A stretch of DNA of 64,000 nucleotides, taken from Antedon mediterranea (lineage: Eukaryota > Animalia > Echinodermata). The notes under the pieces are model-generated. The model was not told the DNA's origin and made no database searches. It was given only the letters and a program-made list of their open reading frames with translations. Of the stretch, positions 1 through 64,000 are shown piece after piece. A program made the position numbers and the translations under genes. The stretch is from NCBI RefSeq assembly GCF_964355755.1, contig NC_092680.1:9858001-9922000 (forward strand). Direction: 5' to 3'. Positions within the stretch are counted from its first letter, which is position 1. The number at the start of each line of letters is the position of its first letter.

Positions 1-1414
1 AGTTATATTATTTTACCATTTGAATATTTTGATCAAAATGAATATTGATTAAATTTTTATTTTTTTTATTTACAGGTCCCGTAGCTGTGTGTGCTTTGTA
101 AAAATGTGTTTCTTTATGAATCTAATAAAAATAAACCATACAAATAAAAGTGTTTTTGGCTGGAATATAAAAAAACTTCAGCATCACCTCCTTATTAAAA
201 AAAATGATAGCTTTGCGATATTATAAAGGGAAGTTTCATTTATAATTTCCAAGCAAAATGCCCTAGGATGAGTTTTACAAGGCTCATCAAACATTAGTGC
301 CTTGGTTTTAATACCTTAGTTGGGGCCTACACACAAATGGTCTTTGAAACCACCGCTAACGTTAACCGTACATATCTGAGGTGATTTTTCTTAGTCATTG
401 TCGGGCGCATTTCGTCATAATATTAGTGGCGGTTTCATTGCTGTTGGTTGACAACTGAATAAAATAAAAAAATAAATAAAAAAAACAAAGGCGGGCTAAA
501 AATCCGACGCTATAAACAGGTATTATGCGCTAAACAAGTTTAGTGGTCTTCTTTTAGCACACTTTATATTAAATTTCAATAAACATGCGATGACGTGCGA
601 TGCATTGTTTATTTGTTTGACGAAATATCAAAGGAAAGGGTTAGATCAATTACGCGGAGATTCTTTTTTCTCTCATTCAAATCAAATAATTATCGGATAA
701 ATTCGTTAATTTTTAACCTTTGAAATTGTTACAATGTGATTGATATGACTGATCATGCACACTTTAATTGGTTGAAAAATTAACCGATATTTTGTTTTGG
801 CTGTGGAAACGGCGGCGTAGTCCTCGTGCCATGCACGCGCTGCCGCTAAAACTAACAAATCCGGGATTCCACCTTTTATGAGAATGGTGACGTTTTTTCT
901 ATATTAAATAAAAGCTATACATTTTAAAGTAAAACTGGTGTAGGGAGATTGTTTTTAATGTATCGAATAGCGGGCAATCCTGCCGGCGAATACGTCTAAC
1001 AGTTGAAGTGTAAGGCTTAATTTAGGCTCTAGAGTGTCTTACCGTAATCCTTCACAACAGGTAGCTGATAAATACACAGTATTTAAAAGAGACACTAGTT
1101 TTTTTAATTTTTTTATTTTAGCTCATAACACAATATTTCCCTTTTTTCAATTGTATTTTTCATTTTTTAAGCACTTGAATTTACATGTATCCCTAAGGTT
1201 ACCGGCGCGGTATATGTTTGACAGTGAGGGTACGTATCGTATAAAAAGATTAGATTGCAATAATAAATAATTATAAAATATCTAAATTAATTTCCGACAA
1301 TTTTCAAAATACTGTAAAGCGAAAACCCCAAAACCACTTTATTTTCAAAAGCACACATACTTCTTGCCACCTGTAAAATAAATTGAGAACAAAAATGTAT
1401 TAGGTTTAATTTAA

Positions 1415-2058
1415 AGACCCCTTCCCTGCAATTTTTGACATTTTTGGAAAATAATACATATATATCACTTTAAAAACATTAAACCATGTCATTCCTTGTC
1501 TTAAATGTACGTTTTATGGTAAATTATGATAAAAAGTGAGAAACAATGCACTACCTAAGTAGCTCGCGGCGACCGACCTCTCGTGGACGGTCTCAGACCT
1601 AGCCTAGCTAGGCTTAGTTTTGTAGGCCTAGCTGGTAAACATCGGTAACGTACGAACATCATACGCTAGCTATATACCTAGCCTGACGTTGTATAGTTGC
1701 TGCATTAATTGTCTTTCTATTTTTGCCAGACTCCGTTTTTAAATACAAATTGGGGAAAAGCCGGTATTTTCGCTGAAAAGTTAGGAGTCTTCCATTCGTT
1801 TGGCCTCACGATCGATCGAAAAGTGGGCGAATTACAGGTGAAAAACAAAAATATCAATCCGCGCGCAATGCATTTTGGGATTTATAGCGGGCCGCTATAA
1901 TTATTAGAATCGACTTATTTTTCACATTTTTAACCGTTTAAAGACGAAAAAAGTTATCGCAATAGGACCATATAGGCCTAGGCCTAGGTAGTATTATTTT
2001 TACATTAAATATAGTTTGTGCTCTTAAATTAGATCTAAAAAACGTAGGGAAGGGAGCT
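1415..2058. mobile_element. Kolobok-like non-autonomous DNA transposon (MITE)
   Basis: Imperfect 16-bp TIRs AGACCCCTTCCCTGCA / CGTAGGGAAGGGAGCT flanked by TTAA on both sides (1411-1414, 2059-2062); AG termini with TTAA TSD are Kolobok-like. Confidence 0.55.
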
Positions 2059-3249
2059 TTAATAAATATTCTTACATTATAAAATGTAGAGTACAAAGTT
2101 CGCTGAAAATATCATTAATAATATTCACTGTAGTGATGACAATGTGCACGCCATAATAAATATTGCTGCTGTTTTAGGTATGTCAAGATACGTGACGTCA
2201 CACACTGTGGGTTTCGTCGGGAAACTCGTTCCTGTTTTTTTCGTCTTCATATAGGTGCTTGATTTAAAAAAATTAATTTAAAATGCTTATTGGCTGAATT
2301 TCACTAACCTTTGAACTTGTTTACATAGTGAACAGGTCAAAGTTTATTTTTGTCAAAAAAACAACATTTTTAGAAAAGCGATCGCGACGTGGTACACAAG
2401 TTAATTTTAGCATTGGAAAAACGCATTAATTTTACACATTTCGTAAGTATTGTCTTTTTCAAAAAATATCCTGTATTTTTCTTTATAATATAAACAATGT
2501 TCCTACTAAGTTTGAAGAAAATTGATCGTTAAGCAATCACAGTTTAGCCCACAACAAATAACCCAACTTCAGAGCTGGGGGTTGAGAATGGATGTTGTTC
2601 AATACACTATATTCAATGAATAGTGCATGTTAAAGCAGATTAAAAATGCCATATTTTTTATGAAATCGACGTACTATAGCCAGATTTGTGACTAAAATGT
2701 CAAATATAAATTATTATTATTTTATACGATATTTGTTTAGATTCCAATGTAATTAATTAGATAATTTAAGATTAAAACACCATTTGAAATAACTGGTGTG
2801 GTTTTGGAAATTGCATATGGCGGTTTACTATTCTGTCATTGGCTGATATATGCCACGTGACCATAATGGTGGTCTGCCATTGGATGATTTCAATAGTATA
2901 AGGAATAATCATCTTTTGTTTTATTTTAACTTTTTATTTTGCTTTATTTACAGTAGATATCAGACTTTAATTTCAAGAATCAAGAAATCCAACTATTATT
3001 TCAACCATTTGTCTGGTAAGACCATTCTATTAATTGAAAGTAATATAGAATTTTATTTAAATGCAATATTTATTTATTGTTTAAACTTGATTTTGTATGT
3101 TTTGAAAAATGTTATATTTATGATTATATTTTATTTTTTTATAGAAATGTCAGGAACACATAAAAAAGAGAAGAGAATGCTACCAGTAAAAGTGAAAGGC
3201 GATTTATTAACGCAATAAGCAGTACTGTATATAATTGTTTCCTGTATCT

Positions 3250-3670
3250 TCTGGGAGGGGGATAAAGTTTTAAATCATTTATTTCTAATTCATCTTGATG
3301 TACAGTATAGTTACATGATCTTGCCAATTAACCTGTGTGAAAAAAAATTCAAATGATTTTTATGTGGTAAAATATGCTATGTTTATGGTTCAAATATCTA
3401 TTTTGCGGGAGGGGGGTAACGTTTAAATATAATTTATTTTTAATTCATCTTAATGTACAGTGTAGATACATGATCTTGTCATTCAACCTGTGTGAATAAC
3501 AAATTTCAAATGATTTTATGTGTTAAAATATGCTATGTTTATGGTTCCAGTATTTCTATTATTGGGGAGGGGGTTAAAGTTTAAATACATTTTTTTTCTA
3601 AATCATCTTGATATACAGATGAATGTATTGTGTTTGATGTTATCAGTTTGATATTCAACTGGTGTGAAAA
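3250..3670. repeat. Diverged tandem repeat, ~155-bp unit, ~2.5 copies
   Basis: Recurring block GGGAGGGG..TTTAAAT..TCATCTT(G/A)AT..AACCTGTGTGAA..AAAATATGCTATGTTTATGGTTC at ~3252, ~3407, ~3564. Confidence 0.7.
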
Positions 3671-3764
3671 AAGAATTAAAAAAGAATTACAAACAAAAAA
3701 GTTATGACTTTATATTTTCAGAAGTAAAAGAAAGGTCACAAAATTTTGTATACTTTGTATAGGT

Positions 3765-4260
3765 GATTTGGATAAGCTTGAAAGAGTGCAGCGTAGGGCC
3801 ACTAAAATTGTCAAAAAGTTAAGAGATAAATCTTACGATCAGAGATTAAAAGAGCTTGGATTACCTACACTGAATTACAGAAGAAGGAGAGCGGACATTA
3901 TACAAGTGTTTAAAATTATCAAGGGCTTGGATGATATTGAAGCCGAAACCTTTTTTGACTTTAGAGAGAGGACAGTAGAACAAGGGGCCATCAATTCAAA
4001 TTAAGAAAGCCAAGAGCCCGACTGAAAATCAGAAGCCACTCCTTTTCATGTAGAATCGTCAACACATGGAACAATCTATACCACACTACAGTACAAGCAG
4101 AAAACATAAATGCATTCAAGGATCAACTAAACAAAGACAGAGCAATGGGAGATAAATTTTGCTACCAATTCTAGATAAATACAGAAGAAATGGAGGGCGT
4201 TTAAAAGGCATTTGCCTTAATCAAGAGCCCGAAGATTCAAGTAAGATTCAAGTAAGATTT
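3765..4260 (+). mobile_element. CR1-clade LINE, 3' fragment (ORF2 C-terminus, 3'UTR, tail)
   Basis: LERVQRRATK..SYDQRLKELGLPTLNYRRRRADIIQVFKI motif, frameshifted continuation RIVNTWNNL, tandem GATTCAAGTAA tail at ~4233-4258. Confidence 0.85.
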
Positions 4261-5183
4261 ATCACCAAATTTGATTATTAAAAGAAATCGTATAAAAAAA
4301 AATAGTTGACTGATTTTGTTCATTTAAACTTTGTTGAATTCCATTTTTTAAATAGAATTATAAAAAAATAGTTTGGTTAAAATCAAATAAATTTGAAATT
4401 TTTCTTGACATACCTAGCTGTTTATATTACGTTTCTGGAATTAAATTGAAGACCGTCGATACGGCTTAATATTAGTAAAATATTAACATTTTAACACACA
4501 TGGCTGGTCATACATATTCAACAATTATAATTCTGGCGGCCGGAATGAACAATACATGTTTTTTCGTTTTTGGCGCTTCATAAATTTGGCAATTCCATAA
4601 ACTGGCGGCCGAAATCATCAGACACCCCAGATATACCCCAAATACCTAGCCTAGCTACCACCAACAAAGCAACAAATCCTACCATCAGAGAGCAGATACC
4701 ACCTGCTTGGCATTGATTATTAATGGTATATTACAAATTTCAAAGCTGTCAGGAACTGATAAATTGAAGTTAAAAGTGAATTTCTCGCCGTCGGAATTCA
4801 AGAATTTGATCATCATAACAGTAACGAAACGAAACCCGTTCGTCGTACGTACCAGAGCGTCGTTCTAACGACTGGTGCATTGTCTACTTCTCTACGGAGC
4901 GCCATTTATGCCTTTATTAACTTCAATAATAATAATAATAATAATAATAATAAGCTTTATTTAATCACGGATACTTAACTCAACTAAAAGTTGTTTTTCA
5001 GTAAGACCGTGCTCAAAGGAAAACACCAACAAAAATAAATGTAAAAAGCAAATATCAAATCAAGTAATAAAACAATTACAGAAGCAAAAAAACAAAAGCA
5101 GATAATAAAACAATTACAATAAAATAAAACAAGGATACACTTACTAACTATAAAATTAAATAATACACTACATTTAAATAAAG

Positions 5184-8057
5184 CTACATGAAATTAGCAG
5201 TTAACAGTTTCTTAAAAAGAGAGACAGAGTTCACATTTTTAATATCTTCATGTAGCTCATTCCAAACCTTGGCACCTCTATATGATAAGCTACGTTTTTT
5301 GTAGTTTGTGTTTGGTTTTGGTACAATTAAATTTGGCTTAGTTCTAATATCATAGTAATTGTTTTTGATATTGAACTTATTTAATAAATATGGAGGTGCA
5401 AGGTTATTCATAATCTTAAACATAACAATAGCTTCATTTATATATAATCTTTCATCTAAGTTCATCCAATTTAGACTTTGTAGAGCTTGAGTACTAGAGT
5501 CGGTTTGAGATTTGTTTGTAATAACTTTTGCTGCGCGATTTTGAAGAACTTGTAGTGTTTTACTTTGAGTTATATTTGAACGTCCCCAAACAACATGGCA
5601 ATACTCAAGATGAGGAGCCATAAGTGATTTGTATAGTTTGCATTGAATTTCTTTTGGAAATATATTATTAGTCTTTTTTAAGTAGTACAAGCTCTGCAAA
5701 ACCTTAGATTTAACATTATCGATTTGTGAGCACCAAGAAAGATTATTATCTAATATCACACCAAGGTGTTTACATTTATTTACACGAGAGATTGGTTCTC
5801 CATCTATGTTAATGTTGACTTGTAAGTCAGATAGTTTACTTAACCTCTGACTCGTTCCAATTAACATAAATTCAGTTTTTTTAACATTTAGGCTAAGTTT
5901 GTTGCATATGAGCCATCTTTTAAGACACAATAAGTCAGAATTTATTGTTTCAGTAAGGTTATTAATATTATTGGAAGTGTAGTATATGGCAGTGTCATCA
6001 GCATACATAGAAACAGAGCATTTATTTACAGCATTAGGCAAGTCATTAACATAAAGGAGAAACATTAATGGTCCAAGGATGGACCCCTGAGGAATTCCAC
6101 ATATACTGTGACTTTCATCAGAAGAATCACCATTTACATTGGTTATATGTACACGATTTTGCAGGTAGTTTTCAAACCACTGAATAACATTTGAATGAAA
6201 ATTGAAAGATCTTAGTTTATTGATAAGAATACTGTGATTTACTGTATCAAAAGCCTTTTTCAAGTCTATCATTACTAACCCAATATAATTTCCTTTGTCA
6301 ATGGCTTCTAGCCAGGTCTCTGTGATATTAAGCAATGCAGTCGTAGTTGAGTAGCCTGGTCTAAACCCAGACTGATTATCATATAGCATTTTGTTTAGAT
6401 TTAAGAAATCATAAACTTGTTCAAATACAACTTTTTCAAGAACTTTAGATAATATTGGGAGAATTGAAATTGGCCTATAATTATTACATTCATTTTTATT
6501 TCCACCTTTATGAAGAGGGCAGATCTTGGCCCTTTTCCATTGTTTTGGAAAAGTTAAATTTTTTAAAGATAAATTAATTATATATGTTATTGGGTAAACA
6601 ATTTCATCAATAGCGATTTTTAGAAGATTAGCTGGTATTTCATCAGTTCCAGTTGCTTTTTTTGATGAAAGTGAGTTAAGAATTTTATGTATGTCTTGTT
6701 TATTAACATATTTAAAAGTTAATTTGTCGTTAGTATTATTTAAATCATTAGTAAAGTTAGAAAGTTGATTAGTAGATTGAATACTTTGAGCTAATGTTGG
6801 ACCCACATTGGCAAAATATTTATTTAATACATTTGCAATATCTTTAGAATTAGTTACTTCATCATTTTCTTCATCATTTGTGGTTTTAATACTTGTTATA
6901 TTCATGCTTTTAGTTTTGCCAGGAATAATTAATTTAATATTTTCCCATATCTTTTTCTGATCTTTAGTATTGAGTTGTTCAGAAAAATAGTTCTTCTTAC
7001 TTTTTCGAAGTTCATAATTTACTTGATTTCTTAATTTTCTATATTCAGGCCAAAGCTGAAGCCTATTTTTCTTATTTATTCGTCTTTTTAATGCATCTCT
7101 TTTTCTGATGAGAAGTATTACATTTTTAGTTAGCCATGGACTGTTTTTTTGGCGAACTCTTTTACGTTTAATGGGTGCATTTTTATTTGCAATATTAAGA
7201 AAGGTTTTTTGAAAGAAATCAACAGCATCATCAACATCAGTATAATTCTTAATTTCAGCCCAATTTGTATTAAGTAAGTCAGTTTTAAATTTATTTTCAT
7301 CAAAATGTTTATAGTTCCTATTTGTTTTAAATCTATGGTTACTTTTCTCTTTGTATGCTTTTCCAAATTTGATGTAGATAGCGGAGTGGTCACTAAGACC
7401 AGTATGAAGTACACCACTGTTAGTTATTTTTTCTGGCGATGAAACATAAATATGATCAATTAAAGTACTAGAGTGATCTGTAATTCGCGTAGCTTCAGAA
7501 ATTAATTGTGTTAAGTGATAGTTATTTGTTAATTCTTTTAATTTTAAAGTATAGTAAGATGGAGTTGATGATAGAAGGTCACAGTTTATGTCCCCAATTA
7601 AAATAATTTCATTATCAGTATTATCTCTTTCAATTTGTTTAAGAATTTTTTCAAATTCATCAAATGTATCAGTACATGAATTAGGTGGGCGATACCATGC
7701 AATAATTAAAATAGGTTTTCTCTTCGGTTTAGTTAATTTGATAACAATTGCTTCAAGATTAGGACTCATTAAATTTTCTAAAATTTCATAATTAAAAGAA
7801 CAGTTTTGACTTATATATACTGCTACACCCCCTCCTTCTCGGTTTCTATCCTTTCTAACAACATTAAAACCATTAATCTCAATTTCATTGTCGCTTATAG
7901 TATTATCAAGACGTGTTTCATTTAAAGCTACAATGTCAACATTGTTATTTTCCATTAAGTATTTGATTTCATCAAATTTTCCAGGGAGGGTAACGATGTT
8001 TAAACCTAAAATATTAAGCCCTTTTCCATTAAATACATTACCAATATCTGTAGGCAA
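5184..8057 (-). CDS. LINE ORF2: APE endonuclease + reverse transcriptase (open frame extends to 8153)
   Basis: APE motifs LNETRL, WYRPP, IGDIN, IDHIY, LSDH; RT motifs YRPISIL, QSGFR, DLKKAFD, GIPQGSILGP, YADDT; no stop over 957 aa. Confidence 0.93.
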   Translation of the reverse strand: MPTDIGNVFNGKGLNILGLNIVTLPGKFDEIKYLMENNNVDIVALNETRLDNTISDNEIEINGFNVVRKDRNREGGGVAVYISQNCSFNYEILENLMSPNLEAIVIKLTKPKRKPILIIAWYRPPNSCTDTFDEFEKILKQIERDNTDNEIILIGDINCDLLSSTPSYYTLKLKELTNNYHLTQLISEATRITDHSSTLIDHIYVSSPEKITNSGVLHTGLSDHSAIYIKFGKAYKEKSNHRFKTNRNYKHFDENKFKTDLLNTNWAEIKNYTDVDDAVDFFQKTFLNIANKNAPIKRKRVRQKNSPWLTKNVILLIRKRDALKRRINKKNRLQLWPEYRKLRNQVNYELRKSKKNYFSEQLNTKDQKKIWENIKLIIPGKTKSMNITSIKTTNDEENDEVTNSKDIANVLNKYFANVGPTLAQSIQSTNQLSNFTNDLNNTNDKLTFKYVNKQDIHKILNSLSSKKATGTDEIPANLLKIAIDEIVYPITYIINLSLKNLTFPKQWKRAKICPLHKGGNKNECNNYRPISILPILSKVLEKVVFEQVYDFLNLNKMLYDNQSGFRPGYSTTTALLNITETWLEAIDKGNYIGLVMIDLKKAFDTVNHSILINKLRSFNFHSNVIQWFENYLQNRVHITNVNGDSSDESHSICGIPQGSILGPLMFLLYVNDLPNAVNKCSVSMYADDTAIYYTSNNINNLTETINSDLLCLKRWLICNKLSLNVKKTEFMLIGTSQRLSKLSDLQVNINIDGEPISRVNKCKHLGVILDNNLSWCSQIDNVKSKVLQSLYYLKKTNNIFPKEIQCKLYKSLMAPHLEYCHVVWGRSNITQSKTLQVLQNRAAKVITNKSQTDSSTQALQSLNWMNLDERLYINEAIVMFKIMNNLAPPYLLNKFNIKNNYYDIRTKPNLIVPKPNTNYKKRSLSYRGAKVWNELHEDIKNVNSVSLFKKLLTANFM

Positions 8058-8153
8058 ATTATCCTTAACAGAGTCAATTTCATTTTCTGAGTTGATTGTA
8101 GAAGAGTTCGTATCGTTTGTATTATCTGTGGCATTCTCTTCATCGCCTACTTT

Positions 8154-8852
8154 TCAGTTTCTGTTGAATTTCATATCACAGTATTTTGATTTGTGTCCTG
8201 GTGTGTTACAGTCCCAGCAGACAATAGAATGGCCATGTCGACAAACTCTTCCATTGTGTCCAGTTTCCCCACAGAAGTGGCATCGTCGGGATTTTGCTCC
8301 TTGATGAACATAAGAACTATCAGTGACTCTACGTGTTGGCAGTATTTCAATTTGCTTGTTGATGCTTTTTAGAAGAGCAGCAGTGCCTAGTTGGTTTAGA
8401 TGGAGACCGTGTTGTGTAAATTTTCTTGTGTCATACTTACTTCCCATGATAAAAGCATTTGAGTTGTCAATATATTTTCCTTCAAACGTTGATTTCAGAA
8501 CTTTGTTTACCTCATAGACTCTGTTGTCAAAGATATATCTATCGAAACGAGGACAGATACCTGAAATGAACACTTGACCACAGATTTTTGGTTCTAGATA
8601 TTTGATAATGTCATTCATATCAGAGATTACTTTTCGAAGAGAGTAGTTATTGGACGCACAATCATTGGTTCCGGCATGTATAATAACGTTGTTGATATTT
8701 GTTAGATCAGTACCTTTAACCCGTTGTTCTACGTCTTTGATGGTAGCGCCTCTTAGTGTGCACACTGTGGTATTTTTTAAGCCTCTAACTTTGATATGCT
8801 TTAGCATAGAATCGCCAATAAGTAAGTTCTTGATTGAGCTTTCGGTTCTCAT
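8154..8852 (-). CDS. LINE ORF1 (partial): SGNH esterase-like domain + two CCHC zinc knuckles
   Basis: IGDSM, IHAGTND, GLHLN motifs; CHFCGETGHNGRVC and CWDCNTPGHKSKYC. Confidence 0.85.
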   Translation of the reverse strand: MRTESSIKNLLIGDSMLKHIKVRGLKNTTVCTLRGATIKDVEQRVKGTDLTNINNVIIHAGTNDCASNNYSLRKVISDMNDIIKYLEPKICGQVFISGICPRFDRYIFDNRVYEVNKVLKSTFEGKYIDNSNAFIMGSKYDTRKFTQHGLHLNQLGTAALLKSINKQIEILPTRRVTDSSYVHQGAKSRRCHFCGETGHNGRVCRHGHSIVCWDCNTPGHKSKYCDMKFNRN

Positions 8853-8959
8853 TTGCTTTGCTGATGTCTGAGAATAATAGAAATAATACTACGGTTACTT
8901 CTCAAGTGGACCCAATTTAGTACCAGGTCACCTTTTAATGATATAACTGAGTTATTACA

Positions 8960-10350
8960 TACTGCTGAAAATCGAAACAAAATAACAATTGATAACATAA
9001 ATATTAATCACCTACTGTATGCAGATGATCTAGTTTTAATCAGTGATACAGTGTACTCATTACAAGATCTTTTAAATAAATTAGCATATTATTGTAATAG
9101 GTGGGGATTGGTAGTTAACATTGACAAAAGTAAAATAATAGTATTTTAAAAAAATGGAAAACTTAAGAACTACGAAAAGTGGAATTATCTTGGTAAAGAA
9201 ATTGAAATAGTAAAATCTCTTAAATATCTTGGAGTCACTTTCGATTGTTCAGGAAATTGGGAAAAGGCCAGAGAACAAAATAATACACAGGCTAATAAAG
9301 CACTTTTCTCACTCAAAAATATAGTATATCAGAAATATGGACATCTACCAGTGAATATTTGGAACTACTTATTTGATGTTAAAATAAACCCAATTATACT
9401 GTATGGTAGTGAAATATGGGGAAAACTAAACAACAACAAAATTGATGATATTCAAAATAACTTCTGTAGATATGTTTTAAGGGTCGGGAAATCAGCCACA
9501 AATGTTTCAATTAGAGGAGAATGTGGACGATGCTCTTTATCAATCGAAAGTGTACTCAATGTTATCCGTTATTGGGTAAGACTAGTAAATATGAACGAGG
9601 ACAAATATGCGAAGAAATGTTATAAATCTCAACTTCATAAAGCGCAAAATAATAGTAATTGTTGGGTAAGCGATGTAAAACATATGTTATGCTCTATTGG
9701 TCATGGAAACATATGGTTTTCACAAAATAATTTCCTTGATAAATTTTATATAATTAATAAAATAAAAGAAAGGCTAACCGATATGGAACGCCAATCCTTT
9801 CATGAAAGCATAAATATTTCTTCAAAATTAAGGTATTATAAAATGTTCAAAAACAATTTCAGAGTAGATGGATACTTACTACAGACCCTTGATACTAGAT
9901 ATAAGCGAGCTTTAATTCAACTAAGACTGGACACACTTCAACTAGAGGTAGAAAGGGGAAGATGGAAAAGAATAGAGCGCAGCAATAGGTTATGTAAAAT
10001 ATGTAATATAAAATGAAGTTGAAGATGAATATCATTTTGTTACGGTTTGCTCTCGTTACAAGGAAATTTATACCTTCTTTATTTTTTGAAAATCCAAATA
10101 CTTTTAAATTCTGCCGTTTAATGTCATCACATGATCCAATAATTATTGATAATCTATCTAAATATATTTATCATGCTTATAAGTTAAGATATATGTTTTG
10201 CTAAGAGAACGAAATTAATTAACTCATTTATCTTGTGACCATAAATTGCTTTATTTTTCAATGTAATTATTATTTTGTTAATTACTAGGGGCCAGAGACC
10301 TAAAGTAAATAAAGTCAGGCGATAAGCCTGAATGAATGAATGAATGAATG
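8960..10350 (+). mobile_element. RTE-X-like LINE, 5'-truncated and degraded
   Basis: LLYADDLVL at ~9013, ILYGSEIWG, LEVERGRW..RLCKIC..EDEYH; stops and frameshifts; (TGAA)n tail ~10329-10350. Confidence 0.8.
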
Positions 10351-10402
10351 TATATCATATTGCGTATACAGTACTTTTCACCGTAAAGTTAAAAAAAAAA
10401 TA

Positions 10403-10479
10403 GGTTTCGTCCGGGCTCTAAACGGTAACCTTCTGTGTCTAAAGCAGACGCGATAACCACTACTATACACTACGAAGCC
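10403..10479 (-). pseudogene. tRNA-Val pseudogene
   Basis: Reverse complement GGCTTCGTAGTGTA(TAGTA)GTGGTTATCGCGTCTGCTTTAGACACAGAAGG..; insertion in D arm and disrupted T loop. Confidence 0.75.
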
Positions 10480-11846
10480 GCTTCTTATAAGATTAAGATA
10501 ACACTGTGGGGGAACATTATTGTGGTTTTTTAATTAAACAAATTTATTTATTTAAATATTTCTTACAAAAAACGCTGCTCGACATTTTGAAATTAATCAT
10601 TGTTCTTTCTTCAGATATATATATATATATATTATGATTGATTGTTAAAAATATGTCCTTTAATCGCAAAAATACATACAAATCAAAGATAGTTCTTTAA
10701 TTATGATTCACATGCCCATTTAAAACGGTCAATTTTGAACTTTAATGTGCTATGTGTGTGTGACCTCAACCTGTTGACATGTAACTGAATACTCTCTATA
10801 GAGACAACGTGACTTCACAAAAATTCTTCCCAGACAGTTGATTCGCGTCAACCAATCAAAGGGTGAGAAACCAAAATCGTTCAACCGTGAGCCCTCATAG
10901 ACGCTCTTTTCCCAGACGTTTTTTGGGTCCAGCAGATGGGATCTATAAATTATAGTCGAGTTTACAAAGTCGCAAAACTGTCGGCCTTAGATACTATAAC
11001 TGCTGTTTCCATAACAACGAACGGCATACCAAACTACGGTGAGACATACATTCGTTCTTCTAAACACGTAACTAAGATAATTCATTCCTTTTTTACATTA
11101 AAATTGAGAGCGCTAAACATAAAATTTACCAGATCAAATACATGTAGCGAAAGCCAAAAAAAAAAAAAAGTAAAAAATGTGCTCTCCCTATACCTCAGCA
11201 CTAAGGCCCTGTCACAGCCTTGGGGTCGTTTCCACCACATCATCACCAGATGCGTTGCTAGTGCCTTCTCAAGATGTGTGGTGGAAAGGGGGACGTATAA
11301 TTCTGTGAACCCCAAACATAGTGGACCCACGACACACGTGTTGTCAACACGACGCTCAGACGCCTGAGCCAACTGGTCATTTTGGTTTTAACAAGGTTAA
11401 TATGATATTTATGACGTAATGATGAATTACTTAATACACGTATAAATAGACTATTATCAGCTGTTCAGTCATGTACTACTTTGAGGCGTAACGGGTAATG
11501 TTCAGGTTTGAGTGCTCTCAGTATTGGGTTCGAACCTCTACTGATATTTTTTTTTTTGGAATTGAAAATAAATATTGTTTTTCTTTGATTTTGAAAGTGA
11601 GATATTTTGAGAGTTGTAAATTTCTGGCCTAAACCTATTTTTTTCTTGTCTATAATATTTTATTTTAAATAAACAAGAATGCGTAAATTATTCCAAGACT
11701 GTACAATCATTATTATCAATGAAAAACAAAGGAAAAGGTGAATAAGATTTGAACCAGCGACCTAAGTATACCAATGCATAATTAATCGTGTTCCATGATA
11801 AACATGAACAACAACATTTGCGCTTAAACTTGAGTTCCTCAAGTTT

Positions 11847-14800
11847 TCCCAAATGGTCTAGTGGTTAAGTCACAAGTCACAAGTCACAAATCAGTTTATT
11901 TTGATCCATAAATAAAACAAAAATACAAAGCAAAAAATATACAAAAGGACCATGGAGACTTCCATTAAGGCCAAAAGCCGCATGCATGGAAGCCACATGT
12001 TAAATAATATACAATTCTGTATATAATATAATGTAAAAATTAACAAATCATAAAATTAACAAAATCATATCAAGGTCAGCTACATCCCATCTCTATTACA
12101 TATATAACAATTTTGGATATAACATAAATCATCATATTGTGAAATAAAATTATTTTTTAAATATGAAGAAAAACCTTTCAAAGAATGTGTATAATATACC
12201 TTTTCAGTGATCAAATTAACAGTATTGTTAATTAATAAAGGTAGGCTATACCTAATACACTTCTTTGCAAACTCATGATTGACCATCACAACATGAAAGT
12301 TGTCTTTTATACGTGTGTTATACGAATGTAAAGCTGAATTTAGTTCTAAAGGAAACCTTTGAAAATAATCAGGTAACATATTATTTTAATATTTATAGTA
12401 AAATTTTAATTGGCATAGTTTATGAATATCACTTAAATTTAGAAATCTGAGTTTTTTTAAAAAGAGGTTCTGAATGGGCATTGTATTTACTTTGAGTAAT
12501 AATACGTAAAGCTTTCTTCTGCAATATTGTTACTCTTTTACAAGCATAACCCCAAAGCAGTATACCATAATTTATGTGCGAAACAAAGAGTTATATAAAA
12601 TATTCATAACATTTTCTGGGATAAAGCGCTTAAGTTTATTTAAAATGCCAATAGTTTTGGAAATCTTATTTGAAATATAATCACCATGGCTATTCCAATT
12701 TAGATGTTCATTAATAATTATACCAAGGAAGTTGAAATTATGAACCCGCTGAATCTTAACATTGTCAATTTCTATATCTAACGTATCAACACGACGTTAG
12801 TATACTCATGAAATATCATATACTTCGACTTCAACACATTTAATGATAATTTATTTAATTTAAGCCATTCACTAAATTAATCAAGTTCAATGTTGAGAAT
12901 GTTGTTAATTGGATTACATGTCCTGAGGGTGCTTAAAAGTGTTGTATCGTCTGCATATATTATAGTTTTAAAAATAGTGCTAACGTTTGCGATATCGTTT
13001 ATGTAGGCCCTATATGATAAACAAAAGCGGACCCAGTATTGATCCTTGTGGAACACCTGTAGTTATCTTTAAAATATCAGATTGAGTTCCATTAATGTCC
13101 ACATATTTGTTTACGATTAGTTTAAATAATCCTTCATAAGATTAAGTGAATTCGAGTGAAGGCCATAATGATTCAATTTGTGCAACATTATTTTGTGATC
13201 TAATGTATCAAATGCTTTTGATAGGTCCAAATATATATTAATAGGTATTTCATAATTGTCACGTCCAAGTGTTGAATAACTTTATCTACAAGCTCAAGTG
13301 CAGCAAATTCCGTAGAATGGCCTGACCGAAAACCATATTGGCTGCTTTAAAATAATTTATTTATTTGAAAGTGGAAATATAATTGGTTGTAAATTACTTT
13401 TTACAATTTTGGATATTGCAGGGAGCAACGAGATTGGACGATAATTTGTAAAACAAGAGTTATCACCATTTTTAAACAAAGGTATCTCTAGCTATTTTCA
13501 GTTTATCAGGAAAAATCCCTGTGTTTATCATTTGATTTATAATTATTGTGAGTGGTTTGATTATAATTGATTTAATTGATTTAATTAATTTCGTTGATAA
13601 ACCATCCCAACCACAACTTGACTTTGATTTTAATTTATCTATAATTTCCAAAACTGTATCTTCATTTACATTTTCAAAATTAAAGTTATTTGTTTTATTT
13701 GAGAGAAAATGTTCAAAAGATTTGTTACAGCTGTCAGTATTGATTTTATTTGCAAGGTTTGGGCCAATATTTGTGAAATATAAATTAAATTTAAATTTAT
13801 TTGCTATTTCTAATTGATTTGTTATTGATCGATCATCATCTTTAAATAATTCAGGAAACTGTCTACAATTTTTTGTTTTATTTAGAACATAATTTATGGT
13901 TGACCAGGTTTTACGAATGTCATCTTTACATTTGGAGAAGCATGATTCATAATACATTTTTTTAGCTGTCCTAATGTTACTTTTAAGAATGTTGTTATAT
14001 GTTTTAAGATTTATTTTTAATGTATCATGCTCATTTGATGTTTTTGGTGTTCTTTTTAATTTTAGGTGTAGTTTATCCCTAAACTTTATAGATTTGATTG
14101 TTCCACTAGTAATCCAATTTGATTTTTTGTGTCTATGTTTATTAAATTTTACAATTTTATAAGGCATACATTTATTTTTAGCAGTCATTATAAGATTATT
14201 CATGATTTCATTATAATTTCTGTTGGGGTTTGAAGCAGGGTCATGATATATATTTGAATGTATGTCAGAGTTTTCTATTTCATTAACAAATTTGATGATG
14301 TCACTAGGATTATAACTTTTAACATGGTGGACAGGATTTGCTTTTTTGAGAGATGTATTTAGTATATCAAGACATAGAAAATAAGGTTGATGGTCACTGA
14401 ATTTCTTAATCATAATACCGGAATTAGCACTATTTGATGATTGATTTAATCTACAGAAAAAGTTATCGATCAGAGTTCCACTTCGGTTTGAAAATCTAGT
14501 TGGCAGTGTGATATAGGGGAAATAACTGAAACTTGTAAGTGTATCAAAAAAATTACTAAAACATTCTTTTTCATTTATTTTAAGTAGATTAATGTTTGTG
14601 TCTCCAGTTATAATAATCTCTTGATTGAGTTTGTCAAAACGTGTAAGTTCAGGGACCAGCTCCTGTATAAACTTATTGTAATTTTCATTTACCAAGGAGT
14701 ATGTTTTTCACCAGGTTATTCCCTGTTATTTGAAGAAATTGACCTTCCCATTCAGTAGAATGAACAACACTTGATTTCACAGTGTAATTAAAATCTTTAT

Positions 14801-15685
14801 GTAGGTATATAATCAAACCTCCTTTTGGGCTACAAGATTTACCCTGTGAAATACACACATAATTATCAAGTTCAATTTGTGAAGTATCGGCACAGTCACT
14901 CGACCATGTATTTGTATACAAATAGCAGAAAAATAAAATTGTTTAGTTGCTAAATCATTTTAAAATACAACTAATTCATTGAATTTAGCATGTATTGATT
15001 GGATATTCGTACTAAGTATACAGAAATTGTTTTTTCTTAACTCAAGAAAATTCAACATAGAATCACAATCATAATATGGAGAGTGTTTAAGTAACTGAAC
15101 TGGATTATCACTAAAATCATTTTCATCAAGACATAGAATGTTTTGTAGAGAGTTACCGTCTACACCACCATAGTTTTGCAATATTGAGTTATCAAGTGTA
15201 GTCACCATTAAAATGTATAATACTTAAATATATTGCCGTTATACCAAAATACATAACTATGCTTGGGCCTAAATAATCAAGTAGTACATTTCTGAAAGGC
15301 ATAACAAAAAAAAGGTGAAACATAAGAAAAGACTTGTAAAAACAAAATAAATTTGCCAACTTGTATCGCCTTATTTAAAGGTCAACCAGCTCATACTGTT
15401 AGTTATATAATGTCATTGTTATTAATTTATAGTTCAAGCTTTTAAATCGTTTAGGTTCCGAGATAGATCTAGTTGATTACTGATGGTAAGTTTTTTCAAG
15501 CCGTTGGTAAGAATAAAGATCTTGCCGTTCAAGTGTCCATGTAGATTTAATGAACTTCGCATATTTGGTTTTTATGACTCGTAATAGCTCCGAGCGTTTC
15601 AGGGTCAGATTCTCATGTATGTAGTACAGTATTAGGATTCGGCGCTCTCACCGCCGCGGCCCGGGTTCGATTCCCGGTGTGGGAA
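11847..15685 (+). pseudogene. tRNA-Glu(CTC) gene split by a 3.76-kb LINE (5' part 11847-11867, 3' part 15632-15685)
   Basis: TCCCAAATGGTCTAGTGGTTA ... TTAGGATTCGGCGCTCTCACCGCCGCGGCCCGGGTTCGATTCCCGGTGTGGGAA; uninterrupted counterpart at 23192. Confidence 0.85.
11868..15631 (-). mobile_element. L2/Crack-like LINE, degraded, 5'-truncated within ORF1
   Basis: ORF2 fragments 14960-15208 (STNIQSI), 14685-14921, 13472-14695 (GDTN, IDNFF, SDHQP), RT motifs GVPQGSILGP and IYADDT ~12950-13060, C-terminus 12080-12379; (TGACTTG)n tail at 11868-11890. Confidence 0.88.
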
Positions 15686-15801
15686 ATTATTTTGTTCCTT
15701 GTCTATTAGATTTTGTTTGAAATAAACAAGAATGAATACGTTATACTAAGACTGTAAAATTCATTATCAATTGAAAACAACGGAAAATGGAAATAAAATG
15801 T

Positions 15802-15888
15802 TCCCTCCAGCCGGATTTGAACCAGCGACCTAAGGATACCAATAATTAGCTCTACAGTCCTCCGCTCTACCAACTGAGCTATCGAGGG
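15802..15888 (-). tRNA. trnY: tRNA-Tyr(GTA) with 14-nt intron; one acceptor-stem mismatch
   Basis: CCCTCGATAGCTCAGTTGGTAGAGCGGAGGACTGTAG-intron-ATCCTTAGGTCGCTGGTTCAAATCCGGCTGGAGGGA; TTTT terminator downstream. Confidence 0.85.
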
Positions 15889-15892
15889 TACA

Positions 15893-16110
15893 CATTGGTA
15901 AACATGTTGAATACCTAAGCAAATTATTGGTAAACATGTTGAATACCTAAGCACCTATTGGTAAACATGTTGAATACCTAAGCACATTATTGGTAAACAT
16001 GTTGAAAACCTATAAAGCACATTATTGGTAAACATGTTGAATACCTAAGCACATATTGGTAAACATGTTTAATACCTAAACACATTATTGGTAAACATGT
16101 TGAATACCTA
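15893..16110. repeat. Minisatellite, ~29-33-bp unit TTGGTAAACATGTTGAATACCTAAGCACA(TTA), ~7 copies
   Basis: Direct tandem repeats immediately upstream of tRNA-Tyr. Confidence 0.9.
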
Positions 16111-16163
16111 ATTTTAAAGATATATGAGTTTTTCAATCAAAGGTAAACAATTAAACAAAAACC

Positions 16164-16236
16164 AGGTTCCGCCCGGGCTCGAACCAAGGACCTTCTGCGT
16201 GTAAAGCAGACGTGATAACCACTACACCACGAAACC
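16164..16236 (-). tRNA. trnV: tRNA-Val(TAC)
   Basis: GGTTTCGTGGTGTAGTGGTTATCACGTCTGCTTTACACGCAGAAGGTCCTTGGTTCGAGCCCGGGCGGAACC; cloverleaf with two G-U pairs in T stem; atypical T discriminator. Confidence 0.75.
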
Positions 16237-16416
16237 ATTTACAAGAACAGTGTTGGTTACACAAAGTTTTTCAATCCATTTAAATGACAAATAAACATGT
16301 GTAAAAGTGATAATCACCGATTCTACAAAATAAGTAGGCCTATTAAAAAAAATAAGATATACTGTATAATCATATTGCATATATAGTACTTTTCACGGTA
16401 AAGTTTAAAAAAAATA

Positions 16417-16477
16417 GGTTTCGCCCGGGCTCCTTCTGCGTGTTAAGCAGACGTGATAACCACTACACTACGAAGCC
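16417..16477 (-). pseudogene. tRNA-Val(AAC) pseudogene, T-arm deletion
   Basis: GGCTTCGTAGTGTAGTGGTTATCACGTCTGCTTAACACGCAGAAGG-AGCCCGGGCGAAACC lacks the GGTTCG B-box. Confidence 0.8.
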
Positions 16478-17475
16478 GCTTCTTATAACATAACGCTGTG
16501 GGGAAACATAGTTCTGGTTTTTTAATTAAAAACATTTATTTATTTCTTACAAAAAACGCTGCTCGACATTTTGAAATTAATCATTGTTCTTTCTTCAGAT
16601 ATATTTATGATTGATTATTAAAAAGATGTCTTTTAATCGCAAAAATACATACAAATCAAAGATATAATAATACGGCGTTATAACGCCCTAATACGGCGTT
16701 ATAACACCCTAATTACGGCGTTATAACGCCGTATTATTATAAAATAATTGTTTTCTTTGGCGGAAATCAGCCACCGTACATATGCCCATTTAAAATGGTC
16801 AACTTTGAACTTTAATGTGCTGTGTGTGTTTGACCTGTAACTGAATACTCTCTAGAGACAACGTGACTTCACAAAAATTCAACGCTCAGTCGCCTGAGCT
16901 AACTGGTCATTTTGGTTTTAACAATGTTAACATGATATTTATGACGTAAAGATGAATTACGTAATACACGTATAAATAGACTATTATCAGCTGTTCAGTC
17001 ATGTACTACTTTGTGGCGTAACGGGTAATGCTCAGGTTTAAGTGCTCTCACTGTTGGGTTCGTTCCTCTACTGATATTTTTTTTTTTTTTGGAATTGAAA
17101 ATAAATATTGTTTTTCTTTGATTTTGAAAGTAAGATATTTTGAGAGTTGTAAATGTTAGGCCTAAACAAGTGGACCTTTTTTAATATCAGAAACAAAGTT
17201 GCACAAAGGAACCATCTTCGAGACGTCATATGGCTGCATAAGGTTTGAAATTAAAATATCAAGCTCTATAGCTCTATAGGTGAGGGCGGTGTGTATTTCT
17301 CTAAGGAGACGTTTAGCTAACTAGCTCTTCAACGCCTTTCGTTAAAATATCGGATTTTGCTAGAATTTTGCTTTAAAAAGGATATATACAAGGTGCATTA
17401 CCCTCAAAGAAAGCCTAAGGTAAAAAAGCATATGATTTTTTAGTAATTAATAGCCGGAATCAATACTTGTAAAAG

Positions 17476-18546
17476 ATGACGACTACGATAGCCGGTTCGG
17501 ATGTCCCGCGAAAAGATCATGTGACCCAAGACGCGGGTACGAAACTGGGCTACAATAAAGTGAAACCAGTGTTTATGAAAGTAGATGAAGTTAACATGAC
17601 AGGAGATTCTTTTGTAGAAACCCAAGATATTTACAAGGCTATACTGAAATCAGTGAAAAGCCAAAATATTGTTGGTATACAGCGTATCAAAAATCTATGG
17701 AGGATTTATATAGGAACACATCAAGATAGGGTTTGTTTAATAACAGCTGGGTTAAACCTAAGAGGTAGAAATGTTACCATTTATGATAGGAACCCATATC
17801 TGCCATACGACACAGATGCTACTCGCATTATTGTTAAAGATCTGCCTTTATCTGTATCAGATGAAGAAATTAAAACAAGCCTTCTACGTTTTAATTGCAA
17901 AATACTGGGATCTATACAACGGATGAAACTGAGAGTTGACGGGCAATTAACAAATTGTTTAAATGGAGACCGGGTACTATACGCTGAAACCCTTAAAACA
18001 CCTTTGCCAAGGTTTGTAAGCGTTTTAAATTTTAAAACGAGAATGTTTCACGATGGTCAAATAGATGACAGAATTAAGTGCTCGAAATGCCTTAAAAATG
18101 GTCATAGTGCGAAAACATGTTCCAATAAGCTTGTCTGTCACGCCTGTGGTTTGGAGGGTCATAAAAAGGACCAATGTGGTGCATAAAAGCTGTTACACAA
18201 TGATTCGGGTGAAATTCTCATCCAAGAAATGTGGGAACGTGTCATAGAAAAAAAGGCTCTCGACACCGATAAGCCAGCTAAAGATAAAGATGAATCATTA
18301 TCAGAGGAAAGTGAGGAGAGTGACGAAGATGACTATGAGGAAAGCGAGCCAACAAAGGAGAAACAAAAGAAACAAGGAAAGATAACAACTTTTATGAATG
18401 CTCCAGCTAGCTCCAGCGTAGGCCTTCAAGTGGCTAAACAGAAAGAAAATAACAAGAAAGAAGAGGAACAAGCTGAGCCCGAAATCTCACCCTCGATGCC
18501 GGGAACGAAAAGAAGACGCAAAGCAAGTAAAAGTAAGAATGACTGA
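17476..18546 (+). pseudogene. Tx1 ORF1 (RRM-like region + 2 CCHC knuckles + acidic/basic tail) with one in-frame TAA at 18184-18186
   Basis: ORFs 17476-18186 and 18229-18546 are in the same frame; CSKCLKNGHSAKTC, CHACGLEGHKKDQC. Confidence 0.85.
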
Positions 18547-18760
18547 CAAAAGAAATAATTTTGTAGACACACCAATCTAAAAAGTGTATAATAGTAAAGA
18601 TGATAATACATATTACAGATACCAACAACCATTTTGTAGGCTATGTATTCTAAGCACCGCATGTATGTGTACGTGTATGTGTATACTATACTTTATATAT
18701 AGACAAATAAGTTAGCTGTTTGGTGTATACAACTTAATTAATTTATAAGCTTACATATAG

Positions 18761-21700
18761 ATGAATAAAGCAAGCATTAATTGCGTCTCTATAAACGTAA
18801 GAGGCTTACGTAGCATAGATAAACAAAGGCAGATACATAGTTGGTGTCAAGACCAAAAGGCTGACATTGTACTTATACAAGAAACACACCTTACACCTGA
18901 CTTATTTGACAAATTTAATTTAGTTTGGAACAGTACATGCATACATAGCACTGGCTTTTCAAACAGTGCAGGGGTATCAATAATATTCTTAAATGAATTC
19001 AATTTTAAGATTACTAACGAATGTATCGATAAAAATGGAAGATATATAATTCTAAATGTTGAAATTAATGGTAAAATGCATGTTTTTGTAAACGTATATG
19101 CTCCTAACAATTATAAAGTAAGAAGCTCATATTTCAGAAAGTTAAATGAGACCATTTTGGATATTGTTGACTTAAACAACGATATAATTATTATCGGCGG
19201 GGACTTCAATTGTATTTTGGACAGAAAATGGGACCAAAAGAACAGTAAAGACAGAAAAGATAAATCTGTTTTTACACTTAAAAATTTTATTAAAAAACTT
19301 AATTTAAAAGATGCCTGGAGAAATAAAAATCCAGAAAAATTACAATATACCTGGCGTAGAAAATCTAAGCAAATTTACAGACGGCTTGATTACTGGTTGA
19401 CTTCTAAACAAATTCTTGATCACGATGACATAATATCATGTGATATAAGACCAGCTATCTTGACAGATCATCAAGCAATTTCAATTAAAATCAGTTTTGA
19501 TGAGTCCAAAAGAGGCCCAGGTTATTGGAAATTTAATAACAACCTATTGCAAAATACTGATTACCAAAACTATATTACAAATGTAATTAAAAAAACCCAA
19601 ACCAATGAAAATAAAAAATCAATAAAGAAAAAAAAATAAAAAAAGTAAAACTAGAAAAAGAAATAAAAAAACTAAATGATTCTTTATTAAAAAATGATTG
19701 TACTGCCAATGAGAGCATAGAAGCAAAAATTGCAAAAAAAAAACAAAAAAGCTGGAAAATATTTATGATAATGAAACAAAAGGTGCATATATACGTTCTA
19801 GAGTAAAATGGATCGAAGAGGGCGAACGTAGCACTAAATATTTTCTTAGTCTGGAAAAAAATAAGGGAAAAAAAACCAAATCAAATGTTTACAAAACGAG
19901 AAGGGTAGAGTACTAACGAAGACAAAGGAAATCCTTTGTGAGGAAGTTAGATTTTATAGGCATCTATATGCAAATAAGGGTATACCCCTTAAAAAAATAA
20001 ACACTTACCTAGATAAATCAAATGTAACGAGTTTAATTGAAGAAGAAAAGGGGATATGTGAAGGTAGTGTCACAATAAATGAATGTACCAATGCAATTAA
20101 AAAAATGAAATTAAATAAAACTCCCGGATGTGATGGCTTGACCGTTGAGTTTTATTTACATCTCTGGGATGACATTAAACACATTGTTTGTGACGCTCTA
20201 AATGCATGTTATTTTAACAATGAAATGAGTTCTACACAGAAACGTGGTATTATAAGCCTATTATACAAAAAAGGTGATAAAAAATTGCTTGAAAACTGGC
20301 GTCCTATCACTTTATTAAATACAGACTACAAAATTTTAACTCAAATTCTATGTATGAGACTTCATAAAGTAATTGAAAATGTAGTTGACAATGACCAAAA
20401 GGGGTACATTAAAGGACGATTCGCTGGAGAAAACGTCCGTCTAATTAATGATATTCTGTATTATATAGCAGAAGAACAAATCGAAGGAGCTATTCTATCC
20501 CTTGATTTTAGAAAAGCATTTGATTCTGTAAATAGAGATTTTATGTTTAAGGTACTAAAAAAATTTAATTTTGGAGAATCCTTTTTAAAATGGGTAAATA
20601 CAATTTATAGTAAATCTGAATGTGTTATTGTTAATAATGGTTGGATATCAGAAAGTTTTGAAATGGAATGCGGAATAAGACAGGGTTGCCCATTGTCGGC
20701 GTTACTCTTTATTTTAGTAGTAGAAATTATGGCGTGTAATATAAGAAAAGATAAATGCTATAAAGGAATATCTTTACCTAACAATGATAATGGTGAGGAA
20801 GTTCGCATTGCGCAGCTGGCAGATGACACTGTACTCTTTGTGGGAAATGAAAAAAGTATAGAGATTGGTTTAAACATTGTTAATAAGTTTGGTAAAGTGT
20901 CTGGTATGACTTTAAATAAAAAAAAAACCAACGCTATATGGATTGGCAAAAATGTAAACAAAATTCAAAAACCATGCAGTCTAAATTGGGTTAATGAACC
21001 AATTAAGATGTTGGGTATTTATGTGGGATATAATGAGAACAAATGCAGTGAATTAAATTGGGATAGTAAGGTGGCAAACTTAGAAATGCTACTCAATAGA
21101 TGGAAAGGAAGAAACCTAACCTTTTTTGGCAAAGTTACCATTTTAAAAAGTTTAGCTTTGTCTAAACTAACATACAATGCATGTATAATTGATGTACCAG
21201 ATGATGTTATTTTTAAAATAAATAAATTGATATATAACTTTTTATGGAATGGAAAAACAGAAAAAATAAAAAGAAAAACTTTAATCGGTAAGATGATTAA
21301 AGGGGGCATAGGTATGCCTGATTTCGCATTACATATAAACTCTCTGAAAATGATATGGGCAAGAAAATTACCGTGTAGAAAACACGTAAGATGGAAAATC
21401 TTACCACTATACTATTTTAACAAATTTGGAACCGAACAACTAATTTTAAGTATGTCAAATATCAATTTTCAAAATAACATGGGCTTAGATAATATACCAT
21501 CTTTTTATTATAATGTTCTAAAGTGTTGTGTTGAATTTAATAATATGAATAATGAAGGTACAATTAACGAGTATGAAGAAGTGATAAAGCAAAACTTATG
21601 GGGTAATAATGATATTAAATATAGAAACAAACCACTATTCTTTAAGAACTGGATAGATACAGGTTTTAATCAAATTGGAGATATAATTATTTTCAATCGT

Positions 21701-22411
21701 CTAATGAAACCTATAGAAATAATTAAACAATTACGTATTAAGAAAAACTGGATAGCTGAATACGTTTCTCTAACCAGAGCTATTCCAAAAGAGTGGTTAA
21801 GTATAATTAAACATAATATGCCAAATATGAACCAATATATGAATGTGAATCTGGAATACAATATCAACAATATAATTAAGATGACAACAAAAGATGTTTA
21901 TTCTAACTTTGTTAATAATGTTTTTATTCCCCCGAAAAGCATACTTAAATGGAATAACATATTTAATGAAGATATCAAGTGGTGTGATGTCTGGAAAAGA
22001 AAAGTGAAAAACGAAAAAATTAAGAAATTTGCCCAATTGAATTACAAATTACTAAATAGAGTTGTACCTACAAATCTAAAACTGTATAACTGGAAACTGA
22101 AAAATAATAACATATGTAACAATTGTGGAGTCATTGAAGACGAAAAACATATGTTTTATTATTGTAGACGTAATCAAATACTATGGGAAAAAATTGACAA
22201 TATATTTAAAAAGCTAGATAACAGCAGTAGCTCGTTCAAAGAACTCCTGTTAGGAAGTAAATGTCAATTAAAAAACCAATTGTATTCAATAGCTGTGTAC
22301 GTCATATACATAATTAAAATTAAAACTGAACTTAAAAAACCTGTATGCCAGAATCCCTGGATTCAGTTTAAATATATTTTAAAAGATATGAATACACTAG
22401 GCATGTTGTAA
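18761..22411 (+). pseudogene. Tx1 ORF2 (APE-RT-zinc finger), disrupted in A-rich linker ~19620-19880
   Basis: SINVRGL, LIQETH, NVYAPN, GGDFN, RLDYWL, TDH, GPGYWKFNN; RT NWRPITLLN, DFRKAFD, RQGCPLS, LADDT; C-terminal CNNC..EDEKHMFYYC. Confidence 0.9.
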
Positions 22412-22973
22412 CTTATAAGTGGCATCCATTTTTGTATTTTAAGATGTACAGTTTTTGTATGCATATAATCAAACCACTATATGTATAAAGGTTAAAAGAG
22501 TAAAAATCAGAAAATAACGAAAAAAGTAGAAAACAGAAATTTAATGTATGGAAATGAAATGTGAACGAAATTTGTATGAAAGAATGAATAAAGGTGGTGG
22601 TTAACCACAAAAGAGAGAAAAAAAAAGCTCTATAGCTTTGAGGAAATGTCCCTGTAGTATACGGATGCCATTTCCCAGCTCAATACTACAACGAATATAG
22701 GAGGAGTAGTACTTTATAAATCGTACTATTTTCGATTGGTACCATGTTTATGACGTCATAATTCTGCATCCAGTTGAATTACGAAAATGTTCTCTTTATA
22801 TCTCTGTTCATCTATTAGGCTAGTATATGCATTCCATGTTTCAGAGCCGTAAGACGACGCGTAAAGAACTAGTAGAACTTGAAAGTTGGCTCAATAGTGT
22901 CCAGATGGAAGCGGAGAAGAAGATGAGTGAGTACTAGATCGACTCGGGTACACCAAACCCCGAGTAAAAATCT

Positions 22974-23061
22974 TCCCTCTAGCCGGATTGGAACCAGCGA
23001 CCTAAGGATATCAATTAATTAAGTCTACAGTCCTCCGCTGTACCAACTGAGCTATTGAGGG
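22974..23061 (-). pseudogene. tRNA-Tyr(GTA) degenerate copy with 15-nt intron
   Basis: Tyr sequence with mismatches in acceptor stem, D stem (TACAGC) and T loop (TTCCAAT). Confidence 0.75.
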
Positions 23062-23191
23062 TGGTGTGTCTCTCTCGTTGTAGCCTATTATGGAGTGTTT
23101 GTTTCAATAAAATGTACTAATAATGAACCGTGTTCCATTGTTAAACACGAATACCAATATGAGTGCTTAAATTTAAGGCTTTCTCAAGTTT

Positions 23192-23263
23192 TCCCATATG
23201 GTCTAGTGGTTAGGATTTGGCGTTTTCACCGCCACGGCCCAGGTTCGATTCCCGGTGTGGGAA
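23192..23263 (+). tRNA. trnE: tRNA-Glu(TTC), one T-stem mismatch
   Basis: TCCCATATGGTCTAGTGGTTAGGATTTGGCGTTTTCACCGCCACGGCCCAGGTTCGATTCCCGGTGTGGGAA; TTTTT downstream. Confidence 0.8.
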
Positions 23264-23391
23264 ATTATTTTATTCCATGGTCTATTAGACTTTGTTTGAA
23301 ATAAACAAGAATGGATACGTTATACTAAGACTGTAAAATCTTTTTAAAATTCATTGTCAATTGAAAACAACGGAAAATGGAAATAAAATGT

Positions 23392-23478
23392 TCCCTCGAG
23401 CCGGATTTGAACCAGCGACCTAAGGATACCAATAATTAGCTCTACAGTCCTCCGCTCTACCAACTGAGCTATCGAGGG
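23392..23478 (-). tRNA. trnY: tRNA-Tyr(GTA) with 14-nt intron, intact
   Basis: Perfect acceptor stem CCCTCGA/TCGAGGG, canonical A and B boxes, intron AGCTAATTATTGGT region after anticodon, TTTT terminator. Confidence 0.93.
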
Positions 23479-23482
23479 TACA

Positions 23483-23730
23483 CATTGGTAAATATGTTGC
23501 ATACCTAAGCAAATTATTGGTAAACATGTTGAATACCTAAGCACATATTGGTAAACATGTTGAATACCTAAGCACATTATTGGTAAACATGTTGAAAACC
23601 TAAGTACATTATTGGTAAACATGTTGAATACCTAAGCACATTATTGGTAAACCTGTTGAATACCTAAGCACATATTGGTAAACATGTTTAATACCTAAAC
23701 ACATTATTGGTAAACATGTTGAATACTTAA
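23483..23730. repeat. Minisatellite (same unit as 15893-16110), ~8 copies
   Basis: TTGGTAAACATGTTGAATACCTAAGCACA tandem array. Confidence 0.9.
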
Positions 23731-23782
23731 TTTTAAAGATATATGAGTTTTTCAATCAAAAATAAACAATTACACAGAAACT

Positions 23783-23855
23783 AGGTTCCGCCCGGGCTCG
23801 AACCGAGGACCTTCTGCGTGTAAAGCAGACGTGATAACCACTACACCACGAAACC
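23783..23855 (-). tRNA. trnV: tRNA-Val(TAC)
   Basis: GGTTTCGTGGTGTAGTGGTTATCACGTCTGCTTTACACGCAGAAGGTCCTCGGTTCGAGCCCGGGCGGAACC; full cloverleaf; atypical T discriminator. Confidence 0.82.
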
Positions 23856-24639
23856 ATTTACAAGAACAATGTTGGTTACACAAAGTTTTTCAATCCATTT
23901 AAATGACAAATAAACATGTGTAAAAAGTGATAATCTACTTTACAATTTTTTTTTTAGTTTGAGAGAGTTTATTAATTAGAGGGTTAGGTTTTCAATATTT
24001 ATGTTTTATTACTTATGTTTTTATCAAGAAAATATCATAGTTGATAAAACTAAGCCATCAGACAGATAGATGCACTATAATTAGACTAATAACGAAGTCA
24101 CATACATGACCAAAATATGTGAGTACAGACACTATCCCAACATCTCCAAACATCAAAATCAGTAGGTGAGAGGATGCATTCCCCGTATGGGTAATGCATC
24201 ATTTCACCACCAGAATCCTTCATCAACAACAGTCATCCTCCAAGCACAAGAGGAACATAACACAAAATTATGTGCAACATCAAAACAGTTCAAGACATGT
24301 ACACCAGTGCATTGAAATCCCTCCATCATGCCTTCAACAAACACTGCATGTTAGCAAAAGTAATTTTACCTGGTCATTTTCATCTTTTAATTATTGTGCA
24401 GCGGTACAACATCTATAAATATACGGGGTAGCCCCTTTCATCTGGCCAGATATAAACACTGATGGAGGAGGACGGACAGAAAGTATATCAACATTTGTAT
24501 CCGCAATTGATATTCAGATTACTATAACGATAGTGACGTGATTATGTATGCATCATTACTATGTATTAATATGGCGGTAGAAATCGCAAAGATAGCTTAC
24601 CTATTTCCTAAATTAACTGTCTCAATACCTTTCATAATA

Positions 24640-25235
24640 AAATAAAAACAATATTTATTTCATTTAAACAAAAATAAAAAAACATATTCATCTACATCAG
24701 CAAATCTGTTTCGAACCCGCTAGCGCTTAGAGTATTCGAACAGAGAATTACCCGTTACGACACGAAGTACACGGCTGAGCAGCTGACAATAGTCTATTTA
24801 TACGTACTTCGTATTACATACTTCATCGTTACGTCATAAATATATTCATGACCGTCAAAGCTGGTATTAACCTGTTTATATCCAAGATGACCGGTTAGCT
24901 CAGTCGACTGAGGAGCGTCGTGTTAACAACACGGATGTTGAACCACATGCTGGTCGTGGTGGAATAGAGTTAAAGCTATGCGCGCTACTGTGTTTGGGGT
25001 TCACAGAATTATACGTCCCCCTTTCCACCACACAAGCAAGTCAATGCATCTGGTGATGCCGTGGAAACGACACTATGTCTCTGACCACAGCATTGAGGTC
25101 GTTTCCACGACATTACCAGATGTAGGAGAGGACACCATAGTACTGGGTCACTTAAGTTTTGGTTCAGTCAGTGTTTTTTTTCTGTGGATTCGATCTCGTA
25201 AATTTTATACTTAGCGCCCTTAATTTTAAGAACAA
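24640..25235. repeat. Inverted, diverged copy of 11090-11590 including tRNA-Ile-like head (24889-24935, +) and SINE-like body
   Basis: Shared blocks CAGCTGA.AATAGTCTATTTATACG, GACC.GTT.GCTCAG..GAGCGTCGTGTT.ACAACAC, TGTTTGGGGTTCACAGAATTATACGTCCCCCTTTCCACCACAC. Confidence 0.75.
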
Positions 25236-25663
25236 AAATACATTTCAGCAAATTAGGAACAAATATAGAACATTGTAAAGATGATGCCGATGTCTAGACC
25301 AGCGTTACACAACCTTTTTTTTTTGGGGGGGGGGGGGGGTGTTCTTTTCTTGGTTTTGTAGGATATTATAGGAAATAAATAAAACGTATCTTGTATCTTG
25401 TATTAATAGACATTGCGGCATCTACTGTTACTGTAGCCAAAACGTCATTTGTGTCCCGAAACTCTATGTGTTTGAATTAGGATAATAAATGGAGTAATTT
25501 GAAAAAAAAATTCAAATTAAGTAATTAATTTGTGTCACACAAAAGAGGATGCAAATATTCACTTCTATCAATTCGAATTGTTTTAGAATAGACTACTAAT
25601 CAAACGGAAATATTGCTTATTTAAATGAAATAAATTCAAGAATTGTCTTGAATAACGTCGAAT

Positions 25664-25814
25664 CAGTGGCGTATCCAGGATTTTGAAGTTGGTGGGGGGA
25701 GGGGGGCCGGGAATTGCCAATTTGCCGACAAAATTGGTGTCATTATCTGTACATACACGACGTCTCTGATCAATATATGTTCTATGTTCCCCCCGGCCCC
25801 CCTACTGGATACGC
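25664..25814. mobile_element. hAT-like MITE
   Basis: CAGTGGCGTATCCAG ... CTGGATACGC termini (right TIR clipped), 8-bp direct repeat CGTCGAAT on both sides. Confidence 0.6.
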
Positions 25815-26496
25815 CGTCGAATGATAACAGATTCAAAAGAGTTACTAATACAATTAATAATATTTGCGTCGTTTATCATACCGAAACTTCCCCATAACCT
25901 AGCCTTCGCATTGAACGCGAAACATGTTATCCTTAAAATGTAAACTACGAACGTTTTTTTCTGATAGCGCACTATGGGAGTGTCATTTCTGGGTAACTGG
26001 AGCTGCCATTTATAATTAATGTGCAAGAGTACTATTTCCAGTCATCTAGAGGTGTCATCAAACTAAATTCTCCTCGCCACAGGTCCTACCATGGGGAGTT
26101 CAAATACTTCGTGTCAATCTACCTCCCACTCCCTCTCCAAAAAATGGTGTAGTCTCATGCATTTTAAATATCACAGGTTCGTAACTACACTAGAGTAAGC
26201 AGCAGGAACACACTTTAGATTTCTGGTTAATTTTGAAAAATAAGTTCTATGAAGGTAAATATAACAATGAATATTCTGAACAAATTTAGACAAGTTTGAG
26301 GTATATATGACAAGTAGTTTCCGAGACTTTTTAGAATAGTAAAAAATTTGCTAACAAGCCCTAATTAATAATACTACTAATAATAACATATACACTATTA
26401 AAATAATGGAAACAATAATAATAAACCTGTTTGAAATTCATTTGATGAACATTAAATGTTATTGAACATTTACAATGTTGCTATATTATTATAATA

Positions 26497-29400
26497 TTTC
26501 ATAAGGACCAAGTTGATGCACATAACAAATGTTTCAATTGCAATGAAGAAGGTCATAAAGCCAACCAATGCCCCAAAAATGTCCACATTACATGCCGAAA
26601 ATGCGGGAAAAATTGCCACGTCGAAAAACTCTGTGCGGTCGAAACTACAGGAAATAAACCCACCATCAATCTTACAAATGAAATACGACCAAACGAAAAC
26701 AACGATAACGTTCAACCGACAAAAGCAAATAGTACCACGCCAATGTCGGATTCATCAGTATCTACACCTAAGCATGATGACCCTCTTTTCTTGCCATCCG
26801 CAGGTGAACGTTTCATTCAGGAAATGTTTGATAAAATAGTAAAAGAAAAAGATGATTCGAACAACAATACAAAGATGAGTGATGATATCACCAACGAATC
26901 AATCATAGAAGAAAGTGAAGAAGACAAAGAATCAACCAAGAGAGATGAAATGCCCGGTCTCAGACCTGCTAGTAGCAGCAACAACGCTCAAAGGAAAATA
27001 ACCTCGTTCATCGTGCCACAAAGTCACCCTGAGCAAAAAGACAATATACAAGAACAAGAGCAAGAAAAAGAAAAAGAGGATTCAACGGTTCCCGCCCAAC
27101 AATGTGAACAGAAACCAAATTCATCTTCAAGTGCGCAAAAAAAAAAACAAAAAAGAAAAGAACACAACGAGGGAGCAGCAAGTCATCATAAATCAATTGT
27201 GTGAGTTACTATATATATAACTCATTTATAATTGTCAGATTAAGCTTTCGTAAAACTGTTTTGTAATAAAATAAAATTTAATATCCAACAAAAAATGTTT
27301 AAAATGAATAGAAAACCAAAAAATAATGCCCTACATTTAATCTCATTAAATGCAAGAGGTATACAAGAAAATTATAAAAAAAAAAAAGTGTTTAACTATT
27401 GCGAAGAGCAAAATGCAGACATAATATTCCTACAGGAAACGCATTTCGATAAAAAAAAAATCTATAGATTTGTTGTGGAAAGGCGAAAGCTACCATAGTT
27501 TCGGCACAACAAACAGTAGAGGCGTTTTAATACTGTTTAAAACAAGGTTTGATGTAAAAAACATAACATGTAAATATATTGACGAGGAAGGTAGAATTCT
27601 CATAGTATGTATTATTCATAATAAGACCACCTTTAACCTCGTAAATGTTTATGCTCCAAACAATTACAAGGAAAGAGCAATATTTTTTAAGAAACTTGAA
27701 AATAAGATAAACACATTATGTGATGTAACTAATGAATACATAATAGTAGGAGGTGACATGAATTGCATATTAGATAAAAAGGTAGATCAGAAAAACAGCG
27801 TGAATAGCTAAGATAAATCACCAATAGCATAAAAAAAATGCATGAATAAGTTACATTTAATTGATATATGGAGACAAAGTCATAAAGATAAATCCCAATT
27901 TACATGGAGAAGAAAGGATACGTACAGAAGGTTAGACTTATCAAACCCCCCTTTATAAAAATGGTGACATCATTTCTACAGATATTCGACCTTGTATCTT
28001 CTCTGATCATCAAGCTATATCTTTGAAAATAATAAATGAGGAAAAAAAGAGAGGTCCAGGATTCTGGAAACTAAACAATAAAGTCTTGAATGATGAAATA
28101 TATGCGTTAAATGTTATACACATAATTGAAAAGACAAAAAAAATGAATATAACTTGAAACCTGACAGCTTATGGAATACTTAAAAGTTAAAATAAAAGAG
28201 TTCTCATGTAAATATTGTTCAAGAAAAAAAATTAAAAACAATTATACTAAAAAAAAGTTGATTAAAGAAGTTAGCGAACTTACAAAAAAACTTGATTCAA
28301 CCTACAGCCAAGAAACTGACTGTCAATTAAAAAATAAAATAGAACAACTTGATGAAATATACACATCTGAGGCCCAAGGAGCCCAAATCCGTTCGAGAAT
28401 AGAATGGTTTGAAAAGGGAGAAAAAGTTTTTTCTCGGCCTTGAAAAAAATAATGGAAAAAGAAAACAAATTACTACCCTATTAAAAACTAATGGAAAGTA
28501 CACTACCGACACTAATGAAATTTTAAGAGAACAGGTCAATTTTTACAAAAACTTATATTCCAAAAAAATATATCTGTTAATAATATAAATAGCTATCTTG
28601 GAAAATCAAAATCCAAAACACTTTCATTAAATGACAGTATGCAATGTGAAGGTTTACTAACTATAGATGAATTAACAATTGCTCTTCATAAAATGCACTT
28701 GAATAAAAGTCCGGGGTGTGATGGACTAAGTGTAGAATTTTACAAGTTTTTTTGGAATCATATAAAAGAAATGTTATGTGCATCCTTAAATTATAGCTAC
28801 AATAAAAGTAAATTACCTAAAACACAAAAAAAAAGGGAATAATAAAATTATTATTTAAAAAAGGAAAAAGAGAATCACTAACAAACTGGAGACCAATTAC
28901 ATTATTAAATGTTGATTATAAAACAAAAAGTAATTGCCCCAATTATTGATTCCGACCAAAAAGGTTATATCAACGGACGATTTGGAGGAGAAAACATGCG
29001 TTTAGTCGAAGACGTTCTTTTTCCAGACCAATACATTTAACTTACCCGGAGCAATAGTTTTTCTAGACTTTGCAAAGGCCTTCGATTCATTAGAAAGAAA
29101 CTTTAATTTTAAATGCCTCCAAAAGTTTGGCTTTGGAATGTCATTTACAAAATGGATTACATTGCTATATACAGAAACAGAATGTATTATAGAAAATAAT
29201 GGATGGCTATCTGAAAGTTTTCAGATGGAAAGTGGAGGAAGACAAGGATGTCCACTGTCTGCTCTTTTATTCACACTTGCTGTTGAAATAATGGCTAATA
29301 ATATAAGAGATAATCCTCTATGTAAAGGCATTATGTTACCATGTAATATAGATAATGTAAATGAAAGTACTGTTTAAATTTGTCAATTAGCAGATGACAC

Positions 29401-31187
29401 CGTCTTATTTACACAAGACGAGACTAGTTTAAAACACTTTTTGAAAGAAATAGAGGTTTTTTGTAATATATCTGGATTAAAATTAAATAAAGAAGAAAAC
29501 TAAAGGAATGTGGATTGGTTCCAGCAAAAATAATGAAACAGCACCTTTTAATCTAACATGGACGAAGAATCCAGTTAAATTCTTAGGGATATATGTCGGC
29601 TACAATAAAAGAGTGTGCTAAGAAAAGAACTGGAATGAAAAAATCACTAAACTTGATCAGATCAGAAGAAACCTCTCTTTTTTTGGAAAAATAATTATTA
29701 TAAAAACATTTGCAATTTCCAAACTTGTATATAATGCCAGTGTCATAAATGTGCCTAAATATGTATTCCCAAAAGTAGAAAAGGTATTATATAGATTTTT
29801 GTGGGGTAAAAAAAGAGAAAAAATAAAAAGAAAAACCCTTATAAATTCAATATTAGAAGGTGGTCTAAATATGGTACATCTTAGCACAATGGTTAGTTCG
29901 TTAAAACTTAGTTGGGTTAAGAGATTGTTAAGCCCTGACCCAGGTAAATGGAAATATTTACCAAAACATTATATGTATCCATTTGATTATACTGTCAATA
30001 CTAGTGAACCCAATTTTGAAAGTCATGTAGAACTGAAATGTATGCCTGAATTTTATAAAGAAATGTTAAAAGTGTTAGTGTATTTTAACAATATAAGTAT
30101 TACATACCCGCAAAATGTAAACGGAGTTGAAAAACAACAATTGTGGGAAAACACTTTTATAAAATGCAGTGGAAAAACATTATATTTTAAAAGTTGGATA
30201 CAAGCAGGGTATAAAACAATAAAAGATATAATATATGTTAATCACAGATTAATGACTCCGACAGAATTGATACCCACCCTTTCAGAGCAACAAAATGGAA
30301 TAATTGAATATTTTAAGATTGTAAATGCAATTCCCTCAAATTGGAAGAAAATATTTATAAACAATGAAAAAGAGAGAGACAAACAAGAAATACAAACAAT
30401 ATATTGTAAAAAGTATAAAAATTCATCAACAATATATCTATTACTCCATTTTGTCAATCGAAATGGGAAACAGAATTTAGAAATGTGAACTTTAAGTGGA
30501 ATGAAATATGGTTAAAAAAAGTATATAGCATGAAACATGTAACAAAAGTAGCACAATTTAATTTTAAACTGCTACATCGGATTCTGGCATGTAAACAACG
30601 AATGAAGATATGGAAAATATCTCCTGAAGAATGTGCAAACACTGCCAAAACGAAATTGAGACAGACAAGCACATGCTTTTGAAATGTAAAAGTATCCAAA
30701 AAGTATGGACAAAATTCAATAACATGATTCTAAAATGCTATACACTTGAAGAAACCGTACGTGATTGGCTAGACATTGTTATTGGAACAAAAAGTGAAAA
30801 ATGTCAATGAATTATTATCATTGTTTACTTTTTGTATTTATAATACGAATTTTATTAAATCAATAGAAAAGCATTCAAAAATTAGATCAAAGGTCGTCTG
30901 GAACTTGTTCCGATTTGAGCTAAAAAATCTTATACAGAATCAATATGCTTGTAACATAAACAAGGCAAAAAGGAAATGGGGTAACTTAAAAAGAAAATTA
31001 TTAACTTGTATTTCTTAAAATTACATGTATTATGTTTTAATTTTTTCATTATTATTTTAATTTTTATTTATATATATATATTTAAAACATTTTTTTAATG
31101 ACATTTTATACAATTTCTATATATAACTACACTGTGTAATATGAAGAATGAAATAAAAGTGGGTTGGCCCCACGAAAGAGAAAAAAA
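26497..31187 (+). mobile_element. Second Tx1-clade LINE (different family), 5'-truncated in ORF1, degraded
   Basis: TSD ATATTATTATAATA (26483-26496 / 31188-31201); knuckle CFNCNEEGHKANQC; APE SLNARGI, FLQETH, NVYAPN; RT RQGCPLS, LADDT; many frameshifts; GTGGG..CCCAC hairpin then poly(A). Confidence 0.9.
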
Positions 31188-32736
31188 ATATTATTATAAT
31201 AATACACTAGCTGTTAGTTGTTATTATACAAATAATGAATGTTTATAAGTGCAAATAATGGCATGAGGTCAATGATGAAAGGTTATTTTTCAACGAGGCG
31301 CGAGCCGAATTGAAATATAACTTTTCATCATTTACTAAATGCCATTATTTGTACCATTACACGAATATAAAACATTCATTATTTGTTTTATATAACATCT
31401 AAAATAGATTCCTTTAATTTGAATCAAATAAATTAAAAGGTGGGCCTAGCCAAGGCCCACATTTGATTTGGCCCAACTGGGCTACATTGTAACCCCAAAG
31501 CAATACGAAACAGGCAACTGGAACTATAGGCTATTAGACCGGCAGCCCAGAGACATTTGGTTAGATGAGCTAGGTACCAACATCTGACTATTTGAGTGTG
31601 TTGGGGGTCACTTGAAGTGAATGAAAATGGGAGTCTGCCGGGTACCCCCTGCTGCGTCTAGACCGGGGGGACCCCGAAACGTGCTAAAAAATCGGCACAG
31701 GTTAGATGAGAGAGATACCACCTAATTTTACCACCATGGGATGCCCATTGGCATCCTTATAACAGTATCACAAACGACAGACTTTTTCTCTGCTGCAAAA
31801 GGCCCGCCAGACCCCCCGAGGGAGGGCCTAAAATGGGGTTAGCATAGATGAGTGAGGTACCACTCAAAATCAATTCCAAACGAACAAGTTGTGTTAATAC
31901 AATACAAAATGGATAACAACAGACTAATTGTCTGCTGCACCGCCAGTGCTAGACACCCTAAAGTTAGACTAGAGGCCCCCCTTCCCCCAACTAACCCAGC
32001 TTAGATATTGTAGATACCACCAGCAACCAATGTTATATGATTTAGCACATTGTAAGCAATACCAAATGACCTATTACAGACTATCTGAACACTGCCCTGG
32101 CCCTGGCAGACCCCTCTAAAGTTAGACTAGAGACCCCTATTTCCCCAACTAGCCCAGCTTAGATATTGTAGATACCACCAACAACCAATGTTATATGATT
32201 TAGCACATTGTAAGCAATCACCAAATGACCTATTACAAACTATCTGTACACTGCCTTGGCCCTGGCAGACCCCTCTAAAGTTCGACTAGAGACTCCATTC
32301 CCCCAACTGGCCTAGCTTAGATATTGTAGATACCACCAGCAACCAATGTTATAATTATGATTTAGCACATTTGTAAGCAATACCAAATGACCTATAACAG
32401 ACTATCTGTACACTGCCTTGGCACTGGCAGACCCCTCTAAAGTTCCCCCATTTACCCCAAGTATATAGCCTACCTTAGATATTGTAGATACCACCAGCAG
32501 CAAAAAAAACCACCCAAAACAACATGTTTAATTGAATAAAGTTTAACTTTAATCGAACTAACACAAAACAATTGAAAATATATCACACCAATGACGATAA
32601 AATGACCATTACCATTCTAAAGGGAAAAATAGTTTAAGAGTTTCAATTAAAACTTATATATTATAAGCCAAATATATATAACAAGTATGGATTCGGGTAA
32701 ATTTAGCATTCCTTGCCTTTGGATGTCAAAGATACA

Positions 32737-32766
32737 GTGGTTAACGCCACAAAAGAGAAAAAAAAA
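32737..32766 (+). mobile_element. 30-bp Tx1 3'-end micro-insertion with TSD
   Basis: GTGGTTAACGCCACAAAAGAG(A)9 flanked by (AAA)GATACA duplication; absent from the opposite arm (~35720). Confidence 0.75.
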
Positions 32767-32907
32767 GATACATCCGTCTGTAACTTTTGGACATAGCTTA
32801 GTAATCACCCTAATCAAATTCAGGATTGTAGTAACTTAATCTAAAGTAATTTGATTAATTAATAGTGGGTAATTTTAAATGCTGTATATTATAATCTTAA
32901 TCCTGTA

Positions 32908-32943
<36 letters not shown>

Positions 32944-35066
32944 AATCCAAAGGCAAATTACTGAAAAAATGACAATGCTGTGGGTATCAGTGGCTGGATC
33001 TCAATGGAGATACAATCAAGAGCAAATATATATTTTTATAAAGTAGATGGAACACGGACGTCTATTACACGGTGTTTCACGTTAAACGATCTTCAGATAG
33101 ACTGAACAATACCGTATCTCGATCGAAAAAAATATTTTTAAAAAAAATTATAAATATATATAATTTTTTTTATGTACTTTATTTATGTAGATATGTAGTA
33201 CTGTATCTATTAAAAAAGGTATTTGAACAAAATTAGAGATCTCAATGAGATCCAAATTGACAATTGCCGCAAAATCCTCACTGAGTTTGACGTTGAAATT
33301 CACTCTAGAACTAAGAAGTTGAAAAGAGAACTTCCTGCATCATAGTTTCAAAACAAACTCAGGATTATCGCCAATGACTGCCGTAAACAATCAACGGTAA
33401 TGGCCCGAAGGGAACATCACAAATTTGGTCTACCTGCAGACTTGGTCATTTCAACACAAATGACTCTACCTTCGGATGACTTCAGGGCTTTTAGGAAACC
33501 CTGCAGAAGGTTCGTTGGGACATATAACAAGAATCAGAGCAACACCTCTGATTCAGTTGTTGAAATTAATTGTCGACTTTCCGAAGGAGAGAAAAAACTT
33601 CTTTCCCGAGGACTTAAATTCTGCCCAAAACCAAGGCAGGTCGGCGCACAACAACTATCTTTGGATATAGAGTCTTTTTCTAGAAGATTACGATTACATG
33701 AATATTTTGCTGATTCAGACAGCAGCACCACGCAAAACGAAGGCAACGTTAACAAATTTAAACCAAAAAGTTCCTAGAATCCACCTAAAATTCGTTGTCC
33801 AGCTTTAGAAACATTTATCCAGGCTATTGAGGAGGATGTACAAAACTACGTCCCGAGTCCAGATAAACGTGACAATCTCAAAACAAGAGAGGCAGGCCAT
33901 TGCCAAATTGCGTCAGAGTAATGATATCACCATTAAACCCGCTGATAAAGGTTCTGCCACTGTTGCTATGGACATCAAATTTTATTAAGAGGAATCCTTA
34001 AGACAGCTTCATTATATATCGTAAACTCACAACGGAACCCACCCCGGAAATTGCGGATAAGGTGGCAAAATCTGTTTCTGTGATGGTAAAAAAAAAACAC
34101 TCCATCGATCCTAAGATTTACAGTTACCAAATCCACTAGTAACGTTGATTTTGTGGACACTATAGTGACCATAGAAAATGGTACTCTCAAAAACTGACCT
34201 ATTCCGTAAACCCACTGATAAAAATATGTACCTGCTCCTTAGCAGTTGTCATCCCCAACACTGTACTAAAAACATACCGAACAGTAAAGCATTACCTATC
34301 AGACGTATCTGTTCTTCAGATTTAGATTTTCAGAATCGTACCGAAGAACTAACCGGACATCTCCGGAATAGAAATTACAAACCTATCACCCTAGGTTGCC
34401 TCCATTACGGGGCTATTAATTTATTGAGAAACATATGCCCATTCTACAGTCCACAGAACGTCTCAGGACTGTTTTTCCGGAACCACCCATTATTGCATTT
34501 CGTAGACCTCCCAACCTTCGTGATATATTAGTCAGATCCAAATGTAAGAGTGAAATTAACTCTCATGACAGTCAAAATTTGGGCAGTCACCTTTGCGGCA
34601 AATCTTGCAAAACTTGTTCATTGGTTGATTTTACTGAAAAATTTAAGAGTAACTAAACTGGCCGCATTTTTCGGATAAGACAATCAATTAATTGTCTAAC
34701 CAAAAACGTCATTTATCTCATATACTGTAATATTTGTGGCAAACAGTACGTCGGAGAAACAAAAAACACTCTCCGTATGAGAATGACACAATACAGATCA
34801 GCTATCAACACATTAAAGCTTGTTCAACCTGTAGCCGAACATTTTAATTCAGCTGGTCACTCGGTAACAAATTTCAGAGTTATTGCAATATTCCATGTGT
34901 CAAATGGAGCGACAAAACTCGCAAAGACAAGGAAAAACACTGGGAATTACAACTTAAAACCACAAAACCTTTTGTACTTAACATTAGAAACATACTCCCA
35001 GGTTGGTAAAATTATTCCATTGTCTACCAAAATTTAAGTTTCAATATTAACCACCATTTAAGCTGT

Positions 35067-35253
35067 TTTTAGTTTTATTCTAAAGCTTTATCTATGTTAA
35101 GTACGTCCTTAAAACAGCTTCCACTTAGATAGTTATTTTTAGTACCTATCCTTTCCTGGCGCGACTCTATAGTTCACTATGTCGGTCGGTCTGTCGGTCG
35201 GTCCGGTATCTCTATGTGTTTTAGCACGCGACTTATGGCTGTTGGCCTTGTTT
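35067..35253. mobile_element. Helentron-associated (HINE/DINE-like) insert within Penelope 3' region
   Basis: CGCGACTC..TCACTATGTCGGTCGGTCTGTCGG microsatellite..GCACGCGACTTATGGCTGTTGGCCTTGTTT. Confidence 0.6.
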
Positions 35254-35392
35254 AGTTTCATTCCAAAATTGTTTATACTGTATCTCTACCAAGCTACCTT
35301 CTTTGTTTTCTACTCTTTTTCAGACTCCGTCTGTTGTATTTCTTTTATTCCTGTCCACCCAGGCAGCACTTGCCAGCTCTTATCCTTCACTT

Positions 35393-35429
35393 GCAATGAT
35401 GAAGGGCTAGTGTTGCCCGAAAGCTCTGC
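35393..35429 (+). ncRNA. Minimal type I hammerhead ribozyme motif (mutated core)
   Basis: GCA-ATGATGA-AGGGC..GCCC-GAAA-GC-TC-TGC; core C3 replaced by A. Confidence 0.55.
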
Positions 35430-37639
35430 TAACGTTTCTGGCTGTTTTACTTTATCCTTTTGATTTAGCTTTTCACTTTTTTTTTTGTATCTCCATTGTG
35501 ATTCAGCCAGATACCCACAGCATTGTCATTTTTTCAGTTATTTGCCTTTGGATTTATATATATAAATATATATAGAGGATTAAGATTATAATATACAGCA
35601 TTTAAAATTACCAACTATTAATTAATCAAATCACTTTGGATTAAGTTACTACAATCCTGAATTTGATTAAGGTGATTACTAAGCTTTCTCTTAAAATAGG
35701 TTGCAAGAGTTACAGACGAATGTATCTTTGACATTCAAAGGCAAGGAATTTCAGATCCTCACAATTCTAGCAGGAATGCTAAATTTACTCGAATCTGTAC
35801 TTGTTTATATTTGGCTTATATAAGTTTGAAGTGAAACTCTTAAACTATTTTTCCCTTTAAAATGGTAATGGTCATTTTATCGTCATTGATGTGATATATT
35901 TTCAATTGTTTTGTGTTAGTTCGATTAAAGTTAAAATTTATTGGTATCTACAATATCTAAGGTACATGTAGGCTATATACTTGGGGTAAATGGGGGAACT
36001 TTAGAGGGGTCTGCCAGTGCCAAGGCAGTGTACAGATAGTCTGTTATAGGTCATTTGGTATTGCTTACAATGTGCTAAATCATAATTAAAACATTGGTTG
36101 CTGGTGGTATCTACAATGTCTAAGCTAGGCCAGTTGGGGGAATGGAGTCTCTAGTCGAACTTTAGAGGGGTCTGCCAGGGCCAAGGCAGTGTACAGATAG
36201 TTTGTAATAGGTCATTTGGTGATTGCTTACAATGTGCTAAATCATATAACATTGGTTGCTGGTGGTATCTACAATATCTAAGCTGGGCTAGTTGGGGAAA
36301 GAGGGGTCTCTAGTCTAACTTTAGAGAGGTCTGCCAGGGCCAGGGCAGTGTTCAGATAGTCTGTAATAGGTCATTTGGTATTGCTTACAATGTGCTAAAT
36401 CATATAACATTGGTTGCTGGTGGTATCTACAATATCTAAGCTGGGTTAGTTGGGGGAAGGGGGGCCTCTAGTCTAACTTCAGGGTGTCTGGCACTTGCGG
36501 TGCAGCAGACAATTAGTCTGTTGTTATCCATTTAGTATTGTATGAACACAACTTGATCGTTTGGAATTGATTTTGAGTGGTACCTCACTCATCTATGCTA
36601 ACCCCATTTTAGGCCCTCCCTCGGGGGGTCTGGCGGGCCTTTTGCAGCAGAGAAAAAGTCTGTCGTTTGTGATACTGTTATAAGGATGCCAATGGGCATC
36701 CCATGGTGGTAAAATTAGGTGGTATCTCTCTCATCTAACCTGTGCCGATTTTTTAGCACGTTTCGGGGTCCCCCCGGTCTAGACGCAGCAGGGGGTACCC
36801 GGCAGACTCCCATTTTCATTCACTTCAAGTGACCCCCAACACACTCAAATAGTCAGATATTGGTACCTAGCTCATCTAACCAAATGTCTCTGGGCTGCCG
36901 GTCTATATATAGGCTAATTATGTTTTTTTCATCGATTCCACGTCTTGTAGGGATGTTCCCATTAATTAATCAAAATCCTAAAAACGATAATTTAAATGCC
37001 TTTTTGAATGAAATTAGGTTAGTACATATATATCTCCAAATCGTACACAAAAATCTGCTGCTGCATATTGGTGTTTACAAACAAAACAGAGCCAAGACAA
37101 CAGGTGGCGCTGTTGTATTTCACAGTAATTTGTACACTAGATTTTTTTAATTCACGAAACGTTTTTTTTTCCGTACACAAAAATGTTTAAAAGTATTATT
37201 AAACGATCGTATAAAATGTGCGTACTATTGCACGCCATGTGACCCACGAATTTATTTAGGTGTTATATAAAAATACTAATACACGAATTAACAACATTGT
37301 AAATACTCACTATTTTAATACCGAGCCTACACAATTACCTACCCTAGAGTATCATATTAAAGTAACTCATAAAATAGTACCACGTCAATAATTGACAGCG
37401 ACAACATGTTTTACTTTATAAAAAAAACTACTTGAATCAAATCCTAAATATAAACATCATTGAGGGTACTTTGTATGGTACTTTAACATTCTGGTGGTGG
37501 CACCAGCATATTGTATTCCAACAGCCCAACAACTCCTGAAAAGCTATAAAAATGAAAAACACAGAATCAAGATCAATTGCTGTGTTGGAAATTCATTAAA
37601 TACTGGATGCAGAGAGACGATTCAGGTAAGTATTACATC

Positions 37640-37760
37640 ATATTTTTGATGGAGTAAGAGCAGTTTTCTGTTTGGGCTCATGCTTGTCCCTGGCAAGATG
37701 AAATGTAAAACGTACTTTTAAGAACTTTAGCCGAATAAATATTATTATTATTATTATTAT
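37640..37760 (+). mobile_element. LINE 3'UTR fragment with (TTA)n tail
   Basis: Matches reverse complement of 58450-58575; AATAAA then (ATT)n. Confidence 0.7.
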
Positions 37761-37964
37761 AATTAGTAAAATCAGATGGCTTTGACTAATTACGATATTC
37801 TGTTCATACACATTCATTAAAAAAAATCAATCAACTAATACAACTACAGTGCCAACGGAAGTGGAAGTCAAATACACTCATGACTGCTATTTATTGCAAT
37901 TTATTGTCAGTGAACTTGTATTCGTTCTCTTATCAACGTACAGTAATTGTCTTTTCATTGTATA

Positions 37965-38911
37965 CCGTAAATCTTCTAATTGTAACCCTAACTTTTCCGA
38001 TCAGCAATTCATAGCAAAATAATAAAACAGTATAAATAAACAAATTTGGTTGAAATCTAGCTTTATTTTATCAACGTTAAACATAAATTATGGCGGAAGC
38101 TAGTGTACTGTAGATGATGTGTATAAAACTACATTTTTGATTAACATCAGGGGCCACAAGTGTATAAACAAGTCTGGAAACCAATCACAGGTGAATGGCT
38201 ACACTGGTATAATGATGATAGAGACGAAACACTATTGTATGACTAGACTTGCCCCAAGTCTGTATTCACTGTCTTTTTTATTTATTTTTTATTTATTCGG
38301 ATTTTTTTCTGAAAATATCCAAGTAGTACAAGTAGTATACGTATGAAACGCCATATGTGCAAAAATATTATCTTTTTACTAGTATTAAATCAATACAGCG
38401 ACAAGAATGCCTTAGGTGCCTACAAAGAAAATCATGAAGAGGTTTGTTGGACATGCCTCAATTGAATTGTCAAGAATTCTTGCTGGATTCTAAAAATTAA
38501 ATGATACTCATAAAAGTACAGTGGAAGTAATGGGGAAAAGATTATTGTCGCTACTTGTGACCGAAAACAAATCGAAAAATATTGATTGATGAACTGTCAA
38601 GGGTTGTATTAAAATATCCTTATTTTGAACTAAAACAATAATTGAGGCATACTAAGCTGGAGTACGTACAAATAAGGATCATCGACACAATCACATTGTG
38701 AAAAAATGCCTATTTTAAGGAATACATCGTGTTAAAATCAACAGAAATGTTGATTTTAGTGTCATTTTGTCAATAGTTTTTCTGACTTTAATAGTAACCC
38801 TCATGGGTTACTATTAGAGTAGTTGATTAATATTATAGCTTGACTACGTATAAGGTGGGTTACTATTATAAAGGGTTTACTATTAGAGTATTGCTATTAG
38901 AAGATTTACGT
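37965..38911 (-). mobile_element. pogo/Tc1-mariner-like deleted DNA transposon
   Basis: TA-CCGTAAATCTTCTAAT ... ATTAGAAGATTTACG(T)-TA TIRs; subterminal GGGTTACTATT repeats; degenerate QPL(D)V-like transposase remnant ~38590-38610. Confidence 0.65.
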
Positions 38912-38920
38912 TATTATTTA

Positions 38921-38948
38921 CTAGAATTAGTACCCGTCTTCTACGGGT
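38921..38948 (-). mobile_element. Helitron 3' terminus (hairpin + CTAG)
   Basis: Minus strand ACCCGTAGAAGACGGGT hairpin then ACTAATTCTAG|T; 5' end not located. Confidence 0.5.
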
Positions 38949-40519
38949 GTGAGCCCTACTGATTAACAGATTTCAACCACGCTCAGAAAACTTGTCATCA
39001 AACGTATGTCAATTATATGAAAGCGTCGCAATTGAAGTCATTTTCTACGTTTTAAATTCATTGATATACAAAGGATTGAAAGAATATTTAACATAACATA
39101 CGTCTGGTACAGGTAGGCTAAATGCTTATTGTAAGTACGCAATGTATGCGGTCAGAAACAAAAATAAATACAGACCATTTTGCACTATATTTTAAACACA
39201 CTTGCAAGTTTTAGGTCCACTCTGTTATTTACGAATTCGAAAGTATTGCTAGAACATAATATTGAAAAGAATTTGAAATAATGATATGTCCGTAGATATG
39301 CAAATAATTAATTATTATTTAAGTTAATGATTACCATACAGTACAAACAAATGTTTATTACTGAAATACAATGTTAATACACAAAATAAATAAAATAAAA
39401 CATTAGAAGCTTTTATTATCTTTACATGTAATTAGGAAGCTTATGGAAGAATTATAAATTACTCCATGAGCTTGTATAATATACATTACCACTTATTTAA
39501 CTATAGAACTTTCATTACAAAAGTTTACTACTTGGATTGGAGAGACAAAAATCGAAAACTAATATACAACTATATGGGCACAAAATGTTAAGGCGTGTAA
39601 CGCGTTATAACAATTACGTTACTATAATAATCAATACACTGTAAATTAGCAGACTCAGGTGGTCGAACGTTGACAATCCCGAATACGATGATACAATGGG
39701 ACAGATTGTATGTACAGTAGCCGGCATATAAAGTGCATGATGTAAGCACTTCAAAGTAAAATTAAAATACATTTACATACTTTTTGATTGTACAACTTAT
39801 GAAATCCAGAGTAAACAAATTATAATTATAATTACGATTCTGTACCAACTATAGGCTGGTAATTATCCGGCGGATTTGTACAATAATGAATGAATACTAC
39901 GTTCAAACCTCGGGTATAACATGAAATTGTTTGGGACGTTCAGGGCTTGAGTATGCCCAAGTTAAAACGTGGTAGCATTATAAGTTTATAGTAATAATCG
40001 CCTTACATAAACGAATAATTCGCATTCCCGTTGTCAAAATACAGGTGGTATAACAGATGTACGATTGAAAGAAAACGAATACTGTAGGCTAAACGTAGGG
40101 CCTAAACTTCAAATAGAAAGATATAGCAATATAGTTATATAGCCTACATAAAGCATCGTATAGATGTTTATTATTACAAATGGAAGTAAACTGAAGTAAT
40201 CCAAGACCACGTGGCTTTTCTTTTACTTAAAAATTGTGCCTACCTATCGACTCACCTCTCTGATATCTCAGGTAATTTTAAAAATATCAGTCATCATTCA
40301 ATTTATATTTGGTTTACGAACTGTTTATATAGACCATGACCATGTCCGTTGCAAGATTGATTTTGAGTGCACAATTTACAACAACAGAGATTGTACCACG
40401 GCGTGCATAGAGGACAAACTTTTTGTGTTTGCCTTTTATACATATAGATTTAGGTTCTATTCTTTATGGACCTTGTACTTAAGCGTGATGAACCACGCTC
40501 GTTAAAGATGTTAACTTAT

Positions 40520-40557
40520 TTTAACTTTTGTATTTTACTTTTAATGATTACAGAACC
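40520..40557 (+). other. Probable splice acceptor 4 nt upstream of the ATG (5'UTR intron)
   Basis: T-rich tract + TTACAG|AACC-ATG; same arrangement CAACAG|AATC-ATG in the paralog at 59626-59638. Confidence 0.65.
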
Positions 40558-43500
40558 ATGTGGTGTATTCGAGTTGCTCTACTTTCTATTTTGTTCCTGG
40601 TAGCTGTGAAAGGAGATTCAAGAACTATAAAAAACGACGAAAATACAATCAAGGCAGTTTCAAGGCCTGATGTAAACTTGGATGTGAAAGCAGACCTATC
40701 GAGTGTTAGCCCTCTAAGTGCTATCACATCAGATGAGACAGACAGAGTAAAATTACGTTGTCGTAGACGGAGGAGAGTACGTCGATGTCGTAGGCGACAC
40801 CGTCGTTGTGTAAGACGACGTTGTCGCCATTGCAAAAGACGACATAGACGTTGTCGGCGCTCTATAAGACGACGTTACCGTTGCAGAAGACGGCGTTGTA
40901 GGCGATACCGTCGACAATATCGTCGCTCGATTTGCCGACGACGACGCCGTTGCAGAAGACGATATAGACGCGTTCGTCGATGTATAAGACGGCGTAATCG
41001 TTCCAGAAGACGTCGCTGTAGGCGATACCATCGACGTTATCGTCGCTGTGTTAGGCAACGACGACGACGTCAACGCAGAATACAATATAGGCGTGTTCGT
41101 CGATGTATAAGACGGCGTTACCGACATCGTTGTAGGCGATACCATCGACGATATAGAGTTTATTGGCGTCACAATCGTTGCTATATGTTAGTCCACCGAG
41201 GCAGTTGCGTTCGTCGATACCGCATTAAATACAGGTACTATCGACATAAGTTATACATCTATTACAGGCGAAGATGGCGCTGTGTTCGACGATTTAAACG
41301 TAATGGAAGATGGTATACGTACTACAGAGGTCGTTACGTTATAAGACGTCGTTTTAGGAGATGCTACCGTAGAATTTATTGGTATAGAAACCGTTGTTAC
41401 CTGTTGATCCGATGTGGTCGTCACATTCGACGATATCGTCTTAGATACAGATACCGTCGCCACATATTGTATGTTTATTACAGAAGACGATGGCGCATTG
41501 TTCGACGTTATAGACGTCATGGGAAATGGTATACGTACTACAGAGGTCGATACGTTACCAGACGTCGTTTTAGGCGATGTTACCGTAGAATATATTGGCG
41601 CAAAAACCGTTGTTACCTGTTGATCCGATGTGGTCGTCACGTTCGACGATATCGTCTTAGATACAGATACCGTCGTCACATATTGTATGTTTATTACAGA
41701 AGACGATGGCGCATTGTTCGACGTTATAGACGTCATGGGAAATGGTATACGTACTACAGAGGTCGATACGTTACAAGACGTCGTTTTAGGCGATGTTACC
41801 GTAGAATATATTGGCGCGGAAACCGTTGTTACCTGTTGATCCGATGTGGTCGTCACGTTCGACGATATCGTCTTAGATACAGATACCGTCGCCACATATT
41901 GTATGTTTATTACAGAAGACGATGGCGCATTGTTCGACGTTATAGACGTCATGGGAAATGGTATACGTACTACAGAGGTCGATACGTTACAAGACGTCGT
42001 TTTAGGCGATGTTACCGTAGAATATATTGGCGCAAAAACCGTTGTTACCTGTTGATCCGATGTGGTCGTCACGTTCGAAGATATCGTCTTAGATACAGAT
42101 ACCGTCGCCACATATTGTATGTTTATTACAGAAGACGATGGCGCATTGTTCGACGTTATAGACGTCATGGGAAATGGTATACGTACTACAGAGGTCGATA
42201 CGTTACAAGACGTCGTTTTAAGAGATGTTACCGAAGAATATATTGGTACAGAAACCGTTGTTACCTGTTGATCCGATGTGGTCGTCACGTTCGACGATAT
42301 CGTCTTAGATACAGATACCGTCGCCACTTATTGTATGTTTATTACAGAAGACGATGGCGCATTGTTCGACGTTATAGACGTCATGGGAAATGGTATACGT
42401 ACTACAGAGGTCGATACGTTACAAGACGTCGTTTTAAGAGATGTTACCGAAGAATATATTGGTACAGAAACCGTTGTTACCTGTTGATCCGATATGGTCG
42501 TCACGTTCGACGATATCGTCTTAGATACAGATACCGTCGCCACTTATTGTATGTTTATTACAAAAGACGATGGCGCATTGTTCGACGTTACAGACGCAAT
42601 CGAATATTGTATATCCTATATCGAGGTCGATATGTTATTAAGCGATCTATACCGTCCCGTTCAATCAAAGTAGTACGGAAACACACTTACTATATGTGGA
42701 AACGAAACGTATTGTACCGTTGTACTAGACTTGGTCGCGTTTACCGTAGATACCGGGTCCGTTATCGATGGCGTAGTGGGCGACTGTTTGCATACATTCG
42801 ACGCAGATGGTGCATGGTTCGTAAATTTAATCAACATGGTGCACGCTATGCTTTCCGTGGAAGGCGATATGTAGTGAGTGGACACTGGCATCCAGGTTTT
42901 TATTTCTACTTCACACAGAATAAATTGTACATGCGTGTTCGCTGTGGCAGACTTCGCAATAAGTACCGCGTAAGATATAGATGGCGAGGTCAATCCTTAT
43001 ATTATTTTGACGGCGGTAGATGGCAATCTTTGTCTAAATACAGTCAATATGGCGCACGTTATAGATTTAATGGAAGACAATTTGTTATTAATGGTCACTG
43101 GCGTCCTCGATTTTATTTCTCTTGGAAGGGAACAAGCCTTTACTTGATGTTTCGCTGTGGTAGACAACTTGGAAAATATCGCGTAAGTTACAGATGGCGT
43201 GGACGCACTTTATATTACTTCGATAGCGGTAGATGGAGTGTAGTCCGTAAATATACGACTAACGGCATTAGTTATGTTTTCTCTGGTGGAAGATTTATTA
43301 CAAAATCGCGTTGCTCCCGTAAGTTCTACTTAAAAAATCGGCGACTTTATGTACGAATCCAATACGGAGGACGCGTTACTAGTTATGTAGTAAGTTTTAG
43401 GTATAGTGGTCGACGGTTGATGTATTGGTGGGGTGGCAGATGGTATACCGTTAGTAAATACAGCAAAAATGGTGTAATTTACTGCTATAGTAATGGTCGC

Positions 43501-43572
43501 TATACACAAAGCTCATCGAAGATCCATACTATTCATACATATACAACTCACTATACGCTAAACTTCAAATAA
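40558..43572 (+). CDS. Uncharacterised secreted Arg/Tyr/Trp-rich tandem-repeat protein precursor (~1004 aa)
   Basis: 3-kb open frame; signal peptide MWCIRVALLSILFLVAVKG; acidic pro-region; Arg/Cys tract; 216-bp coding repeats with diverged in-frame copies; AATAAA at 43665 with downstream T/G-rich tract; paralog at 59636. Confidence 0.85.
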   Translation: MWCIRVALLSILFLVAVKGDSRTIKNDENTIKAVSRPDVNLDVKADLSSVSPLSAITSDETDRVKLRCRRRRRVRRCRRRHRRCVRRRCRHCKRRHRRCRRSIRRRYRCRRRRCRRYRRQYRRSICRRRRRCRRRYRRVRRCIRRRNRSRRRRCRRYHRRYRRCVRQRRRRQRRIQYRRVRRCIRRRYRHRCRRYHRRYRVYWRHNRCYMLVHRGSCVRRYRIKYRYYRHKLYIYYRRRWRCVRRFKRNGRWYTYYRGRYVIRRRFRRCYRRIYWYRNRCYLLIRCGRHIRRYRLRYRYRRHILYVYYRRRWRIVRRYRRHGKWYTYYRGRYVTRRRFRRCYRRIYWRKNRCYLLIRCGRHVRRYRLRYRYRRHILYVYYRRRWRIVRRYRRHGKWYTYYRGRYVTRRRFRRCYRRIYWRGNRCYLLIRCGRHVRRYRLRYRYRRHILYVYYRRRWRIVRRYRRHGKWYTYYRGRYVTRRRFRRCYRRIYWRKNRCYLLIRCGRHVRRYRLRYRYRRHILYVYYRRRWRIVRRYRRHGKWYTYYRGRYVTRRRFKRCYRRIYWYRNRCYLLIRCGRHVRRYRLRYRYRRHLLYVYYRRRWRIVRRYRRHGKWYTYYRGRYVTRRRFKRCYRRIYWYRNRCYLLIRYGRHVRRYRLRYRYRRHLLYVYYKRRWRIVRRYRRNRILYILYRGRYVIKRSIPSRSIKVVRKHTYYMWKRNVLYRCTRLGRVYRRYRVRYRWRSGRLFAYIRRRWCMVRKFNQHGARYAFRGRRYVVSGHWHPGFYFYFTQNKLYMRVRCGRLRNKYRVRYRWRGQSLYYFDGGRWQSLSKYSQYGARYRFNGRQFVINGHWRPRFYFSWKGTSLYLMFRCGRQLGKYRVSYRWRGRTLYYFDSGRWSVVRKYTTNGISYVFSGGRFITKSRCSRKFYLKNRRLYVRIQYGGRVTSYVVSFRYSGRRLMYWWGGRWYTVSKYSKNGVIYCYSNGRYTQSSSKIHTIHTYTTHYTLNFK
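41152..43515 (+). repeat. Coding tandem repeat, 216-bp (72-aa) unit; ~6 near-identical central copies plus ~5 diverged
   Basis: Alternate-frame ORFs recur at 41414, 41630, 41846, 42062, 42278 (216-bp spacing). Confidence 0.95.
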
Positions 43573-43664
43573 AAAACAGCGTAAAACGATAATTAATACA
43601 ACATACATAGTATTGAACGTTAATATCTATGGTAGGCCTACACATTTTATATCATCAATCAGTC

Positions 43665-43670
43665 AATAAA
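43665..43670 (+). terminator. Putative polyadenylation signal of the Arg/Tyr-rich gene
   Basis: AATAAA ~90 nt after the stop, followed by TGTTTGTATTTTTTGTTTTGTTG. Confidence 0.55.
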
Positions 43671-45881
43671 TTACAAACAATTTAAATATGTTTGTATTTT
43701 TTGTTTTGTTGTACACCTTACAGTTAACTTTCAGACATATTTTTTAAAATTCAACAATAATTATATAACTTGGAACCCCATTTTTTGACATCAAAGTTTA
43801 ACCAATTTTAATTTACGGAAGTGGGATATGGGCCTTTTCGAATTTATCACTAATTGATCATTTACATACACGTTTTTTAAGATTTATTTTAGGCATTGGA
43901 AACAGCGCACCCAGCGTGACTGTCAAATCAGAATTAGGCAGACTATCCGAGTCGGGTTGGTGAACATCAGTCCAAAATACGCAAATTTTTTTCCAAAATA
44001 CGTCAACTTGAGGGCGCTATACTAATCCAAAATACGCGAGTCTTTCCAAAATACGTCGACTTGAGGGCGTTATTCATTTTCCAAAATACGTGAATTGTCC
44101 AAAATACGTAAAATTGAGGGCGCTATTCATTTTCCAAAATACGCGATTTGTCCAAAATACGTCAATTTGGGACTGCTAGTAATTTTCCAAAATACGTCAA
44201 CTTGAGGGCGGCAAACTTGTTTCCAAAATACGAGAGCCTTTCCAAATGTATCATTGAGAGTGTAAGGTAAAATTACAATTTAATGTATTTCTTAGAATAA
44301 AACAAACAAGTACATTTTAGTTATAAATGAAATTATTGGAAGGCAGAATTTTTTGTAAATAAAATGTCATAGAGTAGCCAATTATTATTTTTCAATGTAA
44401 TCATTTATTACTGAATAAAAACAAATATGTGTGTCAATAGACACAGTGCCTATAATATACATTAATAATGTCTGAACGATGTACGATTGCATTGCCAGAC
44501 GTAGCTAGTTTAAATGAGGCATAAACCGGCTACAAAAACAGCATGTACAAGTATAGTCATAGGTGTGTGTTATATATTTGGTGATCTACAAAATTGATAT
44601 TTTTCCCGAGCTCGACAGACCAACATCGCTTTCAATTTAATGTACTTATGGTCTAATACAAGTTATCTAATCTGAATTCTAACACAATAGTTAGTTTATA
44701 TAATAAAAATAATAAAAAGGTATATGGTATTGTAATTAAAATAATATCAATAATTGGTTAGAAGAAGTAAAGTAATTATTTTTTGACACGAAAACGTCGG
44801 CAAAATACCCATAGTTAAAACAGTTAGTTAAAGTTCAAAATGGTTAGGTTAAAGATGTATTGTCCCCCAAAAAATGAAAAATAAAGATGAAAAAAATCAA
44901 ATTTTGAATAGACCGTTTTGTAGTTAACATAAAGTTATTCACTTCCACCGAAAAAAAATCCGAAAAAAATATTGATTTCGCTTATAAAAAAATCAAAATA
45001 AATTTACCATTTTTTCGAACTCATCGGCTCAGAAATTAGGCCGGTAGAGCTAACTCATACATATGCATGATATGTTAATGAGCATCCACACAGCAGAGAT
45101 CTGATCTATCTAACAATGGACGATGCACGTTGTATGGTACAACAACACCACCAGAGATCGACGCGACTGTGGGTTTCCCTGGGATGGCTGATCGTATAAA
45201 TATGTAAAGCTGAGCTGTTAATTTGTCGGTATGTAGGCCTAGACGGTTATTTTAAATATAATAATAGGATCAGGTGCCGTTTTCGGCCACCTCGACTTAT
45301 ATGGACTATACCATTATTATGGTAGGGGTGTGGTGTATTATGTTAGCTACTTAATCTTAGCTACATTCCGAAAATACAGCCAGCTTGCTGTACCATATAT
45401 ATTTACAGTTGAAGCTTGTTTAACTAATTTTTATGATAAAAATAAAACAAACATTTTTCAGGGAAAATGGTTGCAATACAAGCCTGAAATTGAGAACCTT
45501 CCAGCAGCACTGTACAAGTAGACAGAGGGGAAAAGCCAGCTTAGCCATTTTACAACACAAACAAATGTTCTCTGTACTGTAGTAAGTCAAATATTTATTT
45601 TCTATTTTTATAAGTTATAACATTATAAGTAATGTGTTTTAATTACCATAGAAAGGTAGTATACTTATTTGACTATGTCAAAGTAAGCAATTTCACTAGC
45701 CCAATTTTGCACTAAATATGCATGATCTACTCAACTCAACTCAACGTAAACATTTATTTTCTTTCTTTCATTCAATAATAAAACAAATGAATAAGGTATT
45801 AAAAAAAGTAAGTACGAGTTACAAATAATACATTTCATTAATATAATATATAAACACGACAGGCAAAGAACATTAGTTCTA

Positions 45882-46012
45882 AACCAAAGGCAAATAACTG
45901 AAAAAAATGACAATGCTGTGGGTATCAGTGGCTGGATCTCAATGGAGATACAAAAAAAGCGAAAAACTAAATCAAAACGATAAAGTAGACAGCCAGAAAA
46001 GTTATCAGAGCT
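45882..46012 (-). mobile_element. Penelope pLTR terminal fragment
   Basis: CCAAAGGCAAATAACTGAAAAAAATGACAATGCTGTGGGTATCAGTGGCTGGATCTCAATGGAGATACAA matches 32947-33015 and reverse of 35420-35556. Confidence 0.8.
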
Positions 46013-46079
46013 ATATACATACACACACACACATACATATATACAAATCAATTGTGTTGCATAGCACTGTGTAAATATA

Positions 46080-48222
46080 TATAAATAAATAAATTATTTT
46101 ATTTTTTTAATATATTGATAACATCAAATAATACCTTATATAAAAAGAACTGCAACATGTGGAAAAAAAGATGGCAATCCACGAAAGGCAAGCCTGTGAT
46201 GTGGAAGCCCACACAATGAAGTAATAAATAAGTTAGACAGAACGACAAACACATAGGTACAGAACAAACTTACAGGACACGAATCACAACACAAACAGAC
46301 ATCAACAAACAGAACATGCACAGACACACCCGAACACACATCACCAGGGGAAAACATTAATATTTAGAAATGAGGAAAGATTTGAATGTTTTATTAAATA
46401 AAAATTTAGTAGCCGAATGTTTAATTTGAAAAGGAATTTTATTCCAATTCATGGGACCAGTATATCTGATTGAATGTTTAAAGGCAGTGAGTCTTGGTTT
46501 TGGCAAATGTAGGTCTTGTGCAATACGAGTATTATAATTATGAACTTCGTGATTAAATTTGAAGAGATGAGATGAAGGAGAATCAGCTGTCAAAGAGTCA
46601 TAAATAAATGACATTTGTTGAAAAAGATTGATATCAGCTAATTTAAGAAAATTATGTACGGAAAAAATAGGGGAAGTATGAGAAAGACGATTCGAATGGG
46701 TAATAAGCCTAATGGCCTTTTTTTGTAAAATAATAAGTCTATCAATAGATGTCTTGTAATTATTAGCCCAAACAATATTGCAATAATTTAGGTAGGGCAA
46801 AATAAGAGAGCAATATAATAAACGCAAAATTGTTAAAGGGATATAGTGAGAAAGCCTATAGATAATTCCTATATTTTTTGAAACCTTCGAAGCAACCGAA
46901 TCAATATGACATTTCCATGTTAATTTAGAGTCAAGGAAAACTCCAAGAAACTGGACGGTATCAGTGAGCGGAATATTAATATTATTTAACAAAATTAAGT
47001 TATTTCCAAGAATGAAGGATTTGTTAGGACTGTGAAAAATAATAGCACTGCATTTTTTAAAGTTTACCGAAAGTTTATTAGCTGAAAAATATTTTAAAAC
47101 AGACTTAAGTTCGTTGTTAACAACATCAAATAGTGTATTAATGTCACTATGCGAATATAAAATAGTGGTGTCATCAGCATATAAGAAAGACGAGAGAATG
47201 GAGGAATTATAAAAATCATTAATATAAATTATGAATAATAGAGGGCCAAGCAATGACCCTTGTGGAACGCCACACGAGATGGACCGGAAATCCGATGTAT
47301 TATTATTGAATTTTGTGCACTGAGTGCGGTCAAGAAGATAGCTCTTGAATAAATCAAGTGCAATCCCTCTAACGCCATAGTGAGAAAGCTTAGATAACAA
47401 GATGTTGTGGTCAATGGTGTCAAAAGCTTTCGATAAATCAATCAAAATTTCCATGGATAATTTATTTTCTTCAAAAGCATCTAAAATATAGTTAGTCAGC
47501 TCAATAAGTGCCATTGAGGTGGAGTAGCATTTTCTAAATCCAAACTGATGCTGAAAGAGGACATTATTCTTTTGAAGAAAGGAATAAGTTCGATCATATA
47601 TAATGCGTTCAAATAATTTCGAAAAAATAGAGAGAATAGAAATAGGGCGGTAGTTGCTGATTTCAGAGGTGTTACCGGATTTAAAGACGGGAGTTACAAT
47701 AGCGCGCTTTAATTTGTCTGGAAAAATACCGCATGAAATCGAAGAATTAAAGATATGACAAAGGGGTTTGAAAATAAAATATGCAGATTGTTTAATAACA
47801 AAAGTATTAAATCCATCTAAACCAGGAGCTTTGTTGTTGCCAAATGAGGAAATAATTTTGAGAATTTCATTTTCATCAACTGGGTTTATAAATAGAGACT
47901 GCGCAACGGAATTGGGTAAATAGTCAGTAATACTAATATTGCGATCATGTGGAATTTTACTGGCAAGTGTGGGTCCAATGTCAACAAAAAAGTCATTGAA
48001 GCTATTAGCAATAATCTTTGGATCGCTAGTTAAGGTACCATTACAATTAATACGTTTTACATTGTTGCTTTTGCTGGGAGTAGTATGAAGTACATTTCTA
48101 ATTGTAGACCAAGTTTTTTTAATATTGTGTTGATGTTTGGTGAAGAGCTTAAGAAAGTAATCAGATTTTGAAGAGCGAATTATAGTAATGAGCAAATTAC
48201 GATATTGTTTAAACATCGTTTC
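46080..48222 (-). mobile_element. L2/Crack-like LINE, 5'-truncated; RT ORF 46357-48216 uninterrupted
   Basis: YRPISIL, QFGFR, DLSKAFD, GVPQGSLLGP, LYADDT, YCNIVW; 3'UTR with AATAAA and (TTTA)n. Confidence 0.9.
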
Positions 48223-50349
48223 ATTCTATTTTTTCCAGATTTTCATACTTTGCTTTTACTTTTTTTAAAGACGTTGAGCTGATGAAGACTGGAACAGAGG
48301 TCACCCAAAGACAACAATGATAGACTCGGTATTGGAATATGATTGGATATTGCAGGAAAAATATTTCTGACTATCCTGCTGCATTCGGCCAATATGTTCT
48401 TGTCCAGCTTGTAAAATATTGTATAATTTTTTTTGTATTATATGTACAGTATATTATTTTGTAAACATAACATTCAATAAATAAAAAAGAACTACTACAA
48501 CAGTACACAGGATAAATTCTTCAAATTTACTTACACTTCATAATTTTACTGTAAATATTACAGTGCAAAAGTAGTTAATAAAATATATATATACAGTATA
48601 TCTTATTGAATCACTGTATTGTTTTTTGTGTCAATTTGTCTACTAATTATCAATGTGTTGATTGTGGCAGTAATTACGACAGCTATAGTCTTCTAAGATC
48701 GCTAACATCCATTACAAAGTGTCATTTTAATAGTAAGAAACGTTTCAATAAATTGTGAATGTTGCCACTGTACGATACATGTTATGTTTCTCACTACTTG
48801 GTCTTATTGTTCAATCAATCAACCTAAAAAAAAAAAGAAATTTGTGTCAAAATATCTGCATAAAATGTTTATTTGCGGAATGTTTATTTGAACCTATTGC
48901 ATTTGATACAGTAAATATTTTTTAAATATTGCATCAGTAAAACATCCAAAACAATATTTAGATTTTCTTTTTTTTTAAATTTTCACTGCCGAATAGATAG
49001 TTGAAATCTTTAAAAATTAAACCAATTCATCGTGATTAAAACAAAAATACATCCCTTCTGGTGGTGGTCTACTGTAGCCCTAGCTAGCAGTGTACTGCCT
49101 AGGCCTACTACACTCTACTTCTAGAGACAGAAGTAGGCAGCAGTTAGGCTACTCGAGACTGTCAGTGCTAGTAGTAGTAGACTAGTAGTACAGTAGCAGC
49201 AAATTCGGGCCTAGCTAGGCCTCTCCTGTTAGCGAAACAAAAACTCACCTAAATGAATAAGATTCAACATCAAAGTTACCAACTGTAATTCTAACTTAGC
49301 ATTCTGCTAGCTATAGTTTTCGTGTTTTCTTCAAGATTCGTCTCGCATCACTACTCGACTCTCTCGCACGCATGGCATTGCTATCGTTGTTGGCTGTTGA
49401 TTTGGAAAGCGTCATCATCCACACGATGTATCCATACAATATGAATATTTATGAGCTAACTCAGGTCAAGGGTTAAATTAAACCGGAACACATTTGTCTT
49501 CCAGACAAATAGCTTCCGGTTGGTTAATTTTTGCATTAAATTGCGATTTTCCCGTGTAAAAAATTATTTTTTTCAATCCAAATTGAGGTCAAAGTGAATA
49601 ACTTTTATGTGCAATTAAAATGGCCTATTCAACAAAAATATCGAAAAAAAAATTTTTTTCAGGGGGACAATACATCTTTAAGCGAGAGAGATCTAAATGT
49701 AATTTTATAGTATTTTTGAAAACAGCCTCGCGTTTTGAAGTTTCGAAGATTTTTTTTGGAAAATTCGCGTATTTTGGAAAACTGTGCCTTCAAGTTGGAG
49801 GGTATGTCGGATAACTTTCTTTTTGTAGAAAATTAATAGCGCTACAAAACTTGTTTTAAGTTGGATAATTTTCCTAATTTAGAAAATTAATAGTAGCCTC
49901 AAGTTGAAGTATTTTGGAACAAGTGCCACAACAATTATATTGGAGAAATTGCGTATTTATGCAAATAATTAGCGCCCTCAAGTTGACGTATTTTGGAAAA
50001 TTACTAGCGGTCCCAAATTGACGTATTTTGGACAAATCGCGTATTTTGGAAAATGAATAGCGCCCTCAGGTTGACGTATTTTGGACAATTCGCGTATTTT
50101 GGAAAATGAATAGCGCCCTCAAGTCGACGTATTTTGGAAAGACTCGCGTATTTTGGATTAGTATAGCGCCCTTAACTTGACGTATTTTGGAAAAAATTCT
50201 GCGTATTTTGGACTGAATTTCACCAACCCTATTGGAGTCTATCCTTACAAATTAAGTGCTTTATTTCTATTATTCGCTTTATGTATCATTGAAATGGATA
50301 AAAATAGATTTCTTTTTAAATAATTATACGTTTCAACTAAGAAAAACTA

Positions 50350-50635
50350 ATAGAAATGAACAGTGTTTGGTTAAACAAGTGAAAGATCTGCTTTGTTCCA
50401 CTGGCTACGGTTAAGTCTGGTACGATCAGAAAGTTGAAAAACAAATTAATTAATTAGAGATTGAATTATGGTATCATTTATTAAATATTACAGATAGGAA
50501 ACGTAAAAGACAAAATTTCGTTTAGGAGTTCTAGATCTCCAAGTTGAAAAGGGTAGATGGAACAAAATTCCACTTCAAGGCCGTTTACGTAAATTTTGTA
50601 ATTTAAGTTTAATAGAAGATGAAATTCACTGCCAG
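50350..50635 (+). mobile_element. RTE-X-like LINE C-terminal remnant
   Basis: LQVEKGRWNKIP..RL.KFCNL..IEDEIH resembles 9940-10035. Confidence 0.6.
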
Positions 50636-50829
50636 CGGAAGTACAGCGTCATAAAACTGTCTGTAAGTTTGCCCCATATACAGTAGTAGACAAGAATGAA
50701 GTGATAGAACTTTACAGGGATATACACACACTACGGCGTTATAAGTATTAATATCAAGGTAAATAAACCCATTACAGACCAAATAGTCCAGTGAAAATAT
50801 GGTTGAACCTAGAACAAATTGCAACAGAA

Positions 50830-51597
50830 CATCGGGAAGTGGATTAATTAGCATAAATTCAAAATGGCCGCCATTTGCTATTTTAAAGGCCTGTATCTCC
50901 TTAACGGTTGGATTTAAACCACCTAAGTGCATTACGGGTAGATATTATATTAAACATTCTAATTAGCATATTTAAATTCCCATATAACGTACCTATGACG
51001 TCATATGGTAGTGTTATAACTGCTTAAATGACATTATATTATGCGAACAATTTACAAACTGCAGGAAGACAAGTTTCTTAACATTCTCCTTGTTGAAATA
51101 AACATCATTCCCAAAGTTTACCAAAATCGGACACTAGGAAGTGGGTTAATTAGTATACATTCAAAATGGCCGCTATTTACTATACCATTTTGAAGCTCCG
51201 TATCTCCTTAACGGTTAAATTTAGACCACCTAAGTGCATTGCGAGTAGATATAAATCTGATATTGAACTTCCCAATGAGCACATTTAAATTACCATATGA
51301 CGTAACTATGACTTCATAAGGTAGTTGTGACGTCATATATTATGTTATAACTACTTAAATGACATTATCCTATTCTAATAAATGTAGAAACTGCAGGAAA
51401 ACAAAACATTTTCCTGTTGAAATGAACATGATATCCAAAGTTTACCAAAATCGGACTTCAATAAGGGGGTTAATTAGCATAAATGTAAAATGGCCGCTAT
51501 TTACTATACCATTTTGCACCTATGTGCATTAAGAGTAGATATAAATGTGATATTAAAAGTTTCAATTAGCATTTAAATTACTATATGACGTACCTAT
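50830..51597. repeat. ~310-bp tandem repeat (about 2.5 copies) of a non-autonomous element; inverted copy at ~53215-53420
   Basis: GGAAGTGG.TTAATTAG.ATA.ATTCAAAATGGCCGC..GTATCTCCTTAACGGTT..CCACCTAAGTGCATT recurs. Confidence 0.75.
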
Positions 51598-51604
51598 GCG
51601 TTTT

Positions 51605-52290
51605 AGCCTACCACACCTCTATTACTGCAATATAATATGGGGAAATGAATATCCAACAAACTTAGAAAAAATACATAAATTACAAAAACGTATAGCTAGA
51701 ATGATTACAAACTCACCGATGAGAACAGCCTCCAAACCACTATTACAAAGTTTAAAAATGTTAAATATATACGATATATATAAAATTCAAATTGCATGCT
51801 TTATGTTCAAATATCATCTCCAAGAACTTCCCATCTCTATAAACAACTTGATTGATTTAAACCCTAAAACTGATCGCTTAAAAGACATTAAGAAACGCAA
51901 ATAAGATATACATTCCACACAGTAGACTAGAAATAAATAAAAGATCAATTTTCATTGAAGGACCATCTTACTGGAATAAACTCCAGTCTACTCTAGAACA
52001 AAATCACATGACCTTGCTCCCTATATTAAAGTACAATATTAAAAAGATGATATTTGAAACATATTGCTAGCTACTATTGCTACTGCACAATGGAGTTGTA
52101 AGTATTTTGCTTAATCTCACTTTGTTTTTTTCTTTTTCTGTCTCAAAATGTCATTTTTGTTGTTGTTATGTAATGCGTCCGTCTATGTTTTATGTTTAGA
52201 CTACAAAGACAAGCCACTTTGGCTTCTGTGTATCTAACCCATAAAACTGTTAAATGTTGAATAAATGTTGTTAAATATAAAAAAAATACT
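51605..52290 (+). mobile_element. L2/Crack-like LINE 3' fragment
   Basis: PHLYYCNIIWG..LQKRIARMIT..LKMLNIYDIY; GPSYWNKL; 3'UTR with AATAAA. Confidence 0.75.
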
Positions 52291-53759
52291 GACAATCTCG
52301 GAAATACTATGACATAATATGGTAAATGTGATGTCATAAAATGTCACAATACTGTTCAAATGACATATCCTATAGGGAAAATGTAAAATCTATTGAAATT
52401 TATCCTTAAGTATGATCCTTATTTACAAAATCTCATAAAACCATTAATTCTACAGAACAGTTATAAAAGGTTGTGATCATCAACTGTAATTCCGCAACTG
52501 ATTTGCACACAACTTACTTGTTTTGTGTTTCCTACAACTGCATCTTTTAGAACCTCATATCTTTAAATAAAAAATATTGTAACGAGGCCATTGTCTGTTG
52601 GTCAGGCTATTCAAACCCAACCCACAAACTCATCTCAATTCCCCATCCAAAATTAAAAATTAAATGATAAATGTCATACTTTCCCTTCATTAATAAAAAA
52701 CGATTGCGTTTTAAGACAGAAGAAGCAAACAGTAGTGGAATAATCAGTAGTTAAAGAAAACATCTTAAGGAGCAAATTTGCAACATCTTTGTAACGCTCT
52801 GCACTTGCAAAGAAAGAGAAGGGCGAATTATATTCGAAGCAAGAACTGTTCAGTCCAAAATTAACATGCTGTGCCTACATGTATGATGGAAGTATTTTGA
52901 CGGCACCAACTATTACATTTTCTATGTATGTACTTTGGATAGGAAACTCTGATATTTAGGATGGGGTCGAATTTTTAAACCCCAGACTCATTACAGACTT
53001 AATAATCTCTTTTCTTTAAATATATATGAGATTGTAGTTATAAAAAAATGCAGTTGCAGAAAATTAACTGGAATGTTCTAATGCATGCTGTGAAGGGTGG
53101 TCGAATAACTTCAGATACCCATGATCTTAACCTGGAAGTTTTACTAAAGTACTACTTTCCTACGGCTTTTATATTTTTCGCTTAGAATATAATGCTAATT
53201 GAGCATTATTGTGACACAATATGACGTCATAACTATCTTATGACATCACAGGTACATTATATGGTAATTTAAATATGCTAATCGGAAAGTTTAATATCAC
53301 ATTTATATCTACTCGCAATGCACTTAAGTGGTCTAAAATCAACCATTAAGGAGATACGGAGCTTCAAAATGGTAAAGTAAGCGGCCATTTTTAATTTATG
53401 CTAATTAAGCCACTTCCTTCCTTATGTTGCAATTCACACTATCTTTGACTTATCTTTACTGGACTAAATCAGTTTAAGTCACTAAGAGTAATAAATTACG
53501 TTGTTTTGGTTTAAAGAAAAATTAAAACAAAATATTTAGTATTATTATAGTAACATGTAATTTAGGAAAGCCAAAAAAATGTTCGTTCTTTGTTGAAATT
53601 TGTTATTATTATATTATATAGAAAAATAATAATAAATAAATTTGGAAATTCCGCAAAGTGTTTTATCAGTGATATAACGCTTCAATTGTTACCCTTGCTT
53701 TGATAGGGTAAGCAGAGTGTAAAGAGTAACCTGCAAACAATGGTTAGACTTATAGATAT

Positions 53760-54620
53760 ATAACAGATATATACAAAAGTTAGATTTGATGTATTTTTGC
53801 GTTAAATATTGAAACTTTATTAAGGTTACATTTGGACGAAATTGCATTTCTTTAAATGTTCAATGACCATTTGACCTACAAAGATGTCAATATATGTTAC
53901 GTTTTATTTTTTCACAATGAATATATCAATTAAGCAACCTACACAGTACATATTAATACCAAAAATATGCAAATGTGATCACTAAATACAAATTTATTAA
54001 TAAAAATGTAACTTTCTTATTTATTGTGTCTATTGGTTTAAGAAAACATTAGTTTGCATAAGATATCTTGTATTTTTGTGTTTAAAATTGAAATTTATAA
54101 GTTAATTTAGAAGAAATTGCATTTTTGACCTCTAAAGACATCAATAGATATTGGATTCATTTTTTAAAGCATATTACAAATATATTAAAATAAAGAAATC
54201 AATACACTACATACTGATAACAAGAAAATGTAAATCTGTTCACTAAATCTTAAGTTATTTGCAAAAATGTTACCCCCTACCCCATAATTGTCACAAATTA
54301 CTAATGACGAAAAATGTTCTTTATAATGAACAGCATATTCTATTTTGAAAAAATGTTAACTTCAATTTTCTTATTTATTGTGTCTATAGGTTTAAGAAAA
54401 CATTAGTTTTTGTTAAAAACTGAAAGTTATAAGTTAATATTAGAAATGACCTATAATGGCGTTAATAATTGTTGAATTTACTTAGAAAAATATATTACAC
54501 TTAAGCAATCTATACACTACATATTGATACCAAGAAAATGCAAATCTGTTCATTAAATCCAGAGTTATTAGCAAAAGTGTTACCCCTACCCCAAAATTTT
54601 GTGTTGCATATTTTCCGTAG
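53760..54620. repeat. Diverged ~350-bp tandem repeat
   Basis: TTTCTTATTTATTGTGTCTAT.GGTTTAAGAAAACATTAGTTT and ACACTACATA.TGATA.CAAGAAAATG.AAATCTGTTCA blocks recur. Confidence 0.65.
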
Positions 54621-57600
54621 ACAGTGTTATATAATCCTAAAAAAATGACTATTAAGCTGTACAATTGGCATTGCTATCATGGATTTCTGAAAATTAGACA
54701 TTTTAGGCTTTCCGAAAATGTATGGTAGCATTTGCCATCAATTTGATACCGAAAAAATGTCTGGCCCATGGACTAATAATTCATTTATTGTAAATCAGTA
54801 TCAAGACAGTTTCGTCAAGCTGTCTCAATACTAATCGAAACCACAGTAAAATGTTTTCACTAATGATTAGACTTTTCTTTGTTGGATGTCATTGGTGTAA
54901 GTGACGTCAAACACGAAAATCACATTTTTAAATTGACTGAAAACAGTTAACGACCATTTTTGTGTAAATTTAACTTTGAATGAACAGTGAATTCATGCAA
55001 TTTTGAGCTGTCAGACAAGAGATACAGATTTAAATTAAATAGATTATTTATTATATAATACCTAGATCAAAAGTGGATTTTTTAACATCCAACATATATA
55101 AACACTTTACATTGAGAGTACTTGATGGTACTTTATACAAGCACATCAACAACTGAAAAGCTATTTAAAAAAAAGTTTTCGGAGTGCACTTTTGGCGGAA
55201 AGTGACATTGTACGGTATGGATTGTATTTTTTTTTTTAGAGTTAGAATGAATTCCGTTTTCAATCGGGTGAATACAACTGGTTAAGAGAATCAAATAACA
55301 ACTACCGTATTGAAGTAGATGAGTTTTATAGTCTTTAGTATTAGGTCTTCGGGTAAAAATCCTATCGTTCAATCCTGTTCCGATCTCTTAAGACTAAAAA
55401 AATCCTCATGATAATTAGTTTAATAATATTTTAAAAGTTATAACACAAAGTTTGACCCAAAAAAATGTGTGGTATAAAGAGAAAAACTGTACATTCAAAT
55501 GTCCGTAAATTAAATTTGTTCTACTGGTTTTGACCAATTTAAAATTGTATTCGTTCATCTAAGTATTATTTATTTGAATAAAATAGTTACTTATATATAT
55601 ATCTTCAAATAATCAAAATAATATATAAATGAATTAAAAATAAGCAAATAAATAGCTTAAAATAGTTTTATCCTAATCTAGTGCGACAAATATTTACGAT
55701 TTAACAATAACATGGCGTCGATTACGGATCACACATTTTTTTCTGAGAGTTCCAACAAAATGTTGATTCCACCATGAAAGCCGTGTTTAGGATGTTAGAT
55801 TTAATAAGGTTGTTGCTTGTACCAGATTGTGGATAGTATCTGCAAAAATATGAAGACTAAACTTTTTCATATTCGGATTTCGCCTTACTTTAATTGATTG
55901 TTAATATTATGTAGTAAAGGGGAACAGACGATCGGGACCATTTTTTTTTTCATATCGGTCGTGTTTTTTTTAATCGATTGGGTTTTATTGCATCGTGCTA
56001 TTTTGTATTTGGTGCACTAAATACATTTTCGTGATCATTATAATTCGTGATTGATTTTAAATTAGGTATGCCCATTGTTTATATTTTACCGTCTGGGTAT
56101 TTTTAGACGATGAGTATTAATGCTAATTATATATTTCCTTTACTTTATTACAGGTGGGGAGGAGAGGATGTGCTTTTCAAAATTGTTGTGAAAATATGAT
56201 TGTTTATAATTTTATATTATACTAATTAATTAAATGTTAACATTGTTTAAATGTAATCATTTTAATATAATAAACGTCAATGGTCGGATAAATTTGGTAG
56301 AAGATGAAACGAGAAAACCTCCTGTGCCCTGTTATTCTTCAGCACGTGATTTGTTGACCGTGACACACCGGGGATTCTCCTTAAAATAAAACGTAGCGTG
56401 TTACGACTAAACATCAAAGCGGTAATACTAATAATTGCCTACCAACATGGGAAACAGTTTGATTTTATGATACTTATTATTATGTCGATCGTCTGACATG
56501 CAGTGATTTGATTTGATTTGTATTTATTAGGAAAATCATCATAAAAAATACATAAGTGATAACATTAATTACTGACATTACAAATAAAACATTTATAAAA
56601 GATTTTCCAGGATAGCCCAAACAGCTTATTAGCTTATTTCCACTGGGATCCTTTAATGTAGTAGTAAATAGATATACAATTCCCCAGCCCTGTGGCACGG
56701 CGCAACAACGTTAACAGTCATTGGTAAGTTTAACACCTTATAAGCAAAATTCGTTTCGTGCAAGCTATGTGCTACACCGTACTTGCTTAAATGTTGATAT
56801 AATTAAATAACTTGTATTTGTATTTTATAGTAAAGAGATTTTTGCCAGGAAAAATTACCATTTGCCTACGACAAATAACATTTGAATCAATAATAATATT
56901 TCAATAAACAATAAATTACCATCTCATCTATATTATTAGTATTATTAATATTGGATGATAATATAATTACTCTAGAACATGTAGTTGGGCTAACTTAGTA
57001 ATAGTAGGCCTAGTATAATAATATATACGCTAGCGGCTAGCTTAGTCTAATTAGTCAGTGTAGTAGTGGGCCTGTTCCCTGTTTGTATAAAAACCAGAAC
57101 AAAAATGTGTAAGACTAAAATAGTATGTTTTTATTTATATATTAATTATTAATTTATTATCGCCATTAAATAAATGGTTTTTTTTCATTTACAGTAGTAT
57201 GGAATATAAATGAGACACCTATTATGCGGTATAGTTTCATTTTGCTGAAGTATCAACTACTAAGTGCATCATCATAAACAAGAAATATTTCTTACAAAAA
57301 ACGCTGCTCGCTTATTGAAAAATATTTTTTATTTCGAATGTTTTTGAATGAGTCATTTTATTGTCACATAATAGTTATTTTACCTGAAAAAAATGTAATC
57401 TAAAGCAACAAATACTTAAATTGTCTGTCAGACAATGGTTTTTGGGTTTCTTTTCTTTTTTTATATGTGAATAAATATTATTTTTTTGTTACAGAAGTGA
57501 ATACTCAATTTCTGTCACTTTAGTTAATTTTATTGCTAAGGTCAAATCTGGGAGTCACTTCATCACCCTAGATATTTCAATTGTGAAGTATCCTATTACA

Positions 57601-58442
57601 AACACAAACTTTAATGGACTGTTTCGATAATAATTCAATGAATATCTGACAGTGAATATATCAGAAATGCTTAGGGATTTGTAATTTTAGCATGACATGT
57701 CCTAATAGACTCTTTCACAGACGTTTTTTGGGTCTACTGTAGCAGCTGGAATCAATAAATCATAGTGGAGTTTCCATTTTCACAAAACTGTCTGTCCTTA
57801 GAACTATAACTGCTGCTTGCTTTAGCTTCTGATTGAGTAGTCCTAATGGGACGTAGCGGGCTAGAGCAGCAGCGTGAAAAACCTACTGTACCCTGAAGTT
57901 TGTTGGTTAGATATTGTATAGTGAAAAGAATTCACAAGGCAAAAACACAGAGCCAACATTCCTCAATGCTTACCGGTCTTGAGTACTATGACTACTCTAG
58001 ATGCTATTAGCCCACCTGTAAAGTGCCTATAGGCCTATAAACATTTTAAATTGAGTATTGTACAAAATGTATAAAAGCAATCAAACAAAATTAGTATTTT
58101 AATTGTTTGTGGTGGCCTAGTTATACTACTGTATTATTATTACCCAAGTCAAATAATGAAGCTTGTTTTTTTAAGTATTAGAAATGACAGTGAGCCAAGT
58201 AACTATGGAGTATCTATGGACTACTAGAAGTGCATTGTAAAATTGTTTCAATTACATATTTAAGAAAATAAACTACACACAATAGTCAATGATTAAAGTA
58301 AATATATATATTGAATCAAATTATACTATTAATATTATAGTGAATTTTTTTTATCTTTACAGGCTTAATTTCAAAGAAGGCTACTCATTTCATCAGAACC
58401 AATAACCTGTATGGCCTCCACGAGCAATGGAACTGTATTTAA

Positions 58443-58445
<3 letters not shown>

Positions 58446-58476
<31 letters not shown>

Positions 58477-58865
58477 TTTATTCGGCAAAAGTTCATAAAG
58501 TACATTTTACAATTCATCTTGCCAGGAGCAAGTAATAGGCATGAGCCCAAACAGAAAACTGCTCTTACTCCATCATTACTTATAAAATACAAAAATAACA
58601 AAACTAAGTAGCACAAATTAAGTCAAAATAAAACAAAACAAAACAAAGTTATAATGAGATACACCAATTAAAAATAAGCTGCATTGAATAAACAATATAA
58701 ACAATTACAGTACAACTTAATATTTTGAGATCAAATGTTTGATGAGTTGGGCTTTAAAGTCTGAAATTGTAGCACATTGTTTAATTTCATTGGGAAGTTG
58801 CTCCCATAATCTAGGGAAAATAACAAACGATGAATTTAAAAATGTATTGGTCTTTGCCTTCCAAT
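58446..58865 (-). mobile_element. L2-like LINE 3' fragment with (TTA)n tail
   Basis: Minus strand AKTNTFLNSSFVIFPRLWEQLP, then 3'UTR, AATAAA and (TTA)n. Confidence 0.75.
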
Positions 58866-59658
58866 GTATTAACCGCCCTTCACACCATTTAATAAATGTA
58901 ATACCTCAGCAAAGTACCAAAACAATGCAGGAGCACATGAATTGATTTATCAATGACCAATGTTCGAGAAGATATTCAAAGATCCCAAGCACCTCTACTT
59001 AATAAAGACAGTATTAATAATTTTTGACATTGTAGACTTTCTCCAGACACCATTTCATTTTCATAATGTTTTGATTGTTAACAACAAAAAATGTTATTTC
59101 AGATGGCTTCATTGGTAAACTTATAACTATGTTACAGAATAACATCAATATAAATATAAAGATGTCAAGTTACTAAGACTAGTTATTAGTTATTAGTTAT
59201 TTATACCAAAGGGTAAACTAATCTATGCATCTCTGTATTAAGTCAGATAATACAAGAAACAAGCAAAAATGTTTTAAAAATTCTATATTAAGATTGTTTC
59301 GCAGTGTTTTATTTTATGTAACGGCCTAGCGATGACGTTTAATCAAGTGCGTATTACCCTACCTATGATATTTAGGTCCAACTGTTATATAAAGAACAAA
59401 ATTATTAAGAGCTAGGCCTAAATTTGTTATTCTTAAGAGGTCGGAACGAGAGTGGTTATATTTCTAGCTGCATTTTTGCCTTCACCCGATGGCATATATA
59501 GATAACTTATTTTGGAATATGACGAGCATGTTAAGTTAATTTTTTCTATTCGTGGAACGTTTCACTAAACACATAAAACACAAGTTTTTATGTTTTCTTT
59601 CAATTCTTTACTTTGTGTTCTCTTTCAACAGAATCATGTGGTGGGTTCGAGTTGTTCT

Positions 59659-61097
59659 CTTTACTTAGGTGATATACTGGACGCAGGACTAAAGTCCTCT
59701 ATATCCAGATCCAATTGGTCCAATCCTGGTATTTTGAATCCTTAACTTGTGATCGTATATTACTAGTTGATTCCGCCAGAATTTGTCCAGACTTTCTTTA
59801 AACTGTTTAGTGAGGTTGCTGTCACAACATGTTCCGGTAATGCATTCCAATTATCGGTTATACAGTTACTAAAGGAAAATTTCCTTTTATCCAAATGGGA
59901 AACTTTCTTAGCTAGCTTAAGAGAGAGCCTCCGTGTTCTATTAGATACATTTAGTTTTAGGAAATCAGATACTGATTTATCATAATAGCCATTTAGAATT
60001 TTGAAAGTTTCAATCATGTCATTACGACAGAGGTGTGTTAGAACCAATGATCAGACCGTTTTTCCTAAATTATTTAAGTCTATCATTAGGCCTGTAATTG
60101 AATACGCTTCACCTGTCTGGTTTCCATTTCTGCAAAGCACCATCAATCAGATTGAATCTGTTCAGAGACGCTTTACACGATCATGCTTCCCACGTTTTTT
60201 TCACATGGATTATGACATGCGGCCGTCATACGAACGAAGGTTACGGACTCTAAAATTACCCACGATTTATAATAGACTTAAATTCATCCGTGTTAAATTT
60301 GTTGTGAAGTGCCTCTGTACAGATTTCCTAATTGATGGTGCTTTGCTACCTAAACCTGTTGAACGTAGAAGTGAGAAACTTGTTTTCAGACATGAGAAGT
60401 CTCGTACTAATGCTTTTTTTTATTCTGTTTTTATTTCATTTCCACGGATGTGGGATGAGATTCCGGTATATATAACAGACATGTTTATTTATAATGATTG
60501 CAATTTTTATTCTGTTTTATATAGATTCTATGTTACCGGGTTGTTAAATGTTTATCCTTGTTAATGTTATTTTGCCACCAGCACTATCAGGAGAGTCTTT
60601 TATAGCGATATTTTTTTGCTTTTTGACAATCCGCCAGGATAGTGTTCTGCGCTTTTTCTCTGCTTGTTGTTGTTCTATGTTATATATGCTTTTTGTATTG
60701 TTTTTGTATTATTTTTTCTGGATAATAAATGAATATGAATATGAATATGAATACGACATCTTCTATAGACCAAAGTAGGCAGTTTTAAAGCTCTTAATCT
60801 GTCTGAATAATTAAGCCCCTTAAGGTTAGGGATCAAACGTGTAGCTCTAGGTTGAACACTTTCTAGAAGATCTATATGTTTCTCTAAATATGGACACCAC
60901 ACAGAAACCTATAGCCTATTTGCCTTGTTGACCATCTCTGTTATATGCATTTCAAATGATAATTTACTATCTATTATAATTCCTAGGTCTTTCTCATGGT
61001 CGACATGTAGGAGATTTTCAGTATTACTATCTGGGTCCAATGAATACTCATATTGAATGTGTGTTGCATTCCTTCTTCTTAATTCCAAAACCTTACA
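59659..61097 (-). mobile_element. CR1-clade LINE 3' part inserted in the paralog's signal-peptide codons
   Basis: CKVL..EKDLGIIIDSKLSF..LESVQPRATR..LPTLVYRRCR|NDMIETFKIL..WNALP; CR1-like 3'UTR TGGATATAGAGG..CCTGCGTCCAG. Confidence 0.85.
60030..60751 (+). mobile_element. LINE 3' fragment nested in the CR1, with 7-bp TSD
   Basis: IRPVIEYASPVW..IESVQRRFTR; (GAATAT)n tail; TACGACA duplicated at 60023-60029 and 60752-60758. Confidence 0.85.
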
Positions 61098-62593
61098 TCT
61101 GTTGTCTGTCTTGTTCTTGGTAGCTGTAAAAGGAGATTCAGAAGCTGTCAAAACCGAAGAAAATGAAATTACTTCAGTTTCACGACCTGACGTATCGAAT
61201 GCGTTATCAGCGTAGCCGGCGATATCAAATACAATGTTATTTGGATATCCGACGCGGGCGTATTGTTGTACATCGAAGTTGTGTTGTTACAGGTATCGTA
61301 GCCACGTGTTACATGTGTACTCTGGACACAAACAAATGGAGCATTGTTCGACGCTACAGACGCAATTGAAAAGTGTATATTTTATATCGAGGTCGCAACC
61401 AACCTCACGAAATTTGGGGTGAATATAACTTGTACGGCCAACTACTGTAAAATAAAACGTTTCAAATGCAGTTTAACGATTGATGTACAAAATAATCTTC
61501 CTCGAGTTCTCCATCCTATCATGATGAACTTCGCAGTCTCACCATAGTTCGAGTTTATGTGAGAGACTTTTTAGGTACCAGAAACACTTACATGCCAAAT
61601 TAGTAACATGTTGAATAAAGTCGACTGGTTCCAAAAAATATTAAGTTTTGAATTTTACTAATTGTTTATAATATAATCACATATTTTAAATTAACCTGTG
61701 TGACGTTTCGTGTACAGCCTGTCGACTATTCAAGCTAATGCATAAGAAAACAGAAATCACAACATCAATATAAACTGTGCATGTTGTACACGTTTGCAGG
61801 ACATACTCAATCATTAGCAACAACGGTAGGCCTACTGACGACAAACATTAGTTTAAAGAAGCCAACCGCTGGTCGACGAAAAGTAATTTTGATTTAACAA
61901 AAAAGTAAAACAATCGCCCCTGGTTGAAAAAAATTTACAAAATAAAGCACACGATCAATGATATAAGAAAAAGTAAGAAAGAAAACACCATGTGAGTAAG
62001 CCTAATCAATAGGCATTATTTCGAACATGCAAACGTAGGCCTACTGTAATGCTGTACCTTCAATCTACCAATTAATACTGTCTGCTTCTTTCCTTGATAT
62101 ACCAACATAATAGACTAGACCACTTGGCTTTAATCTAATAAATTTGTTTGACCAAGCAATAGAAGCAGAGTCGGTTAATGCTGATAAAGTACAATAGTAA
62201 AGTAACAATATTATATAACCTAAAGAATGAAATAAAGGAAAGAATCCTTCAATCCCATTAGACCTTTACAAAGATGACACCATAGGTCTATGATACGGTG
62301 TCAATAATAAGCAAGCACAGGTTCCAAAGTTAGTTAAATATCTCCTCATCGTTACCGTTTCTCATGTTCGAGTTTCGGTTGGGCTGACTTTTTCTCATTC
62401 TCCTAGATTTCCTTATCTTATCGTTTCAAATTAATTTAATAAAGTTCAGTATATCACTGGGCGGTTTAGAATTAATGTTCTTTTGTCTGTTGTCTGTATA
62501 TATATATGAAAGTATCTCATCGGAGATCCTGCTTCCAAATCCAAAGGCAAATTACTAAATCAAATGATAAAGTAAAACAGCCAGCAAAAGTTA

Positions 62594-62630
62594 GCAGAGC
62601 TTTCGGGAAACACTAGCCCTTCATCAGTGC
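62594..62630 (-). ncRNA. Minimal type I hammerhead ribozyme in Penelope pLTR
   Basis: GCA-CTGATGA-AGGG-CTAGTGTTT-CCC-GAAA-GC-TC-TGC with intact CUGAUGA/GAAA/UH core. Confidence 0.7.
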
Positions 62631-62810
62631 AAGTGAGGGAATTTGGATAAATTCATAGCATAAGAACTGACAAGTGCTGCCTGGGTGGATAGTAATAAAA
62701 TAAATACAAACAAAAGAGACAGGGTGGTGAAGGGTGGCTGGAGACTGAATAAGAGTAGAAAACAAAGAAGGTAGCTTGGTAGAGATATAAACAATTTTGG
62801 AATGGAACTA

Positions 62811-63019
62811 AAACAAGGCCAACAGCCATAAGTCGCGTGCTCTCAGAAAAAAATGAACTTTCAAAAAGTAATGTACATCAAAACAGTTCAAAAAGTACAG
62901 AAAAGCGATAAAACGCATAGTGATACCGGACCGACAGACAGACCGATAGACCGACAGACCAACCGACAGACCGACCGACCGACATAGTGAACTATTGAGT
63001 CGCGTCCACGCGACTAAAA
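62811..63019. mobile_element. HINE/DINE-like insert in Penelope (same site as 35067-35253)
   Basis: AAACAAGGCCAACAGCCATAAGTCGCGTGC..(GACC/GACA)n..GAGTCGCGTCCACGCGACTAAAA terminal hairpin. Confidence 0.65.
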
Positions 63020-64000
63020 CAGCTAAAATTGGTGGTTAATATTGAAACTTAAATTTCGGTAATCAATTATGGAATAATTTTACCGATCTAGGAGTATGTT
63101 CCTAATGTTAAGTCCAAAAGGTTTTGTGATTTTAAGAAGTAATTCACAGTGGTTTTCTTTGTCTTTGTTTTTTGTCGCTCCATTTGGCATCGTGGTCTAT
63201 TGCAATAACTCTGAAATTTGCAATCGAATTAAAATGTGCGGCTACAGGTTGATCAAGCTTTAATGTTTTGATAGCTGATCTGTGTTGTGTCATTCTCATA
63301 CGGAGAGTGTTTTTTTTTGTTTCCCCGACGTACTGTTTACCACAAATATTACAGTATATGAGATAAATGACGTTTTTGGTTAGACAATTAATTGATTTTC
63401 TTATCCGAAAAATGCAGCCAGTTTCGTTACTCTTAAAATTTCCAGTAGAATCAACCAATGAACAAGTTTTGCAGGATTTGCCGCAAAGGTTACTGCCCAA
63501 ATTTTGGCTGACATGAGAGTTAATTTCACTCTTAAAATTGTATCTGACTTATCACGAAGGGTGGGAGGTCTACGAAATGCAATAATGGGTGGTTCTGGAA
63601 AAACAGTCCTAATAGTCCGGAAGAGTAAAAATTGCCATCCAACTTTTCTAGACTAGAATTTTCCGTAGATTACGAATATTGAAGGTAATCGATCAGGATA
63701 GGAAGCGTTTTCGAGATATAAGGGGTCAATGTTCAAAATTGACCAATTACAACAATGTATTATGTATATGTATTATAACAAATTTATTGAAGCATAATTT
63801 GGTATTCTATTACATTTTTATGATTATAGGTGTCTATTCAATCACCTTATGAAAACTGTTGTGATTAAGGGTCAAATGTCAATATTGACCAATCATAGAA
63901 CCTACCTATAAAACCAAATAAAAACTAAGATTTAACAAAAATTGGATGTTCTCTCATCCTGTTAATCAAACGCAATGTAAAAGAGCGAATACATCATTCC

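Follow-up and report, generated by a model that had tools for sequence, protein, structure and literature searches.

Sequence comparison indicates that the open reading frame at 40558-43572 (+) of the 64-kb window (the whole stretch of Antedon mediterranea DNA analyzed here) is a real, selected gene of an unnamed multi-copy family, because repeats within it appear to be under purifying selection, a broken paralog lies downstream and a spliced contig was recovered from run X1. The product is best read as a predicted secreted bulk polycation that would form condensates with polyanions, as dense granules or as a sticky coat, a reading to which we assign a probability of about one half. Within the searches made, described echinoderm proteins offer nothing near a predicted secreted chain that is one third arginine and one sixth tyrosine and carries a net charge of about +350. 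The chain joins a protamine-like block to a β-repeat that gave no significant sequence or fold match, and its folding, storage and export by a cell pose a question of their own. The initial annotation had proposed a lineage-specific secreted protein outside recognized families, which is supported by the predicted secretion and by the lack of a match to any characterized family. The glue or structural role that it offered as one possibility agrees with the reading preferred here, that of a bulk polycation.

The 1004-codon reading frame is intact from its ATG to a TAA stop codon at 43570-43572 (+), with candidate poly(A) signals AATAAA, identified by motif only, at 43568 and 43665 (43568-43670). 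Chance does not account for its length: shuffling the bases of these 3015 nt 200 times never gave a stop-free run above 198 codons (median 100). The remaining five frames contain 18-87 stops across the coding sequence. An antisense open reading frame of 358 codons (41251-42327), rich in Thr, Ser and Val, was rejected as a mirror of the forward strand on the evidence of 18 stops in the minus frame across the coding sequence, the 37 differences that separate repeats 1 and 2, of which 17 fall on forward-strand third positions, and the alignment of the relative XP_071965392.1 (P0001) to the forward strand. The encoded protein (computed size 127 kDa) consists of a predicted 19-residue signal peptide, a 48-residue pro-segment and a further 937 residues following an RVKLR motif. 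These 937 residues include 323 Arg (34.5%), 150 Tyr (16%), 41 Cys, 33 Trp and 6 Met (0.6%), with Asp only at residues 818 and 889 and no Glu, giving a net charge of +353. The earlier description of about 935 residues with two Asp and no Glu was accurate, as were its counts for a 72-residue core repeat (residues 293-364, with 28 Arg, 14 Tyr, 3 Trp, 3 Cys and no acidic residue by hand count). The Arg/Cys block, the number of repeats (11), the intron acceptor before the ATG and the broken paralog are additional features absent from that description.

The predicted signal peptide (residues 1-19; 40558-40614, +) has a basic n-region, a 12-residue hydrophobic core and small residues at -3/-1. It is the sole strongly hydrophobic stretch of the protein (best 11-mer Kyte-Doolittle value of 3.06 versus 1.15 elsewhere) and is closely similar in P0001 and in the broken paralog, so that the 19-residue signal peptide proposed initially holds as a prediction. 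The following stretch, a putative pro-segment or spacer (residues 20-67; 40615-40758, +), is weakly acidic, and 30 of 50 positions over residues 18-66 are identical to P0001. The nine acidic residues (7 Asp and 2 Glu) and the RVKLR end (residues 63-67) noted for this region are present, but 4 Arg and 4 Lys bring the net charge to only -1 (-4 for residues 20-62). RVKLR does not match the R-X-K/R-R furin consensus and reads KVKLC in P0001, where a pro-segment of net charge -5 precedes a remainder of +89. Consensus R-X-K/R-R sites number 46 from residues 67-70 onward, with 45 of them before residue 731; they leave room for processing into peptides, a point against a bulk polycation.

A protamine-like Arg/Cys block (residues 68-200; 40759-41157, +) contains 63% Arg and 11% Cys with a 120-nt internal period. 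Its apolar residues show helical periodicity, reached by none of 300 shuffles, whereas the Cys-richer block of P0001 shows strand-like periodicity (also 0 of 300), so the two blocks have composition and not fold in common. Eleven β-rich repeats of about 72 residues extend from residue 221 to residue 1004. Protein alignment places a partial repeat (residues 201-220) and repeat 1 (residues 221-292) at 41158-41433 (+), followed by repeats 2-6 (residues 293-652; 41434-42513, +), five 72-residue units with 93-100% protein identity that form a 216-nt tandem array of 6.2 copies with 96% matches. Repeats 7-11 (residues 653-1004; 42514-43569, +) are 30-49% identical to each other, with less Arg and more Gly, Ser and Phe. 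By these identities, repeats 2-6 represent a recent tandem expansion and repeats 7-11 older, diverged units. The C-terminal repeats match P0001 at 80 of 133 positions.

An AlphaFold2 model of residues 803-873 built with an alignment was all-β with eight short strands, the best model reaching a pLDDT of 80.9 and the other four 50-58; a single-sequence model of four repeats reached 45. Searching Foldseek with the repeat model gave no match at E<=0.001, and the top rows were glycan- or choline-binding β-hairpin repeats with E>=1 and TM-scores <=0.30. Fold searches with the one-repeat and the poor four-repeat models gave best Z values of 2.7 (rmsd 3.6, 56 aligned) and 3.6 (rmsd 3.0, 59 aligned). 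The absence of a fold match concerns the listed families and establishes neither novelty of the fold nor a difference from unlisted families. Of seven repeats tested, only one showed significant alternation of Arg and aromatic residues along strands (11 of 1000 shuffles), as did the C-terminal part when pooled (7 of 300). The core repeats lack amphipathic strand alternation, the observed values being reached by 684 of 1000 and 209 of 300 shuffles. The repeats look folded in the models, a fold for which a pure polyelectrolyte would have no need.

Among 1.84 billion representative sequences, the sole significant relative was P0001, an uncharacterized protein of Antedon mediterranea that forms a singleton cluster. 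It has a signal peptide, pro-segment, Arg/Cys block and β-repeats in the identical order, but differs in its length of 342 residues, its two repeats instead of 11 and a Ser/Thr tail. Sequence searches gave three matches at E<=0.001, from which only P0001 was kept. P0002 was dropped as a TPR protein, and P0003, a DUF3011 egg-lectin-type protein with a borderline E value of 7e-4, failed the reciprocal test (hhalign probability of 0.2-0.9%, hmmsearch scores below the best of 500 shuffles); PF11218 (DUF3011) was matched neither on the window protein nor on P0001. The exact protein was absent from the collections searched, word-based sequence searches and a feature-based search of the ESM Atlas gave no new relative (structure rows with TM<=0.38), and neither Pfam nor PDB sequence searches returned a significant match. 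Pattern searches of contigs from prokaryotes and metagenomes gave 57 and 103 matches, none of which was confirmed. A literature search, mostly without subscription and older papers, found no publication on this protein. Within these databases the family is lineage-restricted, its only relative found being from the feather star Antedon.

Comparison of repeats 1 and 2 gave a dN of 0.11 and a dS of 0.57 (dN/dS about 0.2; Fisher p 4e-6), which indicates purifying selection on these two repeats. Constraint beyond this comparison is weak, because among the variants listed the allele-like differences in the 5' half were 5 non-synonymous to 1 synonymous and the paralog differences 16 to 8. None of 30 variant codons listed creates a stop, all three forward skips in related contigs (135, 108 and 207 nt) are in frame and no frameshift indel was listed among 35 and 90 aligned contigs. 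The 3' end of a 5' UTR intron (40525-40553, +) was recognized in the sequence by a T-rich tract and a CAG acceptor (40551-40553) located 5 nt upstream of the ATG. Of the five runs listed, four were aligned. One contig of run X1, which may be RNA and also covers intergenic DNA, carries 58 non-genomic letters ahead of 40551 and joins at this acceptor; in run X2, 40550 is instead preceded by a pyrimidine tract like that of an intron. A search for the exon upstream did not locate it within the window (best ungapped match with 10-11 mismatches of 30), and the spliced contig could therefore derive from a paralog rather than from this gene. Summed X1 contig depth was about 1500-4300 over the 3' repeats and 18 over the 5' part, values that cannot rank genes or parts.

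The broken paralog, located 16 kb downstream (59636-61396, +) by tblastn, blastn and translation, retains the acceptor and first eight codons (59636-59659), followed by an insertion of ~1.4 kb (about 59660-61098), the remaining signal peptide and pro-segment (61099-61197) and an out-of-frame repeat 7-like piece with a stop (61193-61396). Its signal/pro stretch is identical to P0001 at 27 of 33 positions and to the window gene at 23 of 33.

The bulk-polycation reading is supported because composition is kept while the number of repeats and the periodicity of the N-terminal block differ between the two proteins. The signal peptide would route the product to secretory granules, and several hundred guanidinium groups could then form ion pairs with the sulfate, phosphate or carboxylate groups that mucus glycans and cell surfaces carry. 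At the salt level of seawater the condensate would be kept intact by cation-π contacts between Arg and Tyr or Trp. It would be set by the Cys-rich protamine-like block, with Tyr cross-links possibly contributing, and the β-rich repeats would act as a scaffold of variable number. Because the pro-segment carries much too little negative charge to offset that of the remainder, storage with a separate counter-ion would fit. Mussel foot proteins and the sandcastle-worm proteins Pc1/Pc2, for which condensation through charge pairing and cation-π contacts has been proposed, are likewise secreted, repetitive, cationic and Tyr-rich, the combination by which DOPA-type marine adhesive proteins are recognized in sequence and which the window protein also has, with its secretion predicted. 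However, they are mostly Lys/Gly-rich, disordered and DOPA-bearing, whereas the window protein is Arg-dominated with predicted folded β-repeats. Described adhesive families gave no significant Pfam or database match, although low-complexity families are easily missed by such searches. Antedon embryos remain attached to the pinnules of the mother and the larvae have an adhesive pit (PMC11336682), so sites for a glue exist. An egg-brooding glue, a larval cement or a tube-foot adhesive for trapping food are, taken together, a tentative destination of the product; if it is a glue, it would represent an Arg-based underwater adhesive or flocculant relevant to biomaterials.

The initial annotation also pointed to the layout of antimicrobial peptide precursors. 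On such a reading, convertases would cut the chain into Arg/Tyr/Trp/Cys-rich β-hairpin peptides that permeabilize membranes, or the whole chain would agglutinate microbes in skin mucus. A conserved signal peptide and pro-segment ahead of a variable cationic part, the many furin-type sites, gene duplication and loss, and a composition resembling tachyplesin, arenicin and protamine favor this reading, and defensin, cathelicidin, tachyplesin and arenicin precursors likewise combine a conserved leader with a variable Arg/aromatic/Cys-rich remainder and duplicated genes. Antimicrobial protamine is the subject of published work. Of the proposed layout the predicted signal peptide stands, but the reading is weakened because a pro-segment of -4 cannot neutralize +353, RVKLR is neither a consensus site nor conserved, and the product measures 127 kDa, with about 940 residues after the leader in place of the 15-50 of mature antimicrobial peptides. 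Moreover, conservation with P0001 is greatest in the folded-looking pair of C-terminal repeats, which is the least cationic part and almost free of furin sites, the core repeats lack amphipathic alternation, and PDB antimicrobial peptides were absent among the matches at E<=10. We consider this reading unlikely, although it is the strongest of the alternatives to a bulk polycation.

Still less probable is a lectin-derived or bindin-like protein whose β-repeats, singly or in pairs, would bind acidic or mannose-rich glycans carried by eggs, sperm, microbes or food particles, with avidity increased by the Arg coat. Among PDB sequences, the four best matches of the C-terminal part were all lectins of the OAA (Oscillatoria agardhii agglutinin homologue) family, two-repeat chains of about 133 residues with a ~66-residue repeat. 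Where each repeat begins, their aromatic/Gly pattern aligns gap-free and in register with the window repeats; the match spans no more than about 30 residues of each repeat (phmmer E 0.21-0.75). The borderline match to P0003, the Foldseek top rows and the variable number of repeats, as in bindins, point the same way. However, neither the OAA, the DUF3011 nor the Foldseek matches are significant, and the OAA family was not recovered by profile, Pfam or fold searches with the one-repeat and poor four-repeat models. A protamine-like sperm nuclear basic protein or a non-functional repeat reading frame is highly improbable. The Arg/Cys block resembles keratinous protamines, but only this block is an Arg-rich, Cys-containing low-complexity chain, and the full protein of 1004 residues with a hydrophobic predicted signal peptide conserved in three family members differs from small nuclear proteins that lack one. 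The absence of the exact protein from the collections would suit a non-functional frame; purifying selection, in-frame skips and the spliced contig argue against it.

Crinoid saccules have been described since the 1800s. They are the leading single site for the predicted bulk polycation in Antedon, although a doubtful one, and it is similarly doubtful that the family forms the refractile granule material of saccules in the skin, as a secreted Arg/Tyr block polymer with a new β-repeat that evolved independently of reflectins and crystallins. Saccules are described as strongly refractive and autofluorescent, as numerous in Antedon and as having no known function (10.1101/2024.08.14.607903). Sense RNA probes stain saccules non-specifically (PMC9793003), which is what a polycationic content would do. 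Antibody trapping or endogenous phosphatase may instead account for this staining. Placement in saccules would make a long-standing crinoid question directly testable and provide a first molecular handle on the lens, mucus/defense and storage ideas.

Cephalopod reflectins and γ-crystallins, which are intracellular and Met-rich, resemble the window protein in being enriched for Arg, Tyr, Trp and Cys; no homology to them was found, and the window protein differs in its predicted signal peptide, low Met content and far higher net charge. Reflectins are recognized by a Met-rich motif and the lack of a signal peptide, while the window protein has 6 Met in 937 residues, a predicted signal peptide and no Pfam match. 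Arg, Tyr, Trp and Cys have been linked to high refractive index (PMC11118217; 10.64898/2026.08.22.746458). Whether saccule content or glue, the protein provides a template for high-index proteins rich in Arg and aromatic residues, whose design has been proposed (10.64898/2026.08.22.746458). The human mean refractive increment is 0.1899 and the βγ-crystallin maximum 0.2084-0.209 (PMC4047532). Using a residue table, four values of which were confirmed in the literature, we computed an increment of 0.210 mL/g for the window protein, at or above the crystallin maximum. This high value reflects the abundance of Arg and Tyr and cannot tell an optical role from glue or defense. The core repeat alone reached 0.213, and four LINE proteins of the window gave 0.191-0.194.

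An ORF at 40558-43572 on the + strand encodes a 1004-aa Arg/Tyr repeat protein. The ORF is not a product of chance, since the longest stop-free run in 200 shuffles was 198 codons. A predicted signal peptide (aa 1-19) is followed by a weakly acidic spacer (aa 20-67, nine acidic residues), a protamine-like block with 63% Arg and 11% Cys (aa 68-200) and 11 repeats of 62-79 aa each from aa 221 to the C-terminus. Repeats 2-6 are 93-100% identical, and repeats 7-11 share 30-49% identity with one another. The residue counts in the initial annotation for the pro-region, mature part and core repeat were correct on recount: the 937 aa after aa 67, with a mass of 127 kDa and a net charge of +353, contain 323 Arg, 150 Tyr, two Asp and no Glu, and one core repeat, counted by hand, has 28 Arg, 14 Tyr, three Trp and three Cys. 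AlphaFold2 modeling from an eight-repeat alignment predicted an all-beta single repeat; of five models, the top one reached a pLDDT of 80.9 and the remaining four 50-58. A CAG acceptor preceded by a T-rich tract lies 5 nt upstream of the ATG, so that the coding sequence is a single exon behind a non-coding exon. The coding sequence is also an unusual CpG-rich island (observed/expected 1.94 versus 0.79 in the flanks) because of its 223 CGN Arg codons.

Comparison of repeat 1 with repeat 2 gave a dN of 0.11 and a dS of 0.57 (Fisher p 4e-6). In related contigs from public sequencing runs, all three forward skips were in frame, no frameshift indels were listed, and among the variants listed none of 30 codons was a stop. 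Allele-like differences in the 5' half of the gene, five non-synonymous to one synonymous, count against strong constraint. One contig of run X1, tentatively taken to be RNA, carries 58 foreign letters directly before the CAG acceptor, where run X2 has an intron-like tract. Judged by its sequence, this junction looks like that expected of a spliced mRNA from the gene or a paralog; its upstream exon was not found within the window. Just upstream of the gene, contigs of runs X2, X4 and X5 skip 1328 nt (39070-40399), reflecting either an intron insertion polymorphism or a paralog without the insertion.

Searches with the repeat profile identified a single relative, an uncharacterised Antedon mediterranea protein (P0001, XP_071965392.1), which was the one hit confirmed among 2896 candidates from a 5.8-billion set and the one significant hit among 1.84 billion representatives. 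The window therefore probably derives from Antedon or a closely related animal. P0001 has the leader and Arg/Cys block in common with the 1004-aa protein but two repeats instead of 11. A broken paralog at 59636-61396 (+), in which an insertion of 1.4 kb interrupts the signal peptide, resembles P0001 more closely than it does the 1004-aa copy. ORF pieces inside the insertion, at 59989-60564 (+) and 60909-61098 (-), presumably resemble LINE reverse-transcriptase ends on the basis of motifs; tblastn with a window LINE gave no alignment to them at E<=1e-3. Diverged contigs in both runs compared (9 differences/228 nt; 23-26 differences/158-180 nt) indicate that additional paralogs exist. No relatives were found in prokaryotes or metagenome contigs, and a literature search of result listings returned no published description. 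We conclude that these hypercationic Arg/Tyr proteins, predicted to be secreted, form a genuine, unnamed family that is apparently restricted to crinoids.

As the initial annotation had proposed, the protein matched no recognised family: Pfam gave nothing above the cut-off, and fold searches with repeat models gave no clear match. A DUF3011 protein of the egg-lectin type gave a borderline match (E 7e-4) that failed the reciprocal test. When PDB sequences were searched, OAA-family lectins ranked first, aligned in register with the start of the repeat, and they were absent with profiles; at E 0.21-0.75, this likeness is a hint.

Composition and block order are kept within the family while repeat number and N-block secondary structure are not, indicating a bulk material. 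We place a probability of about 0.5 on a bulk polycation that is packed with a separate polyanion, condenses and is then set by cross-links. Packing would occur in secretory granules, condensation would involve pairing of Arg with sulfate/phosphate and cation-pi contacts between Arg and Tyr/Trp, and setting would rely on disulfides and perhaps Tyr cross-links. The family would work like known cationic aromatic condensing secretions. The initial annotation had likened the layout to antimicrobial peptide precursors, which we consider unlikely. Prepro-peptide families have a conserved leader and a variable remainder, and this part of the comparison stands for the Arg/Tyr family; 46 R-X-K/R-R sites in the 1004-aa protein could also permit its cutting into peptides. 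However, the spacer charge is too small (net -4 versus +353), the RVKLR ending the spacer is no furin consensus and is replaced in P0001 by KVKLC, and conservation is highest where the protein is least cationic.

For the proposed bulk polycation, one candidate site is the saccules lining Antedon food grooves, described in 10.1101/2024.08.14.607903 as highly refractive, autofluorescent bodies whose function is not known; suggestions include roles in mucus, as reserves, in light production and as lenses. Sense RNA probes stain saccules, according to PMC9793003, as polycationic content would lead one to expect. The computed refractive increment was 0.210 mL/g for the whole protein and 0.213 for the core repeat, compared with 0.191-0.194 for four control LINE proteins, using a residue table whose Arg, Lys, Trp and Ser values agreed with PMC11118217 and 10.64898/2026.08.22.746458. 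Human proteins are listed at 0.1899 and the top crystallins at 0.2084-0.209 in PMC4047532, the latter against 0.210 here. Nevertheless, the case is circumstantial, because a high value is expected of every protein rich in Arg and Tyr and probe staining can arise in other ways, and a saccule location is rather improbable. Glue sites, namely tube-foot mucus, the attachment of broods to pinnules and the adhesive pit of the larva, are real alternatives that together are somewhat more probable than saccules, though still below even odds. Antedon broods attach to pinnules and the larva bears such a pit, as stated in PMC11336682.

The window is AT-rich eukaryotic DNA with many retroelement fragments. 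Elements that we take, from motifs, to be LINEs in various states occupy 5184-8888 (-), 12080-14707 (-), 17473-22411 (+), 26449-30488 (+) and 46357-48225 (-), with endonuclease/reverse-transcriptase ORFs of 989, 848 and 622 codons, preceded in some by zinc-knuckle ORF1-like frames. A 1.5-kb inverted repeat pair (31535-33015 and 35485-36905; 90% identical, 158-bp tandem unit) flanks presumably GIY-YIG/Penelope-like fragments at 33346-35037, and a related fragment lies at 63016-63610. Another inverted pair consists of copies of a 280-bp element that contains 53-bp tandem units; the copies are 93% identical and lie at 43954-44232, 380 nt downstream of the gene's stop codon, and at 49952-50229. 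An element that carries a 32-bp minisatellite is present twice (15632-16315 and 23210-23935), the two copies being 91% identical. Finally, only X1 shows a joint at 45227-45461, which omits 233 nt with GT..AG ends and falls within a high-copy repeat.
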